DNA from: Fidelibacterota bacterium
GTDB taxonomy: Bacteria > Fidelibacterota > UBA8477 > JABMPR01
Direction: 5' to 3'
Assembly (NCBI GenBank): GCA_016784025.1
Contig: JADHVL010000002.1
Location: forward strand, 52,490 to 116,489
Length of the DNA stretch: 64,000 bases
Part shown: positions 1-64,000 of the stretch, one piece after another
Layout of the letters: each line of letters begins with the position of its first letter
Position numbering within the stretch: position 1 is the stretch's first letter
Translations under genes and position numbers: made by a program
Notes under the pieces: model-generated
Seen by the model: only the letters and a program-made list of their open reading frames with translations
Database searches by the model: none
Told to the model about the DNA's origin: nothing

Positions 1-1
1 T

Positions 2-172
2 GCTCATGTTTCGGGGAACATCGACACAGATGAATTGGGTCTCGTAAAGCAAAGTAATCCACAAGCCCGTCTGGGATTCATTGAAGGTGAACCTCAATTA
101 ATGAAGCTCACTTCGTCCCGGGATTTTGACCTCATTAAACTGTTTTTATCAAACGAATCCATCACTGCGTAA
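2..172 (+). CDS. 3' end of a CDS that enters from upstream of the window (C-terminal 56 aa, ...LIKLFLSNESITA*); product unknown
   Basis: Frame-2 reading frame is open from base 2 to a TAA at 170-172; no recognisable motif. It may belong to the same glycan locus as the downstream genes. Confidence 0.3.
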   Translation, partial: AHVSGNIDTDELGLVKQSNPQARLGFIEGEPQLMKLTSSRDFDLIKLFLSNESITA

Positions 173-180
173 GCTGCTGA

Positions 181-1257
181 ATGCACTCTAGCCAACCCCA
201 ACGTCTGGATTTTATATATAGCGCTGAGAAGGAAAAATCTGCGCTGCTGCCTCTCTACACTCACATGAAACAACACAATAGTGATGTCAGGATGGTTAAA
301 ATTCATCGACGAAGTATTTTTAAAAGTTATATCCGAAACCTTGCTCCCGTTGTGGTGGCCAGCTATGACATGACTTTAGATCGCGTAAAAAAGGCGGGGT
401 GGGTTGGCCGAACTGTGTACGTGGATCATGGGTTGAGTCCCGTCAAATACTATGCTTATCGATATGAAACATTTCACGATATAGACTTACTCTTTTACCC
501 CGGACCCGTTTTCAAAAAAATAATGGAAGTTCTCAACCCTGAGTTTAAGCAGGGTTTGCTTGGTGGACTTCCAAAGATGGATGAATTCATGGGTAGCAAA
601 ATCAATAAGGTGGATTACTGTGCAGAGTTGGGTCTAGATCCACAAAAACCAGTCGTATTGTTCGCGCCAACCTGGGGGGGTAAGTATGAATCAACTTGGG
701 GTATCAATAACGCCAGGTTTTTGTCAGGAATTCCAAACCTGGTAATCAGTCCACATCCTGCTGATTTCAAAGCGGCAAAGCGCTTTAATGCCATCCTCCC
801 TAAACAACCAGGTTCAACCAACGACTTGATCAAGATCGCCGATGTCGTCATCAGTGATGTGTCATCAATAGTAGGTGAGGCAGCCCTATTGGGGAAACCA
901 ACAATTCAACTTGAATTGCCAAATTATCCTGGATGCTTCCCAAATCCGGACAAACGCAAAAAGGGGGATTGGCTAGATGCGACGCGACTTTCTTTCTTCG
1001 CTGAGCAGGCGGATCCTATCAAGCGACCTTTTAAGCTGGCATTTTTAGATGAAGATTGGGTTTTGGGTTATACCAGCAAACCTGAGAACTTAATTGACAC
1101 CGTCGAAAGAGCCCTTTCCGAGCCAGAGCGTTTTGCTGAAAAACGAGCCTACTGGAATGAACAGAACTGCTATATGCCAGATGGAAATACCAATGAAAGA
1201 TTGACCAAAATGATATTTCATTATATTGACACTGGTGTTCTAAAACAATTTGGGTGA
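181..1257 (+). CDS. CDP-glycerol/CDP-ribitol poly(alditol-phosphate) phosphotransferase, TagF/TarL-like
   Basis: LFAPTWGGKYE (TagF 'APTWR' motif) and VISDVSSIVGEAALLGKP (TagF 'ITDYSS' motif) match the Glyphos_transf catalytic C-terminal half. The true start may be an internal Met. Confidence 0.65.
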   Translation: MHSSQPQRLDFIYSAEKEKSALLPLYTHMKQHNSDVRMVKIHRRSIFKSYIRNLAPVVVASYDMTLDRVKKAGWVGRTVYVDHGLSPVKYYAYRYETFHDIDLLFYPGPVFKKIMEVLNPEFKQGLLGGLPKMDEFMGSKINKVDYCAELGLDPQKPVVLFAPTWGGKYESTWGINNARFLSGIPNLVISPHPADFKAAKRFNAILPKQPGSTNDLIKIADVVISDVSSIVGEAALLGKPTIQLELPNYPGCFPNPDKRKKGDWLDATRLSFFAEQADPIKRPFKLAFLDEDWVLGYTSKPENLIDTVERALSEPERFAEKRAYWNEQNCYMPDGNTNERLTKMIFHYIDTGVLKQFG

Positions 1258-1329
1258 GCAGGAAACTCAACTATTTTTTTCGGTGCTGACCAACCAATCC
1301 AATTAAAAGAGAGATAACGTGGGTACTAT

Positions 1330-2625
1330 ATGAATGTAGCAATAATTCTGGCCGGTGGAAAAGGTGAGCGTTTTGGTGGTGAAGTCCCCAAGCAATTTGT
1401 CGTTCTTCACGGACACCGAGTAATGGATTATGCCATAAAAGCCTTCGAGCAGCATCCGGAAATTGATAAAATTATTATTGTGGTACCTGCAAATTGGAAG
1501 GCTGAGCTTGCCTTAGAATATCCACAACATCTGGTCGTCCTGGGAGGAGATACTCGACGAGAGTCATCCTATAATGGCTTAATTGCATGCCCTGAAGATA
1601 CAGATAAGGTGCTATTGCATGATGCTGCCAGACCCTTTTTGGACTATGACACTATTCAAAGAGTACTGGATGCATTAAAGAATTACGATGCTGTCGATAC
1701 AGCAATTGCTGCAACAGATACTATCATAGAAGTAAAAGACAATATCATTACTGACATGCCTGTCAGAGATTTTTTATACCAGGGCCAGACCCCCCAGGGG
1801 TTCAACTACAAGGTCATTCGTAAAGCACATGAAAGCATTTTTGTAGAGACCACTGATGACATACGCCTAGCCATTGAAATGGGTATACAATGTGTGTCCG
1901 TAGCTGGTTCTCAATTCAACTTTAAGATTACCTCTTCCAACGATTTATACATGGCTGAACGAGTCACCCAAATTAATGCAGTAAAAACCGCAGAAACCCC
2001 TCAGTTGGATGGCAAAAAAGTTTTAATTTTTGGTGGAACAGGTGGCATTGGTTCAGCACTAAGTGAGATTCTTAAAAGCCAAAATGCCGATGTAACTGCT
2101 TTGGGCTCAGAGGTGGATCTCACCAAAGACACCCTCCCTGAAAGTCTCACCAGAGACTGGGATATCATTATTCACACTGCAGGTATATTCATAAAGAAAC
2201 CGTTTTCTGAATTGAGTGTGGCCGAATGGGACAAAGTGATGGCCGTGAATTTGCGATCAGCGTTTCTAGTAGCTCAGCTTGCTCGAAAAACAATGAAACA
2301 GGGTGGGTGGCTCACTTTTATTGGATCCAGCTCATCCCATAGAGGACGAACCAGCCAGTCTGTTTACGCCGCTTCAAAAGCAGCACTAAACAATCTTACA
2401 CAATCGCTTGCTGCTGAATTTCTAGATGATAATATCAGGGTGAATTGTATAAATCCCCCGCGGACCGATACACCTATGCGGCACCAGGCTTTTCCTGGAG
2501 AAAATCGCGACTTATTAGCTGACCCTGGACAAGTGGCCAAAGATATTTTAAAATATTGCTCTGGTGAGGAAACGGGTCACATCGTAAACCTCAAATACAC
2601 CACGCAATTCCGGGCAAAGAGATGA
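1330..2625 (+). CDS. Bifunctional CDP-ribitol synthase, Bcs1-like: N-terminal IspD/TarI-type cytidylyltransferase fused to a C-terminal SDR reductase
   Basis: N-terminus ILAGGKGERFGGEVPKQF is the IspD/TarI cytidylyltransferase P-loop. C-terminal half has a Rossmann GGTGGIGSA motif and the SDR catalytic S...YAASKAA segment. Its ATGA stop/start overlaps the next gene. Confidence 0.8.
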   Translation: MNVAIILAGGKGERFGGEVPKQFVVLHGHRVMDYAIKAFEQHPEIDKIIIVVPANWKAELALEYPQHLVVLGGDTRRESSYNGLIACPEDTDKVLLHDAARPFLDYDTIQRVLDALKNYDAVDTAIAATDTIIEVKDNIITDMPVRDFLYQGQTPQGFNYKVIRKAHESIFVETTDDIRLAIEMGIQCVSVAGSQFNFKITSSNDLYMAERVTQINAVKTAETPQLDGKKVLIFGGTGGIGSALSEILKSQNADVTALGSEVDLTKDTLPESLTRDWDIIIHTAGIFIKKPFSELSVAEWDKVMAVNLRSAFLVAQLARKTMKQGGWLTFIGSSSSHRGRTSQSVYAASKAALNNLTQSLAAEFLDDNIRVNCINPPRTDTPMRHQAFPGENRDLLADPGQVAKDILKYCSGEETGHIVNLKYTTQFRAKR

Positions 2626-3713
2626 TTCAAACCCTGGGTAAGGTCTTTAAAGCATTGGACCGCGTAGGCCTGGAAAGTTGCATTGGGGATGAATCATTAT
2701 TTGGATTAGCTGAAGGTAATCTAGAAAAATATATATTCGATCCAGTCATTTATCAGTTCCCCACCAGACTCTCAGGAATCCGCTATATCGCTTTGACAGT
2801 CATCCTGTATTTTCAAGGTATCGTTGTAAAGCCTAAGTGGGTGCATGGAAGTTTTAGACTAAAAATAAGAGGGAAAACTGATACTGGCAGGAAGGCTGCT
2901 AATTTCATTTTTTTAATGCGACTAAAAAAAACACCTGATCATCTAGGTATATACGAAAATAACCGATCCTGCGTTTTCCCTGAGTCGGCCATGAGACCGC
3001 GGGAAGATTTCCCTTATAAGGATATAATTATTAAAACGCCCCCTCATCTGCACCAGTTTTCTACCGACTTCAAAAAACAACTTTTTTCAAATACCTATAG
3101 AACACACCCCACTAACTTTGACCAACAGACTGCTGATCAGGCAGAATCCATGCTTTTCCGGATTGCTGACATTCTAAATACCCAGGGAAGTCATTGGTGG
3201 CTTGAAGGGGGTACACTTCTTGGACTATTCCGAGATGGTAAATTATTGGATTGGGATCATGATATCGATCTTGGTCTCAAGTTTGAATCTGACGCGCAAA
3301 TTTCAAAGCTGATCCTTGAACTGAAAAAAACTCCCTACTACATCAAAATCTTAGACTTCCCCCAGAAGGAGGGTCTCTGGAACCTTGGTAACATCCGCCT
3401 GATAAAAATTTATCCACGACGTTTCTATTTTTTTCACACAGATCTCTGTCTTGATCTCTTTGTCTTTTATCGGGAAGCGTTTGAAAACGAAACTGATCCG
3501 GTTTACAAGTATGTTGTGCATCAGAGAAACGGATATCATTCGGCCTCCATTCTCGATGATTTAACAGATTTGTTCCATAAAGGTCATCGTCTTGGTCGGC
3601 CAGAGCAAACGGAAACTTTCTTGGCCAATAAGTATGGTGATAATTGGAGTACCCCTGTAAAAGAGTGGCATGTAGCCATTGATGATAAATCTATCCTCAA
3701 TAACATGGATTAG
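2622..3713 (+). CDS. LicD-family (fukutin/FKRP-fold) phospho-alcohol transferase
   Basis: WWLEGGTLLGLFRDGKLLDWDHDIDLGL matches the LicD nucleotidyltransferase-fold core. The N-terminal ~180 aa are unassigned, with a possible TM at YIALTVILYFQGIVV. Translationally coupled to the CDP-ribitol synthase. Confidence 0.7.
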   Translation: MIQTLGKVFKALDRVGLESCIGDESLFGLAEGNLEKYIFDPVIYQFPTRLSGIRYIALTVILYFQGIVVKPKWVHGSFRLKIRGKTDTGRKAANFIFLMRLKKTPDHLGIYENNRSCVFPESAMRPREDFPYKDIIIKTPPHLHQFSTDFKKQLFSNTYRTHPTNFDQQTADQAESMLFRIADILNTQGSHWWLEGGTLLGLFRDGKLLDWDHDIDLGLKFESDAQISKLILELKKTPYYIKILDFPQKEGLWNLGNIRLIKIYPRRFYFFHTDLCLDLFVFYREAFENETDPVYKYVVHQRNGYHSASILDDLTDLFHKGHRLGRPEQTETFLANKYGDNWSTPVKEWHVAIDDKSILNNMD

Positions 3714-3724
3714 GTCTGAGGCGA

Positions 3725-4357
3725 ATGCATACAATCGATTTATCATACCTACCTCAATTTTTAAAAAATGGGGTGTCTAAAAAAACCATCATTATAGGGA
3801 ACGGCCCCAGTGCAGCTGGGCACGCATTGGGCAAAGAGATTGATGACTTTGAGCAGATCATTCGCATTAATAATTATGTTACCCATAACATGGAAACCCA
3901 TGTTGGATCTCGAACAGATATCTGGGTCAATGGTGCCAATCAGGGTTTAAAGCGTCGTTCTGATATCCCTGAGAATATATTGGTGATGATTCCCCCCGTA
4001 GTTTTAAAGCATAAAGGTGATACCATACATCCTCGCATTACCAAACGACTTGGGACAAAAAATTATGCACTTCTACCAATAGAGATCATGTCTGAAATGG
4101 AATCAAGCTGTGGTCTTGATCGACCGACAACCGGATTCTTTGCCATTTATTTCTTTTACCTCTTGGGTCTTGACCTGACGCTTCACGGTTTCGATTTTTT
4201 TGTCGGTTCAACTGCTCATTATTTTGATAGTCCCCTTAAACGCTGGCTCAAAGAAAAGGGGCTCATTCGCAAAGCAGGAAAACATGATGTGAGTGGAGAA
4301 AAGGAATTTGTTGAGTCTCTTATCGGGCAGGAAAAAATAAAGCTTCTGACCGGTTAA
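3725..4357 (+). CDS. Cst-like (GT42 / DUF115 MAF-type) putative sialyl/nonulosonate transferase, short form
   Basis: IIIGNGPSAAGHALGKEIDDFEQIIRINNY resembles the Campylobacter Cst-II N-terminal 'IAGNGPSLKEID...FDVFRCNQ' CMP-sugar binding region. At 210 aa it is shorter than Cst-II. Confidence 0.45.
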   Translation: MHTIDLSYLPQFLKNGVSKKTIIIGNGPSAAGHALGKEIDDFEQIIRINNYVTHNMETHVGSRTDIWVNGANQGLKRRSDIPENILVMIPPVVLKHKGDTIHPRITKRLGTKNYALLPIEIMSEMESSCGLDRPTTGFFAIYFFYLLGLDLTLHGFDFFVGSTAHYFDSPLKRWLKEKGLIRKAGKHDVSGEKEFVESLIGQEKIKLLTG

Positions 4358-5256
4358 TGTCCGCGTTTCAAGGTCAGCAGTACCAGTCCTGAAATCGTAA
4401 TTACACCTCCTACAATCACATTCAAGGATACGATCTCACCAAAAAACAACCAGGCTAGAATCGATGCTAAAATTGGTTCTCCGAAAGGCATGGCTCCAAC
4501 AATTGTGGGCCGTATATACCTGACTGCATAGTTCATACTGTTATGCCCTATCAGGGTAGGCAAAATGACCAGGCCCAACAACCATTTGACATCGCTGGAT
4601 GAAAATTTCATATCGATACCTAGTCCCAGGATTACTCCTATCAGAGTCAAGGCAGCAAACAAGTAAAGCCAACGGGTATACATAATATTGGTAATATCCC
4701 TGCGTACTCGTTGACCTATAAGAAGCACAACTGACATGAAGGCTGAGCTGGCCAAAGCATAGAGATTTCCTGTGGTTGCCTCAGTTCCCCAATCAAACCC
4801 AGAACCTTGAACAATGAAGGCCCCAATAATTGCGATCCACAACCCCAGCAAGGCAGCTAAAGGCAACTTGTGCTTAAGAACGAACCGTTCATAAATAAGC
4901 GTAAAGATGGGAGCCATGGTCGCGAAGAGGGTGGCGTTTGCGATTGAAGTAAGTTTTATGGCTGAATAAAAAAATGCGAAATGTAATGCCAGGAATATGC
5001 CTGCAATGATAATTGCAGGGAATTTAGCAGTCTCTAGAGGTTTCTGGGGCTGGATGATACCGTGGGTCCATAGCATCGTGGAAGCACCGGCCATTCGCCA
5101 AAATGCGATTGTGAGTGCCGCCATTTCCGGGAGAAAACGAGCAAGCGGACCACCAAAGCTGACACCCAAAAGTCCAAATGCGAGGATGAAATAAACTTTA
5201 TTATTCATAGGCTTGAACATAAACCAGGTGAAGGATTCGGACACGTGCTGATTCAT
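4354..5256 (-). CDS. EamA/DMT-superfamily transporter (about 10 TM)
   Basis: Highly hydrophobic 300-aa protein with two repeated 5-TM halves, typical of the EamA duplication. It sits on the opposite strand inside the glycan locus. Confidence 0.65.
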   Translation of the reverse strand: MNQHVSESFTWFMFKPMNNKVYFILAFGLLGVSFGGPLARFLPEMAALTIAFWRMAGASTMLWTHGIIQPQKPLETAKFPAIIIAGIFLALHFAFFYSAIKLTSIANATLFATMAPIFTLIYERFVLKHKLPLAALLGLWIAIIGAFIVQGSGFDWGTEATTGNLYALASSAFMSVVLLIGQRVRRDITNIMYTRWLYLFAALTLIGVILGLGIDMKFSSSDVKWLLGLVILPTLIGHNSMNYAVRYIRPTIVGAMPFGEPILASILAWLFFGEIVSLNVIVGGVITISGLVLLTLKRGH

Positions 5257-5338
5257 GCCATCCCCACCATATCAGACTCAAGGGGTAAGTCGTTAAAATT
5301 GTGGGCTGTGATGGGCATCTCTCCATATATATTGCAGG

Positions 5339-6016
5339 ATGTCAATTTTTTGCATAATTCCAGCTCGTGGTGGCTCCAAGGGTGTTCCACATAAAAATAT
5401 TGCACCGTTCCTGGAGCAACCCTTGATAAGTCACTCTATCAAGTACGCCTTGGAATCCAGCTTGGTTGACAGGGTATTTGTGTCTACCGATGATGAACAG
5501 ATTACAGAAATATCCAGAAGTGATGGAGCTGAAGTCATCCCGAGACCCGCAGAACTTGCTGGTGATTCGGCGACTACCGAATCCGCTATTTCACATGCAA
5601 TCGAGTGGTGGCAAGAACAGAATTTGAATCCAACAATCATTGTTTTGCTCCAGGCTACCAGTCCGCTTAGGCCCAATGGCTCTTTGGACAATGCTCTAGA
5701 GAAGTTTCAAGCAGAAGGTTTCGATTCTTTACTCAGCATCTCTCCCACCCACAGATTTTTCTGGAGGGTTGACGAAAAAGAAGCACATGCCGAGTATGAT
5801 TTTATGAATCGACCAAGACGTCAAGATATGACAGAGGCTGATATCAGATATGTTGAAAATGGTTCCGTTTACATTTTTACATCAGACCATTTCAAGCGCA
5901 CTGGAAATAGACTTGGAGGGAGAATCGGATATACCATTTTTCCAGAAGAGTACAGTCCTGAAATAGATACACCGAGCGATTTTTTATTGCTGGAAAAAAT
6001 TGCTGAAAATTTATAA
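5339..6016 (+). CDS. neuA: CMP-nonulosonic acid synthetase (acylneuraminate cytidylyltransferase, NeuA/KdsB family)
   Basis: N-terminal IIPARGGSKGVPHKNI is the NeuA-family signature; length 225 aa. Confidence 0.8.
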   Translation: MSIFCIIPARGGSKGVPHKNIAPFLEQPLISHSIKYALESSLVDRVFVSTDDEQITEISRSDGAEVIPRPAELAGDSATTESAISHAIEWWQEQNLNPTIIVLLQATSPLRPNGSLDNALEKFQAEGFDSLLSISPTHRFFWRVDEKEAHAEYDFMNRPRRQDMTEADIRYVENGSVYIFTSDHFKRTGNRLGGRIGYTIFPEEYSPEIDTPSDFLLLEKIAENL

Positions 6017-6039
6017 AGATAGATCGTTTTACTAAAATA

Positions 6040-7101
6040 TTGGAGGTTGCTTTGCCAACTTTACAACTAGGCTCACATTGGGTAGGTAATAGTGAGCCAA
6101 CCTATATCATCGCTGAAATTGGTATCAATCACCAGGGTGAGGTGGAAATTGCAAAAAGGCTGATTCAAGAAGCGGCTGATGCAGGAGCCAATGCGGTTAA
6201 ATTTCAAAAGCGCAGTATAAAGCGCATCCTGACCCACGAAGGTCTGGAGATGCCCTATGACAATCGTAATTCATTTGGTAAAACCTATGGTGAGCATAAA
6301 AAAGCTCTGGAGCTTTCTGAGGATGACTATCAGGAACTCTTGAGTTTCGCCGCTGAACATAAAGTTGACTTTATCGCTTCTGGATGGGATGAAGAAAGTA
6401 TCGATTTTCTAGATACTTTAGGTGTCCCTTTTTTCAAAATGGCTTCAGCAGATTTGACCAACATACCATTGCTCATACATACGGCAAAAAAGAACAAGCC
6501 CATGATTCTATCAACCGGCATGGCTAACATGGAAATGGTAGAAACGGCTGTGAACGCCGTCAAGCCATTCGATGTGCCTCTATGCGTTCTACAGTGTACA
6601 TCGACATATCCATCAGTATTTGAAGAGGTTAATCTTGGTGTGATTCATACCTTCAAACAAAGATTTCCTGATGCAGTGATTGGCTATTCAGGGCACGAAT
6701 TAGGTATCGCTATCACTGAAGCGGCTGTAGCTCTTGGTGCTAAAATTGTTGAACGTCACTTTACCCTTGATCGTACCATGAAAGGTGGTGATCATGCCGC
6801 CTCCCTTGAACCAGGTGGCTTTTCAAAACTGGTTCGGGATATCCGCCATATTGAAGCGGCCATGGGTGGTTCATCCAAGCATGTACAGGAATCAGAAGCT
6901 CCCATTTTCAAAAAATTAGCTAAAAGTGTTGTCTCACAGGTAGTGATTCCTTCAGGGACTGTTCTTACAAGAGACATGCTAACAACTAAGGGTCCAGGAA
7001 CCGGTATTTCACCTGCTCGGATGGATGAGCTATTAGGAAAAATGGTTATCAAGGACATCGCCGCAGACGTTGTACTCAAGGATGAAGACATCAACTGGTA
7101 A
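6040..7101 (+). CDS. neuB: Nonulosonic acid (Neu5Ac/KDN 9-phosphate) synthase, NeuB family with C-terminal SAF domain
   Basis: YIIAEIGINHQGEVEIAKRLIQEAADAGANAVKFQ is the NeuB PEP-condensing core, followed by an SAF-like C-terminus. The start is probably TTG at 6040 or 6050, as there is no ATG. Confidence 0.85.
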   Translation: MEVALPTLQLGSHWVGNSEPTYIIAEIGINHQGEVEIAKRLIQEAADAGANAVKFQKRSIKRILTHEGLEMPYDNRNSFGKTYGEHKKALELSEDDYQELLSFAAEHKVDFIASGWDEESIDFLDTLGVPFFKMASADLTNIPLLIHTAKKNKPMILSTGMANMEMVETAVNAVKPFDVPLCVLQCTSTYPSVFEEVNLGVIHTFKQRFPDAVIGYSGHELGIAITEAAVALGAKIVERHFTLDRTMKGGDHAASLEPGGFSKLVRDIRHIEAAMGGSSKHVQESEAPIFKKLAKSVVSQVVIPSGTVLTRDMLTTKGPGTGISPARMDELLGKMVIKDIAADVVLKDEDINW

Positions 7102-7113
7102 TCAGGAGTTCTA

Positions 7114-7611
7114 ATGATATCTGAACAACTTCAGGCCAAAGCTCAAAAGATCAAATTGGTAGTAACTGATATAGATGGTGTCTGGACAGATGCAAAAATC
7201 TATTACACAGGAGAAGGGGAGTTACTAAAGGCATTTAGCTATTATGATGGTATGGGAACCGCCCTTCTTACTAAGGCCAATATCAGAACAGCCATCATTA
7301 CTGGCGAAAATTCAGAGCCTGTTGCCCGAAGAGCTGAGAAACTCAAAATTGAGGATGTTTTTCTTGGAGTTCATGATAAGCTTGAAGCCTTTGAGTCTCT
7401 TCTGGAAAAATACCAGCTCCACCCATCGGAAGTAGCCTATATCGGTGATGATCTAAATGACTATAATGTTATGCAGGTAGCCGGTCTCACTGCAGCACCT
7501 TCCAGCACGCCAGCCTTCCACATTCTCAAACCAGACATTTTGTTAAGCCGCGCTGGTGGTGATGGTGCCTTTAGAGAGTTTGCTGATCTCATCATAGCAT
7601 CTCAGCGATGA
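7114..7611 (+). CDS. KdsC-family HAD phosphatase (Kdo-8-P / Neu5Ac-9-P / KDN-9-P phosphatase type)
   Basis: VVTDIDGVWTD (HAD motif I, DxDG) and IGDDLNDYNVM (motif IV); 165 aa is typical of KdsC-type C0 HAD phosphatases. Confidence 0.75.
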   Translation: MISEQLQAKAQKIKLVVTDIDGVWTDAKIYYTGEGELLKAFSYYDGMGTALLTKANIRTAIITGENSEPVARRAEKLKIEDVFLGVHDKLEAFESLLEKYQLHPSEVAYIGDDLNDYNVMQVAGLTAAPSSTPAFHILKPDILLSRAGGDGAFREFADLIIASQR

Positions 7612-8879
7612 AAACGCTTTTCTATTCTCTCTATAATCTTCTTCTTTATTTAGTTTTACCCATACTATGGGTAAGCGCCTACTTTAATGATAAGCTTGCC
7701 GGGAGTTTATCAGGACAGAAAGATATAACTTCGAGAGTTTTACGTTTCAAAGATAAAGTTAAGTCTGATCCCAAACCAATTATCTGGACTCACTCAGCCT
7801 CAGCAGGTGAGTTCGAGCAGATGCGTCCTGTATTAAGCAGACTCTCTGAACTGGATGTTTACATCTACCAGACATTCACCTCTGCCACCATTTTCTACAA
7901 AGCATCACACAATAAAACCTTCCATGGTGTGAGCTTTCTTCCATGGGACCTATATACACGAGTGAATCATTTCGTTACACTTCTAGAACCTGATTTGTTT
8001 ATCAACACAAGGCACGATATCTGGCCCAATCTCCACTTCTCACTTCGTAATAACCAGATTAGAAATATTCTCATCAATGCCAACCTTTATCAGAATTCGA
8101 AACGGCTACTTCCTGGCCTGCGTGGGATCAATGCATTGGTTTTTAATCAAATAGATCACATATATACTGGATCTACTACTCTCAAATCATTGTTAGAGCA
8201 AATATATGCTGGACAAATAGATGTCGTGGGTGACTCACGGTTCGATCAAGTTCACGAACGCTCGATAAAAAACAAGGAAGTGTTGATAACTAATGATTTA
8301 ATAGCTGACCGACGGGTCGTTATATATGGATCTGTGGGTGATAGCGATTTAAAGATTATTACTGATGCCATTGCTCAAGTCCCAGGTGACAAGGCTTTTA
8401 TGCATATTATTGTTCCCCACGAAATTGCTGAACGAGATCTCATTCCTTGGGAGGCTGAGCTTTTCCGACAAAAGATTAAATCAATACGAAAAAGTGAACT
8501 TGCGCAGTTCAAAAATGAATCTGTGATCATCTGGGACAGTGTGGGTCAATTGGCAGACCTGTATAAATACGCCGATCTGGCATTTATTGGAGCTGGTTTT
8601 GGCGCAGGCGTACACTCTGTAACTGAAGCTGCCATATATAAAGTACCTAGTGCCCATGGCCCCAATTATGATATTCTAGCCGAAGCCATTGATCTAGTTG
8701 AGAAAGGACTATCAGCAGTAGTAAATGATGTTGTTGATCTCACAACCTTCTTGTCAATGCCTGAGGAAATCATTTCTGAAATTTCGGTGCAAATTGAGGT
8801 ATACGTTAACGAGGGACTTGGTGCTACTGATAGAATAATAAAGAGCGAACCTCTACTTCGTTCTCTTGCTCCACAATAA
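7608..8879 (+). CDS. GT30 glycosyltransferase, Kdo-transferase (WaaA/KdtA) homolog
   Basis: N-terminal TM followed by IWTHSASAGEFEQMRPVL, cf. the WaaA 'WxHxxSVGE' N-domain motif. Length 423 aa matches WaaA. Start overlaps the stop of the phosphatase. Confidence 0.6.
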   Translation: MKTLFYSLYNLLLYLVLPILWVSAYFNDKLAGSLSGQKDITSRVLRFKDKVKSDPKPIIWTHSASAGEFEQMRPVLSRLSELDVYIYQTFTSATIFYKASHNKTFHGVSFLPWDLYTRVNHFVTLLEPDLFINTRHDIWPNLHFSLRNNQIRNILINANLYQNSKRLLPGLRGINALVFNQIDHIYTGSTTLKSLLEQIYAGQIDVVGDSRFDQVHERSIKNKEVLITNDLIADRRVVIYGSVGDSDLKIITDAIAQVPGDKAFMHIIVPHEIAERDLIPWEAELFRQKIKSIRKSELAQFKNESVIIWDSVGQLADLYKYADLAFIGAGFGAGVHSVTEAAIYKVPSAHGPNYDILAEAIDLVEKGLSAVVNDVVDLTTFLSMPEEIISEISVQIEVYVNEGLGATDRIIKSEPLLRSLAPQ

Positions 8880-9088
8880 AATTAAGCAACAATTCCTGTC
8901 CAATATCTGGAGGGAATGTCACGAGAGATTCACCATCAATACATTCAATCAGCACTAATCTATTGATCCCAATCTGTTTTCCAATGTTATGGCAGAAAAC
9001 ACATGTTTTAATAAAACTTCTGAATGTCATCACATAGTTCTCAATTGTTTTATGAATAATTTAAATCATGTTTATTAAAATGAAATGG

Positions 9089-9128
9089 CCTTTCTATTTC
9101 CCATGGCACTCCAATGGAAATAGAAAGG
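9089..9128. terminator. 13-bp perfect inverted repeat (CCTTTCTATTTCC...GGAAATAGAAAGG), likely a bidirectional terminator between convergent genes
   Basis: Read directly in the sequence; lies between the convergent GT30 gene and tpx. Confidence 0.45.
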
Positions 9129-9160
9129 CGTTTAAATATTTACCATTCTGATGAAAAGTC

Positions 9161-9661
9161 TTATGCCAGTTTGGCGACGACCTCGTCATAATTTGGTTCG
9201 TCAGAAACAACAGGTACCTGCTGGGTGTAGGTTACTGTTCCGGCACTGTCCACCAGGATCACAACTCTAGACAAAAACCCTTTCATTGGACCATCAATAA
9301 CCTGCAATCCATAATCTTTTCCAAACTGTCCTGTTTCAAAATCAGAAAGAGTGATGACATTCTCCAGGCCTTCAGCGCCACAAAACCTTGATTGGGCAAA
9401 TGGCGTATCACGCGATATGCACAATACTTTTGTGTCTGGGAGCTTTCCTGCAAGTTCGTTAAAATAACGGACAGAAGCTGCACAGGTCCCAGTGTCAAGA
9501 CTGGGGAAGATATTTAGTACAAGGCGTTGTCCTTTAAAATCGACAATGCTTACTCTAGAGAGATCTTTGGCTACCAATTCAAAGTCTGCTGCCTTAGATC
9601 CTATCTCAGGTAACTCACCAATAGTGTGAACTGGATTACCACGTAAAGATATTGTTGCCAT
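9161..9661 (-). CDS. tpx: Thiol peroxidase (Tpx, atypical 2-Cys peroxiredoxin)
   Basis: SLDTGTCAASVRYFNE contains the Tpx peroxidatic Cys motif; 166 aa. Confidence 0.85.
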   Translation of the reverse strand: MATISLRGNPVHTIGELPEIGSKAADFELVAKDLSRVSIVDFKGQRLVLNIFPSLDTGTCAASVRYFNELAGKLPDTKVLCISRDTPFAQSRFCGAEGLENVITLSDFETGQFGKDYGLQVIDGPMKGFLSRVVILVDSAGTVTYTQQVPVVSDEPNYDEVVAKLA

Positions 9662-9804
9662 ATTTAATTTTCCTTTATAATTGTTTAAAATACTATTCCT
9701 GTCAATCTAACTCTGAATCAAGTTGCTGAATATTAAAATGCCACAATTAGTTCTTCACTAGGCTTTCAAAGCATCCTCAAAATGCACATGCAACCGTGAG
9801 ACTC

Positions 9805-10233
9805 CTATCGAATCTCCCAATCTTCCACATCACCTTCGATCAGGTTGAAGAGAGGATGAAGCTGTAACTCGATAGTCTCATTCAGCTTATGATATTTACC
9901 CAAGTCCCTCACTCTTAATTTTCCCAACAAATGAGTTTGTTCATAGAATAACTGTCCCGTGGTTACTGCTATAAATTTAGCGTCCACAGATGAGCCTATC
10001 TTGCTCTCATCAAAATGAAACCCACGTTGCTTAGCTTCTTCAAGAACACTAAGGAGATAAGAGTTAATATGGTTTAAGGGGTGATTTGTGGCTTTAAAGC
10101 GATGAAGTTGGGGATGATTCTGATACCCCTTGGTCATGCCTTCCAGGACACGTTTTGCCAACAAAGTTTCTCGCCAGAGAGCGGCCAATCCTTTGCTATC
10201 TAAATACATGGGATGAAGGGACCAAATTCTCAT
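9805..10233 (-). CDS. Pyrimidine-dimer DNA glycosylase (T4 endonuclease V-like, Pyr_excise family)
   Basis: N-terminus MRIWSLHPMYLDSKGLAALWRETLLAKRVL matches the conserved start of bacterial Pyr_excise proteins. Confidence 0.5.
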   Translation of the reverse strand: MRIWSLHPMYLDSKGLAALWRETLLAKRVLEGMTKGYQNHPQLHRFKATNHPLNHINSYLLSVLEEAKQRGFHFDESKIGSSVDAKFIAVTTGQLFYEQTHLLGKLRVRDLGKYHKLNETIELQLHPLFNLIEGDVEDWEIR

Positions 10234-10302
10234 TACTTAAACCTATATAAATAAGGAAAAAGAACTATGAAATCAATTTAACCATTAAGCTTGAGTGTTT
10301 AC

Positions 10303-11586
10303 TTAAGGTGTTCTGTGTCCTGAGGGTCTACGACGTTTAGGTCGACTTCCACCGCCACCTGAATTTGCAGGCTTCGATTTCTTCCGTAAGCCATATGGTA
10401 CTGCAGCATCCTTAGCTGCCACTTCAGGACTATAATTCAAAAAAGGATGCTCAGAGACAACTTTGATTTTTTGCTTGATCAATTTTTCAATATCTCGGAG
10501 AAATGCTTTTTCTTCCTCATCACAAAAGGAAAGGGCTATACCACTGAAACCAGCTCTCCCCGTTCGTCCGATACGGTGTACATATGTCTCGGAGATATTA
10601 GGAAGGTCATAGTTAACCACATGGGACAATTCATCAATATCAATCCCACGTGCAGCAATGTCTGTGGCCACCAGAACTTTAGTTTCTCCACTTTTAAAAT
10701 TTCCCAGCGCCCGTTGTCGAGCCGTCTGTGACTTATTGCTATGAATAGCTTCTGCTGAAACGCCTGCTCGATCCAAAAACTTGACAATTTTATTAGCGCC
10801 GTGTTTTGTCCGGGAAAAAACCAGGACAGACTCCATGGCTAAGGTGTTTAGTAAATGAATTAGAAGTTTTGTTTTACCCGGCTTACTGACAAAGTAAACG
10901 GCTTGTTCAACTTTCTCAGCAGTTGTCTGGTCAGGAGTCACAGACACTTTTTCAGGATTGCCCAGGATCTTACGAGAAAGGGCTACAATATCTGGAGGCA
11001 TAGTTGCAGAGAAAAACAAAGATTGACGCTTTGGTGGTAGCAGGGCAATCAGCTTTCTGATATCATGGATAAATCCCATGTCCAACATTCTGTCCGCTTC
11101 GTCTAGAACTGAGTATTCAACATCCTTTAAACTGATAAAACCCTGTCCAATGAGATCAAGGAGACGTCCAGGAGTAGCAACCAGGACATCAATACCCCGG
11201 TCGAGAATTTTGGTCTGGGCTCCCTGTTTTACACCACCAAAGATTACCGTGTTTTTAATCCCGGTATGCTTGCCATATACGCTAAAACTCTCGCCTATCT
11301 GTATGGCCAGTTCCCTCGTGGGGGTAACTATGAGAGCCTTTATTTTTCGATGGTCTCGATGGTCTCGATGGTTCTGCTTGTTTTGATGCTTCAGGTACAG
11401 GTGTTGGAGAATGGGTATGGCGAAGGCAGCCGTTTTCCCTGTTCCTGTCTGAGCACAACCAAGAAGATCCTTACCCCGTAATAGAATGGGAATGGATTGT
11501 TCCTGAATGGGAGTAGGATTGGTATAGCCTTCGGCACTCAATGCCCTGAGGATTGGGTCAATAAGCCCTAACTGTTGAAAAGTCAT
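10303..11586 (-). CDS. rhlE: DEAD-box ATP-dependent RNA helicase (RhlE-like) with a basic Gly/Arg-rich C-terminal tail
   Basis: Q-motif, GTGKT (motif I), [13 protein letters not shown] (motif II) and [10 protein letters not shown] (motif VI) are all present. Confidence 0.9.
11348..11377. repeat. In-frame 9-bp tandem repeat (CGATGGTCT x2.8) inside the RhlE-like helicase gene, encoding HRDHRDHR
   Basis: Read directly in the sequence. Confidence 0.6.
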
Positions 11587-11595
11587 ACTAGGCTA

Positions 11596-13446
11596 TCACT
11601 TCTTACGACTTCGACGTGGACTGATGCCACTCTTTTTTCCACGATCACTACGTCTACCGCCCTGACTCATTCCATATTCTTTTTGCTTGGAAAATTTTTT
11701 CTTTTTTGTTGGCAAAGGAGTTGGCTTTTCTGTAGAAACTTCCAGTTGAACTTTGACGCCTTCATGTTCCTGACCATGCAGCTTGTCAACCAGTGTATTC
11801 ACAACACCCTGTTCAATATCGAAAAAGGCAAACTTCTTCATAATTTCAATGGCACCCACATCAGCTTCATTGGAGTTTAAAGTTTTATTAATTAAACCAA
11901 TCAAGCGCGTTGGTGTTAAATCATTTTTCATCCCCAGATTGATAAACAATCTGGTGAAAGTTTTATGACGGGGGCCTTGCTCTCGCTGGACATCCGGCCT
12001 ATCACCCTGCTTGGTTCTATCTCTTCGGGTGTCTGGCTTATCGCCCCTCTTGTTTCTATCTCGTCGACCTAGGCGTTCCCCACGTTCCGGTTTATCATTA
12101 GCTGAAACGTTAATATCAGTAGCATGCTTGTAATAGGCCAGGAAACGATTGAACTCTGCTGACACAAAATGCTTTATAAGTTCTTCTCGACTCAACCATT
12201 CCAGTTTTTCATAGATGGCTGGCATGAAGGGACCAATTTGCTTTTCGTCAACTTCAACTTTTTCAATTTTATCAATTAGAGAGTATAGCTGCTTGCTACA
12301 AATATCTTTCCCCGTAGGGACAAGTTCTTTGGTGAATTTTAGTTTGAATTTATTTTCTATTGATCTGATTTTTCCAAACTCACGGGTATGAATGATGGCA
12401 ATTGAGATACCATTCTTTCCAGCCCTTCCAGTTCTACCACTTCTATGGATATAAACTTCTGAATCATCAGGTAGGTTGTAGTTAACCACATGGGTGAGAT
12501 CGTTAATATCCAGCCCACGTGCAGCAACATCAGTAGCAACTAGAATCTGTATTTTTTTAGATCGAAATCTTTTCATCACTTCATCGCGTTGTGCCTGTGA
12601 CAATTCACCATGCAGGGCATCGGCATTATAACCGTCATGCATAAATTTATGCGCCACATCCTTGGTCTCTTGCCTTGTTCGACAAAAAACCAGACCATAA
12701 ATGGTTGGATTTGAATCAGCGATTCGCTTCAGAACTTCGTATCTGTTCTTGGCTTGAACCATATAATAAATATGCCTGACGTTCACAGCACCTGTGTTCA
12801 TTTTTGTGGCAGCAATTTCAATAGGATCCTTCATGTAAGTCTTGGTCATCCGCTGCACTTCTTTTGACATGGTCGCTGAAAACAGGAGTGTCTGTTTTGT
12901 AGCTGAAGTCTCGCTCAGGATGGCGTCCAGATCTTCCTTAAAACCCATATTGAGCATCTCATCAGCTTCATCTAAAACCACCCGTTCAACATTCCCCAGG
13001 AGCAATCTTTTTCGCTTAATTAAATCTTTGGCGCGGCCAGGTGTGGCCACGACGATTTGAGCAGATTTTCTGAGTGCTCTAATCTGGGTATCAATAGGGG
13101 CACCACCATACACTGCAACGATACCAATCTCTTTGATTTTTTTAGCGAAATTATTCAAATCCTTCGTAATCTGGATACACAGTTCCCTAGTGGGGCAAAG
13201 AATGAGTGTCTGTGTTCTTTTATCTTCAGGTTTTGTGAGATGTACTGCCGGTAAACCAAAAGCTCCGGTTTTTCCTGTCCCCGTTTGAGCAAAGGCTACT
13301 AGGTCCTGAGTTGAGGTTAATAAGTGTGGAATTGTCTTTTCCTGAATAGGGGTTGGGCTTTCAAAACCTAATTCTTGAATTGCCTGAACAATGTCATCAT
13401 TTAGGCCGAGTTGTGCAAAAACATTCATGGTGATAGTTTGATCCAA
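11596..13446 (-). CDS. deaD: DEAD-box RNA helicase DeaD/CsdA-like with C-terminal DbpA-type RNA-binding domain and an RD/K-rich linker
   Basis: [21 protein letters not shown] and HRSGRTGRAG motifs are present. The 616-aa length with a C-terminal extension is typical of CsdA. Confidence 0.9.
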   Translation of the reverse strand: MDQTITMNVFAQLGLNDDIVQAIQELGFESPTPIQEKTIPHLLTSTQDLVAFAQTGTGKTGAFGLPAVHLTKPEDKRTQTLILCPTRELCIQITKDLNNFAKKIKEIGIVAVYGGAPIDTQIRALRKSAQIVVATPGRAKDLIKRKRLLLGNVERVVLDEADEMLNMGFKEDLDAILSETSATKQTLLFSATMSKEVQRMTKTYMKDPIEIAATKMNTGAVNVRHIYYMVQAKNRYEVLKRIADSNPTIYGLVFCRTRQETKDVAHKFMHDGYNADALHGELSQAQRDEVMKRFRSKKIQILVATDVAARGLDINDLTHVVNYNLPDDSEVYIHRSGRTGRAGKNGISIAIIHTREFGKIRSIENKFKLKFTKELVPTGKDICSKQLYSLIDKIEKVEVDEKQIGPFMPAIYEKLEWLSREELIKHFVSAEFNRFLAYYKHATDINVSANDKPERGERLGRRDRNKRGDKPDTRRDRTKQGDRPDVQREQGPRHKTFTRLFINLGMKNDLTPTRLIGLINKTLNSNEADVGAIEIMKKFAFFDIEQGVVNTLVDKLHGQEHEGVKVQLEVSTEKPTPLPTKKKKFSKQKEYGMSQGGRRSDRGKKSGISPRRSRKK

Positions 13447-13701
13447 TTAATATTTAGTATGTTGTTATTTTCATTTCGTTTAGTATAAACGAGTTCAACC
13501 CTTCAACTAACCATATCTGAAAATGAGAGTAATTCAGTATTTTTTGATTTGAATGGTAACAGGTAAGGGCTATAGCCATTCCTCATACCCTGAAAACTCC
13601 ATGATGTACCCTAAATGATTGAATTTTGGGGAAAGATCTTCAGCCTAAATGGTCACGACCGGGAAGCGAGGATGATTCAACCGACCCTATTTTTTCACAA
13701 C

Positions 13702-14394
13702 TTAGGAGCGTTTGTTGAGTTCCTTGAGTGCCTGCTTAAGTAGCTTTGACATTTTCATATAGCCTGCCTTATTGGGATGTACACCATCATAGGTGTACTT
13801 TTCCTTTAGACCATTTTTATTATCTGCCATGGGAGTAAAATAATCCAGATAGGTGATCCCATTCGCTCTAGCGTATGCCTGCAACATTTTGTTCAGCTCC
13901 ACGATCTGCTCTGCTGGCTGAATCTCCTTCTTCCAGGGATATTCGTATGCAGGCAAAACAGATGACAAAATAATACTTATATCATTGGCAAGGGCCAACT
14001 CACACATGGAGACAATGTACCCCTGAATCTCGTCAAGCGTCATGGGTCCAGTGTTCCCGGCGATATCATTTGTCCCTCCTAGAATGACCACTACATCAGG
14101 TTCCAGATCGATGACATCCTGCCTGAAGCGCAGCAGCATTTGTGGTGTGGTTTGTCCACTGATACCCCTGGCGATATATTGAGGGGATTCAAAGAATTCG
14201 GGATAGAACTTGGGCCACCCCTCAATAATGGAATTTCCCATGAGTACAACTCGTGATTCTCCAGGAGCTGAAGGGTTCAGGTTGAGATTTTCCTCACGGA
14301 AGCGCTCCAAATTTGCCCAATCCTGAGCCGCTACCTCCAGGGATGATCCTATCACCATCAGGGAGATTATGAATATGGGATGGAAAATTTTCAT
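13702..14394 (-). CDS. Secreted SGNH/GDSL-family hydrolase (lipase/esterase)
   Basis: Signal peptide; VVLMGNSI (catalytic Ser block I), GxND block, and DGVHP (catalytic His block V). Confidence 0.75.
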   Translation of the reverse strand: MKIFHPIFIISLMVIGSSLEVAAQDWANLERFREENLNLNPSAPGESRVVLMGNSIIEGWPKFYPEFFESPQYIARGISGQTTPQMLLRFRQDVIDLEPDVVVILGGTNDIAGNTGPMTLDEIQGYIVSMCELALANDISIILSSVLPAYEYPWKKEIQPAEQIVELNKMLQAYARANGITYLDYFTPMADNKNGLKEKYTYDGVHPNKAGYMKMSKLLKQALKELNKRS

Positions 14395-14472
14395 GCCTTA
14401 ACTCTCCTCAAATATTGCCAGATGTCTCTCATGCTATCCTCTGGCGTTCCACCAAACTTTTAGGTGTTAATT

Positions 14473-17022
14473 TTAAGCTGAATTTCTGCTTGCATTAATG
14501 TTTCCGTACAGGGATCGTTGAACAATTTTCTCATAGCTACTTACTTGATCCCCACCTTCTTCAATCTTTTGCATGGCGTACTGTTGAATCAACAGAAGGG
14601 GTAGCACAATTCGTTTCCGAACTTCAATCGATTCTCTGGAAACAGCTTCTTCCTCCATGAGATGATCAAAATCTGAGATGGATAGAAGCATTTCACTTGA
14701 TAACTGGTATTCATCCAGGAGAATATTCCAGAATTCAGAATACTCGCTGTCGTTGGCTATATATCGGGTGAGCTCAAAATCGCATTTAAAAAGTGACATC
14801 ATACTATTTAGCATGAGTGTTTTGAAGTACGGAACATCTACAAACAGTCGTTTTAGTTTATCCAATTTTCCCTGATCAACGAGGGCTTTAACAGCAGTAC
14901 CCACCCCAAAATAACCTGGTACATTTTGCTTCATCTGACTCCAGGATCCGACAAAAGGTATCGCTCGTAAATCATCCAATTCCAGGTTCTTTTGAGTTCC
15001 CCTCTTTACCGGTCTACTCCCAATATTGGCCTCCGAATAATATGGCAGTGTGCTCTTATTTTCCAGGTAGGGAATAAACTTCTCATGGTTCTTAAGGTTG
15101 ATATATTTCTCGTGACTCAACTTGGCCAAATCCTTTAGAAGGTCCCTCTCCTCTTGGGAAATCGTGATCTCCTTGTCGTAGATGACATTGGATAGTCCCG
15201 CCGTTAGTAATTGTTCACAATTGTGTGTGAAATGTTCTTTGGTTCCATAACGACTGGTGATGGTCTGTCCCTGAATGGTCAACTGAATTTCATGTTTGGC
15301 AATCTGTTTACTCTGAGAGGCATAAAAACGATTTGTCTTCCCACCACCTCGAGCCGGTGGTCCACCGCGACCATCAAAAAAGATGGCTTTAATTTCATGA
15401 CGTTCACAGACAGCTGATAAGGCTTCCTTGGTTTTAAAAATTGCCCAATTTGCCTGGAGATAGCCACCATCCTTTGTTCCATCGGAGAATCCCAACATGA
15501 CAGTCTGTTTATTGTCACGCTGCAGCAGATGATTTCTATATAGAGGGGTATTAAAGAGTGCATCCATGATAGCCTCTGAATGATCCATTCCTATCATGGA
15601 TTCAAATAGAGGAACAATATCAAAGGGCAGTTGATCCCCTTTCCAGCCGCACCATCTGAAAAGTGCAAAGACAAAAAGCACTGAAAAGACATCCTCAGAG
15701 TTGCTGATGATGTAACGATGGCAACCCATCTCTCCGTTCTTATCCTGGATCTCTTTTAAAGAACAAATGGTCTGTATGGTATCTCGGATAAGTTCATCAT
15801 CGTACTGGGTGATATCCAGCAACAATTCTTTTGTGGTCAGGATGTTTACCAGCTCATCTGGATCAAGCTCTTCCAGCTTGGTATGAACCAGCTGTTCTTT
15901 CACCAGAATCGCTTCGATGGTTTTATAGTGGACGTGGTGATTCTGACGAATATCCAATGAGGCAAAATGTGATTTAAATATTTTTACTTTATCAATCACT
16001 CTATCCAGGTCATCCAGATACAATCCATTGTTTTTTATCCGAACTGTGTCCCTCACCTGAAGCAGGGGATCTAGAATCTCTCTATATGGGATACCTTTGT
16101 CAGAATCATAAGTGGCTTTGTATAGTTTGTTTCGCAATTTACCGATAATTTCGTCCACACCCTTAAAGGTCAATTTTGACGCAAGACCTTTGATGTCCCA
16201 ATAGTAGCACTTCATCAGACTCATTCTGAGATCATTGGCGACCTGCATGGTCGTTCTTGAAGTAACAAAGGGATTTCCATCTCGGTCTCCCCCTGGCCAA
16301 AAACCAAGCTGAATAATGTTAGGATTGTCAAAATCATCATTGCCAAGCTTGTGCTTGATTTTCCAATAGAGATCTCCAATGGCATCATAGTATACATATT
16401 TGAGGTAGTAGATTAGATTTTTGGCTTCCTCAAATGGTGTGGGTCGTTTGGCGTTGAGTAATGATGTCATCCCCAGCTGCTGAAGCACCTGGTCGATATG
16501 ATTAATATCATTCTTTTTGATGAGCTTGCGCAAATCACTTATAATATCGAGAACAGCCTGCGGGTAAAACTGAGTTGGATGGGCAGTGAGGACCAGGCGG
16601 GCACTAAATTCAGAGAGTTTTTCTAAAATTTCTTCGCTCTTGTTTCTGGAGTTTAAGAGGGTAAAAAAATCATTTAAGGAGAGATCGGAGTTGTGTTTTT
16701 GAAGCTGTCCGAAAGAAGCATCTTCAACACTATCAAACAAGACCACCTGCCGCTCAACATATTGGATAACATTGAACATAAATTCAATTTTTTCAGTTTC
16801 CGTACCAATATTCGTATGCGTGGTGCAAAATGTATCCAGAATTTCCAGCGGCTCTAACCCATCAGTCAGTCCCTTTTTAGACACTTCATGCAAAAGCGGA
16901 ATGAGAATACCGACATTGCTTATGCTCTCTGAAGGAAGATTTAAAAAAAGACTGTTGTAGATATTAAATTTATTTTTGACCCACTTTTCGTAGGTTTCGA
17001 TTCGTGCTGTTTGATTCTTCAA
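14473..17022 (-). CDS. ppc: Phosphoenolpyruvate carboxylase
   Basis: VMLGFSDGTKDGGY and FDGRGGPPARGGG are PEPC signature motifs; 849 aa. Confidence 0.9.
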   Translation of the reverse strand: MKNQTARIETYEKWVKNKFNIYNSLFLNLPSESISNVGILIPLLHEVSKKGLTDGLEPLEILDTFCTTHTNIGTETEKIEFMFNVIQYVERQVVLFDSVEDASFGQLQKHNSDLSLNDFFTLLNSRNKSEEILEKLSEFSARLVLTAHPTQFYPQAVLDIISDLRKLIKKNDINHIDQVLQQLGMTSLLNAKRPTPFEEAKNLIYYLKYVYYDAIGDLYWKIKHKLGNDDFDNPNIIQLGFWPGGDRDGNPFVTSRTTMQVANDLRMSLMKCYYWDIKGLASKLTFKGVDEIIGKLRNKLYKATYDSDKGIPYREILDPLLQVRDTVRIKNNGLYLDDLDRVIDKVKIFKSHFASLDIRQNHHVHYKTIEAILVKEQLVHTKLEELDPDELVNILTTKELLLDITQYDDELIRDTIQTICSLKEIQDKNGEMGCHRYIISNSEDVFSVLFVFALFRWCGWKGDQLPFDIVPLFESMIGMDHSEAIMDALFNTPLYRNHLLQRDNKQTVMLGFSDGTKDGGYLQANWAIFKTKEALSAVCERHEIKAIFFDGRGGPPARGGGKTNRFYASQSKQIAKHEIQLTIQGQTITSRYGTKEHFTHNCEQLLTAGLSNVIYDKEITISQEERDLLKDLAKLSHEKYINLKNHEKFIPYLENKSTLPYYSEANIGSRPVKRGTQKNLELDDLRAIPFVGSWSQMKQNVPGYFGVGTAVKALVDQGKLDKLKRLFVDVPYFKTLMLNSMMSLFKCDFELTRYIANDSEYSEFWNILLDEYQLSSEMLLSISDFDHLMEEEAVSRESIEVRKRIVLPLLLIQQYAMQKIEEGGDQVSSYEKIVQRSLYGNINASRNSA

Positions 17023-17110
17023 TTATCTATTTATCCTATTAAGTCTACTTCCGCCCATCATGAGCAGGAAACAACTTGATTTATCTCTGGATGAGTGGAT
17101 TACAACTTTA

Positions 17111-17746
17111 TTATAACCACCCTAATCCCAGACCAAAAATTAACACAGCCAGAGCATCAATTCCCCAGATTGCTCCTACAGTGATTAGCCTTTTTTTCAT
17201 GGTAGGCATATCATAGACCCAGAAGGCAACAACAAAAAAGGTGAGATAGCCAAACAGGAATATGAGCCAGGGAGTATTTGCATCCCAAAAGGCCCAATCC
17301 CAGGTGAGGGCATCAACGGCATTGAGAAGTATCTCGATAAACACACAAAAAATGGAACCGGCAATAGCTATGAACCATCTGTTAGGCACACCAAGAATTT
17401 TATCCTCTTTGTAGGGGAGTAAAAATTTTGTCCATATTATTCCTGATACGGCGAACATAAACATGATCTCAATATTCAGCCCGACGAGGATGAGATATGC
17501 CGTATCCCCTGGTGCACACCAGAGTGGAGCCCACCCTGCAAGTTTAAAAATAACTGAGTTCATGATCTCGTTGAACCAGTCCATCCCCCAGAATGCCAAA
17601 CCAGCTAGAACAGCGATATAATTTTTTTTCTCCATTTCAACGGCATAGACATAAAACACAAATGCCAGTAGTGGAATGACGTACCATTGGAAATTTGAAC
17701 CATCACGAAGATGGGTCAGCGCTTGTTGCGAAAAGTCACTGGGCAT
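17111..17746 (-). CDS. Hypothetical integral membrane protein (about 6 TM, Trp-rich)
   Basis: Hydrophobicity only; no family recognised. Confidence 0.4.
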   Translation of the reverse strand: MPSDFSQQALTHLRDGSNFQWYVIPLLAFVFYVYAVEMEKKNYIAVLAGLAFWGMDWFNEIMNSVIFKLAGWAPLWCAPGDTAYLILVGLNIEIMFMFAVSGIIWTKFLLPYKEDKILGVPNRWFIAIAGSIFCVFIEILLNAVDALTWDWAFWDANTPWLIFLFGYLTFFVVAFWVYDMPTMKKRLITVGAIWGIDALAVLIFGLGLGWL

Positions 17747-17836
17747 ATTGCCTCCCCTCTTAAGAATTTGCCAAGAAATTAACTGTACGGCAATATAGTT
17801 AAAGCTCTAAGTGAAGGGATAAGCAATCCTATCCGA

Positions 17837-18979
17837 TTATGAGTGCCTACACTTTTTCCATTCAATAAAGATGAGAGCAGTTAAACCTGTGGCGATAATA
17901 GCAAAAGCTACAGCAGGAGGTTGTCCCACCGAAAAAGCGATACCGATTGCTGACATCAAGACAATTAGCATACGGGGGACCAGAAATAATTTGCTCATTC
18001 GCCACACAGAAGCGGCGGTGAAGGATACAAAAAGTACGTAGCCACCACCTAATGCCAACGCAACTGGAAGAGAGAGTACATCATGGGGATGACTGATAAT
18101 TTTCTCGAAACCTATGGCTATACCAATAATGCCACATATGAGAGGGAAATGCATCACGCTGTATGCATCCCTTGCAACACGACCTTGCTCACCTCTCTTT
18201 GTTTTTGCGAAATGCTCTTCGAGATGTTCATTAATCCACGAAAAATAGCTCCACCATAACAGGCAGGTAACCAGGACTGCCAGCCCGCCATTGACTAGAA
18301 GTGCCTGTGTTCGCTCTTGAATATCGATTGCGCTGGCTGCTACAATGAGGGATTCCCCCAAGGCAATAATCACAATCAGACCGTGACGTTCAGCAAAATG
18401 CTTTGGTCTCAATTTGAAACCGTCTGAGCGCCCTCCAATTCCACTTGCCATCAAATCAAGTGCAATGGCTGCCAGCCACCATATAATTCGTTGAGAGGGA
18501 GATACCAATGCGCCGCCAATCACAGCAGCCAGACCGGTAATTGAAAGAACTGCGAACATGGTGGCTGCAGATTGTTGGTCTTTATGATTCGAAGTAACTC
18601 GAATATACAATCCCAGGCCTAATACTCTGATAATGACATATGGAATGGCGAACCACATCACTTTGTCGCTGAAGGCTTCACTAATAGAAGCTGCCAGGAC
18701 AAAGGCTACAGCAGTAGCAATCAAGACCCCCATTCTGACTTCAGCAATTCTGGTGTTGGCTGCATTTAAAGCCCAGGTGAATTGTGTCCAACCCCACCAA
18801 ATCAGCCAGAAGATTAATATGGATTGGACCACACTTATCACACTAAAATGTTCTGCTGTAATGCCAGTGATTCTGGTAATGGCAAAGACAAAAACCAGAT
18901 CAAAGAAGAGTTCGACAAAATCAGCACCTTGCTCATCAGGTGAAACCAAATGCTCAACTGGGGTTAGTATTTTTTTCAT
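17837..18979 (-). CDS. LtrA (low-temperature-requirement A) family membrane protein
   Basis: N-terminal VELFFDLVFVFAITRIT is the LtrA family signature; polytopic. Confidence 0.65.
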   Translation of the reverse strand: MKKILTPVEHLVSPDEQGADFVELFFDLVFVFAITRITGITAEHFSVISVVQSILIFWLIWWGWTQFTWALNAANTRIAEVRMGVLIATAVAFVLAASISEAFSDKVMWFAIPYVIIRVLGLGLYIRVTSNHKDQQSAATMFAVLSITGLAAVIGGALVSPSQRIIWWLAAIALDLMASGIGGRSDGFKLRPKHFAERHGLIVIIALGESLIVAASAIDIQERTQALLVNGGLAVLVTCLLWWSYFSWINEHLEEHFAKTKRGEQGRVARDAYSVMHFPLICGIIGIAIGFEKIISHPHDVLSLPVALALGGGYVLFVSFTAASVWRMSKLFLVPRMLIVLMSAIGIAFSVGQPPAVAFAIIATGLTALIFIEWKKCRHS

Positions 18980-19082
18980 AAGTAATTTTTGCTCTTTCAG
19001 GTTGATGTTTAGAGTTGTCCAAATAATAATCTAGAATCTGAATCTTGGAGCTAACCATGTTGATTAAAACTTTGGGAGAGAC

Positions 19083-20657
19083 TTATTCTAGCATATCCAT
19101 ATCCCTATTCCCGGGTTTAGGGTGAATGAAGATCAAAGCCATTAGCCCGCCCAGGAATGTTAGAAGGGAAGCTGTGTAAGCCACTCTATTAAACGCTAAA
19201 ATAAACGAAGTTTTAAAAAGGTGCTCTACGACTGTCTTCTGGTCATCTGGAAGCGAGGTAGGGACCTCAGCTCCTGCAAATTTTGAAGCTTCCAGCCTGA
19301 TCTCATTTTTAATCGACTCAGATATTTGCATAAGACCCAGGTTCTTCTCAACGGAATTGTTGAAGTAGAACAAAACAAGGGCCCCCAATAATGCTACAGC
19401 AAGTACACCGGCTGCTCTGGCCACAGTATTATTAATCCCCGATGCAATTCCCGCATTATTTGGAGAGACAGCACCCATTACTGCAGATGTCAGAGGTGCA
19501 ACTGTGATACCCATTCCCACGCCTAGCAGGCAAAAAGAAATAAAGAAGGTTTGCCAATAATCAACTGGACCCTGTGTGATCCCATAAGTTGAAAAAAGAA
19601 AAAAACCAGCACTGGCAAACAGGGGTCCTATAATGAGGGGTAATCGAACACCTCTCTTATCCACATATTGTCCCATAAGTGGAGATATACTTGCTATGGA
19701 GATAATCATGGGCAACATGGCCATCCCTGCATAAATCTCACTGTAGTTTTGAATCTGGATTAAATTCAAGGGTAAAAAGAACAAAGCACCACCTAGTGCG
19801 CCATAGACAAACAGAGTTAACAGATTACCCCCGCTAAATGTGGACGATCGGAATAATTTCAAAGGCATCATGGGATGTTTTGATGTGTACTCTACTCTGA
19901 TAAATGCCGTCAGAGCTAATATGCCTACAATGAGAGAGGTGATGATTATGGGATTTCCCAGACCTTGTTTGGGAGATTCGATAAGCCCATATGTAATGCC
20001 CACGAGACCAAGGGTCACCCACAAAGCACCCCACACATCTAATTTTTTAGCGTCAGGATTGACCGATTCAGGCACCTTGGCCAGCATGGTGATCAATACA
20101 ATAAGGGAAAGTGGGATGTTAATAATAAATATAATTCTCCACCACCCCATACCGGCTAACCAGCCACCTAAAATGGGCCCAAATACAGCTGTGAGGGCAC
20201 TAAAGGTAGACCAGAGCCCGATGGCGCGACCGCGACTATCTGATCCAAATTGAGAGCTTAGTATTGAAAGACTGCCCGGCGTCAGTAAGGCTGCACCGAC
20301 TCCTTGAAAGGAACGGGCAACAATCAATTGAAGTGGGGTTTGGGAGATGCCACAGACAAGTGAGGATAGGGAAAATAAACCGAGCCCCATCAAGAATACT
20401 TTATTGCGACCGTACAGATCTCCAAGTGAACCACCGACCAACAATAAAGCGGAGAGAAACAGGGCATACCCATTGATTACCCATAGTAATTGTGTCGCAG
20501 AAATGCCCAGGTCCTCTTGAAGAGCAGGAAGAGCAATATTCAGCGCTGTACTGTCTATAAACACCAGACTGGAGGCCAAAATGGTTGCCAATAAAGTCCA
20601 TTTTTGGGTTGCTGTGAAACGAGATATTTCACCCGATGGAGAGGATTTACCTGTCAT
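19083..20657 (-). CDS. MFS transporter, DHA2 (EmrB/QacA-like, 14 TM) drug:H+ antiporter family
   Basis: 524 aa with 14 predicted TM segments and an MFS motif A-like GRNKVFLMG/LGDLYGR region. Confidence 0.8.
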   Translation of the reverse strand: MTGKSSPSGEISRFTATQKWTLLATILASSLVFIDSTALNIALPALQEDLGISATQLLWVINGYALFLSALLLVGGSLGDLYGRNKVFLMGLGLFSLSSLVCGISQTPLQLIVARSFQGVGAALLTPGSLSILSSQFGSDSRGRAIGLWSTFSALTAVFGPILGGWLAGMGWWRIIFIINIPLSLIVLITMLAKVPESVNPDAKKLDVWGALWVTLGLVGITYGLIESPKQGLGNPIIITSLIVGILALTAFIRVEYTSKHPMMPLKLFRSSTFSGGNLLTLFVYGALGGALFFLPLNLIQIQNYSEIYAGMAMLPMIISIASISPLMGQYVDKRGVRLPLIIGPLFASAGFFLFSTYGITQGPVDYWQTFFISFCLLGVGMGITVAPLTSAVMGAVSPNNAGIASGINNTVARAAGVLAVALLGALVLFYFNNSVEKNLGLMQISESIKNEIRLEASKFAGAEVPTSLPDDQKTVVEHLFKTSFILAFNRVAYTASLLTFLGGLMALIFIHPKPGNRDMDMLE

Positions 20658-20757
20658 AATTTGTTCGGATCGGATAGTTCACCGTCAAGAGTTAAACCTC
20701 CCCTGCCCACTTGGTGAAAAATGTATGCCCGCTTACCTCCCACACCTTCGGATATGA

Positions 20758-21252
20758 TTACTCCTGTGAAGTTTCGGGTTTTGCCTTCAGGAAAAAAGCC
20801 ACAACAGCACTTGTGATAACTCCCATAACCGGTGCAAATATTGTACTCTGAATGATATAATTTTTGAGGTTGAAATATGCCTCTGCATCTGCCTGGGAAG
20901 TCAAGTTATTGGCAACTCCATAGGCTATGGCATTCTCAAAATAATGTGGACTAATGACATAAGCGGTAATCAGTTGTCCAAAGGGGCTTAACACACCAAC
21001 AATAAGTGAAATAACAACTCCACTCATAAAGCCCTCTTTGTATGTCATTTTACCACCAAAATCGGTGGCCCGCTTATTCCTTAAAGCGAACACATAAACT
21101 GCGATGGCAATAGGTGCAAAAACGTTGGTATAGGTTGCATGTTTGTCAATATGAGTACTATGAAGACCTGTAAGACGTTCCAGGAGCATCCAGACCAGGG
21201 TCACACCCATAAAGATGAGCCCCCATTTTATCTCTGTTTTATATTTCTGCAT
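20758..21252 (-). CDS. Small membrane protein (DUF4199-like, 4 TM)
   Basis: Hydrophobicity pattern; the family assignment is tentative. Confidence 0.4.
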   Translation of the reverse strand: MQKYKTEIKWGLIFMGVTLVWMLLERLTGLHSTHIDKHATYTNVFAPIAIAVYVFALRNKRATDFGGKMTYKEGFMSGVVISLIVGVLSPFGQLITAYVISPHYFENAIAYGVANNLTSQADAEAYFNLKNYIIQSTIFAPVMGVITSAVVAFFLKAKPETSQE

Positions 21253-21260
21253 GATGCCTC

Positions 21261-21638
21261 CTATTGCCTGGAGTGGATTCCGATGGAATTACCTTCACTA
21301 TCTTCAAGGATGGCCACAAAGCCATGTTCTCCAATGGCATGTTTGGGCACTAGGACCTTGCCTCCGGCTGCAACCACACGACCTTCCTCCTGAGCACAAT
21401 CGGCTGAGTTGAAGTAGACCATAGTTCCACCCTTGCCTGGTGAGTATCCATCACTCTTTACCAGTGCGCCAGCTGCATAAAGACCGTTTTCAACTCCAGG
21501 GAATCCTAAGAGCTGTTCACCACCAAAACTAAAATCTGTGAACTCCCCACACGCTAATACTGCCATATAAAAATTGACTGCTCTATCCATATCCTCGACA
21601 TAGATCTCAAACCAACCAACTACATTTGCTTGACTCAT
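21261..21638 (-). CDS. VOC-family (glyoxalase/bleomycin-resistance fold) protein
   Basis: GWFEIYVEDMDRAVNFY resembles the N-terminal VOC beta-alpha-beta module; 125 aa. Confidence 0.65.
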   Translation of the reverse strand: MSQANVVGWFEIYVEDMDRAVNFYMAVLACGEFTDFSFGGEQLLGFPGVENGLYAAGALVKSDGYSPGKGGTMVYFNSADCAQEEGRVVAAGGKVLVPKHAIGEHGFVAILEDSEGNSIGIHSRQ

Positions 21639-21737
21639 AATAGCTCCTTAACTTGAATAAATACATGACTCCAATGGTCACCTATTAATATTCACCTCAT
21701 TCAGATGAAATACAAGTCCGTTTAGAGTTTCAGCTTT

Positions 21738-22331
21738 TCAGCGACGATATTTATCAGAAAGACCCACACCATCCAGGATCATTGAAGTGATTTTTTCCAG
21801 GCGATTGAGTTTTGTTTCTACTCGTTTTGCGTTAGAAATATATTCAGCATACTCCCGTCGTTTTGAAAGGGTAAATGCATCAAAACTAGAGCGAAATTTT
21901 GTATCTGATTTTAAAACTTTCTCAAGTTCTTCAGGGATAATGAGAGGTTTCCTGGTATCTGCCTTGATTTCTTTACCAGACCTATGGTTCTCAATTGCCT
22001 CAAGAGTATAGGACCTCACAATGGTAGCATTTATCTCATCAATATGATGGAAGCGCATTTGTCGTTGAGCTTTAGTCACACCCTCCTGGGCATTTACTAA
22101 AAGCGCTTTTTCATCTTTGAGTAAAGCACCTTGGTAATACCATAAACTGACAAATGATTTATAACCACCAATACTAACAATGTTCTTTTTCTCATGCATG
22201 TAAACAGGACCACCCCACTTGATGGTCTCTTCTAAACCCAGTTCTAACAAAATCTTCCTAAGTTTTGATAGAGCCTCAGCCCATTGGGGTTGATTCTGGA
22301 TGTATTGTTCAACACTGGTGGCTCTATACAT
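21738..22331 (-). CDS. DUF1801 / YdeI-OmdA family protein
   Basis: N-terminal DUF1801-like region plus a C-terminal SKRREYAEYISNAKRVETKLNRLEK YdeI/OmdA-type segment. Confidence 0.45.
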   Translation of the reverse strand: MYRATSVEQYIQNQPQWAEALSKLRKILLELGLEETIKWGGPVYMHEKKNIVSIGGYKSFVSLWYYQGALLKDEKALLVNAQEGVTKAQRQMRFHHIDEINATIVRSYTLEAIENHRSGKEIKADTRKPLIIPEELEKVLKSDTKFRSSFDAFTLSKRREYAEYISNAKRVETKLNRLEKITSMILDGVGLSDKYRR

Positions 22332-22356
22332 GTTACGACTATTGGGAAGCCAGGAG

Positions 22357-23634
22357 CTACCTCCCGCGATGGCTCACAAGTTTATTCAGGAAAGTTGATT
22401 TTAGTGGCTCAATGGCCATGAGTGCTTTCACCGGAGAGGTTTTTTCAAGTACACTTAATACCCTGCCAAGGGTTCGATGACTAAATCCATCGTAGTCATA
22501 AAAGATTAAATCAGAAAGCTTGCCTCGCTCTATTGCCATGTTAGCATATTTATCGAAGCTACTTTCAGGTGTGTAGATTCTTTGTGGGCGTGCCTTCATC
22601 GTTGCAGAACCTGTGGTACAATAGGTTGGGCAGACACCGCAACCGAGACAAACCTCTTCATCCCTGGAAGCTTTCTGCTTCTTGCGCCCATTTTTTTCAT
22701 ATTTTACCATCTCAATGGCATCTACTGGACAGGCAGATTCGCATTTTGCACAACCGCTACAGGTTTCCTCATTGATATCCAGAATCCAGCTGGATGACAC
22801 GATGGCATTGTTCATATCAAAAGTTTTGATGGCCTCCATCATCCCACAACAACAGCCACAACAATTACAGATATAACTCAGATCGTTCTGAACATTGTCT
22901 CCCGTCTGAGCTAACCCAGCTTTCTTGCTCATTTCCAGAAGTCTCATGGATTCAGATTCTGAGATGTGCTGAGCCAGGCCATTGTGAACCAGAACATCTG
23001 CTGCCCCACCAAATGAGAGACAATTGCTTTGCTCATGGTCACATGCCGTGCCTAAATGTTCAGCTTTATGGCGACAGGCACACAGAGAAACCGCGTGCGA
23101 GCTGGCGTTTTTGACTACATGGGATGCGCGATCGTAATCCAGTATTTCAATGTGATCCCCCTGGGGCAAAGATTCTTCTCTGGGTAAAGACCGCCCCACC
23201 TGAGTTTGTCCCTCAAATACTGCCCGGCTGAAGCGATCATTCTCCAGCATATATTTTTCAAATAATCGGGCAATTTCGGCCATGGGAGCATCAGGTCTGG
23301 AGCGCATAAATGTATATTCAAAAAAACCGATGACCACAGGGGGGAGGGCAACATAACGACGACCTTTATGCTCGATATCCACCACCAGGCCGCGATGGGC
23401 TAAATCCTGAATCAGGTCATTCAGCTTGGCTTCATCCATCTTGAGTTTTTCAGCCAATTTGGAGGTACGAGTTGGTATGGTGGGGAAACGACGCACGAGC
23501 CGGGCTTCGTCAGGAGTGAATAGAAGTTCTAATATTTTGGTGAAGGTTGGTGATGCAGGTGCGCCTGTGATGTGACGATCAAAACGTTGCTGAAGTAGGC
23601 GATAGTCTCGGTGCTCACTGACAATATGTCCCAT
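22357..23634 (-). CDS. Iron-sulfur protein: N-terminal winged-helix-like region, a Cys-rich CNCCGCCCG segment and a 2x[4Fe-4S] ferredoxin domain
   Basis: CSGCAKCESACP and CLGCGVCPTYC are two CxxCxxCxxxCP ferredoxin motifs, with further Cys clusters upstream. The specific family was not recognised. Confidence 0.55.
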   Translation of the reverse strand: MGHIVSEHRDYRLLQQRFDRHITGAPASPTFTKILELLFTPDEARLVRRFPTIPTRTSKLAEKLKMDEAKLNDLIQDLAHRGLVVDIEHKGRRYVALPPVVIGFFEYTFMRSRPDAPMAEIARLFEKYMLENDRFSRAVFEGQTQVGRSLPREESLPQGDHIEILDYDRASHVVKNASSHAVSLCACRHKAEHLGTACDHEQSNCLSFGGAADVLVHNGLAQHISESESMRLLEMSKKAGLAQTGDNVQNDLSYICNCCGCCCGMMEAIKTFDMNNAIVSSSWILDINEETCSGCAKCESACPVDAIEMVKYEKNGRKKQKASRDEEVCLGCGVCPTYCTTGSATMKARPQRIYTPESSFDKYANMAIERGKLSDLIFYDYDGFSHRTLGRVLSVLEKTSPVKALMAIEPLKSTFLNKLVSHRGR

Positions 23635-23975
23635 TGTTCCCTCAAATTGAATTAGCGGATAATATAGGTGCGAAGCGCAACAATATATGCCCTGTTTTTA
23701 ATTGAAAGAGCTTGGCCTTGGGAGACCTTTTGCTATATTGCTCCACATGAGAGCTGGCATTCATGTGACCCCAAATTCCCCACTCATCTCCGACCTCTCA
23801 AAAACAACAACCCTGGCAGGTTATGCCTTAAACCGATGGAAGCTTCACAAGCGCTAGACCATGCATTTTAAGGTGGAACATATCAGTACCAACGCTTTCA
23901 CACCGGCACTGGCTCTACCAGCAAAACAGTCACCATCTAACTTACAGTCAATTAAAAGAAATATTTGAGGATTCT

Positions 23976-25598
23976 ATGGAAGCGCATCAAGCCAAACATA
24001 TCATTGTAACAGGGGGTGTCATCTCCGGTCTTGGAAAAGGTATTGCGGCTGCTTCCCTGGGAATGTTGTTGGAGCTAAAGAATAAGAAAGTCACTATCCA
24101 GAAACTGGATCCCTACCTGAATGTTGATCCTGGCACGATGAATCCATTTCAACACGGAGAAGTTTTTGTCCTGGATGATGGAACCGAAACCGATCTGGAT
24201 TTAGGTCACTACGAACGGTTTATTGATGCAGACATGACCAAGGCCAACAACAGTACGGCTGGTAGTATCTACTATGAGGTCCTGGAAAGAGAACGTCGCG
24301 GGGATTACCTCGGTGGAACTGTACAAATCATTCCTCATGTAACTGATGAAATCATTAAAAGAATTGAAAAGCCAGAACGAATTGATCCTGATCTTGATGT
24401 GGTTATCACGGAAATTGGTGGTACGGTTGGTGATATCGAAAGTCTTTCATTTCTTGAGGCAGTGCGCCAATTTCAACAGGCACGTGGTCGTGAGAATGTC
24501 ATCATCCTGCATGTTACCCTTATTCCATACATTGAAGCCAGTGAAGAGCTAAAAACGAAACCCAGTCAGCATTCCGTCATGCGCTTAAGAGAAATCGGTT
24601 TGCAGCCAGATATACTTTTCTGTCGCACACAGCACGAGCTAACAGATGATGTGAGACAGAAACTAGCCCTTTTCACAAATGTAAAACCCAATGCTGTCAT
24701 CCAGGGTCTGGATGCAAAATCAATTTATGAAGTCCCCCTCTTACTGCAAAAAGAACACCTTGCTGGTATTGTTATGGAAAAACTCCAGATGGAAAACGTT
24801 GAGTCTGATACCTCAAAATGGGAACAATTTGTTCATCATATTTTGAATCCAGAAGATGAAATCACAGTGGCCGTCGCAGGTAAATACACCGCCATGGTGG
24901 ATGCATATAAGAGCATCATTGAATCCTTTATTCATTCTGGAGTTGACAATCGCTGTAAAGTGAATATTGAATTTGTGGATGCTGAAGATCTTGAGTCCGA
25001 CTCTGGTTTGGAAAAAGTATTGGGGCATGTCCATGGAATTCTAATTCCCGGTGGTTTTGGCTCACGAGGTATCGAAGGCAAAATTCGGGCGGCTCAATAT
25101 GCCAGAGAAAAGCAAGTCCCGTTTCTGGGCCTGTGTCTCGGCTTGCAGGTAGCAGTCATTGAATACGCAAGGAATATGATGGGTCTTAGCGATGCAGACT
25201 CTGAAGAGTTTTCAGAAACCACTCCTCATCCGGTCATTCACCTCATGCTCTCACAACATCATGTGACCCACAAAGGTGCCAGCATGCGCTTAGGCGCTTA
25301 TGATTGTGTCCTGAAAGAGGGGACCAAAGCTTTCGAGGCCTACGGTGAAGTAAATGTTTCAGAGCGTCATCGTCATCGCTTTGAGGTGAACAATGCCTAT
25401 CGAGATCAATTGGAAAAAGCTGGTATGATCATTTCTGGAGCATCCCCGGATGATGAGCTGGTTGAGATGGTTGAAATAGCAGATCATCCTTGGTTTGTTG
25501 CAACTCAAGCCCACCCTGAGTTCAAGTCCAGAGTAGCTAAAACCCATCCCTTGTTTAAAGATTTTGTGAAAGCATCACTTCATTTTAAGAATCATTAG
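23976..25598 (+). CDS. pyrG: CTP synthase
   Basis: TGGVISGLGKGIAAAS in the synthetase domain and a GLCLGLQ class-I glutamine amidotransferase catalytic Cys; 540 aa. Confidence 0.95.
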   Translation: MEAHQAKHIIVTGGVISGLGKGIAAASLGMLLELKNKKVTIQKLDPYLNVDPGTMNPFQHGEVFVLDDGTETDLDLGHYERFIDADMTKANNSTAGSIYYEVLERERRGDYLGGTVQIIPHVTDEIIKRIEKPERIDPDLDVVITEIGGTVGDIESLSFLEAVRQFQQARGRENVIILHVTLIPYIEASEELKTKPSQHSVMRLREIGLQPDILFCRTQHELTDDVRQKLALFTNVKPNAVIQGLDAKSIYEVPLLLQKEHLAGIVMEKLQMENVESDTSKWEQFVHHILNPEDEITVAVAGKYTAMVDAYKSIIESFIHSGVDNRCKVNIEFVDAEDLESDSGLEKVLGHVHGILIPGGFGSRGIEGKIRAAQYAREKQVPFLGLCLGLQVAVIEYARNMMGLSDADSEEFSETTPHPVIHLMLSQHHVTHKGASMRLGAYDCVLKEGTKAFEAYGEVNVSERHRHRFEVNNAYRDQLEKAGMIISGASPDDELVEMVEIADHPWFVATQAHPEFKSRVAKTHPLFKDFVKASLHFKNH

Positions 25599-25764
25599 GA
25601 GCATCAGGCTTTAGATCCAGTTCGATCCTTTTTTAATAAAAAGAAGTCAATTTCACCAAAAATATATTTAATTTAAAGCCTGAACAGCTAACCCAAACTC
25701 AGTCGAATTCATCATCTTGTGCCGTTGGGCACCAATATCCAATTATCAAATTCAGGAGTATGTC

Positions 25765-26448
25765 ATGCAGGCAAAGACTGTAGCAAGTTCAGGTCATCGA
25801 CAGAGATTAAGAGATCGATTTTTCCAAAATGGGATTGAATCCTTCCATGATTATGAAGTCCTGGAGCTCTTACTCACCCTGGCAACGCCCAGGAAAGACA
25901 TGAAGCCCCAGGCCAAAGAACTTATCCGACGATTTGGAAGTCTGGCTGGCGTATTGGAAGCTCCTACCTCAGTCCTCCTCGATGTAAAAGGGATGGGCCA
26001 TACAAATGTTTTTGTACTCAAACTTCCCCACGCAGTTGGCCGGAGGTACTTATTTGAACAGGCAAAGGGCAAAGATTATCTGAGATCCAGTAAAACAGTG
26101 AGGGATTATCTAACCCATAACTTACGTGAAAGAAATCGTGAGATTTTTATGGTCATCTTCCTGGATGGTCAAAATCAGATTATCAAAATGGAGGAGCTTT
26201 TTACTGGATCGCTCACCACTTCGGCTATCTACCCAAGGGAAGTCATTCAAAAGGTCTTGAGCTATGATGCAGCCAGTGTCATTCTGGTTCACAACCACCC
26301 CTCAGGTTCACTCACCCCCTCTGGTAGTGACCGGGCTGTGACTAAAAAACTGAAAGTAGCCCTGGCTTCCATTGATGTAGAAATTCTTGATCATCTCATT
26401 GTAGGGGGCAACGATTTTTTCTCATTCGCAGATCATCGACTTTTGTAA
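25765..26448 (+). CDS. radC: RadC-family JAB/MPN (JAMM) domain protein
   Basis: ILVHNHPSGSLTPSGSDRAVT is an intact JAMM motif (HxH...S..D) preceded by an HhH-like N-domain. The in-frame Met at 25765 is preferred over the track start at 25717. Confidence 0.85.
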   Translation: MQAKTVASSGHRQRLRDRFFQNGIESFHDYEVLELLLTLATPRKDMKPQAKELIRRFGSLAGVLEAPTSVLLDVKGMGHTNVFVLKLPHAVGRRYLFEQAKGKDYLRSSKTVRDYLTHNLRERNREIFMVIFLDGQNQIIKMEELFTGSLTTSAIYPREVIQKVLSYDAASVILVHNHPSGSLTPSGSDRAVTKKLKVALASIDVEILDHLIVGGNDFFSFADHRLL

Positions 26449-26631
26449 GATCCCTGAGAAATTTTAATCGCAGCCAATAAAAGCTGGAAGCATATTCAAC
26501 GTGATGTCCAGTATTGTATCTTCTTATTTTATCTAAACCTACGACTCTACCAAACCATGTTTTATATTGACAATTATTAATTGTGATATATATTCTCATC
26601 ATTAAGATTCAATGACGACCGGGGAGATTGT

Positions 26632-27180
26632 TTGAGAAATATATATCTAATTCTATTGGTGGCAGGTTTATCATCTTGTGGTTTGCCCCCCAAAGCGGAT
26701 TCAAATCCGCACCACTCATCAAGGCGAGCTCACACAGGTAAATACATCACTGAACAGACACATGTTGCCGGTAGTCGCAATCTCTTTGTCCAGCCTGACG
26801 GCAAACATTGTCTTAACTCCAGTAAAGCAGTGACAGAATATTTTAATGAGCGCCATCGAGAACGTAATCGAGATGCTGTTTTTATTATTCTCCTTGATGG
26901 AAAAAACCAGGTTTTAAATATGGATGAGTTAGGCTCAGAAATCTTCACAGCACCATCAATTTACATGTCGGAAGTGACACAAAAAGCAACCGACATTGAA
27001 GCCACCTCTGTGATTCTTGTACAATGCCTCCCCACACGATCATCAACACCCTACAATAACGACCGAGAGCTTTCAAAAAATTTGAAACTGGCTCTTGGAA
27101 CCATCAATGTGGGCTTGCTTGATCATCTTATTATTGGCCGCAATAAGTGCTTTTCCTTTGCTGACAATCAACTTCTATAA
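26632..27180 (+). CDS. Degenerate RadC-like JAB-domain paralog with a lipoprotein signal peptide (predicted pseudo-enzyme)
   Basis: About 45% identical to the C-terminal 120 aa of the upstream RadC, but the JAMM motif is replaced by QCLPTRSSTPYNNDRELS. N-terminus MRNIYLILLVAGLSSCG has an LSSC lipobox. TTG start at 26632 with GGGGAG 5 nt upstream. Confidence 0.5.
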   Translation: MRNIYLILLVAGLSSCGLPPKADSNPHHSSRRAHTGKYITEQTHVAGSRNLFVQPDGKHCLNSSKAVTEYFNERHRERNRDAVFIILLDGKNQVLNMDELGSEIFTAPSIYMSEVTQKATDIEATSVILVQCLPTRSSTPYNNDRELSKNLKLALGTINVGLLDHLIIGRNKCFSFADNQLL

Positions 27181-27193
27181 AAGCGAAAATATT

Positions 27194-28141
27194 ATGAGAT
27201 TTCTTTTAGTTCTGGTGCTCATGCTTAGTCTTATTTCATGCAGCATGCTTCTACCTATCAAAGTTGACAAAGCTGGAGATATCAAGATTAAATCTACTCC
27301 AGAGCGGCTGGTTCGTGGTGAATATCTTGTTGAACATGTCGCTGGGTGCGCTGATTGCCATAGCCAGCGGGACTGGTCAATATTTATGGCTCCCTCTATA
27401 GCTGGAACACATGGAGCCGGTGGTGAGGTATTCAATGAAGCGATGGGAACTCCTGGGACCATCTATGCTCCCAATATCACGCCTGCAGCACTTGATTCCT
27501 GGACAGATGGAGAGATTGTAAGGGCGATTACCTGCGGAGTGAATAAGGAGGGGGTTCCACTTTCTCCTATTATGCCTTATCCTAATTATGCTCGAATGAG
27601 TCAGGAAGATATCTATAGTATTGTGGCTTATCTAAGAACGCTGGCTCCTATCGCAAACGAGGTCCCAAAGCGTAAATTGAATTTCCCTTTAAACTTGATC
27701 GTCCGCACCATTCCAAAACAGGCTGAGTTTGGTACTCTCCCCTATAAAACTGATGCCATCGCCTATGGGAAATACATGACAAACGCAGCAGGTTGCACAG
27801 ACTGCCATACACCAATGGAAAAAGGCCAACCAGTAGCAGGGATGGAATTCGCAGGTGGTTTCACCATGGGAATGTTATCAGGCGGTACTGTGAATTCAGC
27901 GAATATTACCCCCCATGAAACAGGAATTAAAAGCTGGACGAAAGAGGGTTTCATCCAGCGCTTCAAGGCTTTGGATATTCCTGCAGCGCGTGAAGTCCCT
28001 CTGGCAGCGAACCAGGTAAACACCCCCATGCCCTGGACATATTATGCGACGATGCGGGCTGAGGATTTAGGAGCGATCTACGATTATCTGAGAAGCATTC
28101 CTGCAATAAACAATACAGTTATCAAATACCCCGAACTGTAA
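27194..28141 (+). CDS. Diheme c-type cytochrome (two class-I cytochrome c domains) lipoprotein
   Basis: CADCH and CTDCH heme-binding sites about 145 residues apart, each followed by a class-I cytochrome c fold pattern. N-terminus MRFLLVLVLMLSLISCS has a lipobox. The Met at 27194 is preferred over the track start at 27095. Confidence 0.8.
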   Translation: MRFLLVLVLMLSLISCSMLLPIKVDKAGDIKIKSTPERLVRGEYLVEHVAGCADCHSQRDWSIFMAPSIAGTHGAGGEVFNEAMGTPGTIYAPNITPAALDSWTDGEIVRAITCGVNKEGVPLSPIMPYPNYARMSQEDIYSIVAYLRTLAPIANEVPKRKLNFPLNLIVRTIPKQAEFGTLPYKTDAIAYGKYMTNAAGCTDCHTPMEKGQPVAGMEFAGGFTMGMLSGGTVNSANITPHETGIKSWTKEGFIQRFKALDIPAAREVPLAANQVNTPMPWTYYATMRAEDLGAIYDYLRSIPAINNTVIKYPEL

Positions 28142-28150
28142 GGACTGGGT

Positions 28151-28747
28151 TTAGTCTTCTTGCTCTTCTTTCAAAATAATAACTGATTCTAAATCAGGAT
28201 GGTCACCCCTGATATCAGCATAAAACTCTCGGATAAGATCCATATCCTTCTTGATATCACCAGACGGAATAAATGCCGGGCCTGTCCCAGCTATTTTGTT
28301 GGCAAAATCTACATAGCCCAGCAAAAGCGGCACCTGGGCCTTATACCCCATATGATAAAAACCTGACTTCCAATGATCCCTTTTAGCGCGTGTCCCTGAT
28401 GGAGCCAGAGCAATAATTAAATTATCATTTGCGGCAAAATGATCTGCAATTTGATCAACCACACCATGGGTGCTTCGTCGATCAATGGGAATACCCCCCA
28501 ACCATTTCATAAACCCGCCAAAAGGTTTTTTAAACAGAGTATGCTTACCCAACCAGGAAATTTTTATACGCATGATAAACATGACTCCCAGGAGATGAAT
28601 AAAGTCCCAATTACTGGTATGAGGTTCACAAATCAGAATAAACTTACCCTGGGGTGACAGCTCACCCTTAAACTCCCATCCTGTTAGTCGAAACCAGGCC
28701 TTTCCCAGCATCAATTTTAAAAAGCCAGATCGTTTATTATTCTTCAT
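28151..28747 (-). CDS. Lysophospholipid/1-acylglycerol-3-phosphate acyltransferase family (PlsC-like)
   Basis: CEPHTSNWDF is the acyltransferase HX4D motif; 198 aa. Confidence 0.7.
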   Translation of the reverse strand: MKNNKRSGFLKLMLGKAWFRLTGWEFKGELSPQGKFILICEPHTSNWDFIHLLGVMFIMRIKISWLGKHTLFKKPFGGFMKWLGGIPIDRRSTHGVVDQIADHFAANDNLIIALAPSGTRAKRDHWKSGFYHMGYKAQVPLLLGYVDFANKIAGTGPAFIPSGDIKKDMDLIREFYADIRGDHPDLESVIILKEEQED

Positions 28748-28750
28748 GAT

Positions 28751-30022
28751 CTATCTCCCAAAATCATTATTTCGCATTGATCGCCCGGCCAGAAATCCCG
28801 TTGACCAACTAGAGGTCAAATTATAGCCACCGGTTTCACCGTTTACATCAATAACTTCACCGGCAAAATATAGGTTTGATGTTAATTTTGATTCCATGGT
28901 TGTGGGATCTATCTCCTTCAGTGAAACACCACCAGATGTAACGATGGCACGATCATAAGAATCGTGACCAATGACCTGCATGGGAAATTCTTTCAAGAGC
29001 ATTCTCAAGCGTTTACGCTCTTCTCCAGTGACTTGATGCAACTTTTTAGCAGGATCTATTTCCAGCAGATCCACAAAAAGGTCGATCATTTTTAGGGGTA
29101 AAAGGGATTTCAATAGGCTTCTAAAATTCTGCTTACTATTATTTGATAACTCTCGAAGCAGTCGCTGATCCAATTTTTTGTGATCCAAAGCTGGTTTAAG
29201 ATCAATTTTAATTTGGACTTCCTTCGTGGACTCCAGCATGGCCACCAGGGTTTCACTTAAGGTCAGAATAATGGGACCTGTCACACCTTTTCGAGTGAAC
29301 ATCATTTCCCCAAACATTTCAGCGACTTTTTTACCTTCATCCCAGATTGAGAGTGAAATATTTCGCAGACTTACACCCATCACCCGTTTTGCAGTGTCAC
29401 CGGCAGTTAAGACAGGCACCAGAGATGGAGCCGTATCTACAATAGTATGGTCAAAGGCCTTAGCCATGGTGTATCCATCACCCGTTGATCCAGTTGCCGG
29501 GTATCCCAAGCCTCCAGAGCATATACACACTTGATCCGCCAGAACTTGCGTCTGGTGTTCTCCCTGTTTCACCTGCAGAACATATTGGCCCCCATCAATT
29601 TTTTGAATTCCAGTCACATGTGTTTTCATGGCAATAGGGATATTTAAATCACTTAGTTTTTTTTCAAATGCTACAACAATATCTGTCGCTCGATCACTTT
29701 CGCAGAAGTATCGCCCTCCCCTCTCCAGCTTGGTAGGAACCCCCAGATCATTTATGTATTTGAGCAAATCATGATTGAAAAATTGTGAAAACGCATACTT
29801 GAGAAAGCGACCTTTTTTTCCAAACCGATTCAGGAAGCTTTGCATGCTCTCCTCGTTGGTGATATTGCAGCGTCCCTTGCCTGAGATACGCAATTTGAGA
29901 CCCGTTTTGTGCATTTTTTCCAGGATGACTATGCTGTGATTAGGATTGAACGCCTCAACCCCTGCAATGAGACCTGCTGGTCCAGCGCCAATAATGACGG
30001 TATTGTAGTGGGGCTCTAGCAT
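28751..30022 (-). CDS. HI0933/BaiN-family NAD(P)/FAD-dependent flavoprotein
   Basis: VIIGAGPAGLIAG dinucleotide-binding motif and GKGRCNITN family signature. Confidence 0.8.
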   Translation of the reverse strand: MLEPHYNTVIIGAGPAGLIAGVEAFNPNHSIVILEKMHKTGLKLRISGKGRCNITNEESMQSFLNRFGKKGRFLKYAFSQFFNHDLLKYINDLGVPTKLERGGRYFCESDRATDIVVAFEKKLSDLNIPIAMKTHVTGIQKIDGGQYVLQVKQGEHQTQVLADQVCICSGGLGYPATGSTGDGYTMAKAFDHTIVDTAPSLVPVLTAGDTAKRVMGVSLRNISLSIWDEGKKVAEMFGEMMFTRKGVTGPIILTLSETLVAMLESTKEVQIKIDLKPALDHKKLDQRLLRELSNNSKQNFRSLLKSLLPLKMIDLFVDLLEIDPAKKLHQVTGEERKRLRMLLKEFPMQVIGHDSYDRAIVTSGGVSLKEIDPTTMESKLTSNLYFAGEVIDVNGETGGYNLTSSWSTGFLAGRSMRNNDFGR

Positions 30023-30028
30023 ATCAAA

Positions 30029-30577
30029 TCATTGCGCCTGCCAGGTTGAAGACAGTTTCCCATAAACGGCCATATCAACAAATTTATCCCATTTGAGAGC
30101 ATGTTGTTTGAGGACACCTTCTGGTTCCATACCGATTTTTTGCATGACACGTCCAGAAGCCGGATTTCGAGTCATATGACTGGCATGAATCTTATTCAAC
30201 TGTAGCGTCTCAAATCCATATTTGAGTAATGCCTTCGATGCTTCTGTGGCATATCCATTTCCCCAAAATGGCTTGCCAACCCAGTAACCCAATTCCGCCC
30301 GATTAAATCGCTGCATCACCGTAAGACCGACAGCACCAACCAATTTTCCCGAATACAATTCAATCATAGCAAAGACAACTCCACTGCCTGAATTAAATTC
30401 TGATTGATGTGAATTCATCCAGGTTTCAGCCATACCATCTAGATAGGGGTGGGGAATATTGAGTGTCATTTCAGCGATTTCAAATGCTCCAGCCAGCTCC
30501 TGGATCTTGGGAGCATCAGTTGGGAGGAAACCCCTTAGCATGAGTCGTTCTAGTTTTATTTCTGGATATTTTTTCAT
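30029..30577 (-). CDS. GNAT N-acetyltransferase (RimJ/RimL-like)
   Basis: VGAVGLTV...ELGYWVGKPFWGNGYATEA is an acetyl-CoA binding motif A/B pattern. Confidence 0.75.
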   Translation of the reverse strand: MKKYPEIKLERLMLRGFLPTDAPKIQELAGAFEIAEMTLNIPHPYLDGMAETWMNSHQSEFNSGSGVVFAMIELYSGKLVGAVGLTVMQRFNRAELGYWVGKPFWGNGYATEASKALLKYGFETLQLNKIHASHMTRNPASGRVMQKIGMEPEGVLKQHALKWDKFVDMAVYGKLSSTWQAQ

Positions 30578-30626
30578 GGGATTCTTACCCCCATACTGGT
30601 GCTTGCATCATCTGGGCAATATATCG

Positions 30627-31994
30627 TTATAATAAATCCTGAATCTCCGTTTTAAATTCATTGACCAGGGAAGCCGCAACTGTCTGGCTTGATCCTTCGG
30701 CAAAGATACGGACAATAGGTTCTGTATTTGATGCCCGAAAGTGGACCCAGCGATCCTTCCAGCTAATTTTCACCCCATCCTCAAGGTTTGGAACCAGACT
30801 GGCATATTTTTCAGCCAAGGACTGGAGGATATCTGCTGGCTGGTATCCCTGAACATTGATTTTGTCCTTAACCATTTCATAGCGGGGTAGATCATCTGCA
30901 ATTTCGCGTATGGATTGTTTGGTTTCAGCCATAAGCGAAAGAATGAGACCTGAAGCAACAAGTGAATCACGGCCAAGATGAGATTCAGCTAAAATCACAC
31001 CACCGTTACCTTCACCTCCAATGAGTGTATCTACTTGCTGCATTTTGCGAGCAACGTGAATTTCACCAACAGGAGTTCTTAAAACCCTGCGACCATAGCG
31101 TTCAGCCAGATCATCCAGAGCCTTGGTTGAACTTAAGTTGGTAACCAGAGGTCGACGATCATCATCGGCAGCATGGCGGAGGGCGTGGTAAGCAGCCAGC
31201 ACCAGTGTATATTCTTCAACAAGAGGATTGCCATATCCATCGATGACTGCCAGTCTGTCAGCATCAGGATCAGTAGCGATTCCAATATCTGCTCCCAGGC
31301 GACTCACAGTCTTTCTTAGTTCCATAAGGTTTTCAGGGAGAGGCTCAGGGGTATGGACAAAATTTCCATCATTATTGCAGTTAATGGGGAATACTTCACA
31401 GCCTATTCGTTCCAGGAAGGCAGGTAGTGCCTCTGACCCGGCGCCATTGATGGCATCAATAACAACCTTCGGTCGCAACTCACGAATCGCATCCACATTT
31501 ACAAGATCCAGAGCCATCACATTCTCAATGTGCCGCTCAATCCTATCATCTAACTTGGTAACAGAGCCAGTCAACTCAGATACAAGCGGACCAGCCACCT
31601 TCACTTTAGCCAATTCGATTTGAAGTTGTCTGTGTTCTTCAGAATCTAGAAACAAACCTTCATCACCTACAAATTTCAGCGCATTCCATTCGATGGGGTT
31701 GTGGCTGGCGGTAACGATGATTCCGCCTCTGGCATTCAGGTCTTTTACCATCAGTTGAGCTGTGGGTGTGGGACAGATCCCACAATCAATAATTTCACAA
31801 CCCAATTGGTTTAAAGCTTTTTCAACGACACCCTTGAACATTTCTCCAGAGGGTCGGCTGTCCTGAGCAATAACGATACGCCCATTATCCATGAGTTGAG
31901 CAAAAGCTCTGGTATAAACTTCAACGACCTCTTCATCGAAGCCATCATTGATGATTCCGCGAACTCCTGAGATTCCTGATATTAAAATAGGCAT
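30627..31994 (-). CDS. Phosphohexomutase (phosphomannomutase/phosphoglucosamine mutase family)
   Basis: GIIVTASHNP active-site phosphoserine loop; a four-domain 455-aa architecture. Confidence 0.8.
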   Translation of the reverse strand: MPILISGISGVRGIINDGFDEEVVEVYTRAFAQLMDNGRIVIAQDSRPSGEMFKGVVEKALNQLGCEIIDCGICPTPTAQLMVKDLNARGGIIVTASHNPIEWNALKFVGDEGLFLDSEEHRQLQIELAKVKVAGPLVSELTGSVTKLDDRIERHIENVMALDLVNVDAIRELRPKVVIDAINGAGSEALPAFLERIGCEVFPINCNNDGNFVHTPEPLPENLMELRKTVSRLGADIGIATDPDADRLAVIDGYGNPLVEEYTLVLAAYHALRHAADDDRRPLVTNLSSTKALDDLAERYGRRVLRTPVGEIHVARKMQQVDTLIGGEGNGGVILAESHLGRDSLVASGLILSLMAETKQSIREIADDLPRYEMVKDKINVQGYQPADILQSLAEKYASLVPNLEDGVKISWKDRWVHFRASNTEPIVRIFAEGSSQTVAASLVNEFKTEIQDLL

Positions 31995-32021
31995 TTTTCC
32001 TCCCTGAGGGATACAGCTGAT

Positions 32022-32522
32022 CTAGATCAGTTTGTATCCATATAAATGTTCTATGGTCGTTTTTCCAATGGTAAAAGGCTTGGTATCCTCAAAGATAAAT
32101 CCCTGATGATTATACCAGTCAATGGCGGGCAGGTTTTCAACCATGACACCCAGCCATACACGATCAACGTTATATTTTTTTCTAGCGTTATTAATTCCAT
32201 ATTGCATCATACGCTTTCCCAGCTTCAATTTTTGATATGATGGTAAAACATAGAGCGATGTGATGAAAAACTGGAGATCCTGTTGATTCCAGTAGGTTTT
32301 GCTATATCCTACGATGAATTGGTCAACCAGAGCGACACACCCATCTACTATTTTGGAGTCATACAAATTCTGGAGTTTTGTAAGGGCATAATAAGAATCA
32401 TGAAATTCTTTCCGATCCTCTTCTGGTACAAATGCTCCGTAGGCATCAGCCCAGGTATCCCAAGCGACCCTTTGAATAGAGGGCAGATCAGATCTACGCC
32501 ATGGCCGCACGCCATTCTTCAT
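32022..32522 (-). CDS. GNAT-family acetyltransferase
   Basis: Size, and a GNAT-like core around VWLGVMVENLPAIDWYNHQGF. Confidence 0.6.
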   Translation of the reverse strand: MKNGVRPWRRSDLPSIQRVAWDTWADAYGAFVPEEDRKEFHDSYYALTKLQNLYDSKIVDGCVALVDQFIVGYSKTYWNQQDLQFFITSLYVLPSYQKLKLGKRMMQYGINNARKKYNVDRVWLGVMVENLPAIDWYNHQGFIFEDTKPFTIGKTTIEHLYGYKLI

Positions 32523-32902
32523 CGAAAAGTGGCCTTAAAGAGAGCGTAGGCCAGCCATGACCAACCTGCAATAAATGCTACGCCACCAATTGGGGTAATT
32601 GCTCCAAAATATTTCTTTCCACTGATGGCCAGGATGTAAAGACTTCCCGAGAAAAATAAAATACCAATGATAATCAAGTATCCTGTAATGTTTAACTCTT
32701 TGGGGGACATATAATTTGAGAGACCAGGTAGAATCAGGAGAAGCAAGGAGTGAATCGCTTGATAGAAGACTGCTTTTTCCCAGATGCTTTGTCCATAGCT
32801 GTCCAGAATATTTTTTAAAGCATGAGCACCGAAAGCACCTAAACCGACGGTTAGGATTCCAAACATAGCACCCATAAAAGCAAAAAAAGTTGCTGGCATC
32901 AT
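32519..32902 (-). CDS. DUF423 (YgdD-like) small membrane protein
   Basis: FGILTVGLGAFGAHAL is the N-terminal signature of DUF423; 4 TM. Confidence 0.6.
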   Translation of the reverse strand: MMPATFFAFMGAMFGILTVGLGAFGAHALKNILDSYGQSIWEKAVFYQAIHSLLLLILPGLSNYMSPKELNITGYLIIIGILFFSGSLYILAISGKKYFGAITPIGGVAFIAGWSWLAYALFKATFR

Positions 32903-33951
32903 GCTTCCATGTCTCGGGCTCGTTTTTGACCACGTATAAAGTATTGGAAGAAAATGGAGCCCCCATACATCCTGCGTAGAGTGGCTGCAACCGCCTGGGG
33001 TTTCCGCTTTTTCCCAGCTTCTTGATGTTTTTTTATCAGGAGAAATGGATGGCTAAGATTCCAACCAATGGCCATGAGAATTGCGGCCATTCGTTTCCAG
33101 TCGCGAATCAATGCCGAGAACACAAAAGCCACGCCTTCAAGGGCGATGCGAGCAGGTAAAATGGCGGCGAGATAGACAAAGGGATAGTTTTTGACTATCA
33201 TCATCAGATTATTCCGATGATTCAAATACTTTTTCTGGTAACGATCCGGGGGTAAAGTCCAACCTGAATGGTGGAATATTCTGGATTTGGGAGCGTTCAC
33301 AACCCGCCATCCTGCGTTATGGAATCGCCAGCACAGGTCTATCTCTTCCATGTGGGCAAAGAAATCTTCGTCAAATAAGCCTACATCCTGAAGGGCTGTT
33401 CCACGTATCAAAAGGGCAGTTCCACTGGCCCAAAAGATATCTCTCGGTGTATCGTAATAGCCATCATCCTTCTCGGTAGTTGTAAAAATCCGGCCCAGCG
33501 CGTAGGGAAAAGCCAGGACATCCAACAACCCACCAACACCTCCAGCATAGTCAAAAACTTCGGGGTTTTGAGCAGACATTATTTTGGGCTGCACAGCTGC
33601 AATTTTTGAGTCCATCTCCATCTGCTCAACCAGAGGGCTGATCCAATTCGAGTCATGGGTTGTATCATTATTGAGCACGAGATAATACTCTGATTCAACT
33701 TCTCGTAATCCAACATTACACCCACCAGCAAATCCCAGATTTTCAGAGTTCTGAATAACTGTTACATCAGGGAATTCTCGTTGAACAAAGGCAACACTAT
33801 CATCGGATGATGCATTATCTACTACCACAATTTCCAGATGATTATAATCAGTAGCTTCCAAAGAGCGAAGGCAGGGCTCCAGCACCTCAATTCCATTCCA
33901 ATGCGGAATAACAACTGTCACTTTAGGGTTATTTTTTTGGTGTGTTGTCAT
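32899..33951 (-). CDS. GT2-family glycosyltransferase with C-terminal membrane anchor
   Basis: VTVVIPHWNG...VVDNASSDDS...LNNDT pattern (GT-A fold, DxD region) and C-terminal TMs. Confidence 0.8.
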   Translation of the reverse strand: MTTHQKNNPKVTVVIPHWNGIEVLEPCLRSLEATDYNHLEIVVVDNASSDDSVAFVQREFPDVTVIQNSENLGFAGGCNVGLREVESEYYLVLNNDTTHDSNWISPLVEQMEMDSKIAAVQPKIMSAQNPEVFDYAGGVGGLLDVLAFPYALGRIFTTTEKDDGYYDTPRDIFWASGTALLIRGTALQDVGLFDEDFFAHMEEIDLCWRFHNAGWRVVNAPKSRIFHHSGWTLPPDRYQKKYLNHRNNLMMIVKNYPFVYLAAILPARIALEGVAFVFSALIRDWKRMAAILMAIGWNLSHPFLLIKKHQEAGKKRKPQAVAATLRRMYGGSIFFQYFIRGQKRARDMEA

Positions 33952-34135
33952 AGCTTTAAAGATACACGGGAGGGATGGTGATTCAAATCATTGTGGATTT
34001 AAAAAGATAAATCGACCAGAGATTTTCGGAAAGTGGACCAACGCATCGTTTTCTAAACCAATCAGAACGCTTGTTTTAAGACAAGTATTTGATACTGTTG
34101 AATTATTTTGTAAATAAGACGCTCGAAAAGATAAG

Positions 34136-34579
34136 ATGTCAATTGACCACAAAGGGAAGCGAGAGACTTCAATGGATAAGATTAGCGTTCGTGATTTTAT
34201 GACAAAAGAACTGGTTGTCTTTACTCCTGAAACAGATATCTACACCGCTATAGATGAATTGGTGAAATCTGAAATCTCAGGGGCACCTATTGTAGATGGT
34301 GATGGTCGACTCGTTGGTATTATTTCTCAAAAGGATTGTCTACGTACCCTGGCAAATGGTGCCTTTCATAATGCACCTGCAGGTCCCGTCAGCGAATACA
34401 TGACCGAGGCTGTAATGAGTATTGGTCCGGATATGGACATTTTTACAGTGGCTGACCTCTTCTTGAACAATGTATATCGTAGAATTCCTGTTGTAGAAGA
34501 GGATGTGGTCATTGGCCAGATCAGCCGACGTGACATTTTACGTGCAATCCAACACATGATCGGAAGCGCTAAAGCTTAA
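34136..34579 (+). CDS. CBS-domain pair protein
   Basis: Two CBS repeats (VRDFMTKELVVFTPETDIYTA... and VSEYMTEAVMSIGPDMDIFTV...). Confidence 0.75.
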   Translation: MSIDHKGKRETSMDKISVRDFMTKELVVFTPETDIYTAIDELVKSEISGAPIVDGDGRLVGIISQKDCLRTLANGAFHNAPAGPVSEYMTEAVMSIGPDMDIFTVADLFLNNVYRRIPVVEEDVVIGQISRRDILRAIQHMIGSAKA

Positions 34580-34722
34580 ATTCAATTGCCGGCCTTTGAA
34601 GCGGTACACCACAGCATTAAAATTGGTAAAAACTCCTCTTGTCAGGGGCAGGTGTTCAGATATCTTGGCGCCATGATAATTGATACTAATATAGTAATAT
34701 TAACCAACACAGGAGAGACCCA

Positions 34723-35865
34723 GTGAAGATCGGTATACCCGTCGAGACAACTTCTGGAGAGACCCGCGTTGCGATGGTCCCCGGAATGGTTACTGCATTT
34801 ACTCGCTTGGAGCATGAAGTCATCATTCAAAAGAATGCCGGAGCAAGCTCATTCATTTCAGATGAAGAATTTGAAAAGGCTGGAGCCAGCATAGTTGATG
34901 ATGCAAAATCGCTTTTTGCAGGAGCAGATGTCATCTTTAAAGTTCAGCCACCCAGTGCTGATGAAGTCAAAATGATGCGGGATGGAGCCATATACATGGG
35001 TTATCTCGCTCCACTGAGCAATCATGAAACCCTCAATGCCATGAATGCAAAAAAGGTTACCAGCTTTGCCACCGAGTTTATTCCTCGAATTTCCCGGGCA
35101 CAAAGTATGGATACACTGAGCTCTATGGCGACTCTGGCTGGTTACAAGGCAGTGCTCATTGCTGCTAACCATCTTGGCAAAATATTCCCCCTACTTATGA
35201 CTGCTGCCGGATCAATTCCCCCAGCAAATACCTTCATATTGGGTGCTGGTGTTGCCGGACTACAGGCTATTGCCACGGCAAAACGGTTGGGCTCTAGAGT
35301 GGAAGCATTTGATCCACGACCTGCCGTCGAAGAGCAGGTAAAAAGTCTTGGCGCTACTTTTGTCCACATGGAAGTTCCAGAAGAAAATGTTGAAACAACA
35401 GGTGGATACGCGAAACAACAGTCTGATGCATTCCTCATTGCAGAGCAGGAAGCGATTGGCGCACGCTTGCCTAAAGTGGATGTTATTATCACAACTGCTC
35501 AGATTTTTGGTAAGGCAGCACCCATTCTCATTACTGAAAAGATGGTTAAAATGATGCGACCTGGTTCTGTCATTATTGATCTGGCCATTGAAGGTGGTGG
35601 AAATTGTGAGCTTTCAGAGGCTGGCAAGACTGTGGTTAAACACGGAGTCACCATCGTGGGTACTTTGAATCTACCTGCCACCTTACCTATTAATGGTAGT
35701 GGCATGTTTTCAAAAAACCTCCTCAACCTTTTCAAAAACATCTTTCAGAATGAAGACAACTCCCTTGATTTTGATGAAGAAGTCACTGCAGGAGCTTGCA
35801 TCACTCACGCTGGAGAAATTCAAAATGATCTTGTTAAAAAATCTATAACAGGAGGGAATGCATAA
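34723..35865 (+). CDS. pntAA: NAD(P) transhydrogenase subunit alpha part 1 (dI, NAD(H)-binding)
   Basis: GTG start; VKIGIPVETTSGETRVAMVPG N-terminus and an alanine-dehydrogenase/PNT fold with GAGVAGLQA. Confidence 0.9.
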   Translation: MKIGIPVETTSGETRVAMVPGMVTAFTRLEHEVIIQKNAGASSFISDEEFEKAGASIVDDAKSLFAGADVIFKVQPPSADEVKMMRDGAIYMGYLAPLSNHETLNAMNAKKVTSFATEFIPRISRAQSMDTLSSMATLAGYKAVLIAANHLGKIFPLLMTAAGSIPPANTFILGAGVAGLQAIATAKRLGSRVEAFDPRPAVEEQVKSLGATFVHMEVPEENVETTGGYAKQQSDAFLIAEQEAIGARLPKVDVIITTAQIFGKAAPILITEKMVKMMRPGSVIIDLAIEGGGNCELSEAGKTVVKHGVTIVGTLNLPATLPINGSGMFSKNLLNLFKNIFQNEDNSLDFDEEVTAGACITHAGEIQNDLVKKSITGGNA

Positions 35866-36164
35866 TGGAAAGTCTAATTGTATCCATCTATGTTTTCACT
35901 CTCGCCGTCTTTATCGGCTTTGAGTTGATTACAAAGGTTCCGCCACTACTGCATACCCCTCTCATGTCTGGTTCAAATGCCATTTCAGGTATCACTGTAG
36001 TCGGTGCTCTATTGGCAGCCAATGCCAATAACTGGAAAGTCAGCACCCTCCTCGGAGTTCTGGCCATCGTTTTCGCCATGATCAACGTGATTGGTGGATT
36101 TATGGTAACTGATCGCATGCTGGGCATGTTTAGAAAAGATAAAAAGACTGAGAAAGGAGCCTGA
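35865..36164 (+). CDS. pntAB: NAD(P) transhydrogenase subunit alpha part 2 (membrane)
   Basis: 99-aa 3-TM protein immediately following pntAA, with overlapping stop/start. Confidence 0.85.
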   Translation: MESLIVSIYVFTLAVFIGFELITKVPPLLHTPLMSGSNAISGITVVGALLAANANNWKVSTLLGVLAIVFAMINVIGGFMVTDRMLGMFRKDKKTEKGA

Positions 36165-37552
36165 TGATGATCTATTTAGAACAGTTCACCTATCTCCTGG
36201 CTTCAGCACTTTTTATTATTGGATTGAAGTATCTTGGTTCAGCTAAAACTGCCCGTAAGGGTAACCAATATGCTATGATGGCCATGGCCATCGCCATTGT
36301 GATCACCTTGGTGGTCTCTGGTATAGCAGGTCCCGTTCAAATCATAGTCGGTATGGTTGTCGGTGGACTCATTGGTGGAGTCGTTGCCAAAAAAATCGAA
36401 ATGACATCCATGCCACAAATGGTGGCCCTATTCAATGGGTTTGGTGGTATCGCCTCAACTCTGGTGGCTTATTCGGAATATCTTGAGCCAACCACGCTTC
36501 CTGTGCCATTGGATGTGAACATTACCCTCATTTTGAGTTTGTTCATTGGTACGGTCACCTTAACTGGTTCATTGATCGCCTTCGCTAAACTGCAAGGTCT
36601 CATGCCAGGTCGACCCCTTGTTCTGCCATTGCATCAGTTACTTAACTTTGTGCTGATGATCGGTGTAGTAATCTTTGGTGTCATGTATGTCATGGCCCCA
36701 GATGTACCAATGTGGCCTCTGCTTATCATCGCAGCTGCTGCAATCTTTGGTGTCACCTTTGTAATTCCAATTGGTGGTGCAGATATGCCTGTAGTTATTG
36801 CACTCTTGAATTCCTATTCAGGTCTGGCCGCCTCAGCCACAGGTTTTGTCCTGTCCAATAATGTTCTCATTATTGCTGGTGCACTGGTTGGCGCCTCTGG
36901 GTTGATTTTGACCCAGTTAATGTGTGATGCCATGAACCGCAGTCTTTTCAATGTACTATTTGGTGCTGTCGGCACAGATGACAGTACAGGTGATGCAGGA
37001 ACTGGTGGTGGCGAGCAAAAGACAGTGACTCGTTACACTGCTGAAGATGCTGCCATGATCATGGATACGGTTCAATCAGTTATCATCGTTCCTGGCTATG
37101 GGCTGGCTGTAGCTCAGGCTCAGCATGTTTTACATGAAATGGCTGAGATCCTCACTGCCCGGGGAATCGATGTCAAATATGCCATTCACCCTGTGGCTGG
37201 TAGAATGCCCGGTCATATGAATGTCCTGTTGGCAGAAGCCAACGTTCCCTACGATGTGCTTTATGAAATGGATGACATTAATGATGAATTCCAGAACACA
37301 GATGTGGCTTTGATTATCGGTGCAAATGACGTTGTGAATCCAGCTGCCCGGACCAAGAAAGACAGTCCACTTTACGGCATGCCGATTTTGAATGTTGATT
37401 ATGCCCGAACCGTCATGTTTGTCAAACGATCCATGGGTGCCGGTTTTGCCGGTGAAGCCAATCCCTTGTTCTTTGACGATAAAACCATGATGGTCTTTGG
37501 AGATGCCAAGGCCGTTGTTACAGGTCTTGTGAAATCCCTCAAAGAAGAGTAA
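36164..37552 (+). CDS. pntB: NAD(P) transhydrogenase subunit beta
   Basis: N-terminal TM bundle plus a C-terminal dIII NADP(H)-binding domain (GYGLAVAQAQH...GANDVVNPAA). Confidence 0.9.
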   Translation: MMIYLEQFTYLLASALFIIGLKYLGSAKTARKGNQYAMMAMAIAIVITLVVSGIAGPVQIIVGMVVGGLIGGVVAKKIEMTSMPQMVALFNGFGGIASTLVAYSEYLEPTTLPVPLDVNITLILSLFIGTVTLTGSLIAFAKLQGLMPGRPLVLPLHQLLNFVLMIGVVIFGVMYVMAPDVPMWPLLIIAAAAIFGVTFVIPIGGADMPVVIALLNSYSGLAASATGFVLSNNVLIIAGALVGASGLILTQLMCDAMNRSLFNVLFGAVGTDDSTGDAGTGGGEQKTVTRYTAEDAAMIMDTVQSVIIVPGYGLAVAQAQHVLHEMAEILTARGIDVKYAIHPVAGRMPGHMNVLLAEANVPYDVLYEMDDINDEFQNTDVALIIGANDVVNPAARTKKDSPLYGMPILNVDYARTVMFVKRSMGAGFAGEANPLFFDDKTMMVFGDAKAVVTGLVKSLKEE

Positions 37553-37642
37553 TGCTCGTCATCCCCAGCGGCCTACAGGGGCATAGCACCTGTGGTACGT
37601 AGACCTGAGTCGAGGGATAACAGATAAATGATAGATGTTTAA

Positions 37643-37668
37643 AAGCCTCGGGAAACCGAGGCTTTTTT
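37643..37668. terminator. Rho-independent bidirectional terminator (AAAAGCCTCGGgaaaCCGAGGCTTTTTT)
   Basis: 8-bp GC-rich stem with a 4-nt loop flanked by an A-tract and a T-tract, between the convergent pntB and 2H-phosphoesterase genes. Confidence 0.75.
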
Positions 37669-37671
37669 ATG

Positions 37672-38127
37672 TCAGCTGAATGGAATTCGGATGACTTCCT
37701 GCCATTGATCGGGACCACCATTCGTTTCAACCAGTACAGCCTCTTTTATGGTCACGGCGAGGGGGGATCCAATGGCAAGACTTTCCATCAACAACTTCTT
37801 GTTAGCAAGTTTGAGATGACTATAGAGTAAGCTCAGATGTGGCACAAAGGTGTTATTGGTCTTTACCTCAAATTGCTCCATGGCGCTTGCATGTAAACGA
37901 TGAAGAGCTGGATTGAGATGGGTGTGAATGATGACACTTCTGAAGTATTGATCGAACATCCCGACATGACTAAAACTGATCTGAAAGGGCTCTATCGTTT
38001 GGGTAAAATCAATCAACTTTGCCATAATCCAATCTATGTTTTGGTTCAATTGACCAAGCAAGGTGATATGTGGAGAAAAATCAGGTGTTTCTCCTCGCTC
38101 CGAAAGCTGGGTAATCAAGTTTTGCAA
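37672..38127 (-). CDS. 2H-phosphoesterase superfamily protein (LigT/ThpR-like RNA 2',3'-cyclic phosphodiesterase)
   Basis: Two HxT/SxL motifs (HITLLG, HLSLLY) at the expected spacing; at 151 aa it is shorter than typical. Confidence 0.6.
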   Translation of the reverse strand: MQNLITQLSERGETPDFSPHITLLGQLNQNIDWIMAKLIDFTQTIEPFQISFSHVGMFDQYFRSVIIHTHLNPALHRLHASAMEQFEVKTNNTFVPHLSLLYSHLKLANKKLLMESLAIGSPLAVTIKEAVLVETNGGPDQWQEVIRIPFS

Positions 38128-38264
38128 GTATTCATATTCTGGTTCTGCTGGAATGAGCCAGATTGAATGACCCCTGGTATTTTCAGCTACGATTTTTCAC
38201 CCCCAAAGTTTGTTATACAATAATTGTAAAATATTCAATCCTCTGCTTTCCCCAAGTTTAATCG

Positions 38265-41200
38265 CTAACGGATCAAATATACTTTCTTCAAGCGACTCCA
38301 CACCTTTCCGGCTTGGTCATCGAATAATAACTTCATGATATAGAGGCCTGTCACTGCCTTTCCACCATAATTAGCCTCCCCATCCCAAAGCACTTGTCCC
38401 CGGTGACCTACTGGTTTTATTTGCACTGGTTCTGCAATCTTCCGGCCGGCCATATCAAACACCATAACAGACATCAGTCCATGTTCAAATGGCAACTCAT
38501 AGTGAATAGCGATTTGATCAGCATGACCATCCCCATTGGGTGTAAAGGGGTTTGGATCCAGGTCAACGACTAGTTCTGATGAGAGGACATCCAGATAGAG
38601 ACTATTCTCTGCTCCAGGAGTTGAGCCCCAATCGTCAATACAAACACTCCAGTTTCCAGTGTACTGTCCCGAAACCTCTGGTCGAATTCGTTCCAGGGAG
38701 CGTCCCAGCACTAACTCCGTTGATGGACTATAAGACACGTCATCCATGTGGATTTTTTGTGGGTCAAATATAATAATCAAATCTTCAGAATTATTAAGTG
38801 TGGGAAAGTGCAGGATCCCCTGATAAATCCCACTATGTAATGCTGGTCCCAGAGATTGATCATCCCCTATCACCAGATACCCATCACCTTCCAACAATAG
38901 ACTGGTATCGGAGATACTGATTCCTGATCCCGAATTGTCTGCAATGAGCCACCCCAGCATGTCCACGGTATCAGTACTTCTGTTGTAAATCTCTATCCAC
39001 TCATTCTGGTCATTCGTAGGAAGCGGCATGATTTCATTTATTACAAGCGGTGAAGTGTTTTCCGAAATAAATAACCGCTGAATATGTGTGTTATCCCCGG
39101 GTATTCCATCTCCCTCAGATTGAACAACAACTTCAAGAGATATCCAGCCAGAAGATTCTGAAATAAGTTCAATATCCCAGGATAAAGTATCCCCAGCGTC
39201 AATGGGTGGCAGCATCTCTGACCATTCCCCAATCTCAGTTCTATTGTGTTGTGTATTGAGACTCAACACAGCATTCTCAACTAGACTCACACCAGCATTG
39301 ATTATAGATATCCCAGCCAAAAATGAAGCATCCCTCCACAGAATCGAATCTAGAATAACCACATCCTGGACCGCGAGGTTATTGGGCGGTATGAGCATTG
39401 AGTTTTGCCGACCAGGAGTAATACCAAGCGGATCCTGACATACCGACCAACTGGACTCCAATGCCTGGTCTTTCCACAGCGCCAGACGCTCCAGACTTTT
39501 GCCAGGTTCATCATTTGGCGGTGCGAGATAAGCATGTTCAATCATCCTGTGCCCCAGAGGATCCAGGATAACAATTGAATCAGAACTATTATTCAGACTA
39601 GGCCAGGAAGATAGCTCACAGATCTTGGCAGAAGCGGGTGCCCAATCCACCAACTTGATAGCATCACCTGTCCATAAAAACAGACTGTCTGGTTGAATGA
39701 GGAAACTGGACATCACTTCACCCCTACTCCCACTGCCATCCCTAAAACTCCAACCCTTCAGATCTATTTGCATTGAACTGATGTTTACAAATTCGAGAAA
39801 TTCAACCTGGTCCTCATGAGGGAGATAGTGAATCTCATTGATTGCAATTTGGCCAGGCGAGTAACCCAATACTACCTGAACTGAGGTATCAGCAAGAACT
39901 TCACCTTCATGAATCAAGCGGATTGGGATTTCGTTATAACCTGGCCAGAGGGAAGTGCTGGGAAATATGAGCGAATCTGATCCAAAACTTGACAGAACCC
40001 CATGCCAGTAAATATCCGCATCAGATTCAAGTTCAAGCGAATACAGAGTGTCTATCCCCAGATTTTGAAACCCAAGAAACACTTCAGCCTGGGTTAGACC
40101 AATCGATGTGGGTGTCTCTACACGAATTTCATTAATTCGAATTTCCACTGGAAGCAGATGTCTGGTGTTCATACTAGAAGGGGTTCCACCATCTACATGG
40201 GTGCTGGCAACCCAGTTTATCTCCTCATAGGGATAAATATCTGGATGACGCCGTTCCAGGGAAGTAGCAGACTCGCCCCAACTTCCTCGATAAAACACTG
40301 AAGCCACGAGTTGACCGGTGGCATCAAATAAACGAACTGAATCAGATGAGGTGTTCAGGGCGGGCCAAGAATTGAGTTCAAGACCTTCTCTGGGCTCCAC
40401 ACCAAAATAATTTGTCATATTTGAGGAAGCACACAGGGATAAATAGTCAAATGAGTCAATAAATAGAAGACTATCGCTAATGAGGTGTCGAGTTTGATTC
40501 GCATCTGACATCGTCCAGCCTTGTAATGAAACTTCCCCTCCGCTTCTATTCTGAAGTTCTATCCACTCTCCCTGTTGTTCTGGCGATGGACTAAACATGA
40601 TCTCAGTGATGCTGATGATATCCTTGGGATATGGCCCTATTATTTGAAACCTGAGGGAATCATCTTCTGCAATTTCATCGTTTTCAACGAGGACTCTGGC
40701 TTCCAGTTGATGCAACCCAGGAACCAGAGAAAATAAGGTTAGGGGTATTTGAAGCTCTTCCTGTGTAATCAGTTGGGAATTGAAGTGAACATTAAGGTCC
40801 CACTCCTGCTCATCTTTTTCACCATTTTGATTATCATCACGATAGACGGAAACATCGAATTCAGAGACCAGATACTCCCCCAGGTTTTTGATGTGGAGTA
40901 GGATTTCAACAGGTTCTGAGTTCAATAACGACTCGTATTCAATTCCAATTAAACTCAGGTTTATCAGGGGTGGCGTAACTGAATTGCGATACCCTGGAGT
41001 CCCGTTAATATCAATTGACTGAAGCCATGAGCTCAATGAATCAGCCGAGCTAACAGAGACCCGCTCCCAGGAGTACCCGTTTTCAGTTGAGGTTGTCCAT
41101 GACATTTCACTTGAACTAGATGAATCTGGACTGCGAATGATTACAGATTCACCTCCATTGGAAAGCCCTCCACTCCCAAAGCTTGCATCTGTGGAAATAG

Positions 41201-41510
41201 TATAGACAGGAAGAGAATCATTTGTGATATCAGGGTATGGTCCAGTTAGAAAATTGTATCCAGGATCCATGATAAGAGCATAGTGAGAAGGTTGAATCCA
41301 AATTGGACCTGATAAATGGGAGATGGTATCCACTCCATTTCCATCGCTGAGAACCCAGCCATTGATTTGCATCACATGATCTGTGGCATTAAATATCTCT
41401 ATGAATTCGTTTTCATATTCTGATCCCTGAGGATTTGACATCACTTCAGAGATACGTATGTCATTGGCATGTAAGCATATAGCCAACAACACAAGGCATG
41501 TCTTGTGCAT
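38265..41510 (-). CDS. Large secreted protein with four lamin-tail domains (LTD) and a T9SS C-terminal sorting domain
   Basis: Four repeats of the LTD pattern (I.I.E.M.P....E.IEi.N.s...v.l.GW.lsD). Signal peptide. C-terminus ...GHRGQVLWDGEANYGGKAVTGLYIMKLLFDDQAGKVWSRLKKVYLIR resembles a type-A T9SS CTD. Confidence 0.7.
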   Translation of the reverse strand: MHKTCLVLLAICLHANDIRISEVMSNPQGSEYENEFIEIFNATDHVMQINGWVLSDGNGVDTISHLSGPIWIQPSHYALIMDPGYNFLTGPYPDITNDSLPVYTISTDASFGSGGLSNGGESVIIRSPDSSSSSEMSWTTSTENGYSWERVSVSSADSLSSWLQSIDINGTPGYRNSVTPPLINLSLIGIEYESLLNSEPVEILLHIKNLGEYLVSEFDVSVYRDDNQNGEKDEQEWDLNVHFNSQLITQEELQIPLTLFSLVPGLHQLEARVLVENDEIAEDDSLRFQIIGPYPKDIISITEIMFSPSPEQQGEWIELQNRSGGEVSLQGWTMSDANQTRHLISDSLLFIDSFDYLSLCASSNMTNYFGVEPREGLELNSWPALNTSSDSVRLFDATGQLVASVFYRGSWGESATSLERRHPDIYPYEEINWVASTHVDGGTPSSMNTRHLLPVEIRINEIRVETPTSIGLTQAEVFLGFQNLGIDTLYSLELESDADIYWHGVLSSFGSDSLIFPSTSLWPGYNEIPIRLIHEGEVLADTSVQVVLGYSPGQIAINEIHYLPHEDQVEFLEFVNISSMQIDLKGWSFRDGSGSRGEVMSSFLIQPDSLFLWTGDAIKLVDWAPASAKICELSSWPSLNNSSDSIVILDPLGHRMIEHAYLAPPNDEPGKSLERLALWKDQALESSWSVCQDPLGITPGRQNSMLIPPNNLAVQDVVILDSILWRDASFLAGISIINAGVSLVENAVLSLNTQHNRTEIGEWSEMLPPIDAGDTLSWDIELISESSGWISLEVVVQSEGDGIPGDNTHIQRLFISENTSPLVINEIMPLPTNDQNEWIEIYNRSTDTVDMLGWLIADNSGSGISISDTSLLLEGDGYLVIGDDQSLGPALHSGIYQGILHFPTLNNSEDLIIIFDPQKIHMDDVSYSPSTELVLGRSLERIRPEVSGQYTGNWSVCIDDWGSTPGAENSLYLDVLSSELVVDLDPNPFTPNGDGHADQIAIHYELPFEHGLMSVMVFDMAGRKIAEPVQIKPVGHRGQVLWDGEANYGGKAVTGLYIMKLLFDDQAGKVWSRLKKVYLIR

Positions 41511-41660
41511 AATAATCCCATCTATTTATATTGAGGTTTACTCGATGAGTGGAAATTAGTCAGGAACAAAACCTATTGCCAACTTTTTCATGATATCAGG
41601 AAGAATTAACTTATATTCAAATCGCTTCGCCAAAGTGAGTTTGAATAATTAGGAGGAAAC

Positions 41661-42239
41661 ATGAAGATAGTGAAACTAGGTTTTTTAATTGTACTGACCG
41701 CTTTGGTCATGTTCAACTGTTCAGGTGGAAAAGAAGTCATTGACATGCCCAAAGATGCAAATAATCCCAAGGGACCGGCTGATTTACCAGATTGGTTTAC
41801 CAATCCCCCTGAAGAAGATGATATGTATATCTATGCTGTGGGGATGGGTGAATCCCGGAAAATGGATCTGGCCATGGATAAAGCCAAACAAGCTGGTAAG
41901 GTTGAGCTATCAGAACGCATTTCAGCCAAAGTCCAAAGCCAGGTTAAAAGTTTTACCCAGGAAGCAGGCATGACTGAGAATACTCAGATTGTTGAATTCT
42001 ATCAATCCACATCAAAAACAGTTACTAACAACACCTTGAATGGTGTGACAGTCTTAAAGCGCTACCCCTATGAAAAGTCTGGTGGTAGCTGGATTGCTTA
42101 TGTCCAACTTGGTTTGAAAAAAGATGCCGTTAGCACGGCTGTGGTTAATGTTATTAAGAATGAAGAAGCGCTCTACGCAGAGTTCAAAGCTTCCCAGGCT
42201 TTTAAGGAATTAGAAGCTTCCATGGAACAAACCAAGTAG
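41661..42239 (+). CDS. LPP20-like lipoprotein
   Basis: Lipobox LVMFNCSG; the mature part (YIYAVGMGESRKMDLAMDKAKQAGKVELSERISAKV) resembles the LPP20 lipoprotein family. Confidence 0.5.
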   Translation: MKIVKLGFLIVLTALVMFNCSGGKEVIDMPKDANNPKGPADLPDWFTNPPEEDDMYIYAVGMGESRKMDLAMDKAKQAGKVELSERISAKVQSQVKSFTQEAGMTENTQIVEFYQSTSKTVTNNTLNGVTVLKRYPYEKSGGSWIAYVQLGLKKDAVSTAVVNVIKNEEALYAEFKASQAFKELEASMEQTK

Positions 42240-42259
42240 ATTTTATTCCAGAGTTTTAT

Positions 42260-42290
42260 CAAAAGGGCTGTCAGGTGACAGCCCTTTTTT
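42260..42290. terminator. Rho-independent bidirectional terminator (AAAAGGGCTGTCAggTGACAGCCCTTTTTT)
   Basis: 9-bp perfect stem plus a T-tract, between the convergent lipoprotein and response-regulator genes. Confidence 0.75.
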
Positions 42291-42293
42291 GTA

Positions 42294-43013
42294 TCAATTC
42301 CCGATAAAATTGACCTGCTCGAAAAACGCCTGCTTATAGGAATCCCCGATGGGAATCTCCTTGCCATCAATCTGTACAAACTGTTTGTGGATCACTTCAA
42401 TCCTGGGGATGGCCACCAGATAGGAACGGTGGATCTGGATGAATTCATCTCCTGGTAGCAGTTCCAGCAGTTGAGCGAAGGTCATCCTGGAGAGCAACTC
42501 CTTACCATCGATCTTAAATATTATGTAATGTCCATCTTTTTGAATAAGCGAGATCTTGCGGGTATCCACCTGATGAATTTGTGAACCACTCTTGATGAAT
42601 ATCTTATGATTGATTTTTCCTGTCTCACCATCATGACTTGGAGTTTCCGTTTCCGGTTTTGAAAATTTGTTTACCGCTGCTAGAAAGCGATCAAAAGGGA
42701 TGGGTTTTAGCAGGTAGTCCAGTGCAGGAATCTCATAGCTCTCCACGGCATGCTGTGAGTAAGCAGTACAAAAAATTACCGATGTATTGTCGGTAGGTAT
42801 CAAGCGAGACAATTGAAGACCGCTTAGATCCGGCATATTGATATCCATAAAGACCAGGTCTACGCTGTTTTGGGAGAGATGGTTCAGAGCTTCGAGTGGA
42901 TCAGTGAAAGTGGCATCCAGCTGTAGCCAACTCACTTTGGAAACATACTTTTTCAAGACCTCAATGGCACCATGTTCGTCATCAACGATAATACACCTAA
43001 CCAGATTGGTCAC
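42294..43013 (-). CDS. LytTR-family two-component response regulator
   Basis: Receiver domain (IIVDDEHGAIEVL...DINMPDLSG) plus a C-terminal LytTR DNA-binding domain. Confidence 0.85.
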   Translation of the reverse strand: MTNLVRCIIVDDEHGAIEVLKKYVSKVSWLQLDATFTDPLEALNHLSQNSVDLVFMDINMPDLSGLQLSRLIPTDNTSVIFCTAYSQHAVESYEIPALDYLLKPIPFDRFLAAVNKFSKPETETPSHDGETGKINHKIFIKSGSQIHQVDTRKISLIQKDGHYIIFKIDGKELLSRMTFAQLLELLPGDEFIQIHRSYLVAIPRIEVIHKQFVQIDGKEIPIGDSYKQAFFEQVNFIGN

Positions 43014-44080
43014 AACTGAATCTCCAATTTTATGCCGTATTCATCCTCTGATTCGTCGATTGAGAGGTTATGCCTTTCAGGATAGTGATGTTCCAATCGT
43101 CGTTTCACATTCTCAAGACCGATTCCCTTGTGGTCAGTGGATGCATTCCTTCCCTGGAAGTGTGAATTCTCGACAGCGAAGCTGAGTTTCTCTGATGACA
43201 TGTTCAGTAGAATGTGAATCCACCCTTTCCCCTGATTGTCAATTCCATGTTTGAAGGCATTTTCAACAAATGGCAGCAGCAGTAGCGGTGCCACCTGAAT
43301 AGCATCTGGAGAACCTTTAACCACCAGCTCAACCTCTGGTGGGCTGTCACTGCTATACTTGAGCAACATAAGATCCATGTAGTCCTGCAGGTGGTCTATT
43401 TCTTTTTGGAGGGCAGTCAGATCCCCTTCACTATCATACAGCATATAACGCATGAGTCCAGAGAGACGTAATAAGGCGTCGCTGCCTTCATGATCATCAT
43501 GGCGTTGGGTAATGGCATAGATGTTATTCAGGGTATTAAAAAGAAAATGGGGATTGATCTGGGACCGTAGATATTTTACCTCGGCTGCCAGATTTTCCAG
43601 CTCCAGACGTTCCTGGCGATGCATCTGCTGATTGCGTTCGCGCATAAGTCCATAAAAGATACCGCCAACCATAACCAGCACATTTCCAGAGAGGATGGTC
43701 AAATTCAAGATCTCTTTGCGGGAGGTGAGCAACATCTTATCAGATACTTCCCCCGGCGCAGTAGGCAGGTTGAACACCCTCAGAGTCATTTGATCCCAAG
43801 CCCATTCCAAACCTGAGCTCACCAACAACAACCCTAAGAAAAGCCCTGCAACTTGTAAAAGACTTTTGATGTTTAGGCGTTTGGGAATCAGGATTCTAGC
43901 TACCAGCATAACCAAAACAATGGAGATTAGCATATCAAAGATGCGAACAGCATACAAGCTTCCGTCCAAATTATTGAACTCGCCATAAAAAACCGGTCTG
44001 GTGGCCGATTGAATAGGTGAAAAATAAGCAACCCCGAAGAGGAGCATGAGTAGGACAGGTTCAATCCACTTACGTAACAT
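43010..44080 (-). CDS. LytS/YehU-type sensor histidine kinase (His_kinase PF06580 + HATPase)
   Basis: INPHFLFNTLNNI is the His_kinase H-box; N-terminal multi-TM sensor. Overlaps the response-regulator start. Confidence 0.85.
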   Translation of the reverse strand: MLRKWIEPVLLMLLFGVAYFSPIQSATRPVFYGEFNNLDGSLYAVRIFDMLISIVLVMLVARILIPKRLNIKSLLQVAGLFLGLLLVSSGLEWAWDQMTLRVFNLPTAPGEVSDKMLLTSRKEILNLTILSGNVLVMVGGIFYGLMRERNQQMHRQERLELENLAAEVKYLRSQINPHFLFNTLNNIYAITQRHDDHEGSDALLRLSGLMRYMLYDSEGDLTALQKEIDHLQDYMDLMLLKYSSDSPPEVELVVKGSPDAIQVAPLLLLPFVENAFKHGIDNQGKGWIHILLNMSSEKLSFAVENSHFQGRNASTDHKGIGLENVKRRLEHHYPERHNLSIDESEDEYGIKLEIQL

Positions 44081-44293
44081 AGTGAGCTAATATATCTTTT
44101 TTTTGTACTTCTTCGACCCCTAAGGCGGTCAATCCACCTATCCCTGGCATCAATGCCCCATTACATGGCATCAATGAGATATTGTCCAAATCAAATGATT
44201 CAGAGCCAGAAATCGATGGGTTCATGCCATTAATCTCATTTACTGTTTTTTTGCTCTATCTTCCCCAACATAAACATTGAAAAGGAGTCTATT

Positions 44294-45085
44294 ATGACAT
44301 CAAGGAAACACATACTACTTATACTACTCATTGGTCTTTTTACCCTTTCGGCGCTAGCCCAGGAAAAAAGGGTCGTTATCCACAAAAAACCCCATGGTGA
44401 GGAAGTCCACAAAGAAGTCTTTATCACCCAGGATGGTGAAGTGTCTGATTCAGTTCTGACAAAGATCTTTGTACGCAGAATGCCCAGGCATGAGCAAAAG
44501 GTTGCTCGGATCGTTATCAAAAAATCAGGTTTCTTCAAAAAGAACAAGATCGTTATCGATTTTGACCCCATGACCAAAAAGATCATGAAAGTATTGGATA
44601 ATGGAAAAGAGATGCCTGAAAAGAAATTTCATAAATATCAGGAATACCTTGAGGATGCCACTGAACTCGCTCCATTGGAAGCCCTCCACCCTGCCATGGA
44701 AGAGATGGATCTCAAGATTGAATTGGGAGAACTCCCCTCCCTGGAGGGGTTGGAAGGTCTAGACTCCCTGATAATTCATCTTGAAGCTCTTGAATCGGCA
44801 CATGCTGTTTATAAAAAAGAACACTACAAATCGATTAAACATGTCATCGAGTTAGATAACCTGGCCGAGACCATTCAAAACATCCTGGGTGAAAGTGGCG
44901 CCACACCCCCACAAAAAATCGAAACCATTTCGATAAAAAAAGGCAAGTTTTATGTCAACGGTGATGAGATAAAAGGTGATACTGGGAAAAAATGTATTCA
45001 AGCCTATATAGCCAATTCAGATCTTACCCCTGAAGACATGCAGAAAAAGGGAGAAGAGATCAGTATTAAAATTCGCTTCGACTGA
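44294..45085 (+). CDS. Hypothetical secreted Lys/Glu-rich protein
   Basis: Signal peptide MTSRKHILLILLIGLFTLSALAQ; no family recognised. Confidence 0.4.
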   Translation: MTSRKHILLILLIGLFTLSALAQEKRVVIHKKPHGEEVHKEVFITQDGEVSDSVLTKIFVRRMPRHEQKVARIVIKKSGFFKKNKIVIDFDPMTKKIMKVLDNGKEMPEKKFHKYQEYLEDATELAPLEALHPAMEEMDLKIELGELPSLEGLEGLDSLIIHLEALESAHAVYKKEHYKSIKHVIELDNLAETIQNILGESGATPPQKIETISIKKGKFYVNGDEIKGDTGKKCIQAYIANSDLTPEDMQKKGEEISIKIRFD

Positions 45086-45130
45086 TCTACAGATAAAGGA
45101 ATCTTCCACTAACGCAGGATCATATCGGGG

Positions 45131-45270
45131 TCTGGCGTTTGAAAACCGTCCTTTTCGGGCGGTTTTTGCTATAACCATTATTAAGCGATGGGCGAAAACC
45201 GCTGCTTCCAGGTGGTTTTTGCGATAACCATTGTTAAGTGATGGGCGAAAACCGCTGCTTTCGGACGGTT
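45131..45270. repeat. Three tandem GAAAACCG...CGGTTTTC hairpins separated by two near-identical 26-nt spacers (GCKATAACCATTRTTAAGYGATGGGC); about 51-bp period
   Basis: Read directly: hairpin 1 at 45141-45167, unit 2 at 45161-45211, unit 3 at 45212-45263. Lies between convergent genes. Confidence 0.55.
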
Positions 45271-45272
45271 TT

Positions 45273-45503
45273 CTATTTTTGTCTCAGGTCTTTTTCATTC
45301 CCAAGTTTGAACTGACCCGTGACTCTGGCCATGATCAGTTGAGAGCCCGCTTCATCGGTTGATTCATTCTTTGAAAGGAAACGAAGCGCTTCCTTTCCAC
45401 GGAGCGTGGTGGCAAGCTTGTTTGACCTGAAAATTCTGACCTTACCATCCTTACTCGCCTGATAGGAAAAGGGTTTTTGAGTCAGTGAATCATTTACTGC
45501 CAT
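45273..45503 (-). CDS. Small hypothetical protein (76 aa); possibly the frameshifted C-terminal part of the gene upstream
   Basis: ORF only; it starts 15 nt after the stop of the 45518..46138 ORF, in a different frame. Confidence 0.3.
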   Translation of the reverse strand: MAVNDSLTQKPFSYQASKDGKVRIFRSNKLATTLRGKEALRFLSKNESTDEAGSQLIMARVTGQFKLGNEKDLRQK

Positions 45504-45517
45504 CTCTGCCGAAAATC

Positions 45518-46138
45518 CTACTGGTCCATACTCAGCATTAAGAATCCAGTAAAGGCCGCATTATTGGGTGCCAACCGACTATCAACCTTGGTTTTCATCA
45601 CATTAATAATGGATCTGAATTCTTTATAGAACTCCCAACTGGGACGCGGTTTGTATACCAGGGTATCCAGCTCAAATTGCTGGATCACGCCCTTTGCCGT
45701 TGTGGGTTTCACAAACACTTCATCATAAGGCTTATGATAGACTGGAAGAACAGAAATCAGGGACCACTTGGCCATTTTACCAGTAATGAGGACATCCAGC
45801 ATCATATTGAAGCCCTGCTCTTGATTGCCATGCAGCATTTCTCTTAGTCCATTGGCCAGAATTGTTTCATGCTGATTGTGGAGACTATTGACAAAATCTC
45901 TAAATTTGGGTTTCTCGAAGAGACTGACCATGGATGACCGACTCACCATTTTGCTCATGGCCTGGACAATTGCTTTTGAATCTCCAAATTGATCCTCAGC
46001 AAATTCTTCCTGAACTGTGATAATCATCTTGTCCATCTTATGCTTTTTACCAATGGCTACCATGTCGGGGTGTTCAAAACCACCTGGATACACATTTAAA
46101 AATTTTGCTTCTGACTGCTTTAATTTATCGAGATTCAT
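45518..46138 (-). CDS. Hypothetical protein (206 aa)
   Basis: ORF with plausible coding composition; no family recognised. Confidence 0.4.
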   Translation of the reverse strand: MNLDKLKQSEAKFLNVYPGGFEHPDMVAIGKKHKMDKMIITVQEEFAEDQFGDSKAIVQAMSKMVSRSSMVSLFEKPKFRDFVNSLHNQHETILANGLREMLHGNQEQGFNMMLDVLITGKMAKWSLISVLPVYHKPYDEVFVKPTTAKGVIQQFELDTLVYKPRPSWEFYKEFRSIINVMKTKVDSRLAPNNAAFTGFLMLSMDQ

Positions 46139-46280
46139 AGACGCTCCCTCTGATCATCATTTCATTCATATTGGTGTTGGCATAATTAATCGCTTTTAGA
46201 AGATAATCCATAAGGAACAAATATTATCACAATTCGTTGATCAGGTAAGTATATTCACAAGTCTAAGGGTTGAAGGAGTA

Positions 46281-47225
46281 TTGATGAGATTCAAGTGGTT
46301 TCCAAAACAGATATCCAAATCAATTTCTATCCTTAGTTTAACTTTATTATTCTTTAACTGCAATCAAGCGCAGGAGCCTATGAACTACAATAAACTAACC
46401 CCTGAAGAACAAAGAGTAATTCTCAATAAAGGCACTGAAAGACCATTCAGCGGAAAATTCGAACATCATGAAGAAACTGGGACCTATACCTGTAAACAGT
46501 GTGATGCCCCTCTTTATCGTTCCGGAGATAAATTTGATGCTCAGTGCGGCTGGCCCAGCTTTGATGATGAAATACCTGGGGCTGTAAAACGAGTGACTGA
46601 CTCCGATGGCAGCAGAACAGAAATTCTTTGTTCCAATTGTGGTGGTCATCTCGGCCATGTATTTTTGGGAGAAGGATTTACATCCAAGAATACCCGACAT
46701 TGTGTCAACTCAATTTCCCTGAATTTTGAACCTGTGGAGATTAACATGGAAAAAGCAATTTTCGCCTCTGGTTGTTTCTGGGGTGTGGAGTATCAACTTC
46801 AAAAAGTGGATGGCGTCATTTCAACCAGTGTGGGCTATACCGGTGGATTTCTACCCAACCCGACTTATAAACAGGTTTGTACGGGGACCACAGGACATGC
46901 AGAAGCGGTAGAAGTTGTATTCGACCCTAAAAAGGTAAGCTATGAGACTTTGACCAGATTATTTTTCGAAACCCATGATCCCACTCAAATCGATGGTCAG
47001 GGACCAGATATTGGCACCCAGTATCGATCAGAAATTTTCTATCTCTCTAATGATCAGAAAGCCACCGCTGAAAAACTGATTAAACTGCTTGAAGATAAGG
47101 GTCTGGATGTTGCGACAGCATTGACACCAGCAGTTGAGTTTTTCCATGGTGAGGATTATCATCAGGACTACTACATCAAATCAGGTGGTACACCCTATTG
47201 TCACGCTTACACCAAGAGATTTTGA
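46281..47225 (+). CDS. msrBA: Bifunctional peptide-methionine sulfoxide reductase MsrB-MsrA fusion, secreted/lipoprotein
   Basis: MsrB: CDAPLYRSGDKFDAQCGWPSF and CSNCGGHLGHVF (Zn-binding CxxC pairs, catalytic Cys). MsrA: ASGCFWGVE. Signal peptide with FFNC lipobox. Confidence 0.9.
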   Translation: MMRFKWFPKQISKSISILSLTLLFFNCNQAQEPMNYNKLTPEEQRVILNKGTERPFSGKFEHHEETGTYTCKQCDAPLYRSGDKFDAQCGWPSFDDEIPGAVKRVTDSDGSRTEILCSNCGGHLGHVFLGEGFTSKNTRHCVNSISLNFEPVEINMEKAIFASGCFWGVEYQLQKVDGVISTSVGYTGGFLPNPTYKQVCTGTTGHAEAVEVVFDPKKVSYETLTRLFFETHDPTQIDGQGPDIGTQYRSEIFYLSNDQKATAEKLIKLLEDKGLDVATALTPAVEFFHGEDYHQDYYIKSGGTPYCHAYTKRF

Positions 47226-47241
47226 TCAATTCCCCTCTAAA

Positions 47242-48834
47242 CTAGGATTTGTCTATATCAACATCTCCATAGAGTTTCTGCAACCTGACTAATTCTTGTT
47301 TGGTTTCCTGAACGATTTTCGCATAGGCTGGATCTGAGTAAACATTGTTCATCTCGGATGGGTCTTGCTCCAGATCAAACAGTTCCCAAAAACCATCTTC
47401 CTCATAGAAGTGAATTAACTTATAGCGTTCTGTTCTAACACCATAGTGTCGTCTCACATCATGCCAGCCATGAGGGTGTTCATAGTAGTGGTAGTATATG
47501 GATTCGCGCCAGTCATCAGGAGTGTTTCCCCTCACGATACCACGCAATGAATGACCCTGCATCTCGGCTGGAATTGCAATTCCGGCGAAGTCAAGGAAAG
47601 TGGATGAAAAATCCAGATTCATAACCATGCTATCTGCAACCTGACCTGCCTGAATCTCCAAGGGGTATCGCATTACCAGAGGCATGCTCAATGATTCCTC
47701 ATACATAAATCGTTTGTCATACCAACCATGTTCACCCAGATAAAAACCTTGATCAGATGTGTACACCACAAGCGTGTTCTCCGTCAAGCCATTTTGATCT
47801 AGATAGTCAAGAACACGACCAACATTTTCGTCAACTGATAGGATGCAACGCAGATAATCTTTGAGATAGTGCTGATATTTCCAGTTTAGTAACTCATCAC
47901 CGGTAAGCTTGAGACGCTTAAATTCCTCATTTACTTTATCGTAATGGGCATCCCAACCTGCTTTCTGCTCATCAGTCATCCGGTTGTATGTACGCTTCCA
48001 GGTCTCAGTAACTTTTTCCGCAAAAGATTTCTTACCGCCGGATCCTGTCTCTTCTTCAATTGACTGGGAGTGGAGCTTCATGTCAAAAGTGAGGTACATA
48101 TCGTCGATGCGCATATCAGCTTCACCTGCGGCAATACGACCGGTGTATTCATCGTGAAAATTTGCCGGCAGAGGGATATCCTGGTCATTGTAGGCATCCA
48201 GATGTTTCAGATTCGGCATCCAGTTGCGGTGGGGTGCTTTATGGTGGATCAGCATACAAAACGGTTTTGATTTATCCAATTTGTCCAGAGTCTCAAGCGC
48301 CTGGTCTGTGATGATATCAGTGGTATAACCTATGTGGGTTCTCTTTTCACCATTTTCTGTAAAATCCGGGTTGTAGTATTGCCCCTGACCTTTGAGGATA
48401 TTCCAATAATCAAACCCTGTTGGTTCTGTTTTTAGATGCCATTTCCCAACAATCGATGTGTGGTAACCTGCCTGTTGAAGCAGTTTAGGAAAAGTGAGTT
48501 GACTGCCATCAAAGGTACAGCTATGATCCAACATCCCATTCAGATGTGAATACTTACCCGTCAACAGAGTTGCTCGGCTGGGTCCGCAGATTGAATTGGT
48601 GACAAAACTATTCTGGAATCGAATCCCCTCAGATGCAATACGATCAATATTGGGTGTGTGGATCAATGTGTCATTATAGCAACTGATAGCCCTCTCGGCG
48701 TGATCGTCACTCATAATGAAAACAATGTTGGGGCGATCCTGCTTCATACATGAATTCAAGAATAAGTTTGGCGCCATCAAAGCGGTGGTACCCATACCAA
48801 CGGATTTGAGAAATTCTCTGCGAGTTGTTTTCAT
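47242..48834 (-). CDS. Formylglycine-dependent sulfatase (arylsulfatase family) with Tat signal
   Basis: RREFLKSVGMGTTALMA is a Tat motif. SICGPSRATLLTGK is the CxPxR sulfatase signature. IVFIMSDDHA is the metal-binding N-terminus. Confidence 0.85.
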   Translation of the reverse strand: MKTTRREFLKSVGMGTTALMAPNLFLNSCMKQDRPNIVFIMSDDHAERAISCYNDTLIHTPNIDRIASEGIRFQNSFVTNSICGPSRATLLTGKYSHLNGMLDHSCTFDGSQLTFPKLLQQAGYHTSIVGKWHLKTEPTGFDYWNILKGQGQYYNPDFTENGEKRTHIGYTTDIITDQALETLDKLDKSKPFCMLIHHKAPHRNWMPNLKHLDAYNDQDIPLPANFHDEYTGRIAAGEADMRIDDMYLTFDMKLHSQSIEEETGSGGKKSFAEKVTETWKRTYNRMTDEQKAGWDAHYDKVNEEFKRLKLTGDELLNWKYQHYLKDYLRCILSVDENVGRVLDYLDQNGLTENTLVVYTSDQGFYLGEHGWYDKRFMYEESLSMPLVMRYPLEIQAGQVADSMVMNLDFSSTFLDFAGIAIPAEMQGHSLRGIVRGNTPDDWRESIYYHYYEHPHGWHDVRRHYGVRTERYKLIHFYEEDGFWELFDLEQDPSEMNNVYSDPAYAKIVQETKQELVRLQKLYGDVDIDKS

Positions 48835-48908
48835 AGACTCCCCTTTGCCATTCTGTCTGAACTGACAGTTATCCCAATTCTTGTATTCTTTCTATATCTC
48901 GAAACAGC

Positions 48909-50123
48909 TTAATTAAGCTTTCCTGCAATAAATGCTGTGGTCCAGGCTGCTTGAAAATTGTATCCGCCGGTGATGCCGTCAATGTCCAGGATCTCCCCGG
49001 CAAAATATAGATTCTCACACGCTTTGCTCTGCATTGATTTCCCATCGATACTGTCCAGACTCACCCCTCCACAGGTCACAAACTCATCCTTAAACCCTGT
49101 TTTTCCAGATACTGAATATGAGTCGTTGGTAAGGACTGTGACCAACTTATTTAGCCCCCTCTTTCCAAGTTCACTCCACCTTTTCGTCTGAGGAAGCCCA
49201 CTTTTATTGAGCAGATAACGCCACAATCTATCCGGTAAACCAAAGGGTCTAATATTAGGTAAGAGCTTGCGAGCATGTTCTTCAACCAAATCATTTAAAT
49301 GACTCAAAACGAGTTCATGATTGGCTTGATCCAACCAATTAACCCTGATATCAAAGTTATAGTCTTTTTCATTAAAGATTCTGGCACCAAAAGCTGAAAG
49401 CTTCAGAATCGCCGGTCCACTAAAGCCCCAGTGCGTGATAAGTAGGGGTCCTCTTGTTTTTAAACTGGTTCCTGGAATGCTGACCAGCACAGGATCCACT
49501 GCTACACCTGTTAATTCCACAATGGCTTCATTAGGCATATTAAATGTGAAGAGGGAAGGCACAGGCTCAACGATCTCATGGCCAAGCTTTTCTATCCATT
49601 CCAGACCCTGGGATCTGGGTGATCCCCCACTGGCTATGATGACCTTATCAAAACTCCGGGGAGGTAAATCCTGTCTGGAAAAACTCAATTCTAGTTGTTC
49701 ACCTCTGGGAGAAATTGCCTCTATCCCCGACCAATATTCGCACACTATTCCCTGAGCTTCCGCCTGATCCAGCAGACAATTAATAATACTGCTTGAATCC
49801 TGAGATACGGGGAAAACGCGCATATCATCCTGGATGAATAGCGGCACTCCTCTTGATTCAAACCACGCCATGGTGTGTTTTGTGTTAAACGTTCTCAGCG
49901 CTCGTTTCATGAGAGCCTTTCCGCGTGGGTAGCCTGCGGCCAGCGCGCTGATAGATGTATTTCCGTTGGTGACATTACATCTACCCCCTCCGGAAATTTT
50001 GACTTTGGCCAGGGAAAAACGTGTCTTTTCAAATATAACCACTTTGGCATCAGGAAAGTTTTCTTTGACTGAGATGGCTGAAAAATAGCCTGCTGCTCCT
50101 CCCCCTATGATGGCAACATCCAC
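48909..50123 (-). CDS. HI0933/BaiN-family flavoprotein (second paralog)
   Basis: VAIIGGGAAGYFSA and GGGRCNVTN. Confidence 0.8.
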   Translation of the reverse strand: MDVAIIGGGAAGYFSAISVKENFPDAKVVIFEKTRFSLAKVKISGGGRCNVTNGNTSISALAAGYPRGKALMKRALRTFNTKHTMAWFESRGVPLFIQDDMRVFPVSQDSSSIINCLLDQAEAQGIVCEYWSGIEAISPRGEQLELSFSRQDLPPRSFDKVIIASGGSPRSQGLEWIEKLGHEIVEPVPSLFTFNMPNEAIVELTGVAVDPVLVSIPGTSLKTRGPLLITHWGFSGPAILKLSAFGARIFNEKDYNFDIRVNWLDQANHELVLSHLNDLVEEHARKLLPNIRPFGLPDRLWRYLLNKSGLPQTKRWSELGKRGLNKLVTVLTNDSYSVSGKTGFKDEFVTCGGVSLDSIDGKSMQSKACENLYFAGEILDIDGITGGYNFQAAWTTAFIAGKLN

Positions 50124-50140
50124 ATCAGGACCCTTTACGA

Positions 50141-50851
50141 TTATTTGTTCAGAAGATGTTGGAAGTAGCTGGGAATCTTTGCTTCGAAGGTCATTCTTTG
50201 TTTTGTGCCGGGGTGTTTAATATTGATCGAGCCTGCATGGAGGGTCAATCTCTTGATACCTCTAGCACTATCGCCATAGACCTTGTCTCCAGCAACGGGG
50301 CAGTCAATATCAGCAAAGTGTACGCGTATTTGATTTTTTCGGCCGGTGAGCAAGTCAATTTCAACTAGGCTAAATCTTTTAGATTCCTGGAGAACTTTGT
50401 AACCTGTTTTGGCGAGCTTGCCTACCTTTTGATCCTCGGTGGAATACATCTTATGGACCACATTTTCCGCTAGATATGAAGAAAGGACACCCTCCTTCTC
50501 AGCGAGGTTCCCATGGATAACTGCGTAGTATTTTTTTGTGAAGTTCTTCCACTCTTCCTGAAGATAGCGTTTATTCTTTTCACTTTTTGCAAAGACCAGC
50601 ACACCTGATGTATCCCTATCCAAACGATGGACGATATAGATCCGTTTTCGAGATTTTGGATTGCCTTTGCGGACATAATTATTTAAGGCAAAATAGGCCG
50701 TTCTATCACGAGTTTTGGCATTACTCATAGAAAGGAGACCACTCATCTTATCAACAACCAGAATATCGTCGTCTTCAAATATAATGGTGAGCCCACGGGG
50801 TTGGTGACGCTTGGAAGGTTTTTTTGTTTTCTTGCTTTCGAAGGGATCCAT
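50141..50851 (-). CDS. RluA-family pseudouridine synthase
   Basis: YIVHRLDRDTSGVLVFAK contains the catalytic Asp motif (HRLD..TSG). Confidence 0.85.
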   Translation of the reverse strand: MDPFESKKTKKPSKRHQPRGLTIIFEDDDILVVDKMSGLLSMSNAKTRDRTAYFALNNYVRKGNPKSRKRIYIVHRLDRDTSGVLVFAKSEKNKRYLQEEWKNFTKKYYAVIHGNLAEKEGVLSSYLAENVVHKMYSTEDQKVGKLAKTGYKVLQESKRFSLVEIDLLTGRKNQIRVHFADIDCPVAGDKVYGDSARGIKRLTLHAGSINIKHPGTKQRMTFEAKIPSYFQHLLNK

Positions 50852-50879
50852 GGCTTTTTGAATTTACCTCAATTATACA

Positions 50880-51446
50880 TTAAGAATTTGAAGGTTCTTG
50901 GAAATAATCTCGTTTAAAATAAACATAGGCCACAAAACCCCACCATGCGACCAGAGTTGCAACCACTGTCAATGCCGATGCCTGGGCAATCAGCTCTTGT
51001 TCCCCGGCACCCATCATTTGCCCATAGTCACTTAGCAGGCTTGATGTAGCTTGACCATACATGATAAAAAGAAGCCTGTCAACGGTGTAGATCAGGGTTC
51101 CAGTAAACATCATCTGAAAGCCCCAGTGTTTGGCAGTCCACAGACCCAGCCCCATGCCCCCATATATACCCAGGTACAAGAGGTGATAAACAACGGCAAT
51201 AATCCCGCTGCGATCAGCACCAAACAATGCTACAGGAGAACTAATTGAAACGAGCTCTATCAATGCGGAGATGAGGAAAAAGAATGCTGCGAATCTCATG
51301 GTAAAGCGTGGTCCCATGATACCGCTACTTTCAGCACTTTTTGTTGAAGAAGGTGGTATCCAGAGATCGTTCTCTTTCATGGCTGAACAGTAGCGACAAA
51401 AAATTGCGTCATCCTGGATTTCTTCAGCACAATATGGACATTTCAT
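50880..51446 (-). CDS. Zinc-ribbon domain membrane protein
   Basis: N-terminal CPYCAEEI...CRYCSA zinc ribbon followed by 4 TM segments. Confidence 0.5.
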   Translation of the reverse strand: MKCPYCAEEIQDDAIFCRYCSAMKENDLWIPPSSTKSAESSGIMGPRFTMRFAAFFFLISALIELVSISSPVALFGADRSGIIAVVYHLLYLGIYGGMGLGLWTAKHWGFQMMFTGTLIYTVDRLLFIMYGQATSSLLSDYGQMMGAGEQELIAQASALTVVATLVAWWGFVAYVYFKRDYFQEPSNS

Positions 51447-51539
51447 TCAACACACCTCATTATTTGGTGAGAGTATAATATTAATTCCCCCTGATTCCTC
51501 TATGAAGCTTGATCTATGGGAGGAAATAATTAATAGTTT

Positions 51540-51986
51540 TTAACGGCCTTTGAGCTGAACGATCTCGTAAGTATAGAGGAAATCATAAAATTCATAATCC
51601 ATTTTCAGTTCGAAGTAAAACTCTGTTGAGTAGCCTGGATTGAGGGGTTCACGAACCACAAAATTCTGAGAGAGAAGTAATTTTGAGGGATCCAGAGAAT
51701 CGTTTCCTGTGTACTTCATTGCTGAGCTTTCATTTATTAGATTCGTCTTTCCCGAAATCTCTGAGTTACCAGTGTATATTTCAAACTTGAAGATGGATGA
51801 GGTGATATCATGCTCGCCATGATTCTGGATTTTGCCTCTTATATAATCCCTCTGCATATTGACTTCAAAGTCGCTAATCTGAACCTGGTTGAACTGATCC
51901 CTGGAGAGAGAATTATCATCCATGATGGAGCAATTCACAAATAGAATTGCTGGTAGCCACATTACTATTGATTTGATTCCCATCAA
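51540..51986 (-). CDS. Hypothetical secreted protein
   Basis: N-terminal signal-like hydrophobic segment; no family recognised. Confidence 0.35.
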   Translation of the reverse strand: MMGIKSIVMWLPAILFVNCSIMDDNSLSRDQFNQVQISDFEVNMQRDYIRGKIQNHGEHDITSSIFKFEIYTGNSEISGKTNLINESSAMKYTGNDSLDPSKLLLSQNFVVREPLNPGYSTEFYFELKMDYEFYDFLYTYEIVQLKGR

Positions 51987-51989
51987 AGC

Positions 51990-53006
51990 TCAGCCTCCAG
52001 AATCCTTGATTTCTTCTGTTCCATCAGAGTATCTGGCAAATCTGCCCTGGTCTGCTGAATTAACGGGATCACGTCTATCCCACGGCCACCCTCCAAATTC
52101 TGTGGCTCTATAATCATCAAAGGCTTTCTGGATTTCAGCCTGGGTGTTCATAACAAAAGGACCATAACGAACCACGGGTTCTCCGATGGGCTTACCTTGG
52201 AGGAGAAGTAGTCTGGATTGTGTCGAACCATTTTTTATGTGGATCTCATCTGAAGAAGAAATTTCAAGGGCATGGTATTCAGGGATATTCTGCCCTGCGA
52301 TTTTCAACGATTCGCCTTCGTAAAAATAAAGGTCTCGATTTACACCTGCCTCACACGATGGGAGCACAAATTCAGCGTCAGCATCCAGCGTAATCACCCA
52401 GATCGCTACCTGGTTTGTTGATTTAGATGCCCAGGAATCGGGGGCAGGAGCAGGGGCGGAAGTTGTTTCAAATTTGCCTGCAATAACGCGGGTTTCTGCT
52501 TTTCTGTCTTCCTTGTCATGAGTTTGGATGATCGGAATGGATTCTGACCAGAGCATTTTAAAGGCCGGTTCTGCAGTTTTTGATCTGGCTGGCAGGTTGA
52601 GCCAGATTTGAAACAGTTCCATAGGGTTGGGCTGATCTTCTTTTACTAATGGGAACATTTCAGAATGCTGTAGACCACTTCCTGCAGTCATCCATTGCAC
52701 ATCTCCATTTCCATAGCGACCTGCAGCTCCAGCTGAGTCGTGGTGATCCACCAGACCATCCAGCACGACTGTCACTGTTTCAAACCCACGATGTGGATGG
52801 GCAGGGAATCCCGGTATCTCACGACCGTGATACATATTCCAACCATCTTTTTGGTCAAAATCCTGACCAATATTTCGTCCAGACAGGGATGCGGCTGGAC
52901 CCATATTATCATTGCCAACAGGGTAGGCATCGTTATGGTGAACGCAGAAAAGAAAGGGGTCTCTGGTTTCCCACATGAATCCCAGGGGCTTTATATTTTT
53001 AATCAT
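51990..53006 (-). CDS. Pirin-family bicupin protein (quercetin 2,3-dioxygenase-like)
   Basis: PAHPHRGFETVTVVLDGLVDHHDSAG is the pirin N-terminal cupin metal-binding motif; 338 aa. Confidence 0.85.
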   Translation of the reverse strand: MIKNIKPLGFMWETRDPFLFCVHHNDAYPVGNDNMGPAASLSGRNIGQDFDQKDGWNMYHGREIPGFPAHPHRGFETVTVVLDGLVDHHDSAGAAGRYGNGDVQWMTAGSGLQHSEMFPLVKEDQPNPMELFQIWLNLPARSKTAEPAFKMLWSESIPIIQTHDKEDRKAETRVIAGKFETTSAPAPAPDSWASKSTNQVAIWVITLDADAEFVLPSCEAGVNRDLYFYEGESLKIAGQNIPEYHALEISSSDEIHIKNGSTQSRLLLLQGKPIGEPVVRYGPFVMNTQAEIQKAFDDYRATEFGGWPWDRRDPVNSADQGRFARYSDGTEEIKDSGG

Positions 53007-53130
53007 TAATTATTACTTCCTTATATCCCCCGAGATACAAGCATAACAATAGCTCAACTAAAAGCATTGAATATTGTTCAGAAAACTATTCCTGAACTCG
53101 TCCGAGACAAGCTGGATTTAGGCTGGGTGT

Positions 53131-53496
53131 TTATTCATTATTCTCTGGCTCAGCCCAAACGGCAAATTCGTTTCCGTTGGGATCAGAAAAGTGAAAACGT
53201 CTCCCTCCTGGAAACGAAAATATTGGTTTCATGATCTTACCTTTTGCCTGCTCAACTTTCGCTAGTGTTTCCTCGAGTCTATCACTGAAGAAGACGATCA
53301 GTACACTTCCTGAATTTGTCTCGGCTGTCAGGTCTGATTTAAAAAATCCCACATCAATTCCGGCATTGGCGCAGGCGACATAATCGGGTCCATAATCAAC
53401 AAATGACCAATCAAACACCTCTCCGAAGAAGGTTTTGGTTTGCTCCATATCTTTTGCAGGAAATTCCAGATAATTAATTTTTTCATGATTACTCAT
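53131..53496 (-). CDS. VOC-family (glyoxalase-like) protein
   Basis: Paired beta-alpha-beta VOC modules. The MSNHEK start is preferred; overlaps the upstream gene by 8 nt. Confidence 0.65.
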   Translation of the reverse strand: MSNHEKINYLEFPAKDMEQTKTFFGEVFDWSFVDYGPDYVACANAGIDVGFFKSDLTAETNSGSVLIVFFSDRLEETLAKVEQAKGKIMKPIFSFPGGRRFHFSDPNGNEFAVWAEPENNE

Positions 53497-55150
53497 TTGA
53501 TACTCCTCCAAAAGCCACACCACTGAGATCTGCCATGTCTCGTTTCCACGTAGTAAGATCGTTTTGATTAAACTGATTTAAATGGGTATGTCCACAGGCT
53601 CTGGCCATGACTTGCATCAATTCAGTAGATGCTCTGAAAAAGTTGTTCAGCTGTTGAGCTCCCTTTTCAATTTTAATGCGTGCTCTCAACTCCGGTTTCT
53701 GCGTCGCAATCCCTACAGGGCAATTGTTGGTATGGCAGGCACGCATCCCGAGACACCCGATGGCCTGGATGGCAGAATTTGAGACTGCAATGGCATCGGC
53801 ACCCAAAGCCAGGGCTTTGATAAAATCTGCAGGGAGGCGCAATCCCCCGGTGATAATCAGTGATATGTCTTGGCGACCCTGCTGATCCAGATAACGGCGC
53901 GCACGAGCAAGAGCAGGTATGGTTGGAATGGATATATTGTCTCTGAATATCAGAGGTGCAGCGCCAGTTCCTCCGCCCCTACCATCCAGGATGATGTAGT
54001 CCACACCAATATCCAGAGCTGCCTGAATATCTTTTTCGATATGCTGAGCAGAAAGTTTTACACCGATTGGTATTCCACCGGTGGCCTCTCTGACCTCCTC
54101 AGCAAACCGCTTATAATCTTCTATGTTCTCCCAGTCTGGAAAACGAGGTGGTGAGATGGCTGGTTCTCCTTCAGCCAGACCACGTACTTCTGCAATCTTG
54201 CCCTGTACTTTATTTCCAGGAAGATGACCGCCTGTTCCAGTTTTTGCCCCTTGCCCGCACTTAAAATGAAAGGCCTGACATATCTGGACCTTATCCATGG
54301 AATAGCCAAATCGAGCTGAAGCTAATTCGTAGAGATAGCGGCTATTGGCCGCCTGTTCATCGGGAAGCATACCGCCCTCACCTGAGCAGATTCCAGTTCC
54401 TGCCAGCTCTGCCCCTTTTGCCAGGGAGACTTTTGCTTCTTCAGAGAGCGCGCCAAAACTCATGTCTGATACAAAGAGGGGTCGTTCCAGAACCAGAGGT
54501 TTCCTGGCATTGGGACCAATAACTACCTCTGTTCCAACCTTAGCATCATCCAGGAGGGGTACTTTATGCAGTTGAGCAGTAAGCAATTGAATGTCTTTCC
54601 AATTGGGTAAATCCTGTCTGGGAACCCCCATGGCATCGACTCGTCCATGATGACCGGTTTCACTCAAACCTTTTTCAGTTAAATGTTGAATATATTGGGC
54701 ATGTGGCTCCTCTGGAGCACCATGAATATCTTGATATAAACCTTGATATGCATCTCGGTTATAGGGCTGAGGATTATGATCTTCCCAGCTTTTAATTTCG
54801 TCTTCATCTACCCAAACCTGATCTTTTTCAATCCAGACTGAAAATTTTTGAAGCTTCTCATCATTATTGTAAGCACTCACACCTGACTTGTAATTGTAAT
54901 CCCAATTATGCAAGCCACAGATAAGGTCATTCCCTTGAATATGCCCGTCAGACAAGAGCGCTCCCCTATGGTGACAACGGCCATAAAGCACAGAGACTTC
55001 GTCCTTCTCTGAAAATCGTGTGATGACAAGATCTACATTTCCCACCAGCGCATAGGTGGGTTCCAGTGGTTTTAATTCTGAGAAATGAGCAATTGAAACT
55101 TTATGCATATATGATCCTATTGATTTTGACGACAATTTAAATTTGGACAA
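53489..55150 (-). CDS. Fusion of a Rieske [2Fe-2S] domain with a glutamate-synthase-like FMN/Fe-S (GltB domain-2 type) domain
   Basis: CHHRGALLSDGHIQGNDLICGLHNWDY is a Rieske CxH...CxxH motif. The C-terminal ~400 aa resemble GltS FMN-binding domain proteins (ILDGRGGGTGAAP). Confidence 0.7.
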   Translation of the reverse strand: MSKFKLSSKSIGSYMHKVSIAHFSELKPLEPTYALVGNVDLVITRFSEKDEVSVLYGRCHHRGALLSDGHIQGNDLICGLHNWDYNYKSGVSAYNNDEKLQKFSVWIEKDQVWVDEDEIKSWEDHNPQPYNRDAYQGLYQDIHGAPEEPHAQYIQHLTEKGLSETGHHGRVDAMGVPRQDLPNWKDIQLLTAQLHKVPLLDDAKVGTEVVIGPNARKPLVLERPLFVSDMSFGALSEEAKVSLAKGAELAGTGICSGEGGMLPDEQAANSRYLYELASARFGYSMDKVQICQAFHFKCGQGAKTGTGGHLPGNKVQGKIAEVRGLAEGEPAISPPRFPDWENIEDYKRFAEEVREATGGIPIGVKLSAQHIEKDIQAALDIGVDYIILDGRGGGTGAAPLIFRDNISIPTIPALARARRYLDQQGRQDISLIITGGLRLPADFIKALALGADAIAVSNSAIQAIGCLGMRACHTNNCPVGIATQKPELRARIKIEKGAQQLNNFFRASTELMQVMARACGHTHLNQFNQNDLTTWKRDMADLSGVAFGGVSNE

Positions 55151-55279
55151 CCTATTCCAGAAATTACTGGATCAAGCAAGCTATGAAACATAAACCTCAA
55201 TGCGCACGAGACCAGCCAGTTTCACATTCAATGCGTGAGGCCTTTGTCATGCCCTGAGATTTCTCTATTCCTGATGTAT

Positions 55280-55828
55280 TCATTCTGAAACCGCTATAAG
55301 TGAAAAGCGTTTGATGGTTTCGAAATCAAGGTGATCACCTTCATCCTTACCATAATAAGCTTCCTGAATTATACCCTCTCGATCAACCAGAAAATCAGCC
55401 GGCATAATAGTCAGACCCCCAGTAAACAAGTTTGGAAGGTACCCTTTTATAAACATTCCTTTCAGAAGCGTTGGCAGGCGCATAATCATACCTGTAAAAA
55501 AACCCAGGACTGAATTCTCAATTCCATATTTTCTATAATACTTGCCATGTGGATCTGCCAGTATTGGGAATGAGGCTTGGTGTTTTTCTGTATGGCGAGT
55601 GAGTTGCTCAAGGTCAGCATTAAATATGGCCACTGTGGTGAAATCCTCACCAAATTCATCGAAACGTTGTACCAGGCTGTTCACTCTCAAATTACAGAAA
55701 GGACAAGATGCAAATCGATAGAATGATAGCATATAAGGTTTACCTGAGAATGAATCCAAATCGAACTCCGTTCTGGCTATATCCATCAATTTGATGTTCT
55801 TTACCTTTTCCCCGCTTTTGAGTCTCAC
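55280..55828 (-). CDS. AhpC/TSA-redoxin family thiol-disulfide oxidoreductase
   Basis: FYRFASCPFCNLRV is the redoxin CxxC active site in thioredoxin-fold context. Confidence 0.6.
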   Translation of the reverse strand: MRLKSGEKVKNIKLMDIARTEFDLDSFSGKPYMLSFYRFASCPFCNLRVNSLVQRFDEFGEDFTTVAIFNADLEQLTRHTEKHQASFPILADPHGKYYRKYGIENSVLGFFTGMIMRLPTLLKGMFIKGYLPNLFTGGLTIMPADFLVDREGIIQEAYYGKDEGDHLDFETIKRFSLIAVSE

Positions 55829-56364
55829 CTTTCCCCACTTTCATCATTTTTTTTCGTATGGACCCAGTCATCCCCATTCAGATTCATCCTGAGAAGTGTC
55901 CATCCCTCATCTTCATGATTTGGGATCGTCTTATATATTTTGAAACCAAACTGCTGGTAACAGTGAATTGCTGATTTATTAAATGCGAATACCCCCAGGT
56001 CTATGTCTTCCAACTCTAAATCTTCGAAGGCGAAATGGAGGGCCAGCCGTATCATCATTTTGCCCCAGCCCTGTCCCCTATATTGTTTTGGACCTATGAG
56101 TACTCTGGCAAGCACGGCACTTTTCTCAACATAATTCACCCCCATGAGTTCGATATGACCGATAGGGGTTCCATCCAGCAGGGCTTTGAACATAAACTGA
56201 GGGGGACGATCCGTTCTAGTCACTTCTAAAGAGGCAATGAGCTGCTTTTCATCCAGGGGGAACATGTATTTTGGGCCTGACCACTGTAATAAAAAGTCTG
56301 CATCTGGCACCCAATCAATCAGTCTCTGGATATCGCTTGCCTCAAATTTTTCCAGAGTGATCAT
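55825..56364 (-). CDS. GNAT N-acetyltransferase
   Basis: RGQGWGKMMIRLALHFAFE is GNAT motif A; 4-nt overlap with the downstream redoxin. Confidence 0.7.
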   Translation of the reverse strand: MITLEKFEASDIQRLIDWVPDADFLLQWSGPKYMFPLDEKQLIASLEVTRTDRPPQFMFKALLDGTPIGHIELMGVNYVEKSAVLARVLIGPKQYRGQGWGKMMIRLALHFAFEDLELEDIDLGVFAFNKSAIHCYQQFGFKIYKTIPNHEDEGWTLLRMNLNGDDWVHTKKNDESGER

Positions 56365-56522
56365 TTACTATTGCTCCCATCCTTCTATATTTGAATAAAT
56401 CTCAACCCAAACTGTTCCCACGTTAACAACTGACGCTAAAACAATCTTTCAGGTTAAACAATAATATATTTTTTGAATCTTGGTGTCTTGAAGCTTACAG
56501 AAAGCTGGAAGGTGGGGGTTTT

Positions 56523-57692
56523 TTAGAAGCCCATTAAACCGCAACAGCGACTGCATTGAGGTAGTGTGCCACCCTCCTTATTTAGAAGGGTTCTGAATTC
56601 ACGGAAACGGTCATTGTTCCATAATTCAAGTAAGGGGGTTTCCTGAATATTACCCACTTTGACATCGATATAATCACGACAGGTCACAACATCTCCATTG
56701 GGCATGATATCTATCATCATGTAGGGGGCAACACAGGGTCCGAAGCCCAGGAAATCCTCGGGCTGTTCATAGTAGGGTACGATTTTTTCGGTATCCATAA
56801 AGGGTACTGGAAACCAGCCAAAAGGATACTTCTTCTTTGATATCTTTTCAATGGTCTGTTTTACATGCTCAGCCTTGATAGTGGTATTTTGACCGATATA
56901 GGATTTCCAGGTTTCTGCATCTACACCCATTTCTCTCTTTAGGATATCGGCGTGCTGTTCACCAATCTCCTGGGTTGTGAACCAGGATAGATACAGGATA
57001 AGACCATCAGGACCCAGATCGGCAACTGTATCAAACATACTCTCGAGATGATCCTGATTGGTATCCGATACTGTTGCAGAGATCAAGAAATAGGGATCAG
57101 GTTTTTTCCCGCGCTCTTCAAGCAGCAATTTGATGCCTCTGGAAGTCTTTTTGAATGTCCCTGGGACTCCTCTGGCCTGATCATGAATATCCTCAGGACC
57201 ATCCAGAGAACAGGTCAGCATATCCCATTTTTGTTCCACTATTTGCTTGGCATTGCGCTCCAGGGCTGCACCATTTGTGATGACGTACACATAACAACCT
57301 TTTTCTTTGATATAGGCTGTCAGTTTAAACAGATCCTTGTAGAGCAGGGCCTCACCGCCGGTTATATAGAAAATGGGCTTATAGTGAGCAGTCTCGTCGA
57401 CTATTTTTTTATAGTCTTCAAAGGTCAATTCTGAAAGCAGGTGATCACCGGCTCCTTCATTCATATAACCATTGTCACCAAACTGACCACAGATAGCACA
57501 ACGTTGATTACAGCGATTGGTAATTCGTAGACTGATTTGATAAGGAGGACGTCTGGCGACTCCCAGCCCTGCTTTTAGATCACCATTAACATGAAGATGC
57601 TTACGCCAGGCGGCACGGGTGACAACGGGTAAATATTTTAATCTGGGGGCGAGTGCTTTGGCAAACATACCAACAGGGAGACGACTTAACAT
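56523..57692 (-). CDS. Radical SAM enzyme with C-terminal SPASM-like Cys cluster
   Basis: CNQRCAICG is the CxxxCxxC radical-SAM motif; the C-terminal CRDY...CSRCCGL Cys cluster fits a SPASM/twitch domain. Confidence 0.7.
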   Translation of the reverse strand: MLSRLPVGMFAKALAPRLKYLPVVTRAAWRKHLHVNGDLKAGLGVARRPPYQISLRITNRCNQRCAICGQFGDNGYMNEGAGDHLLSELTFEDYKKIVDETAHYKPIFYITGGEALLYKDLFKLTAYIKEKGCYVYVITNGAALERNAKQIVEQKWDMLTCSLDGPEDIHDQARGVPGTFKKTSRGIKLLLEERGKKPDPYFLISATVSDTNQDHLESMFDTVADLGPDGLILYLSWFTTQEIGEQHADILKREMGVDAETWKSYIGQNTTIKAEHVKQTIEKISKKKYPFGWFPVPFMDTEKIVPYYEQPEDFLGFGPCVAPYMMIDIMPNGDVVTCRDYIDVKVGNIQETPLLELWNNDRFREFRTLLNKEGGTLPQCSRCCGLMGF

Positions 57693-57934
57693 ATAATGAT
57701 TCCTAATCTATGACAATTCCGATTCTCTACAGGAGCCTCCTATATTAGTCTTTATCGCAAATAATCAGATAGTGAGTTTCATCTTTTTTTGATCAAATCA
57801 AATATAGCAATTGGCTGCCATCAATAATTGCCAAGATTTCTTTCTAATTCTCCTTGAATAATACTAGATTACAGACCGGCTCAAAAAAGAAACCGACTAG
57901 AATTGATCATATCTATGTACTTGAGAATAAGACT

Positions 57935-59587
57935 ATGACATATAACTCCTTTTCCCTCTCTGGAAACATTGTTGATGTATTAAATCAACGCATTTTCCCT
58001 GGAACCATTCATGTTGAAAACGGCAGAATCAAGTCTGTCGTTGAAGAATCTGTTTCAGAAACGCACTGCATACTTCCAGGACTCATCGATGCCCATATTC
58101 ACATTGAAAGTTCCATGCTGGTTCCCACAGAATTCGCCCGAGCTGCAGTTAATCACGGGACAGTTGCCACTGTTTCTGATCCTCATGAAATAGCCAATGT
58201 TCTGGGCATGCGCGGCGTAGAATTTATGCTTGAAAATGCAGAGCAAACCCCTTTTAAGTTCCACTTCAGTGCGCCTTCCTGCGTCCCCGCCACACCCTTT
58301 GAAACAGCAGGTGCAGAACTGTCCGCTCCTGAAATAGAATCTCTATTGCAGCGACCAGATATTGTCAGTCTATCAGAAATGATGAATGTTCCAGGTGTTT
58401 TGAATGACGCTGAGGACGTGAACGAAAAATTGAGACTCGCCCGAGTTGCTGGAAAAGTTGTTGATGGTCATGCACCCGGATTACGGGGTGAAGCAGTTAA
58501 GAAGTATGTTGAAGCAGGCATTACCACAGATCATGAATGCTTTAGTCTGGAAGAGGCTCTGGAAAAATTATCTCTAGGTATGCGCGTACAAATCCGCGAA
58601 GGATCTGCCGCTCGCAATCTGAATGATTTGATGTCTCTCCTCAATGAGCATTTTAAAGAATGTATGCTGTGCAGCGATGACAAACATCCCGACGATCTGG
58701 CAGAAGGTCATATCAATCTCATGGTTAAAAGAGCCATCGCGGCAGGAATTGATCCACTCAAGGTTTTATGGAGCGCTTCGGTTACACCAGTAAAAACCTA
58801 TGGACTTAATGTCGGACTGTTACAAACCAATGACCCTGCTGATCTGATGATCGTTGATAATCTGACAGATTTTAATGTTCTGCGAACCTATATAACGGGG
58901 AATCTTGTAGCTGAGCAAGGCACCACAAAGCTTGAATCTCTACCCGTTCTGGCAGTGAATCGCTTTGAAGCGGAACTTCAAAATCCTGATGCTTTTAAAA
59001 TCAAAACAAATCTATCTGAAGTACCGGTGATTGAAGTTATTGATGGACAGCTCGTAACAAAAAAACACCTGTGGCATCCGGACCTGGATTCAGAAGGATT
59101 TATCAAGACGAATACGGATCAGGACATATTGAAAATTGCTGTTTTGAATAGATACTCTCTCTCCAAACCCGCAGTAGCCTTGATTAAAAATTTTGGTCTG
59201 AAAGAAGGAGCTATTGCTTCATCTGTTGCCCACGATTCACACAATATTGTTGCTGTAGGCACCTCGGATGAAAGTCTGGCAAGAGCCATTAACCTCATCA
59301 TTGAGAACAATGGTGGAGTTTTGGCAGTCAACAGTAAAGGTGATCACGTTTTACCACTACCCGTAGCTGGGATTATGAGTGATGATGATGCCTTTAAGGT
59401 TGGCAAAAGATATGGCGAGATGGATGATATAGCTAAAGAGATGGGCTCACAACTCAGTGCACCGTATATGACCCTGTCATTTATGGCACTATTGGTAATT
59501 CCCGATATCAAACTTAGTGATAAGGGACTATTTGATGGTAAAACATTCCAATTCATAGATGCCTTTGAAACTGCTGGGGCATTATAG
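57935..59587 (+). CDS. ade: Adenine deaminase
   Basis: GLIDAHIHIESSML matches the adenine deaminase metal-binding motif (B. subtilis AdeC GFIDGHVHIESSML). About 550 aa; the Met at 57935 is preferred over the track start at 57854. Confidence 0.8.
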   Translation: MTYNSFSLSGNIVDVLNQRIFPGTIHVENGRIKSVVEESVSETHCILPGLIDAHIHIESSMLVPTEFARAAVNHGTVATVSDPHEIANVLGMRGVEFMLENAEQTPFKFHFSAPSCVPATPFETAGAELSAPEIESLLQRPDIVSLSEMMNVPGVLNDAEDVNEKLRLARVAGKVVDGHAPGLRGEAVKKYVEAGITTDHECFSLEEALEKLSLGMRVQIREGSAARNLNDLMSLLNEHFKECMLCSDDKHPDDLAEGHINLMVKRAIAAGIDPLKVLWSASVTPVKTYGLNVGLLQTNDPADLMIVDNLTDFNVLRTYITGNLVAEQGTTKLESLPVLAVNRFEAELQNPDAFKIKTNLSEVPVIEVIDGQLVTKKHLWHPDLDSEGFIKTNTDQDILKIAVLNRYSLSKPAVALIKNFGLKEGAIASSVAHDSHNIVAVGTSDESLARAINLIIENNGGVLAVNSKGDHVLPLPVAGIMSDDDAFKVGKRYGEMDDIAKEMGSQLSAPYMTLSFMALLVIPDIKLSDKGLFDGKTFQFIDAFETAGAL

Positions 59588-59593
59588 ACTAAG

Positions 59594-61858
59594 ATGCCAC
59601 TATCTACTCAAGTGATTGGTACAAGACTTAAACGGGTTGATGCTCGTGGCAAAACCACGGGTGAAACCAAGTTTCTTACTGATATCAAAGTAGATAATAT
59701 GCTCCATGGAGCTCCGGTATTCTCTCAGGTAGCCTTTGGGAAGCTCCTGGGGATAGATACTCGGGTGGCAGAAAATGACCCCGATTATATCGCATTCTTC
59801 TCAGCCAAGGATATTCCCGGAGAAAATCAAGTCGGTGTCATTCTGGAAGATCAACCACTCATAGCTAGTGATGTGGTTCGCTATGTTGGCGACAGTGTGG
59901 GTATTCTCATTGCTAAAACAGCGGAATCAGCTCAGCGTCTTTCTAGGTTAGTTCTCGTAAATATCGAGCCCTCCCACCCCATCTTCTCCATCAATGATAG
60001 CCGGGATGCTGCGGATAATTTTATCCACGAAACCAATCTTGCTTGTGAGCATCAAGTAAAACGGGGAGACCTTGATAGCGCATTTAAAGAAGCGGATCAC
60101 ATTATCGATGGCCATTTTGAGACCCCCTTCCAGGAACACTATTATCTTGAGCCACAAGCTTGCATTGCTCAAGTGACCCCTGAGGGTGGAATTGAGATTC
60201 TAGGATCCATTCAGTGTCCCTTCTATGTTCAAAAAGCGGTTTCCAAAGCCCTGGCTATTCCCTTTTCCAAGATACGAGTGGAACAAGCAACCACAGGAGG
60301 GGCCTTCGGAGGCAAGGAGGATATTCCCTCAGAAACCTGCACTCGTGCAGCTCTGGCAGCTCTGATTCTCAAACGACCCATTAAAATGGTATACGATCGA
60401 ACTACTGATGTTCAACTCACCAGTAAGCGCCACCCTTTTCAAATGCACTACAAAGTTGGGGTATCTGAGTCAGGAAAACTGCTTGCTGCTGAAATTCTCC
60501 TCGAGGAAAATGCTGGAGCTTATGCCACACTATCATCCGTGGTCTCATATCGTTCAGCCATGCAGGCCATGGGACCGTATGTCATCGATAACATCTCAGT
60601 CGAGTCTAAATCCTATTATACCAATCTACCTCCTACAGGAGCTTTCCGTGGATTCGGATCGCCTCAGGCAGCCTTTGGTCACGAACGGATGATGGATGTC
60701 ATTGCAGCAGAACTGGATATGGATCCAATAGAGTTACGTTTGCAAAATATCTTGAAAGTCGACACTTCAACACTTACAGGTCATCATCTAAAAAGCAGTG
60801 TTGGGGCGGAAGAAACCCTGGTAACAGCGGCCAGTGCCTGTGACTGGAAAAAGCGTGATTCAAACCAAGATGCTCGCTGGAAAACTGGATATGGGATTTC
60901 TCTGATTCACTATGGGAATTGTCTCGGTGCAGCAGGATGGTTCATGGATGGCAGTGGTGTCAGGATCAAGCTCCACCGAGATGGTTCCATTTCAGTCGCC
61001 TTTGGTCTCATCGAGATGGGTCAGGGCGCACTTACCGTCGTCCAGCAAATGACAGCGGAGGCCCTGGGTGTAGAACCTGCAAGAATCACTGTACTGCCCA
61101 CAGATACAGATCAGGTACCTGATAGTGGTCCTTCAGTTGCCAGCCGGAATGTGGTCATGACGGGAAATGCCATTCGAAACGCAGCCAGTAAATTATTACC
61201 TGTGTTAAAGGAAGCCGCCGCCGAACTCATGCAATGTGACCTGAAAGAAATAAATATTGAACGGGGTGAAGTAAGTAATATTCGGAATAGCGAAACACTA
61301 AGTTTTACAGAACTCAGCAATTATCTCTACTTGTCCAACCGACCTATGGATGTGTTGGGCTGGTGGCATGTTCCGGAGCTTGATTATGATGCAGCAAACG
61401 GAGTTGGTGAAGCCTATTTCACCTATTCCTATGCTACTCATATCGCACGAGTCAAAGTAGACACCCTCACAGGTCAAGTGAAGGTGGATAAAATATGGGC
61501 GTCACATGATGTGGGAAGAGCAATTAATCCTGCTGGTTTGGAAGCTCAAATTGAGGGGGGTACTGTCCAGGGGATTGGCTGGGCACTCACAGAGGATTTC
61601 AAATTTGAGGGGGGTAAAGTCTTAACCGACAATCTCACAACCTATCTATTACCAACAGCCCTGGATGTGGGTGAAATCGAATCAATTCTGGTGGAAGATC
61701 CTGAACCTGAGGGTCCCTGGGGTGCTAAAGGTATCGGAGAGCCTGCCATCATTCCAACTGCAGCTGCTATAGCTAATGCAGTGAGTAATGCCCTAGGAAA
61801 ATCAGTTACTCACATTCCAATAAAACCGGATTACATTTTAGAAATGGCAGGTGATTGA
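59594..61858 (+). CDS. Xanthine dehydrogenase / aldehyde oxidase family molybdopterin-binding subunit
   Basis: a/b-hammerhead N-domain and MoCo-binding domains (GGAFGGKED, active-site Glu region near GIGEPA). Confidence 0.85.
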   Translation: MPLSTQVIGTRLKRVDARGKTTGETKFLTDIKVDNMLHGAPVFSQVAFGKLLGIDTRVAENDPDYIAFFSAKDIPGENQVGVILEDQPLIASDVVRYVGDSVGILIAKTAESAQRLSRLVLVNIEPSHPIFSINDSRDAADNFIHETNLACEHQVKRGDLDSAFKEADHIIDGHFETPFQEHYYLEPQACIAQVTPEGGIEILGSIQCPFYVQKAVSKALAIPFSKIRVEQATTGGAFGGKEDIPSETCTRAALAALILKRPIKMVYDRTTDVQLTSKRHPFQMHYKVGVSESGKLLAAEILLEENAGAYATLSSVVSYRSAMQAMGPYVIDNISVESKSYYTNLPPTGAFRGFGSPQAAFGHERMMDVIAAELDMDPIELRLQNILKVDTSTLTGHHLKSSVGAEETLVTAASACDWKKRDSNQDARWKTGYGISLIHYGNCLGAAGWFMDGSGVRIKLHRDGSISVAFGLIEMGQGALTVVQQMTAEALGVEPARITVLPTDTDQVPDSGPSVASRNVVMTGNAIRNAASKLLPVLKEAAAELMQCDLKEINIERGEVSNIRNSETLSFTELSNYLYLSNRPMDVLGWWHVPELDYDAANGVGEAYFTYSYATHIARVKVDTLTGQVKVDKIWASHDVGRAINPAGLEAQIEGGTVQGIGWALTEDFKFEGGKVLTDNLTTYLLPTALDVGEIESILVEDPEPEGPWGAKGIGEPAIIPTAAAIANAVSNALGKSVTHIPIKPDYILEMAGD

Positions 61859-63170
61859 GATGGGACAACTCTTACTACACAATTTGCGAATAATCGATCC
61901 ATTTGGTGAACGAGAGTTTCTGGAGCATGCATCCATTCTCATTGAAGATGAAGTCATCAAATTTATTGGACGCGGTTTCTCACACGTTGGCTTTGAGGGA
62001 CAAATTTTGGACATGGAGGGCAAAACGGTCCTACCAGGAATTATCAATGCCCACACCCATCTTTATTCAACGCTGGCCATGGGAATGCACCCACCTCAGA
62101 AAACACCAAAAAATTTTGTTGAACATCTCGAAGAGGTCTGGTGGAAATTAGATCGTGGTCTGGATAGGGCGTCTATGCTGGCCTCGTTTGAAGCCGGGCT
62201 TATGGATTGCATTCAGAATGGTACCACAACCATCATTGATCATCACGCAAGTCCAAACCTTGTTGAAGGTTCCTTGGATATTCTGGCAGCGGTAGCGAAA
62301 TCCTTTGGAGTAAACATCAGTCTCTGTTTTGAAAGTTCAGACAGAAATGGTGAGGCGAATTTTAAAGATGAGTTAGCAGAAAATATCCGCGCCATAAAGA
62401 AGTATACCTCCAATCCTCACATCTCACCCCGCCTTGGGCTGCATGCTTCTTTTACACTTTCAGATGAATCATTAGAGAGTGTGAGCAAAGCTCTGAAGGA
62501 CTTCCCTGATTGTGGTATTCATATCCATGTTGCTGAGGACCTTGCTGATGAAAAGGATGCCCAGGCCAGAGGGTATCGTTCAGTGATTCAGCGGTTGGAT
62601 GATTTCAACCTACTCTCCAATCAGTCTCTGATTATTCATGGTATTTTTATGACCCGCGAAGATCGCCATATCCTGCTAAAACATGGTTGCAAACTTGTTC
62701 ACAATCCGACTTCAAATGCCAATAATCAGGTGGGTGTGCTGGAGACCGAAATTATCGAATCCATGGGACCAGGATTAGGGACTGATGGCATGCAGAACAA
62801 CATGCTGAAGGAAGCCAAAGAAGGTACGCTGGTGCGGGGGGCTACTGAAAGTCCACGCGTTGACTATCTGGAGCTCCTGTTTCAGAACAACCCAGATATT
62901 GCCGTAAAAATATTCGGAAAATTAATCGGGCACATTGAGGAAGAAGCCCAGGCTGACCTGGTATTCTATGATTATGAGCCTCGAACAGAGTTGAATGCTG
63001 ACAATTATAGCTCCCATCTGCTCTTTGGACTGGGAAAACCCTCAGATGTCATGACTCGGGGAAGATTTCGTCTACGAAGCAAAAAACTGGTAGGCATGGA
63101 TGAATCCCAAATTCGTGAAAACTCCCGCAAACAAAGCAAGCGTCTCTGGTCAGCCATGAAGGCACTATAA
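61851..63170 (+). CDS. ssnA: SsnA-family aminohydrolase (amidohydrolase superfamily)
   Basis: Strong similarity to E. coli SsnA as recalled: VWWKLDRGLD vs LWWRLDRALD, IIDHHASP vs VIDHHASP, and LGTDG. 8-nt overlap with the preceding gene. Confidence 0.75.
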   Translation: MIEMGQLLLHNLRIIDPFGEREFLEHASILIEDEVIKFIGRGFSHVGFEGQILDMEGKTVLPGIINAHTHLYSTLAMGMHPPQKTPKNFVEHLEEVWWKLDRGLDRASMLASFEAGLMDCIQNGTTTIIDHHASPNLVEGSLDILAAVAKSFGVNISLCFESSDRNGEANFKDELAENIRAIKKYTSNPHISPRLGLHASFTLSDESLESVSKALKDFPDCGIHIHVAEDLADEKDAQARGYRSVIQRLDDFNLLSNQSLIIHGIFMTREDRHILLKHGCKLVHNPTSNANNQVGVLETEIIESMGPGLGTDGMQNNMLKEAKEGTLVRGATESPRVDYLELLFQNNPDIAVKIFGKLIGHIEEEAQADLVFYDYEPRTELNADNYSSHLLFGLGKPSDVMTRGRFRLRSKKLVGMDESQIRENSRKQSKRLWSAMKAL

Positions 63171-63205
63171 GTGCAAAGTGAATGTAATAACAAGAAAGCA
63201 ACCAT

Positions 63206-64000
63206 ATGAACATTGATTTCCAACAGATACTCAACCAGGCCGAAAAATATCGTCCGGAGATTTCCAGGTTTTTGCGAGATATGATTGCCATCCCTAGCGA
63301 AAGTACCCAGGAAGAACTTGCCATCTTGCGTATCAAAGAGGAGATGGAAAAAGTTGGTTTTGATAAGATAGAGATTGATGAGATGGGTAATATTTATGGT
63401 ACCATTGGCCATGGCTCTCATGTCATCGCCATGGATGCTCACATCGATACAGTGGGTGTTGGCAACCTTGAAAACTGGAATGTAGATCCCTACGAGGGCT
63501 TTGAAGATGATGAAATCATCATGGGGCGGGGAGCTTCAGACCAGGAAGGTGGCATGGCCAGCATGGTCTATGCTGGAAAAATTATCAAAGATCTTGGACT
63601 GGAAGCTGACTATACATTAGTGGTTACTGGAACGGTTCAGGAAGAGGATTGTGATGGCCTGTGTTGGCAGTACATCATGGATAATAAGAAGATTCAACCT
63701 GAATTTGTGGTGAGCACTGAGCCCACCTCCTGCAGAATTTATCGAGGTCAACGTGGGCGTATGGAAATCAAGGTTACCACCTCTGGGATCAGCGCCCATG
63801 GGTCAGCACCAGAACGAGGTGACAATGCCATTTACAAGATGGCACCTATTCTCCTGGAACTTCAAGAATTAAATACTCGCCTGGCAGACCATGATTTTCT
63901 AGGCAGGGGTTCCCTCACCGTATCTGAAGTATTCTTCACATCACCTTCACGATGTGCTGTTGCTGATGGTTGCTCAATTTCTGTAGATAGACGTCTCACT
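63206..64000 (+). CDS. ygeY: YgeY-family M20 peptidase / metallo-hydrolase, truncated by the window end
   Basis: Very high similarity to E. coli YgeY as recalled ([74 protein letters not shown]). Confidence 0.8.

What the first reader, a model, noticed from the sequence alone, without database searches (positions are those of the whole stretch)
25765..28141. Tandem RadC duplication in which the second copy has lost the JAMM metal site and gained a lipoprotein signal, followed by a diheme cytochrome c lipoprotein
The second copy is about 45% identical to the upstream RadC over about 120 aa. Its HNHPSGS...D catalytic motif is replaced by QCLPTRSSTP...D, and its HhH N-domain is replaced by MRNIYLILLVAGLSSCG (lipobox). 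It has its own TTG start with a GGGGAG ribosome-binding site and abuts a cytochrome c lipoprotein. An exported, catalytically dead JAB-domain protein derived from a cytoplasmic DNA-repair-associated family is unusual. It may be a pseudo-enzyme with a new periplasmic role, or a decaying duplicate.
Basis: seen in the sequence. Interest (0 to 1): 0.65.

Follow-up and report, generated by a model that had tools for sequence, protein, structure and literature searches.

The report
Exported, metal-site-dead RadC paralogue lipoprotein
In one lineage of marine Marinimicrobia (SAR406) bacteria, a copy of the cytoplasmic RadC gene has lost its zinc-binding residues and gained a lipoprotein export signal, is kept by selection as a small, so far undescribed protein family, and is probably co-transcribed with a membrane-anchored two-haem cytochrome c; its function is unknown.

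Summary
radC1 (25765-26448) is a full-length canonical RadC. radC2 (26632-27180) is 47% identical to it over 150 aa and keeps the RadC JAB fold. HNHPSG...PS..D has become QCLPTR...PY..D, and the HhH domain is replaced by a lipobox signal (Cys16). A diheme cytochrome c lipoprotein gene follows 13 nt later.

radC2 is not a decaying duplicate. Intact orthologues at 28-80% identity occur in 17 compared loci plus others, all from Marinimicrobia (SAR406) MAGs or metagenomes. dN/dS is 0.10-0.19, against 0.02-0.04 for radC1. All orthologues keep the lipobox Cys, an RRA(D/H)xGKY tether motif and an invariant Cys173. None keeps HxH.

The family is small: six 50%-identity clusters at E<1e-30 plus two weaker-scoring members, among 1.84 billion representatives. 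Its closest canonical relative is always the neighbouring radC1, so it arose by tandem duplication in this lineage.

A conserved promoter-like block with a palindrome precedes radC2, even where radC1 is absent. The unit therefore looks like radC2 plus the cytochrome gene. Related cytochromes elsewhere have no RadC neighbour, so a functional partnership is only inferred.

One sublineage carries a poly-A frameshift allele.

Verdict: a real, selected, probably exported pseudo-enzyme and a new variant of a known fold. Function unknown. Moderate interest.

The parts
25765..26448 (+). radC1: canonical full-length RadC (UPF0758/HhH N-domain plus JAB domain with intact HNHPSG...PS..D). It is the parent copy.
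   Evidence: Pfam RadC 144.5 bits and UPF0758_N; NCBIfam RadC equivalog 221.6 bits against a cut-off of 180. It is 83-96% identical in related genomes, with dN/dS 0.02-0.04.
26567..26606 (+). Conserved promoter-like block: TTGACA, 16 nt, TATATT. An imperfect palindrome (GTGATA-TATAT-TCTCAT here; GTGATA-TATAT-TATCAC in relatives) overlaps the -10. Candidate promoter and operator of the radC2-cytochrome unit.
   Evidence: 11 of 12 consensus matches. It is the only conserved block in an otherwise divergent spacer across 14 loci, including L009 and L022, where radC1 is not upstream. The motif is found only at this position in the loci and is unique in the window.
26616..26621 (+). Shine-Dalgarno-like GGGGAG, 5 nt upstream of the TTG start of radC2.
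   Evidence: Read from the sequence. A GGAG-like element precedes the start in most orthologous loci, and the TTG start is conserved in most of the 17 loci.
26632..27180 (+). radC2: 182-aa RadC-derived pseudo-JAB lipoprotein (stop codon included).
   Evidence: Pfam RadC JAB domain 83.5 bits, E = 1.5e-23. 47% identical to radC1. AlphaFold model: residues 60-182 at pLDDT about 90; Foldseek top hit is RadC 2QLC, TM 0.88, rmsd 2.0 A. dN/dS 0.10-0.19.
26632..26679 (+). Predicted lipoprotein signal peptide MRNIYLILLVAGLSS-C. The lipobox is L-S-S-C, and Cys16 is the codon at 26677-26679.
   Evidence: Matches the PS51257 rule. The Cys and the hydrophobic stretch are kept in all full-length family members. 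Codons 2-58 have dN/dS 0.09-0.23, with one pair at 0.41.
26722..26745 (+). Family-specific tether motif RRAHTGKY (consensus [ST]RRA[DH]xGKY), in a segment predicted to be disordered.
   Evidence: R31, R32, A33, K37 and Y38 are kept in at least 90% of 18 sequences. pLDDT is below 50 for residues 21-48. The motif is absent from canonical RadC.
26806..27177 (+). JAB/MPN-fold domain of radC2 (residues 59-182).
27022..27063 (+). Degenerate JAMM site QCLPTRSSTPYNND, replacing HNHPSGSLTPSGSD. Both Zn-ligand His and the Ser are lost; the Asp is kept.
   Evidence: Alignments with radC1 and with 2QLC. No family member keeps HxH. Q131, P134, [ST]135 and R136 are semi-conserved.
27148..27150 (+). Cys173, invariant in the family. 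Canonical RadC has an aromatic residue or His here (...C-F-S-F-A-D).
   Evidence: Invariant in 18 of 18 sequences. radC1 has Phe and 2QLC has Trp.
26901..26906 (+). A6 run in the window. The homologous A8 run in a related sublineage carries an A7 frameshift allele.
27194..28141 (+). Diheme c-type cytochrome lipoprotein. Signal MRFLLVLVLMLSLIS-C, with Cys16 at 27239-27241. CADCH at 27347-27361 and CTDCH at 27794-27808.
   Evidence: Pfam Cytochrom_C 38 bits against a cut-off of 21.3. PS51257 match. Best solved relatives are the cytochrome subunits of membrane-bound glucose, fructose and alcohol dehydrogenases (8hdd_B, E = 1.8e-25). dN/dS 0.04-0.06.

Best explanation
radC2 is a functional gene that arose by tandem duplication of the resident radC1 within a lineage of Marinimicrobia (SAR406; NCBI Fidelibacterota).

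**What changed in the copy.** It lost the N-terminal HhH/UPF0758 domain and gained a Sec/Lgt-type lipoprotein signal. Every zinc-ligand His of the JAMM site was replaced. The JAB fold was kept.

**Inferred product.** The product is most likely lipidated on Cys16 and held on a membrane facing the periplasm by a flexible tether of about 40 residues that carries a conserved RRA(D/H)xGKY motif. Without the HxH, Ser and metal it cannot act as a JAMM metallo-hydrolase. It most likely acts as a non-catalytic binding module, a pseudo-enzyme whose former active-site pocket is now lined by conserved Gln, Pro, Thr/Ser, Arg and Tyr/Phe residues.

**Inferred expression and partner.** It is expressed from its own conserved sigma-70-like promoter, which has a palindromic candidate operator. 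It is probably co-transcribed with the downstream diheme cytochrome c lipoprotein. My preferred guess, weakly supported, is that it is an accessory or docking partner of that membrane-anchored cytochrome.

**Shown here:** homology, loss of the motif, retained fold (predicted model), purifying selection, a conserved lipobox, conserved synteny and promoter block, and in-lineage origin.

**Inferred:** export and lipidation, lack of catalysis, co-transcription, and the partnership with the cytochrome.

**What the confidence covers.** The confidence given (0.7) is for the core claim: a selected, catalytically inactive, exported RadC paralogue. The cytochrome partnership alone has a probability of about 0.2-0.3.
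For: **Homology and fold.**
- BLASTP to radC1: 47% over 150 aa, E = 9e-46.
- Pfam RadC JAB domain: 83.5 bits.
- The AlphaFold JAB domain has pLDDT about 90 and matches RadC 2QLC at TM 0.88.

**Dead site.** HNHPSG..PS..D has become QCLPTR..PY..D. No HxH is present in any of 18 family sequences.

**Selection.**
- Eight loci entered the dN/dS comparison, and the 17 loci whose starts were compared (28-80% identity) all have an intact ORF.
- dN/dS is 0.10-0.19 in the pairs with an estimable dS below about 2. For window against L012, dN = 0.108 and dS = 0.93.
- For comparison: radC1 0.02-0.04, cytochrome c 0.04-0.06, pyrG 0.02-0.03.
- The N-terminal 58 codons are equally constrained.

**Export signal.**
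- The PS51257 rule is met by the window protein and by 8 of 16 database relatives.
- All full-length members keep a basic N-terminus, a hydrophobic stretch and [ST/A]-Cys at positions 16-22.
- 0 of 142 canonical RadC proteins match.

**Translation start.** The TTG start and a GGAG-like element upstream are conserved.

**Origin.** For every family member tested, the nearest canonical RadC is the Marinimicrobia radC1 (137 bits against 84 bits for the next best).

**Family size.** Six 50%-identity clusters at E<1e-30, plus two weaker-scoring members (P0019 and P0021, E about 1e-26 and 1e-22), among 1.84 billion representatives.

**Transcription unit.**
- The promoter/palindrome block is conserved in 14 loci. 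These include L009 and L022, where an RND pump or other DNA, not radC1, lies upstream.
- The window's gap to the cytochrome gene is 13 nt, with no terminator-like site.
- radC2 is followed by the cytochrome gene in every locus examined.
Against: - Export is only predicted. No SignalP or LipoP run and no experiment is available.
- Seven of 16 database relatives miss the strict PROSITE rule by one residue or a mis-called start.
- The cytochrome family is widespread at 50-57% identity in Ignavibacteria, Bacteroidota and SAR324, and it has no RadC-like neighbour in the two outgroup contexts read (L034, L036). The cytochrome therefore does not generally need such a partner.
- The adjacency may simply mark where radC1 happened to be duplicated. 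All family members come from one lineage with a broadly conserved gene order, so synteny is weak evidence of functional linkage.
- radC2 evolves 3-5 times faster than its neighbours.
- One sublineage carries an A8-to-A7 frameshift allele in two independent assemblies. The gene may therefore be dispensable or variably expressed.
- No ligand or partner was identified.
Confidence: 0.7

Rival explanations
1. radC2 is exported and functional, but its role has nothing to do with the cytochrome. The adjacency is only a historical by-product of a tandem duplication of radC1 next to the cytochrome gene. The pseudo-JAB might then bind something else in the periplasm, for example nucleic acid or nucleotides, in line with the nucleic-acid context proposed for RadC-type JAB domains.
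For: - Cytochrome homologues in other phyla have no RadC neighbour.
- The whole neighbourhood pyrG-radC1-radC2-cytochrome-acyltransferase is syntenic across the clade, so adjacency is not independent evidence.
- Iyer et al. 2011 infer nucleic-acid or nucleotide-related roles for RadC-type JAB domains (PMC3239186).
- The conserved tether motif is basic (RRAxxGKY).
Against: - The radC2-cytochrome pair stays together, with its promoter block, where the upstream context differs (L009, L010, L022).
- The window's gap to the cytochrome gene is 13 nt, without a terminator.
- No direct evidence exists for any alternative ligand.
Confidence: 0.3
2. radC2 is a cytoplasmic, inactive MPN-minus-type partner of the active RadC1, analogous to the Rpn8-Rpn11 or CSN6-CSN5 pairs. 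On this reading the hydrophobic N-terminus is not a working export signal.
For: - A tandem active/inactive pair is the classical arrangement of MPN+/MPN- heterodimers (established knowledge).
- Weak Foldseek matches to the BRCC36-KIAA0157 and Rpn8-Rpn11 complexes.
- An alternative TTG codon lies at codon 18, just after the lipobox.
Against: - The lipobox Cys, the hydrophobic stretch and the basic N-terminus are conserved in all full-length members down to 28% identity, and they are under purifying selection.
- The conserved SD-like element and TTG codon sit at the upstream start.
- radC2 persists without an adjacent radC1 in L009, L010 and L022.
- radC2 has its own conserved promoter.
Confidence: 0.08
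3. radC2 is a decaying duplicate, that is, a pseudogene or a gene on its way out.
For: - It evolves 3-5 times faster than radC1 and its other neighbours.
- The catalytic motif is destroyed.
- It has a weak TTG start.
- An A7 frameshift allele giving a 94-aa product occurs in two independent assemblies.
Against: - dN/dS is 0.10-0.19, far below 1.
- ORFs are intact in all other lineages despite divergence to 28% identity.
- New invariant residues have appeared: the RRAxxGKY motif and Cys173.
- Seven of the 8 substitutions downstream of the frameshift are synonymous in the original frame, so even that allele was constrained until very recently.
Confidence: 0.04
4. radC2 is still an enzyme, but with a new, metal-independent catalytic site, for example one based on the invariant Cys173 and/or Cys132.
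For: - Cys173 is invariant.
- The replaced motif is itself conserved (Q-x-x-P-[ST]-R-[ST]), which suggests a remodelled functional pocket rather than drift.
Against: - Cys132 and Cys60 are not conserved in the divergent members.
- No known thiol-based JAB enzyme exists to serve as a model (my knowledge).
Confidence: 0.08

Closest known systems
RadC / UPF0758 family (Pfam PF04002 RadC-like JAB domain; NCBIfam NF000642; structure 2QLC from Chlorobium tepidum)
   Same: Clear sequence homology in the JAB domain (83.5 bits). The predicted fold matches 2QLC (TM 0.88). The structural-core motifs are kept (LxSS, ILV, LDH, SFAD). It derives from the neighbouring radC1.
   Different: It has no HhH/UPF0758_N domain. 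The JAMM residues are lost (HxH, and Ser to Tyr). It scores below the full-length RadC cut-off (83.6 bits against 180). It has an N-terminal lipoprotein signal, a new tether motif and an invariant Cys173. Its predicted location is periplasmic rather than cytoplasmic.
Inactive RadC-type JAB domains fused to DinG/RAD3-like helicases in fusobacteria (Iyer, Zhang, Rogozin and Aravind 2011, PMC3239186)
   Same: These are RadC-type JAB domains that have lost the zinc-coordinating residues and are presumed to be catalytically inactive.
   Different: Those are cytoplasmic domains fused to a helicase in a DNA-metabolism context. radC2 is a stand-alone protein with a lipoprotein export signal, next to a cytochrome c gene.
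Eukaryotic MPN-minus pseudo-enzymes (Rpn8, CSN6, eIF3f/h, KIAA0157/Abraxas)
   Same: They have the same JAB/MPN fold without the metal site. They work as non-catalytic scaffolds or binding partners, and they arose by duplication of an active paralogue.
   Different: There is only distant fold-level similarity (Foldseek E about 1e-2). Those proteins heterodimerise with their active paralogue in the same compartment. Here the two paralogues are predicted to lie on opposite sides of the inner membrane.
Cytochrome c subunits of membrane-bound glucose, fructose and alcohol dehydrogenases (8hdd_B, 7w2j_C, 8gy2_B). This comparison concerns the downstream gene.
   Same: Sequence similarity over two class-I haem domains (E = 1.8e-25 to 5e-19). 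Both are membrane-associated periplasmic electron carriers.
   Different: The window protein has two CxxCH motifs and about 315 aa, not three haems and about 480 aa. It is lipid-anchored, and no dehydrogenase genes are adjacent.

Membership tests
RadC-like JAB domain (Pfam PF04002) | Score above the Pfam gathering threshold over the whole domain | tested here: met
   83.5 bits against 22.1; profile positions 1-120 of 121.
RadC-like JAB domain (Pfam PF04002) | JAB/MPN (deaminase-like) fold | tested here: met
   AlphaFold model with residues 60-182 at pLDDT about 90. Foldseek top hit is 2QLC: E = 1e-10, TM 0.88, rmsd 2.0 A. This is a predicted model, not a solved structure.
Full-length RadC (NCBIfam NF000642 equivalog; TIGR00608) | Score above the curated whole-protein cut-off; N-terminal HhH/UPF0758_N domain present | tested here: not met
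   83.6 bits against 180, and 71.8 against 133.85. Only profile positions 78-211 match, and there is no UPF0758_N hit. radC1 passes (221.6 bits).
JAMM/MPN+ metallo-hydrolases | Zinc site E...HxH...S..D | tested here: not met
   HNH has become QCL, and PS has become PY. Only the Asp is kept, and the upstream Glu is Asp in the window copy. No HxH is present in any of 18 family members.
Bacterial lipoproteins (PROSITE PS51257 rule) | K/R in the first 7 residues, an uncharged hydrophobic stretch, and a lipobox [LIVMFWSTAG]2-[LIVMFYSTAGCQ]-[AGS]-C with the Cys at positions 15-35 | tested here: met
   The window protein has Cys16 and Arg2 (the rule was re-implemented from memory). Eight of 16 database relatives match strictly. 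The rest deviate at one lipobox position or have a mis-called start.
Bacterial lipoproteins | Actual Lgt/LspA processing and membrane anchoring | not testable with these tools
   This needs an experiment, or at least SignalP/LipoP, neither of which was available.
MPN-minus scaffold pseudo-enzymes | Heterodimer with an active MPN+ paralogue | not testable with these tools
   No complex prediction was available. The predicted export argues against a shared compartment with RadC1.
c-type cytochromes (downstream gene) | CxxCH haem-attachment motifs; Pfam Cytochrom_C above its threshold | tested here: met
   Two CxxCH motifs (27347-27361 and 27794-27808). PF00034 scores 38 bits against 21.3.
Anti-phage defence systems with RadC/JAB components (PADLOC) | Match to a PADLOC model | tested here: not met
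   No hits for radC1, radC2 or the cytochrome.

The most novel reading that the evidence does not exclude
The RadC-derived pseudo-JAB lipoprotein is a genuine periplasmic component, the first exported member of the RadC/JAB fold. On this reading it was recruited as a regulated accessory subunit, a docking or stabilising partner acting through its remodelled pocket and RRAxxGKY tether, of a membrane-anchored diheme cytochrome c in SAR406 bacteria. A cytoplasmic nucleic-acid-associated fold would thus have been re-purposed for respiratory electron transfer. A poly-A tract might allow on/off switching in some strains.
Probability: 0.2. Interest if true: 0.65.

Novelty: new variant of a known kind. 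Interest (0 to 1): 0.5.

Why it matters
- **A cleanly documented neofunctionalisation.** RadC is among the most widespread bacterial proteins whose function is still unknown. Here a tandem duplicate changed cellular compartment, lost its metal site, and was then held by selection for long enough to diverge to 28% identity.
- **The pseudo-enzyme concept extended.** Inactive JAB/MPN domains are well known in eukaryotes. This case extends the idea to an exported bacterial lipoprotein.
- **An annotation fix.** JGI names family members 'DNA repair protein RadC', which is misleading. NCBI names them 'hypothetical protein'.
- **A handle on an uncultured lineage.** If the link to the diheme cytochrome is real, it points to a lineage-specific accessory factor in the respiratory chain of SAR406. 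This is an abundant deep-ocean and oxygen-minimum-zone group.
- **Limited scope.** The finding is restricted to one lineage, and no function has been demonstrated.

Tried and rejected
- **Pseudogene or decay.** Rejected by the dN/dS values and the intact orthologues.
- **Frameshift in L024 as a long-read homopolymer error.** Rejected. The same A7 allele is present in an independent MEGAHIT assembly (L038), so it is a real allele.
- **Horizontal acquisition of radC2.** Rejected. The resident radC1 is the closest canonical RadC for every family member.
- **Defence-system context.** No PADLOC hits, and the neighbourhood is housekeeping: pyrG, glmM-like mutase, acyltransferases.
- **RNA element in the radC1-radC2 spacer.** No Rfam match at E <= 1.
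- **Regulon inference from the palindrome.** The motif is unique in the 64-kb window and occurs only upstream of radC2 in the fetched loci.
- **A conserved disulfide or new Cys-based metal site from Cys60, Cys132 and Cys173.** Only Cys173 is invariant. Cys60 and Cys132 are lost in divergent members.
- **The radC2 signal peptide copied from the cytochrome signal.** Both are 16-residue MR...L-x-S-C signals, but I saw no convincing nucleotide similarity by eye, so I make no claim.
- **Literature searches for exported or lipoprotein RadC, or RadC pseudo-enzymes.** Nothing relevant beyond Iyer et al. 2011.
- **Other, independent exported RadC-like families.** These could not be enumerated, because only the best 150 of 18,443 hits are returned. 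None of the 142 canonical hits listed has a lipobox.
- **The antisense 68-aa ORF called in databases (26396-26602, minus strand).** Judged spurious, because it lies in the non-conserved spacer.
Full report
**1. The observation**

- radC1: 25765-26448, ATG start, 227 aa.
- radC2: 26632-27180, TTG start, 182 aa.
- c-type cytochrome: 27194-28141, 315 aa.

BLASTP of radC1 against radC2 gives 70/150 identities (47%), no gaps, E = 9e-46. radC1 is a textbook RadC. It scores 144.5 bits on the Pfam RadC JAB domain, hits UPF0758_N, and scores 221.6 bits on the NCBIfam RadC equivalog (cut-off 180). radC2 hits only the JAB domain (83.5 bits, E = 1.5e-23). It falls well below the full-length RadC cut-offs.

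The catalytic stretch VHNHPSGSLTPSGSD of radC1 aligns with VQCLPTRSSTPYNND in radC2. Both zinc-ligand histidines and the JAMM serine are gone, and the aspartate stays. The same alignment is obtained against the solved RadC domain 2QLC.

The N-terminus MRNIYLILLVAGLSSC satisfies the PROSITE lipoprotein rule as I re-implemented it (Cys16, Arg2). The cytochrome's MRFLLVLVLMLSLISC satisfies it too. GGGGAG lies 5 nt before the TTG start. The gap to the cytochrome gene is 13 nt. The cytochrome has two CxxCH motifs.

**2. Source organism and spread of radC2**

The identical radC2 protein is on at least 23 contigs from metagenomes. NCBI files it as 'hypothetical protein' from FCB-group or Candidatus Marinimicrobia MAGs. 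JGI files relatives as 'DNA repair protein RadC'.

A word-indexed search found 12 relatives at 51-99% identity. An exhaustive profile search of 1.84 billion 50%-identity representatives found only six clusters at E<1e-30. After a fragment (P0019) and one very divergent member (P0021), the hits drop straight into canonical HNHPSG-bearing RadC proteins. The species-representative genomes that carry it are all 'Candidatus Neomarinimicrobiota' MAGs, which is NCBI phylum Fidelibacterota in the FCB group. The family is therefore small and restricted to one lineage.

**3. A selected gene, not a decaying copy**

All 17 loci whose starts were compared carry an intact ORF of 170-199 codons, although identity to the window protein falls to 28%.

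| Gene | dN/dS (Nei-Gojobori) |
|---|---|
| radC2 | 0.10-0.19 |
| radC1 | 0.02-0.04 |
| cytochrome c | 0.04-0.06 |
| pyrG | 0.02-0.03 |

The radC2 range is for the pairs with an estimable dS below about 2. For window against L012, dN = 0.108, dS = 0.93 and omega = 0.12. Selection is thus purifying but 3-5 times more relaxed than on the neighbours. In the same genome pairs, radC1 is 83-96% identical while radC2 is 40-79% identical. The first 58 codons (signal plus tether) are constrained as strongly as the JAB domain (omega 0.09-0.23, one pair at 0.41). This argues that they are translated.

**4. What is conserved**

Across 18 family sequences (alignment A3) two groups of positions are invariant or nearly so.
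- **Structural core shared with RadC:** L61, S63, S64, V67, Y70, L88, A124, S126, I128-L129-V130, L163-D164, S175-F176-A177-D178.
- **Family-specific features:** the lipobox Cys16; a motif [ST]-R-R-A-[DH]-x-G-K-Y at residues 30-38; F52; and Cys173, where canonical RadC has Phe, Trp, Tyr or His.

No member keeps HxH. The replacement is itself semi-conserved (V-Q-[CYN]-[LQ]-P-[ST]-R-[ST]-x-x-P-[YF]). This looks like a remodelled pocket rather than drift. Cys60 and Cys132 are not kept in the divergent members, so a conserved disulfide or Cys-based metal site is not supported.

Eight of 16 database relatives match the strict PROSITE lipobox rule. The others miss by one position or through a mis-called start. 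For example, P0021 has an upstream ATG that gives MRWLLTIAISTLFMAC. None of 142 canonical RadC hits matches the rule. The TTG start and a GGAG-like element 5-9 nt upstream are conserved in most loci.

**5. Fold**

An AlphaFold2 model was built on a shallow 15-sequence alignment. It gives pLDDT about 90 for residues 60-182 and below 50 for residues 1-48. Foldseek against the PDB returns RadC 2QLC first: E = 1e-10, TM 0.88 normalised to the target, rmsd 2.0 A. Only marginal hits follow, to eukaryotic MPN proteins and cytidine deaminases.

The strand ending at residue 132 and the helix starting at residue 142 occupy the places that carry HxH and Asp in JAMM enzymes. The fold is therefore retained without its metal ligands. 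The first ~58 residues, between the lipid anchor and the domain, are predicted to be flexible.

**6. Origin**

For the window protein and for seven divergent members, the best canonical RadC is the Marinimicrobia radC1. The comparison set was radC1 plus the best global hits. For the window protein the scores are 137 bits for radC1 and 84 bits for the next best.

Every family member also sits at the same syntenic position, just downstream of radC1 in nearly all loci. This points to a tandem duplication of radC1 in the ancestor of this lineage. The similarity begins at radC1 residue 78, so the copy retains a remnant of the last helix of the N-terminal domain. Residues 1-32 are new.

**7. Context and transcription unit**

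The gene order is Fer4 protein (-), pyrG, radC1, radC2, cytochrome c, then, convergent, acyltransferase, HI0933-like flavoprotein, GNAT and a phosphoglucosamine-mutase-like gene. This order is shared by nearly all loci. In L009 and L010 an RND efflux operon lies upstream instead of radC1. In L022 no radC1 is found in the 380 nt upstream. In all three, radC2, the cytochrome gene and the acyltransferase gene stay together.

The radC1-radC2 spacer is poorly conserved except for one block of about 40 bp (window 26567-26606). The block reads TTGACA, 16 nt, TATATT (11 of 12 consensus positions). A 6-5-6 palindrome GTGATA-TATAT-TATCAC overlaps the -10. It is perfect in several loci; the window has GTGATATATATTCTCAT. 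The block is present in all 14 loci aligned, including L009 and L022. It is unique in the window and occurs only at this position in the fetched loci. Rfam finds nothing in the spacer.

I read this block as the promoter, with a candidate operator, of a radC2-cytochrome unit. No terminator-like site separates the two genes in the window.

**8. The cytochrome**

Its best solved relatives are the cytochrome subunits of membrane-bound glucose, fructose and alcohol dehydrogenases (8hdd_B at E = 1.8e-25). It has only two haem motifs.

Its family is large. There were 6,866 hits among the 8,000 candidates scored, and it is widespread at 50-57% identity in Ignavibacteria, Bacteroidota, Kapabacteria and SAR324. 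Some members are lipoproteins (P0185, P0254) and others have an N-terminal membrane helix (P0212, P0236). In the two outgroup contexts I read (L034, L036) there is no RadC-like neighbour.

The cytochrome therefore does not generally need a RadC2-like partner. The adjacency here may be a historical accident of where radC1 lay. This is the main weakness of the partnership hypothesis.

**9. A frameshift allele**

In one sublineage an A8 run (GAT AAA AAA AAC) is A7 in L024 and also in L038. L024 is FLOH01000011.1, a 1.06-Mb contig. L038 is an independent k141 short-read assembly. The A7 allele gives a 94-aa product (P0284, P0293). The sister allele L021 and the partial P0295 are in frame.

Seven of the eight substitutions between L021 and L024 downstream of the shift are synonymous in the original frame (read from alignment A4). 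The shift is therefore recent or reversible. The window has only A6 at that place (26901-26906) and is intact. Against the bulk of the evidence, it indicates at most dispensability or variable expression in some strains.

**10. Comparison with what is known**

Inactive RadC-type JAB domains have been noted once, as helicase fusions in fusobacteria (Iyer et al. 2011, PMC3239186). Full-text searches found no description of an exported, lipoprotein or periplasmic RadC-like protein, nor of a RadC pseudo-enzyme. PADLOC has no match.

Functionally, the nearest analogy is the eukaryotic MPN-minus pseudo-enzymes. radC2 is not a member of those families, and it is predicted to lie in a different compartment from its active paralogue.

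**11. Verdict**

The finding is real. Export is strongly suggested by conserved sequence features but is unproven. The mechanism I commit to is a lipid-anchored, non-catalytic JAB-fold binding module, co-expressed with and probably acting on or with the diheme cytochrome c lipoprotein. The core of this is reasonably secure. The cytochrome partnership has a probability of about 0.2-0.3.

It is a new variant of a known fold family, confined to one uncultured lineage. Interest is moderate.

Noticed in passing
window 26567-26606 (+); the same block lies upstream of radC2 in L007-L009, L011-L015, L021-L023, L025 and L028-L033: This is a conserved block of about 40 bp in an otherwise unconserved spacer. 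It reads TTGACA, 16 nt, TATATT, with a 6-5-6 palindrome GTGATA-TATAT-TATCAC overlapping the -10. The half-sites resemble CRP-type TGTGA/TCACA but have a 9-nt spacer. The regulator is unknown.
   Followed up: partly
L024 5262-5275 and L038 2950-2962; homologous to window 26896-26908: A poly-A tract inside radC2 is A8 in intact alleles and A7 in two independent assemblies of one sublineage, which truncates the protein at 94 aa. Downstream substitutions are still mostly synonymous in the original frame. This may be slippage or phase variation, or a very recent loss.
   Followed up: partly
window 26632 and the orthologous starts in 17 loci: The rare TTG start codon of radC2 is conserved in most orthologous loci, with a GGAG-like element upstream. 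This suggests deliberately low or regulated translation.
   Followed up: partly
window 26396-26602 (-): A 68-aa antisense ORF spanning the radC1 3' end and the spacer is called as a gene in several public assemblies (for example L001 5765-5971). It lies in non-conserved DNA and is probably a spurious call.
   Followed up: no
window 27194 versus 27221: Public gene calls start the cytochrome c at an internal ATG (306 aa), which cuts off most of the signal peptide. The upstream ATG at 27194 gives a proper lipoprotein signal (MRFLLVLVLMLSLISC). Some orthologues are instead over-extended (332-356 aa) so that they overlap radC2.
   Followed up: partly
L034 6001-7351: In a more distant relative (57% identical cytochrome), the diheme cytochrome gene is followed by a small monoheme cytochrome c gene rather than preceded by a RadC paralogue. 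This may hint at the usual redox partner of this cytochrome family.
   Followed up: no
window 23976-25598 and loci L001, L005, L032: pyrG lies directly upstream of radC1, and a divergent 4Fe-4S ferredoxin-domain protein of about 425 aa lies upstream on the opposite strand. Both are conserved across the lineage. Gene order in this clade is stable, which limits what adjacency can say about function.
   Followed up: no

Follow-up and report, generated by a model that had tools for sequence, protein, structure and literature searches.

A probable operon for anaerobic purine breakdown of the 2,8-dioxopurine type in an uncultured marine Fidelibacterota bacterium

The 2,8-dioxopurine route was solved in gut bacteria in 2025 and its reconstitution leads from urate to 2,8-dioxopurine and, after ring opening, to diaminopropionate and pyruvate (PMC12507026; bioRxiv 10.1101/2025.04.24.650524), so that a preliminary description of the DNA studied here, which held the biochemistry of such systems to be largely unresolved, is outdated on this point. 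In E. coli K-12 the cluster is arranged as ygeW-ygeX-ygeY-hyuA-yqeA ... ygfK-ssnA-ygfM-xdhD (b2870-b2881). The urate clusters of C. sporogenes and C. difficile encode XdhAC/DOPDH, YgfK or UacX, SsnA, HyuA, YgeW or UacY, YgeY, and YgeX and follow the same logic, i.e., conversion of urate to 2,8-dioxopurine, reduction of the ring, hydrolyses, and formation of a C3 amino acid, with UacX and UacY showing that non-homologous enzymes can take over individual steps.

The window, a stretch of 64,000 nucleotides, contains at its 3' end the first four genes of an operon of about 20 kb from an uncultured marine bacterium of the Marinimicrobia (SAR406)/Fidelibacterota. By analogy with the systems above, this operon probably serves anaerobic reductive purine breakdown along the 2,8-dioxopurine ("yanthine") pathway. 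Its novelty lies in the setting, a free-living marine member of the Fidelibacterota, and in the form of the pathway, most likely a variant of the known one that lacks nearby genes for a hydantoinase and a diaminopropionate lyase and includes two unstudied PLP enzymes. The features of this region are:

57693 to 57934: AT-rich intergenic region of 242 bp between a divergent radical-SAM gene and ade
57935 to 59587, + strand: adenine deaminase (Ade), 550 aa; TIGR01178; Pfam Amidohydro_1 and Adenine_deam_C
59594 to 61858, + strand: Mo subunit of the XDH family (XDH1), 754 aa; Pfam Ald_Xan_dh_C, MoCoBD_1, and MoCoBD_2
61860 to 63170, + strand: SsnA-like amidohydrolase, 436 aa; within the SsnA clade but divergent, with SsnA models as best matches
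63206 to 64000, + strand, cut by the window end: YgeY, M20 hydrolase of ureido groups; TIGR03526

Position and common direction of the four genes are as given in the preliminary description, and they are tightly packed, with spacers of 6 nt between ade and the XDH1 gene and of 35 nt between the SsnA-like gene and ygeY. They had also been called partly overlapping, which holds only if the SsnA-like gene starts at GTG 61851, where its longest ORF begins (8-nt overlap), and not with the ATG at 61860 on record in public assemblies, 1 nt past the XDH stop. The first gene, ade, is called at 57935-59587 in public contigs as well, and the AT-rich region preceding it is presumed from its sequence to be the promoter region of the operon. 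No Rfam family, and hence no purine or xanthine riboswitch, matches this region even at E <= 1. No transporter or regulator was identified for the cluster.

As had been proposed, the cluster runs beyond the window end. Contigs whose overlaps with the window (14,407 and 3,043 bases) contain 0 mismatches, and which therefore come from the same strain, carry the rest of ygeY followed by genes for YgeW, two PLP enzymes, the FeS and FAD subunits of an XDH, and YgfK, all on a single strand with spacers of 2 to 174 nt; window and extension together cover 73 kb for this strain and end inside ygfK. In relatives about 90% identical, the operon continues with an 8-oxoguanine deaminase and then the FAD, FeS, and Mo subunits of a second, XdhD-like Mo enzyme (XDH2), which is seen solely in these relatives. 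The extension thus bears out the assignment to purine catabolism clusters of the SsnA/YgeY/YgeW/YgfK type. The order ade-XDH-SsnA-like-YgeY-YgeW is retained in all seven long loci of relatives, with Ades 76-86% identical, and conservation was surveyed in 18 Marinimicrobia loci that reach 6 kb or more to each side of YgfK.

Curated NCBIfam cut-offs are passed by Ade, YgeY, YgeW, and YgfK. Ade reaches 621.5 bits with TIGR01178 (cut-off 472.5, E 1e-186). The N-terminal 265 of 405 aa of YgeY lie inside the window (the gene stops at a position equivalent to 64423), and this fragment obtains 455.9 bits with TIGR03526 (cut-off 321.5), the full protein from an identical contig (L010) 683.8 bits; its identity to E. 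coli YgeY is 70%. YgeW (653 bits, cut-off 453) is 63% identical to its E. coli counterpart, and YgfK, although truncated, attains 850 bits (cut-off 835) and is 40% identical to YgfK of E. coli. The 8-oxoguanine deaminase of the relatives, present in 18 of 18 loci, scores 609 bits against 532 and matches PDB 7WW2 (E 4e-129).

XDH1 carries all three Pfam domains of Mo subunits, so that its earlier assignment to the XDH family stands together with those of Ade and YgeY, all three going far beyond what chance would give. It passes none of the NCBIfam equivalog models, the best being XdhA (473 bits vs. 780), and remains below the XdhD model (231 vs. 1102). The nearest solved structure is chain B of R. 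capsulatus XDH (E 5e-99), and equivalents of the bovine residues Glu802, Arg880, Phe914, and Glu1261, the canonical xanthine-binding residues, are all present. Genes for its partner FeS and FAD subunits are found about 7 kb downstream, outside the window, with six unrelated genes in between (seven with a doubtful ORF of 42 aa), and the FAD partner is XdhB-like (29% over its entire length). Judged by these sequence features, XDH1 is most likely a feeder xanthine dehydrogenase, oxidizing hypoxanthine to xanthine and urate, and not a urate reductase. XDH2, encoded in 17 of 18 Marinimicrobia loci, has Gln and Val at the Glu802 and Arg880 sites, like E. coli XdhA and XdhD, and its FAD subunit matches YgfM only.

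The two Mo enzymes might have their roles swapped, with XDH1 as the urate-reducing 2,8-dioxopurine dehydrogenase and XDH2 as the xanthine dehydrogenase, an arrangement that we consider unlikely. It would fit the location of the XDH1 gene directly 5' of the SsnA-like gene, since the same position in Bacteroidota is occupied by a fused FeS+Mo protein scoring above the TIGR03311 cut-off (873 vs. 830), which also possesses Glu802 and Arg880. Besides, the identity of XDH2 to E. coli XdhA (35%) is little lower than that to XdhD (38%), and the C. difficile "XdhD" owes its assignment to gene position, its homology to the E. coli enzyme being low. However, the best matches of XDH1 are unfused canonical Mo subunits (363-368 bits), the fused type scoring lower (306-325 bits), and the XdhD-specific insertion bearing Glu606, which has been tied to the orientation of urate (PMC12507026), occurs only in XDH2 and not in XDH1, as does the YgfM-type FAD subunit.

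A selenium-dependent molybdenum hydroxylase system, in which the Mo enzymes need a labile selenium cofactor derived from SelD, would be compatible with the dioxopurine reading of the operon but is somewhat doubtful. YgeY, YgeW, and YgfK families were first defined by linkage to selenium traits, as their names indicate (PMC2276186), SelD and YqeBC occur in every gut strain with the cluster, and the activities of DOPDH and XDH of C. sporogenes are lost in a selD mutant. In contrast, neither selD, which the preliminary description had suggested searching for, nor yqeB or yqeC turned up in the 73 kb that window and extension comprise or in the 18 Marinimicrobia loci, although yqeB and yqeC lie within the cluster in E. 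coli. Nothing links XDH1 itself to selenium; it stays below the Se_dep_XDH model (443 vs. 830) and its Glu802/Arg880 site is of the canonical type, like that of the sulfur-type enzymes of R. capsulatus and cattle.

Strong similarity to the E. coli proteins had been claimed for both SsnA and YgeY, which is true for YgeY, whereas the SsnA-like protein is 33% identical to E. coli SsnA and falls below both family cut-offs (408.8 vs. 444 for NF005540; 385.1 vs. 455.5 for TIGR03314), so that of the two equivalog assignments only that of YgeY holds. Yet the runner-up family obtains only 130 bits, and the motifs HxHxYS, WWxLDR, IDHHASP, CFExxDR, HIHxAEDL, VHNxxSNxNNxVG, and LGTDG are common to it and E. 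coli SsnA, leaving SsnA as the only plausible family. No solved structure of SsnA was found. Scores below the cut-offs mean that the substrate could differ, and YgfK might act together with this SsnA-like protein and both PLP enzymes on another N-heterocycle or amino acid, in which case there would be no urate pathway and the purine enzymes would be mere neighbors. HyuA and YgeX, both expected, are missing from the cluster, YgfK homologs of about 50% identity occur in other phyla without the remaining genes nearby (L040, L042, L050, and L052), and PALP487 homologs can stand apart from YgfK. Nevertheless, this explanation appears highly improbable, given the identities of YgeY and YgeW to E. 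coli pathway enzymes, the fact that three purine-feeding and two XDH-family enzymes share one operon in about 18 loci, and spacers of only 1 to 35 nt joining ade, XDH1, SsnA-like gene, and ygeY.

The PLP enzymes are PALP487 (CysK/CBS-like, 487 aa) and PALP413 (ThrC-like, 413 aa), each present in 18 of 18 Marinimicrobia loci, whereas HyuA and YgeX are found in none of the 18; without these two, the published pathway is incomplete within the cluster. PALP487 and YgfK are co-stranded in all 51 loci (median gap 1.4 kb), and in PALP487 the PLP lysine, the STGN loop, and the GSAGT loop are invariant. A close homolog (72% identical) at locus L096 of another genome has no purine degradation gene nearby except for an XdhC-type chaperone. 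Matches of the PALP487 structural model (pLDDT 87) are O-acetylserine sulfhydrylase, CBS, and β-cyanoalanine synthase, enzymes whose substrates are β-substituted alanines, as are diaminopropionate and albizziin. The generic threonine synthase model TIGR00260 is passed by PALP413 as well (210 bits vs. 167). Gene context and fold class suggest that both proteins may perform the last step of the pathway in place of YgeX.

Assignments of enzymes to steps follow homology to the characterized enzymes of E. coli and C. sporogenes (PMC12507026; bioRxiv 10.1101/2025.04.24.650524). In a first step, Ade is predicted to convert adenine to hypoxanthine. XDH1 with its downstream FeS and FAD subunits would then oxidize hypoxanthine and xanthine to urate, while the 8-oxoguanine deaminase may bring in 8-oxoguanine and perhaps guanine. 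XDH2 with the YgfM-like FAD subunit would remove the 6-oxo group of urate, yielding 2,8-dioxopurine, whose ring would be reduced by YgfK (step 4) before the SsnA-like hydrolase opens the six-membered pyrimidine ring (step 5). For opening of the hydantoin ring, the task of HyuA, the cluster offers no candidate gene, and this step would thus be encoded elsewhere or be accomplished by one of the amidohydrolases present. Once this ring is open, YgeW would phosphorolyze one ureido group to carbamoyl phosphate and YgeY would hydrolyze the other, giving 2,3-diaminopropionate. Finally, PALP487 and PALP413 may eliminate the β-substituent of diaminopropionate, or of ureido-alanine, to form pyruvate and ammonia. 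Carbamate kinase (YqeA) is absent from the cluster of this strain and present in seven of the 18 related loci.

Compared with E. coli K-12, the marine operon has YgeY, YgeW, YgfK, and an SsnA homolog in common, at the identities given above, though its SsnA homolog lies under the family cut-offs, and close relatives possess a counterpart of the XdhD/YgfM-type Mo enzyme including the Glu606 insertion; a guanine-type deaminase belongs to both clusters. In contrast, HyuA, YgeX, YqeA, YqeB, YqeC, MocA, and the transporters of E. coli are all missing from the marine cluster, which forms one co-directional operon, unlike that of E. coli, and additionally contains ade, a canonical XDH, and a different pair of PLP enzymes. 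Furthermore, the XdhD-like enzyme of the marine relatives is divided into three subunits and does not have the fused FeS+Mo protein of E. coli. As for the clostridial systems, their DOPDH is a fused, selenium-dependent FeS+Mo protein that has no FAD subunit and does not use NAD(P)H, and therein differs from the marine enzyme; HyuA and YgeX are encoded in the clostridial clusters, unlike in the marine one.

Uncharacterized clusters of Bacteroidota and Chlorobiota (e.g., L097, L062, and L075) encode XDH, YgfK, PLP enzymes of about 489 and 415 aa, a fused TIGR03311-type Mo enzyme, and an SsnA-like protein. They share with the marine operon the trio of YgfK, CysK-like, and ThrC-like PLP enzymes (55-74% and 41-47% identical), a GxxExxY gene adjoining YgfK, which we count as a further likeness, and SsnA-like proteins that are likewise below the cut-offs (382-397 bits). 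Their second Mo enzyme is of the fused TIGR03311 type and that of the marine relatives XdhD-like; they have an XdhC chaperone and a MocA-like gene, unlike the marine cluster, some include HyuA (L061, L072, L075, L086, and L090), and most are without YgeY, YgeW, and 8-oxoguanine deaminase nearby. With the xanthine dehydrogenases of R. capsulatus and cattle, XDH1 shares the domain order as well as the four catalytic and substrate-binding residues Glu802, Arg880, Phe914, and Glu1261, although the overall match to the R. capsulatus enzyme is moderate; it differs from both in that no XdhC chaperone is encoded nearby and that the genes for its partner subunits lie apart from the Mo gene.

The purine operon begins close to the 3' end of the window, where its first four genes are packed tightly on the plus strand within the last 6 kb, separated by spacers of 6, 1, and 35 nt.

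57935-59587, plus strand, ade, first gene of the operon
59594-61858, plus strand, XDH-family Mo subunit (XDH1)
61860-63170, plus strand, SsnA-like amidohydrolase (longest ORF from a GTG at 61851)
From 63206, plus strand, ygeY, first 265 codons within the window

Each of these gene models occurs on more than 20 public contigs in an exact-protein look-up, the records of which favor the ATG start of the SsnA-like gene; the protein read from the GTG has no exact match there. The preliminary description of these genes as co-directional and partly overlapping is correct for strand and packing, whereas an overlap exists only with the GTG start and not with the ATG start on record. Ade matches TIGR01178 with 621.5 bits (cut-off 472.5) over profile positions 7-551 of 552 and contains PF01979 (127 bits) and the adenine-deaminase C-terminal domain PF13382 (193 bits). 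For YgeY, the 265-residue window fragment already reaches 455.9 bits with TIGR03526 (cut-off 321.5, TIGR03526 / NF009555) and the full-length protein of 405 aa reaches 683.8 bits. In seven long loci with Ade proteins 76-86% identical, found by a metagenome scan with Ade as query, the order is the same in 7/7 cases, i.e., ade, XDH1, the SsnA-like gene, ygeY, ygeW, the genes for a CysK/CBS-like (PALP487, 487 aa) and a ThrC-like (PALP413, 413 aa) PLP enzyme, and the gene for FeS1, the FeS partner of XDH1. In this clade, the operon thus genuinely starts with ade. Rfam scans detect no purine, xanthine, or other riboswitch or Rfam element in window and extension and, with permissive settings, no riboswitch in the region upstream of ade; a promoter/terminator consensus scan yields nothing informative.

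Positions 1-57692 of the window contain unrelated housekeeping genes. Upstream of ade, divergent genes vary among the seven long loci, and here they are the following.

56523-57692, minus strand, radical SAM/SPASM protein, divergent from ade
55825-56364, minus strand, GNAT acetyltransferase, divergent from ade
55280-55828, minus strand, AhpC/TSA redoxin, weak match to 'SelL-related redox protein' (68.5 bits, cut-off 120)

These three genes (55280-57692) were rejected as members of the system, as they are not kept beside ade in relatives and score far under the cut-offs, and they probably have nothing to do with the purine operon. A 539-aa protein (53489-55108, minus strand) displays an unusual fusion of a Rieske [2Fe-2S] domain (PF00355) with a glutamate-synthase-type FMN domain (PF01645), and glyoxalase and pirin genes follow its gene. 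A 1081-aa protein (38265-41510, minus strand), for which a lamin-tail domain (LTD) is the sole recorded domain, is encoded beside an LPP20 lipoprotein and a LytTR two-component system. Two paralogous HI0933-like flavoproteins (aminoacetone oxidase family) are encoded 19 kb apart (28751-30022 and 48909-50123, both minus strand), and two RadC genes are adjacent (about 25765-27180). A surface-glycan block at 1330-8879, comprising IspD-like/short-chain dehydrogenase fusions, LicD, a family-29 sialyltransferase, a CMP-sugar synthetase, NeuB, and a Kdo-transferase-like protein, suggests that nonulosonic acids decorate the cell surface.

The cluster continues past the window end, as had been anticipated. 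On contig ERZ24794666 NODE_65 (198,916 bp), the window lies in reverse orientation at roughly 146,511 down to 82,512. Public contigs (L001, L007, and L010) show no mismatch to the window over 14,407 and 3,043 overlapping bases and provide 9 kb of extension. After ygeY, they encode in this order a doubtful 42-aa ORF, YgeW, PALP487, PALP413, the XDH FeS subunit, a GxxExxY (PDDEXK_3) protein, the XDH FAD subunit, a 92-aa membrane protein, and YgfK. YgeW scores 653 bits (cut-off 453) and YgfK (DOPOR), for which "putative selenate reductase" is an outdated name, scores 850 bits (cut-off 835), though its sequence ends at residue 844 of 1093. With YgfK, YgeW, and YgeY all above threshold on contigs that match the window exactly, the proposed type of purine-degradation pathway is supported. 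PALP487 has weak CysK/CBS similarity, and PALP413 carries an N-terminal zinc ribbon. When one genome per species is scanned, the best YgfK matches are 88-92% identical and belong to MAGs of Candidatus Neomarinimicrobiota, a name that now maps to Fidelibacterota (Marinimicrobia, SAR406) of the FCB group.

What follows ygfK is visible in four species with YgfK 88-90% identical. In one relative about 90% identical (L012), the genes past ygfK code for GxxExxY, an 8-oxoguanine deaminase, a short YgfM-like FAD subunit, an FeS subunit, and a second, XdhD-like Mo subunit (XDH2), beyond which lie unrelated tag and dinB genes. The TRZ/ATZ-type amidohydrolase of this stretch was considered as a HyuA substitute and rejected, since it clearly belongs with the 8-oxoguanine deaminases (609 bits, cut-off 532; PDB 7WW2, E 4e-129). 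The spacer between ygeY and ygeW, 121 nt in this strain, is called as the 42-aa ORF overlapping both neighbors (L010 3463-3591, window-equivalent 64420-64548); in L012 it measures 69 nt and has no ORF, and the ORF more probably reflects an inserted repeat than a gene. The GxxExxY gene (TIGR04256, 125-141 bits) lies inside or beside the cluster at differing places. In this strain it separates the XDH FeS gene from the FAD gene; Bacteroidota and a 90% relative have it directly after ygfK. It gives the impression of a small gene that is mobile or has been inserted repeatedly and that recurs beside ygfK.

Positions of the GxxExxY gene
This strain: L010 8154-8570 (window-equivalent 69111-69527, past the window end)
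90% relative: L012 13338-13709
Further loci: L097 9580-9969; L083 13292-13672

The SsnA-like hydrolase is divergent. It obtains 385.1 bits with TIGR03314 (IPR017700; cut-off 455.5) and 408.8 bits with NF005540 (cut-off 444), so that it falls below both SsnA family thresholds, an outcome that the preliminary description itself had named as counting against its reading. SsnA is nevertheless its best family by a wide margin, the next family scoring 130 bits, and the motifs HxH, IDHHASP, HIHxAEDL, VHNxxSNxNN, and LGTDG are common to it and E. coli SsnA. The strong similarity to E. coli SsnA and YgeY claimed earlier holds for YgeY (70% identity) and not for SsnA (33%). Its gene is adjacent to that of XDH1 and precedes ygfK by about 7.5 kb in the same operon. 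Bacteroidota counterparts also stay below the SsnA cut-offs (340-397 bits). Judged by sequence, the protein is a candidate for the activity of the SsnA family, hydrolysis of reduced 2,8-dioxopurine to ureidomethylhydantoin; "selenium metabolism protein" is an outdated name for SsnA.

The biochemistry of this pathway, called largely unresolved in the preliminary description, was solved in 2025 (PMC12507026; bioRxiv 10.1101/2025.04.24.650524). Urate is reduced to 2,8-dioxopurine by XdhD-YgfM in E. coli or by XdhAC/DOPDH in C. sporogenes, the ring is reduced by YgfK, 2,3-diureidopropionate is the product of HyuA, the two ureido groups are taken off by YgeY and by YgeW, the latter coupled to carbamate kinase (YqeA), and YgeX forms pyruvate from 2,3-diaminopropionate (PMC12507026; bioRxiv 10.1101/2025.04.24.650524).

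Two different Mo enzymes seem to serve this pathway in Marinimicrobia. XDH1 contains all three Pfam domains Ald_Xan_dh_C, MoCoBD_1, and MoCoBD_2, possesses equivalents of the purine-specific active-site residues Glu802, Arg880, Phe914, and Glu1261 of the bovine enzyme, and shows the motifs GGAFGGKE, SYR320, FRGFG, and GIGEP, aligned to Glu232 and Arg310 of R. capsulatus. Among solved structures, R. capsulatus XDH comes closest to it (E 5e-99), and the FAD partner of XDH1 resembles XdhB; none of the curated equivalog models (XdhA, PucD, XdhB-type) is passed, the best being XdhA with 473 bits (cut-off 780). XDH2, 38% identical to XdhD, has Gln and Val at the Glu802 and Arg880 sites like E. coli XdhA and XdhD, its FAD subunit matches YgfM only, and it alone of the two has the XdhD insertion with Glu606, a residue tied to urate orientation (PMC12507026). 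XdhD-like enzymes with this insertion occur in 17/18 related loci, among them those of species whose YgfK is 88-92% identical; the extension of the present strain stops before that position. Based on active-site residues, the Glu606 insertion, and the types of FAD partner, XDH1 is read as a putative feeder xanthine dehydrogenase and XDH2 as the putative urate reductase. Ade would then form hypoxanthine, which XDH1 would oxidize to urate. Reversed roles, with XDH1 as urate reductase and XDH2 as xanthine dehydrogenase, seem unlikely and are nonetheless a live rival, because Glu802 and Arg880 are likewise retained in the Bacteroidota enzyme encoded beside the SsnA-like gene.

The label "selenium-dependent" should be avoided for XDH1. 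XDH1 fails TIGR03311 (Se_dep_XDH; 443.5 bits, cut-off 830) and TIGR03313 (XdhD type; 231.5 bits, cut-off 1102), and a search confined to the 73 kb of window and extension and to 18 Marinimicrobia loci in which YgfK is flanked by 6 kb or more on both sides finds no selD, yqeB, or yqeC, so that the selenium link proposed earlier is unsupported. The Mo enzymes of C. sporogenes do require SelD (PMC12507026; bioRxiv 10.1101/2025.04.24.650524).

Conservation of the pathway genes in the 18 Marinimicrobia loci
PALP487, 18/18
PALP413, 18/18
8-oxoguanine deaminase, 18/18
XDH2, 17/18
YgeW, 12/18
YgeY, 10/18
YqeA, 7/18
HyuA, 0/18
YgeX, 0/18
SelD, YqeB, and YqeC, 0/18

In window and extension (73 kb), tblastn with E. 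coli proteins identifies no HyuA, YgeX, YqeA, YqeB, YqeC, MocA, SelD, or purine transporter. Of the genes sought downstream, ygfK and ygeW are present and hyuA and ygeX are missing there, and the hydantoin-opening step is without a candidate gene in the cluster. PALP413 fails the DAP ammonia-lyase model (64.6 bits, cut-off 276), and in BLAST its identity to YgeX goes no higher than 28%, over 203 aa. A deeper Marinimicrobia lineage (L029 2716-4658; also L027, L028, L030, and L034) has neither YgeY nor YgeW and instead encodes ATCase-like (257 bits, cut-off 237) and OTCase-like carbamoyltransferases of ordinary length together with a carbamate kinase, so that ureido cleavage has yet another sub-variant here.

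The trio of YgfK, PALP487, and PALP413 is also encoded in Bacteroidota and Chlorobiota clusters, where PALP487 is 55-74% identical and hence more conserved than YgfK (about 50%). PALP487 and YgfK are encoded on the same strand in 51/51 loci and the PLP-binding motifs of PALP487 are invariant. Its confident structural model (pLDDT 87) matches O-acetylserine sulfhydrylase, CBS, and beta-cyanoalanine synthase in Foldseek, i.e., a generic CysK/CBS fold, and structure prediction and Foldseek point to no specific function. The substrates of these enzymes are beta-substituted alanines, a class to which 2,3-diaminopropionate and albizziin belong. Since the matched enzymes act on such compounds, we infer that PALP487 might serve as the terminal lyase in place of YgeX, which would be chemically sensible.

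We tentatively propose, at somewhat less than even confidence, that Fidelibacterota, Bacteroidota, and Chlorobiota (the FCB group) have in common a so far undescribed branch of the 2,8-dioxopurine pathway, with the highly conserved CysK/CBS-like (about 487 aa) and the ThrC-like (about 413 aa) PLP enzymes in place of YgeX. Where YgeY, YgeW, or HyuA is absent from a lineage as well, the PLP pair may also circumvent the corresponding steps, for example through direct elimination of urea or ammonia from an intermediate of the beta-ureido- or beta-amino-alanine type. A conserved 207-aa protein without NCBIfam or Pfam match is encoded after the SsnA-like gene of Bacteroidota clusters (L075 15102-15725; L097 18485-19108), followed by HyuA in L075. 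YgfK homologs about 50% identical also exist in MAGs of Methylomirabilis, Ozemobacteraceae, Melainabacteria-like organisms, and some Bacteroidota (L040, L042, L050, L052, L055, L058, and L078); within 10 kb of these seven there are no XDH, SsnA, PLP, or YgeW/YgeY genes, and YgfK-type reductases may have other substrates.

Published distribution surveys employed the SsnA family IPR017700 or BLAST thresholds against C. sporogenes proteins, and neither mentions Bacteroidota or the marine environment in its main text. Such surveys probably miss the present clade, because its SsnA scores under the family cut-off. If the FCB branch is real, anaerobic purine degradation would extend beyond gut Bacillota and Enterobacteria to the abundant SAR406 of oxygen-minimum zones and many Bacteroidales. 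As the PLP pair is also found in Bacteroidales-type clusters, marker-based counts of urate degraders would probably miss a clade if the pair completes the pathway. Bin names suggest that close relatives come from Saanich Inlet and similar low-oxygen waters, which points to purines as a source of carbon, nitrogen, and energy in anoxic seawater. The two PLP enzymes, the divergent SsnA, and the three-subunit XdhD-like reductase are candidates for enzymology.

Work on the reductive urate pathway has so far treated it as a feature of gut bacteria, and we found no literature linking Marinimicrobia/SAR406 to the 2,8-dioxopurine pathway. Free-living marine Marinimicrobia (SAR406) appear, from their gene content, to encode a near-complete and strongly conserved version of it. 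Compared with the cluster of E. coli K-12, this locus is devoid of HyuA, YgeX, YqeA, YqeB, YqeC, and MocA; the pathway itself is already known, and what is novel is its variant form.
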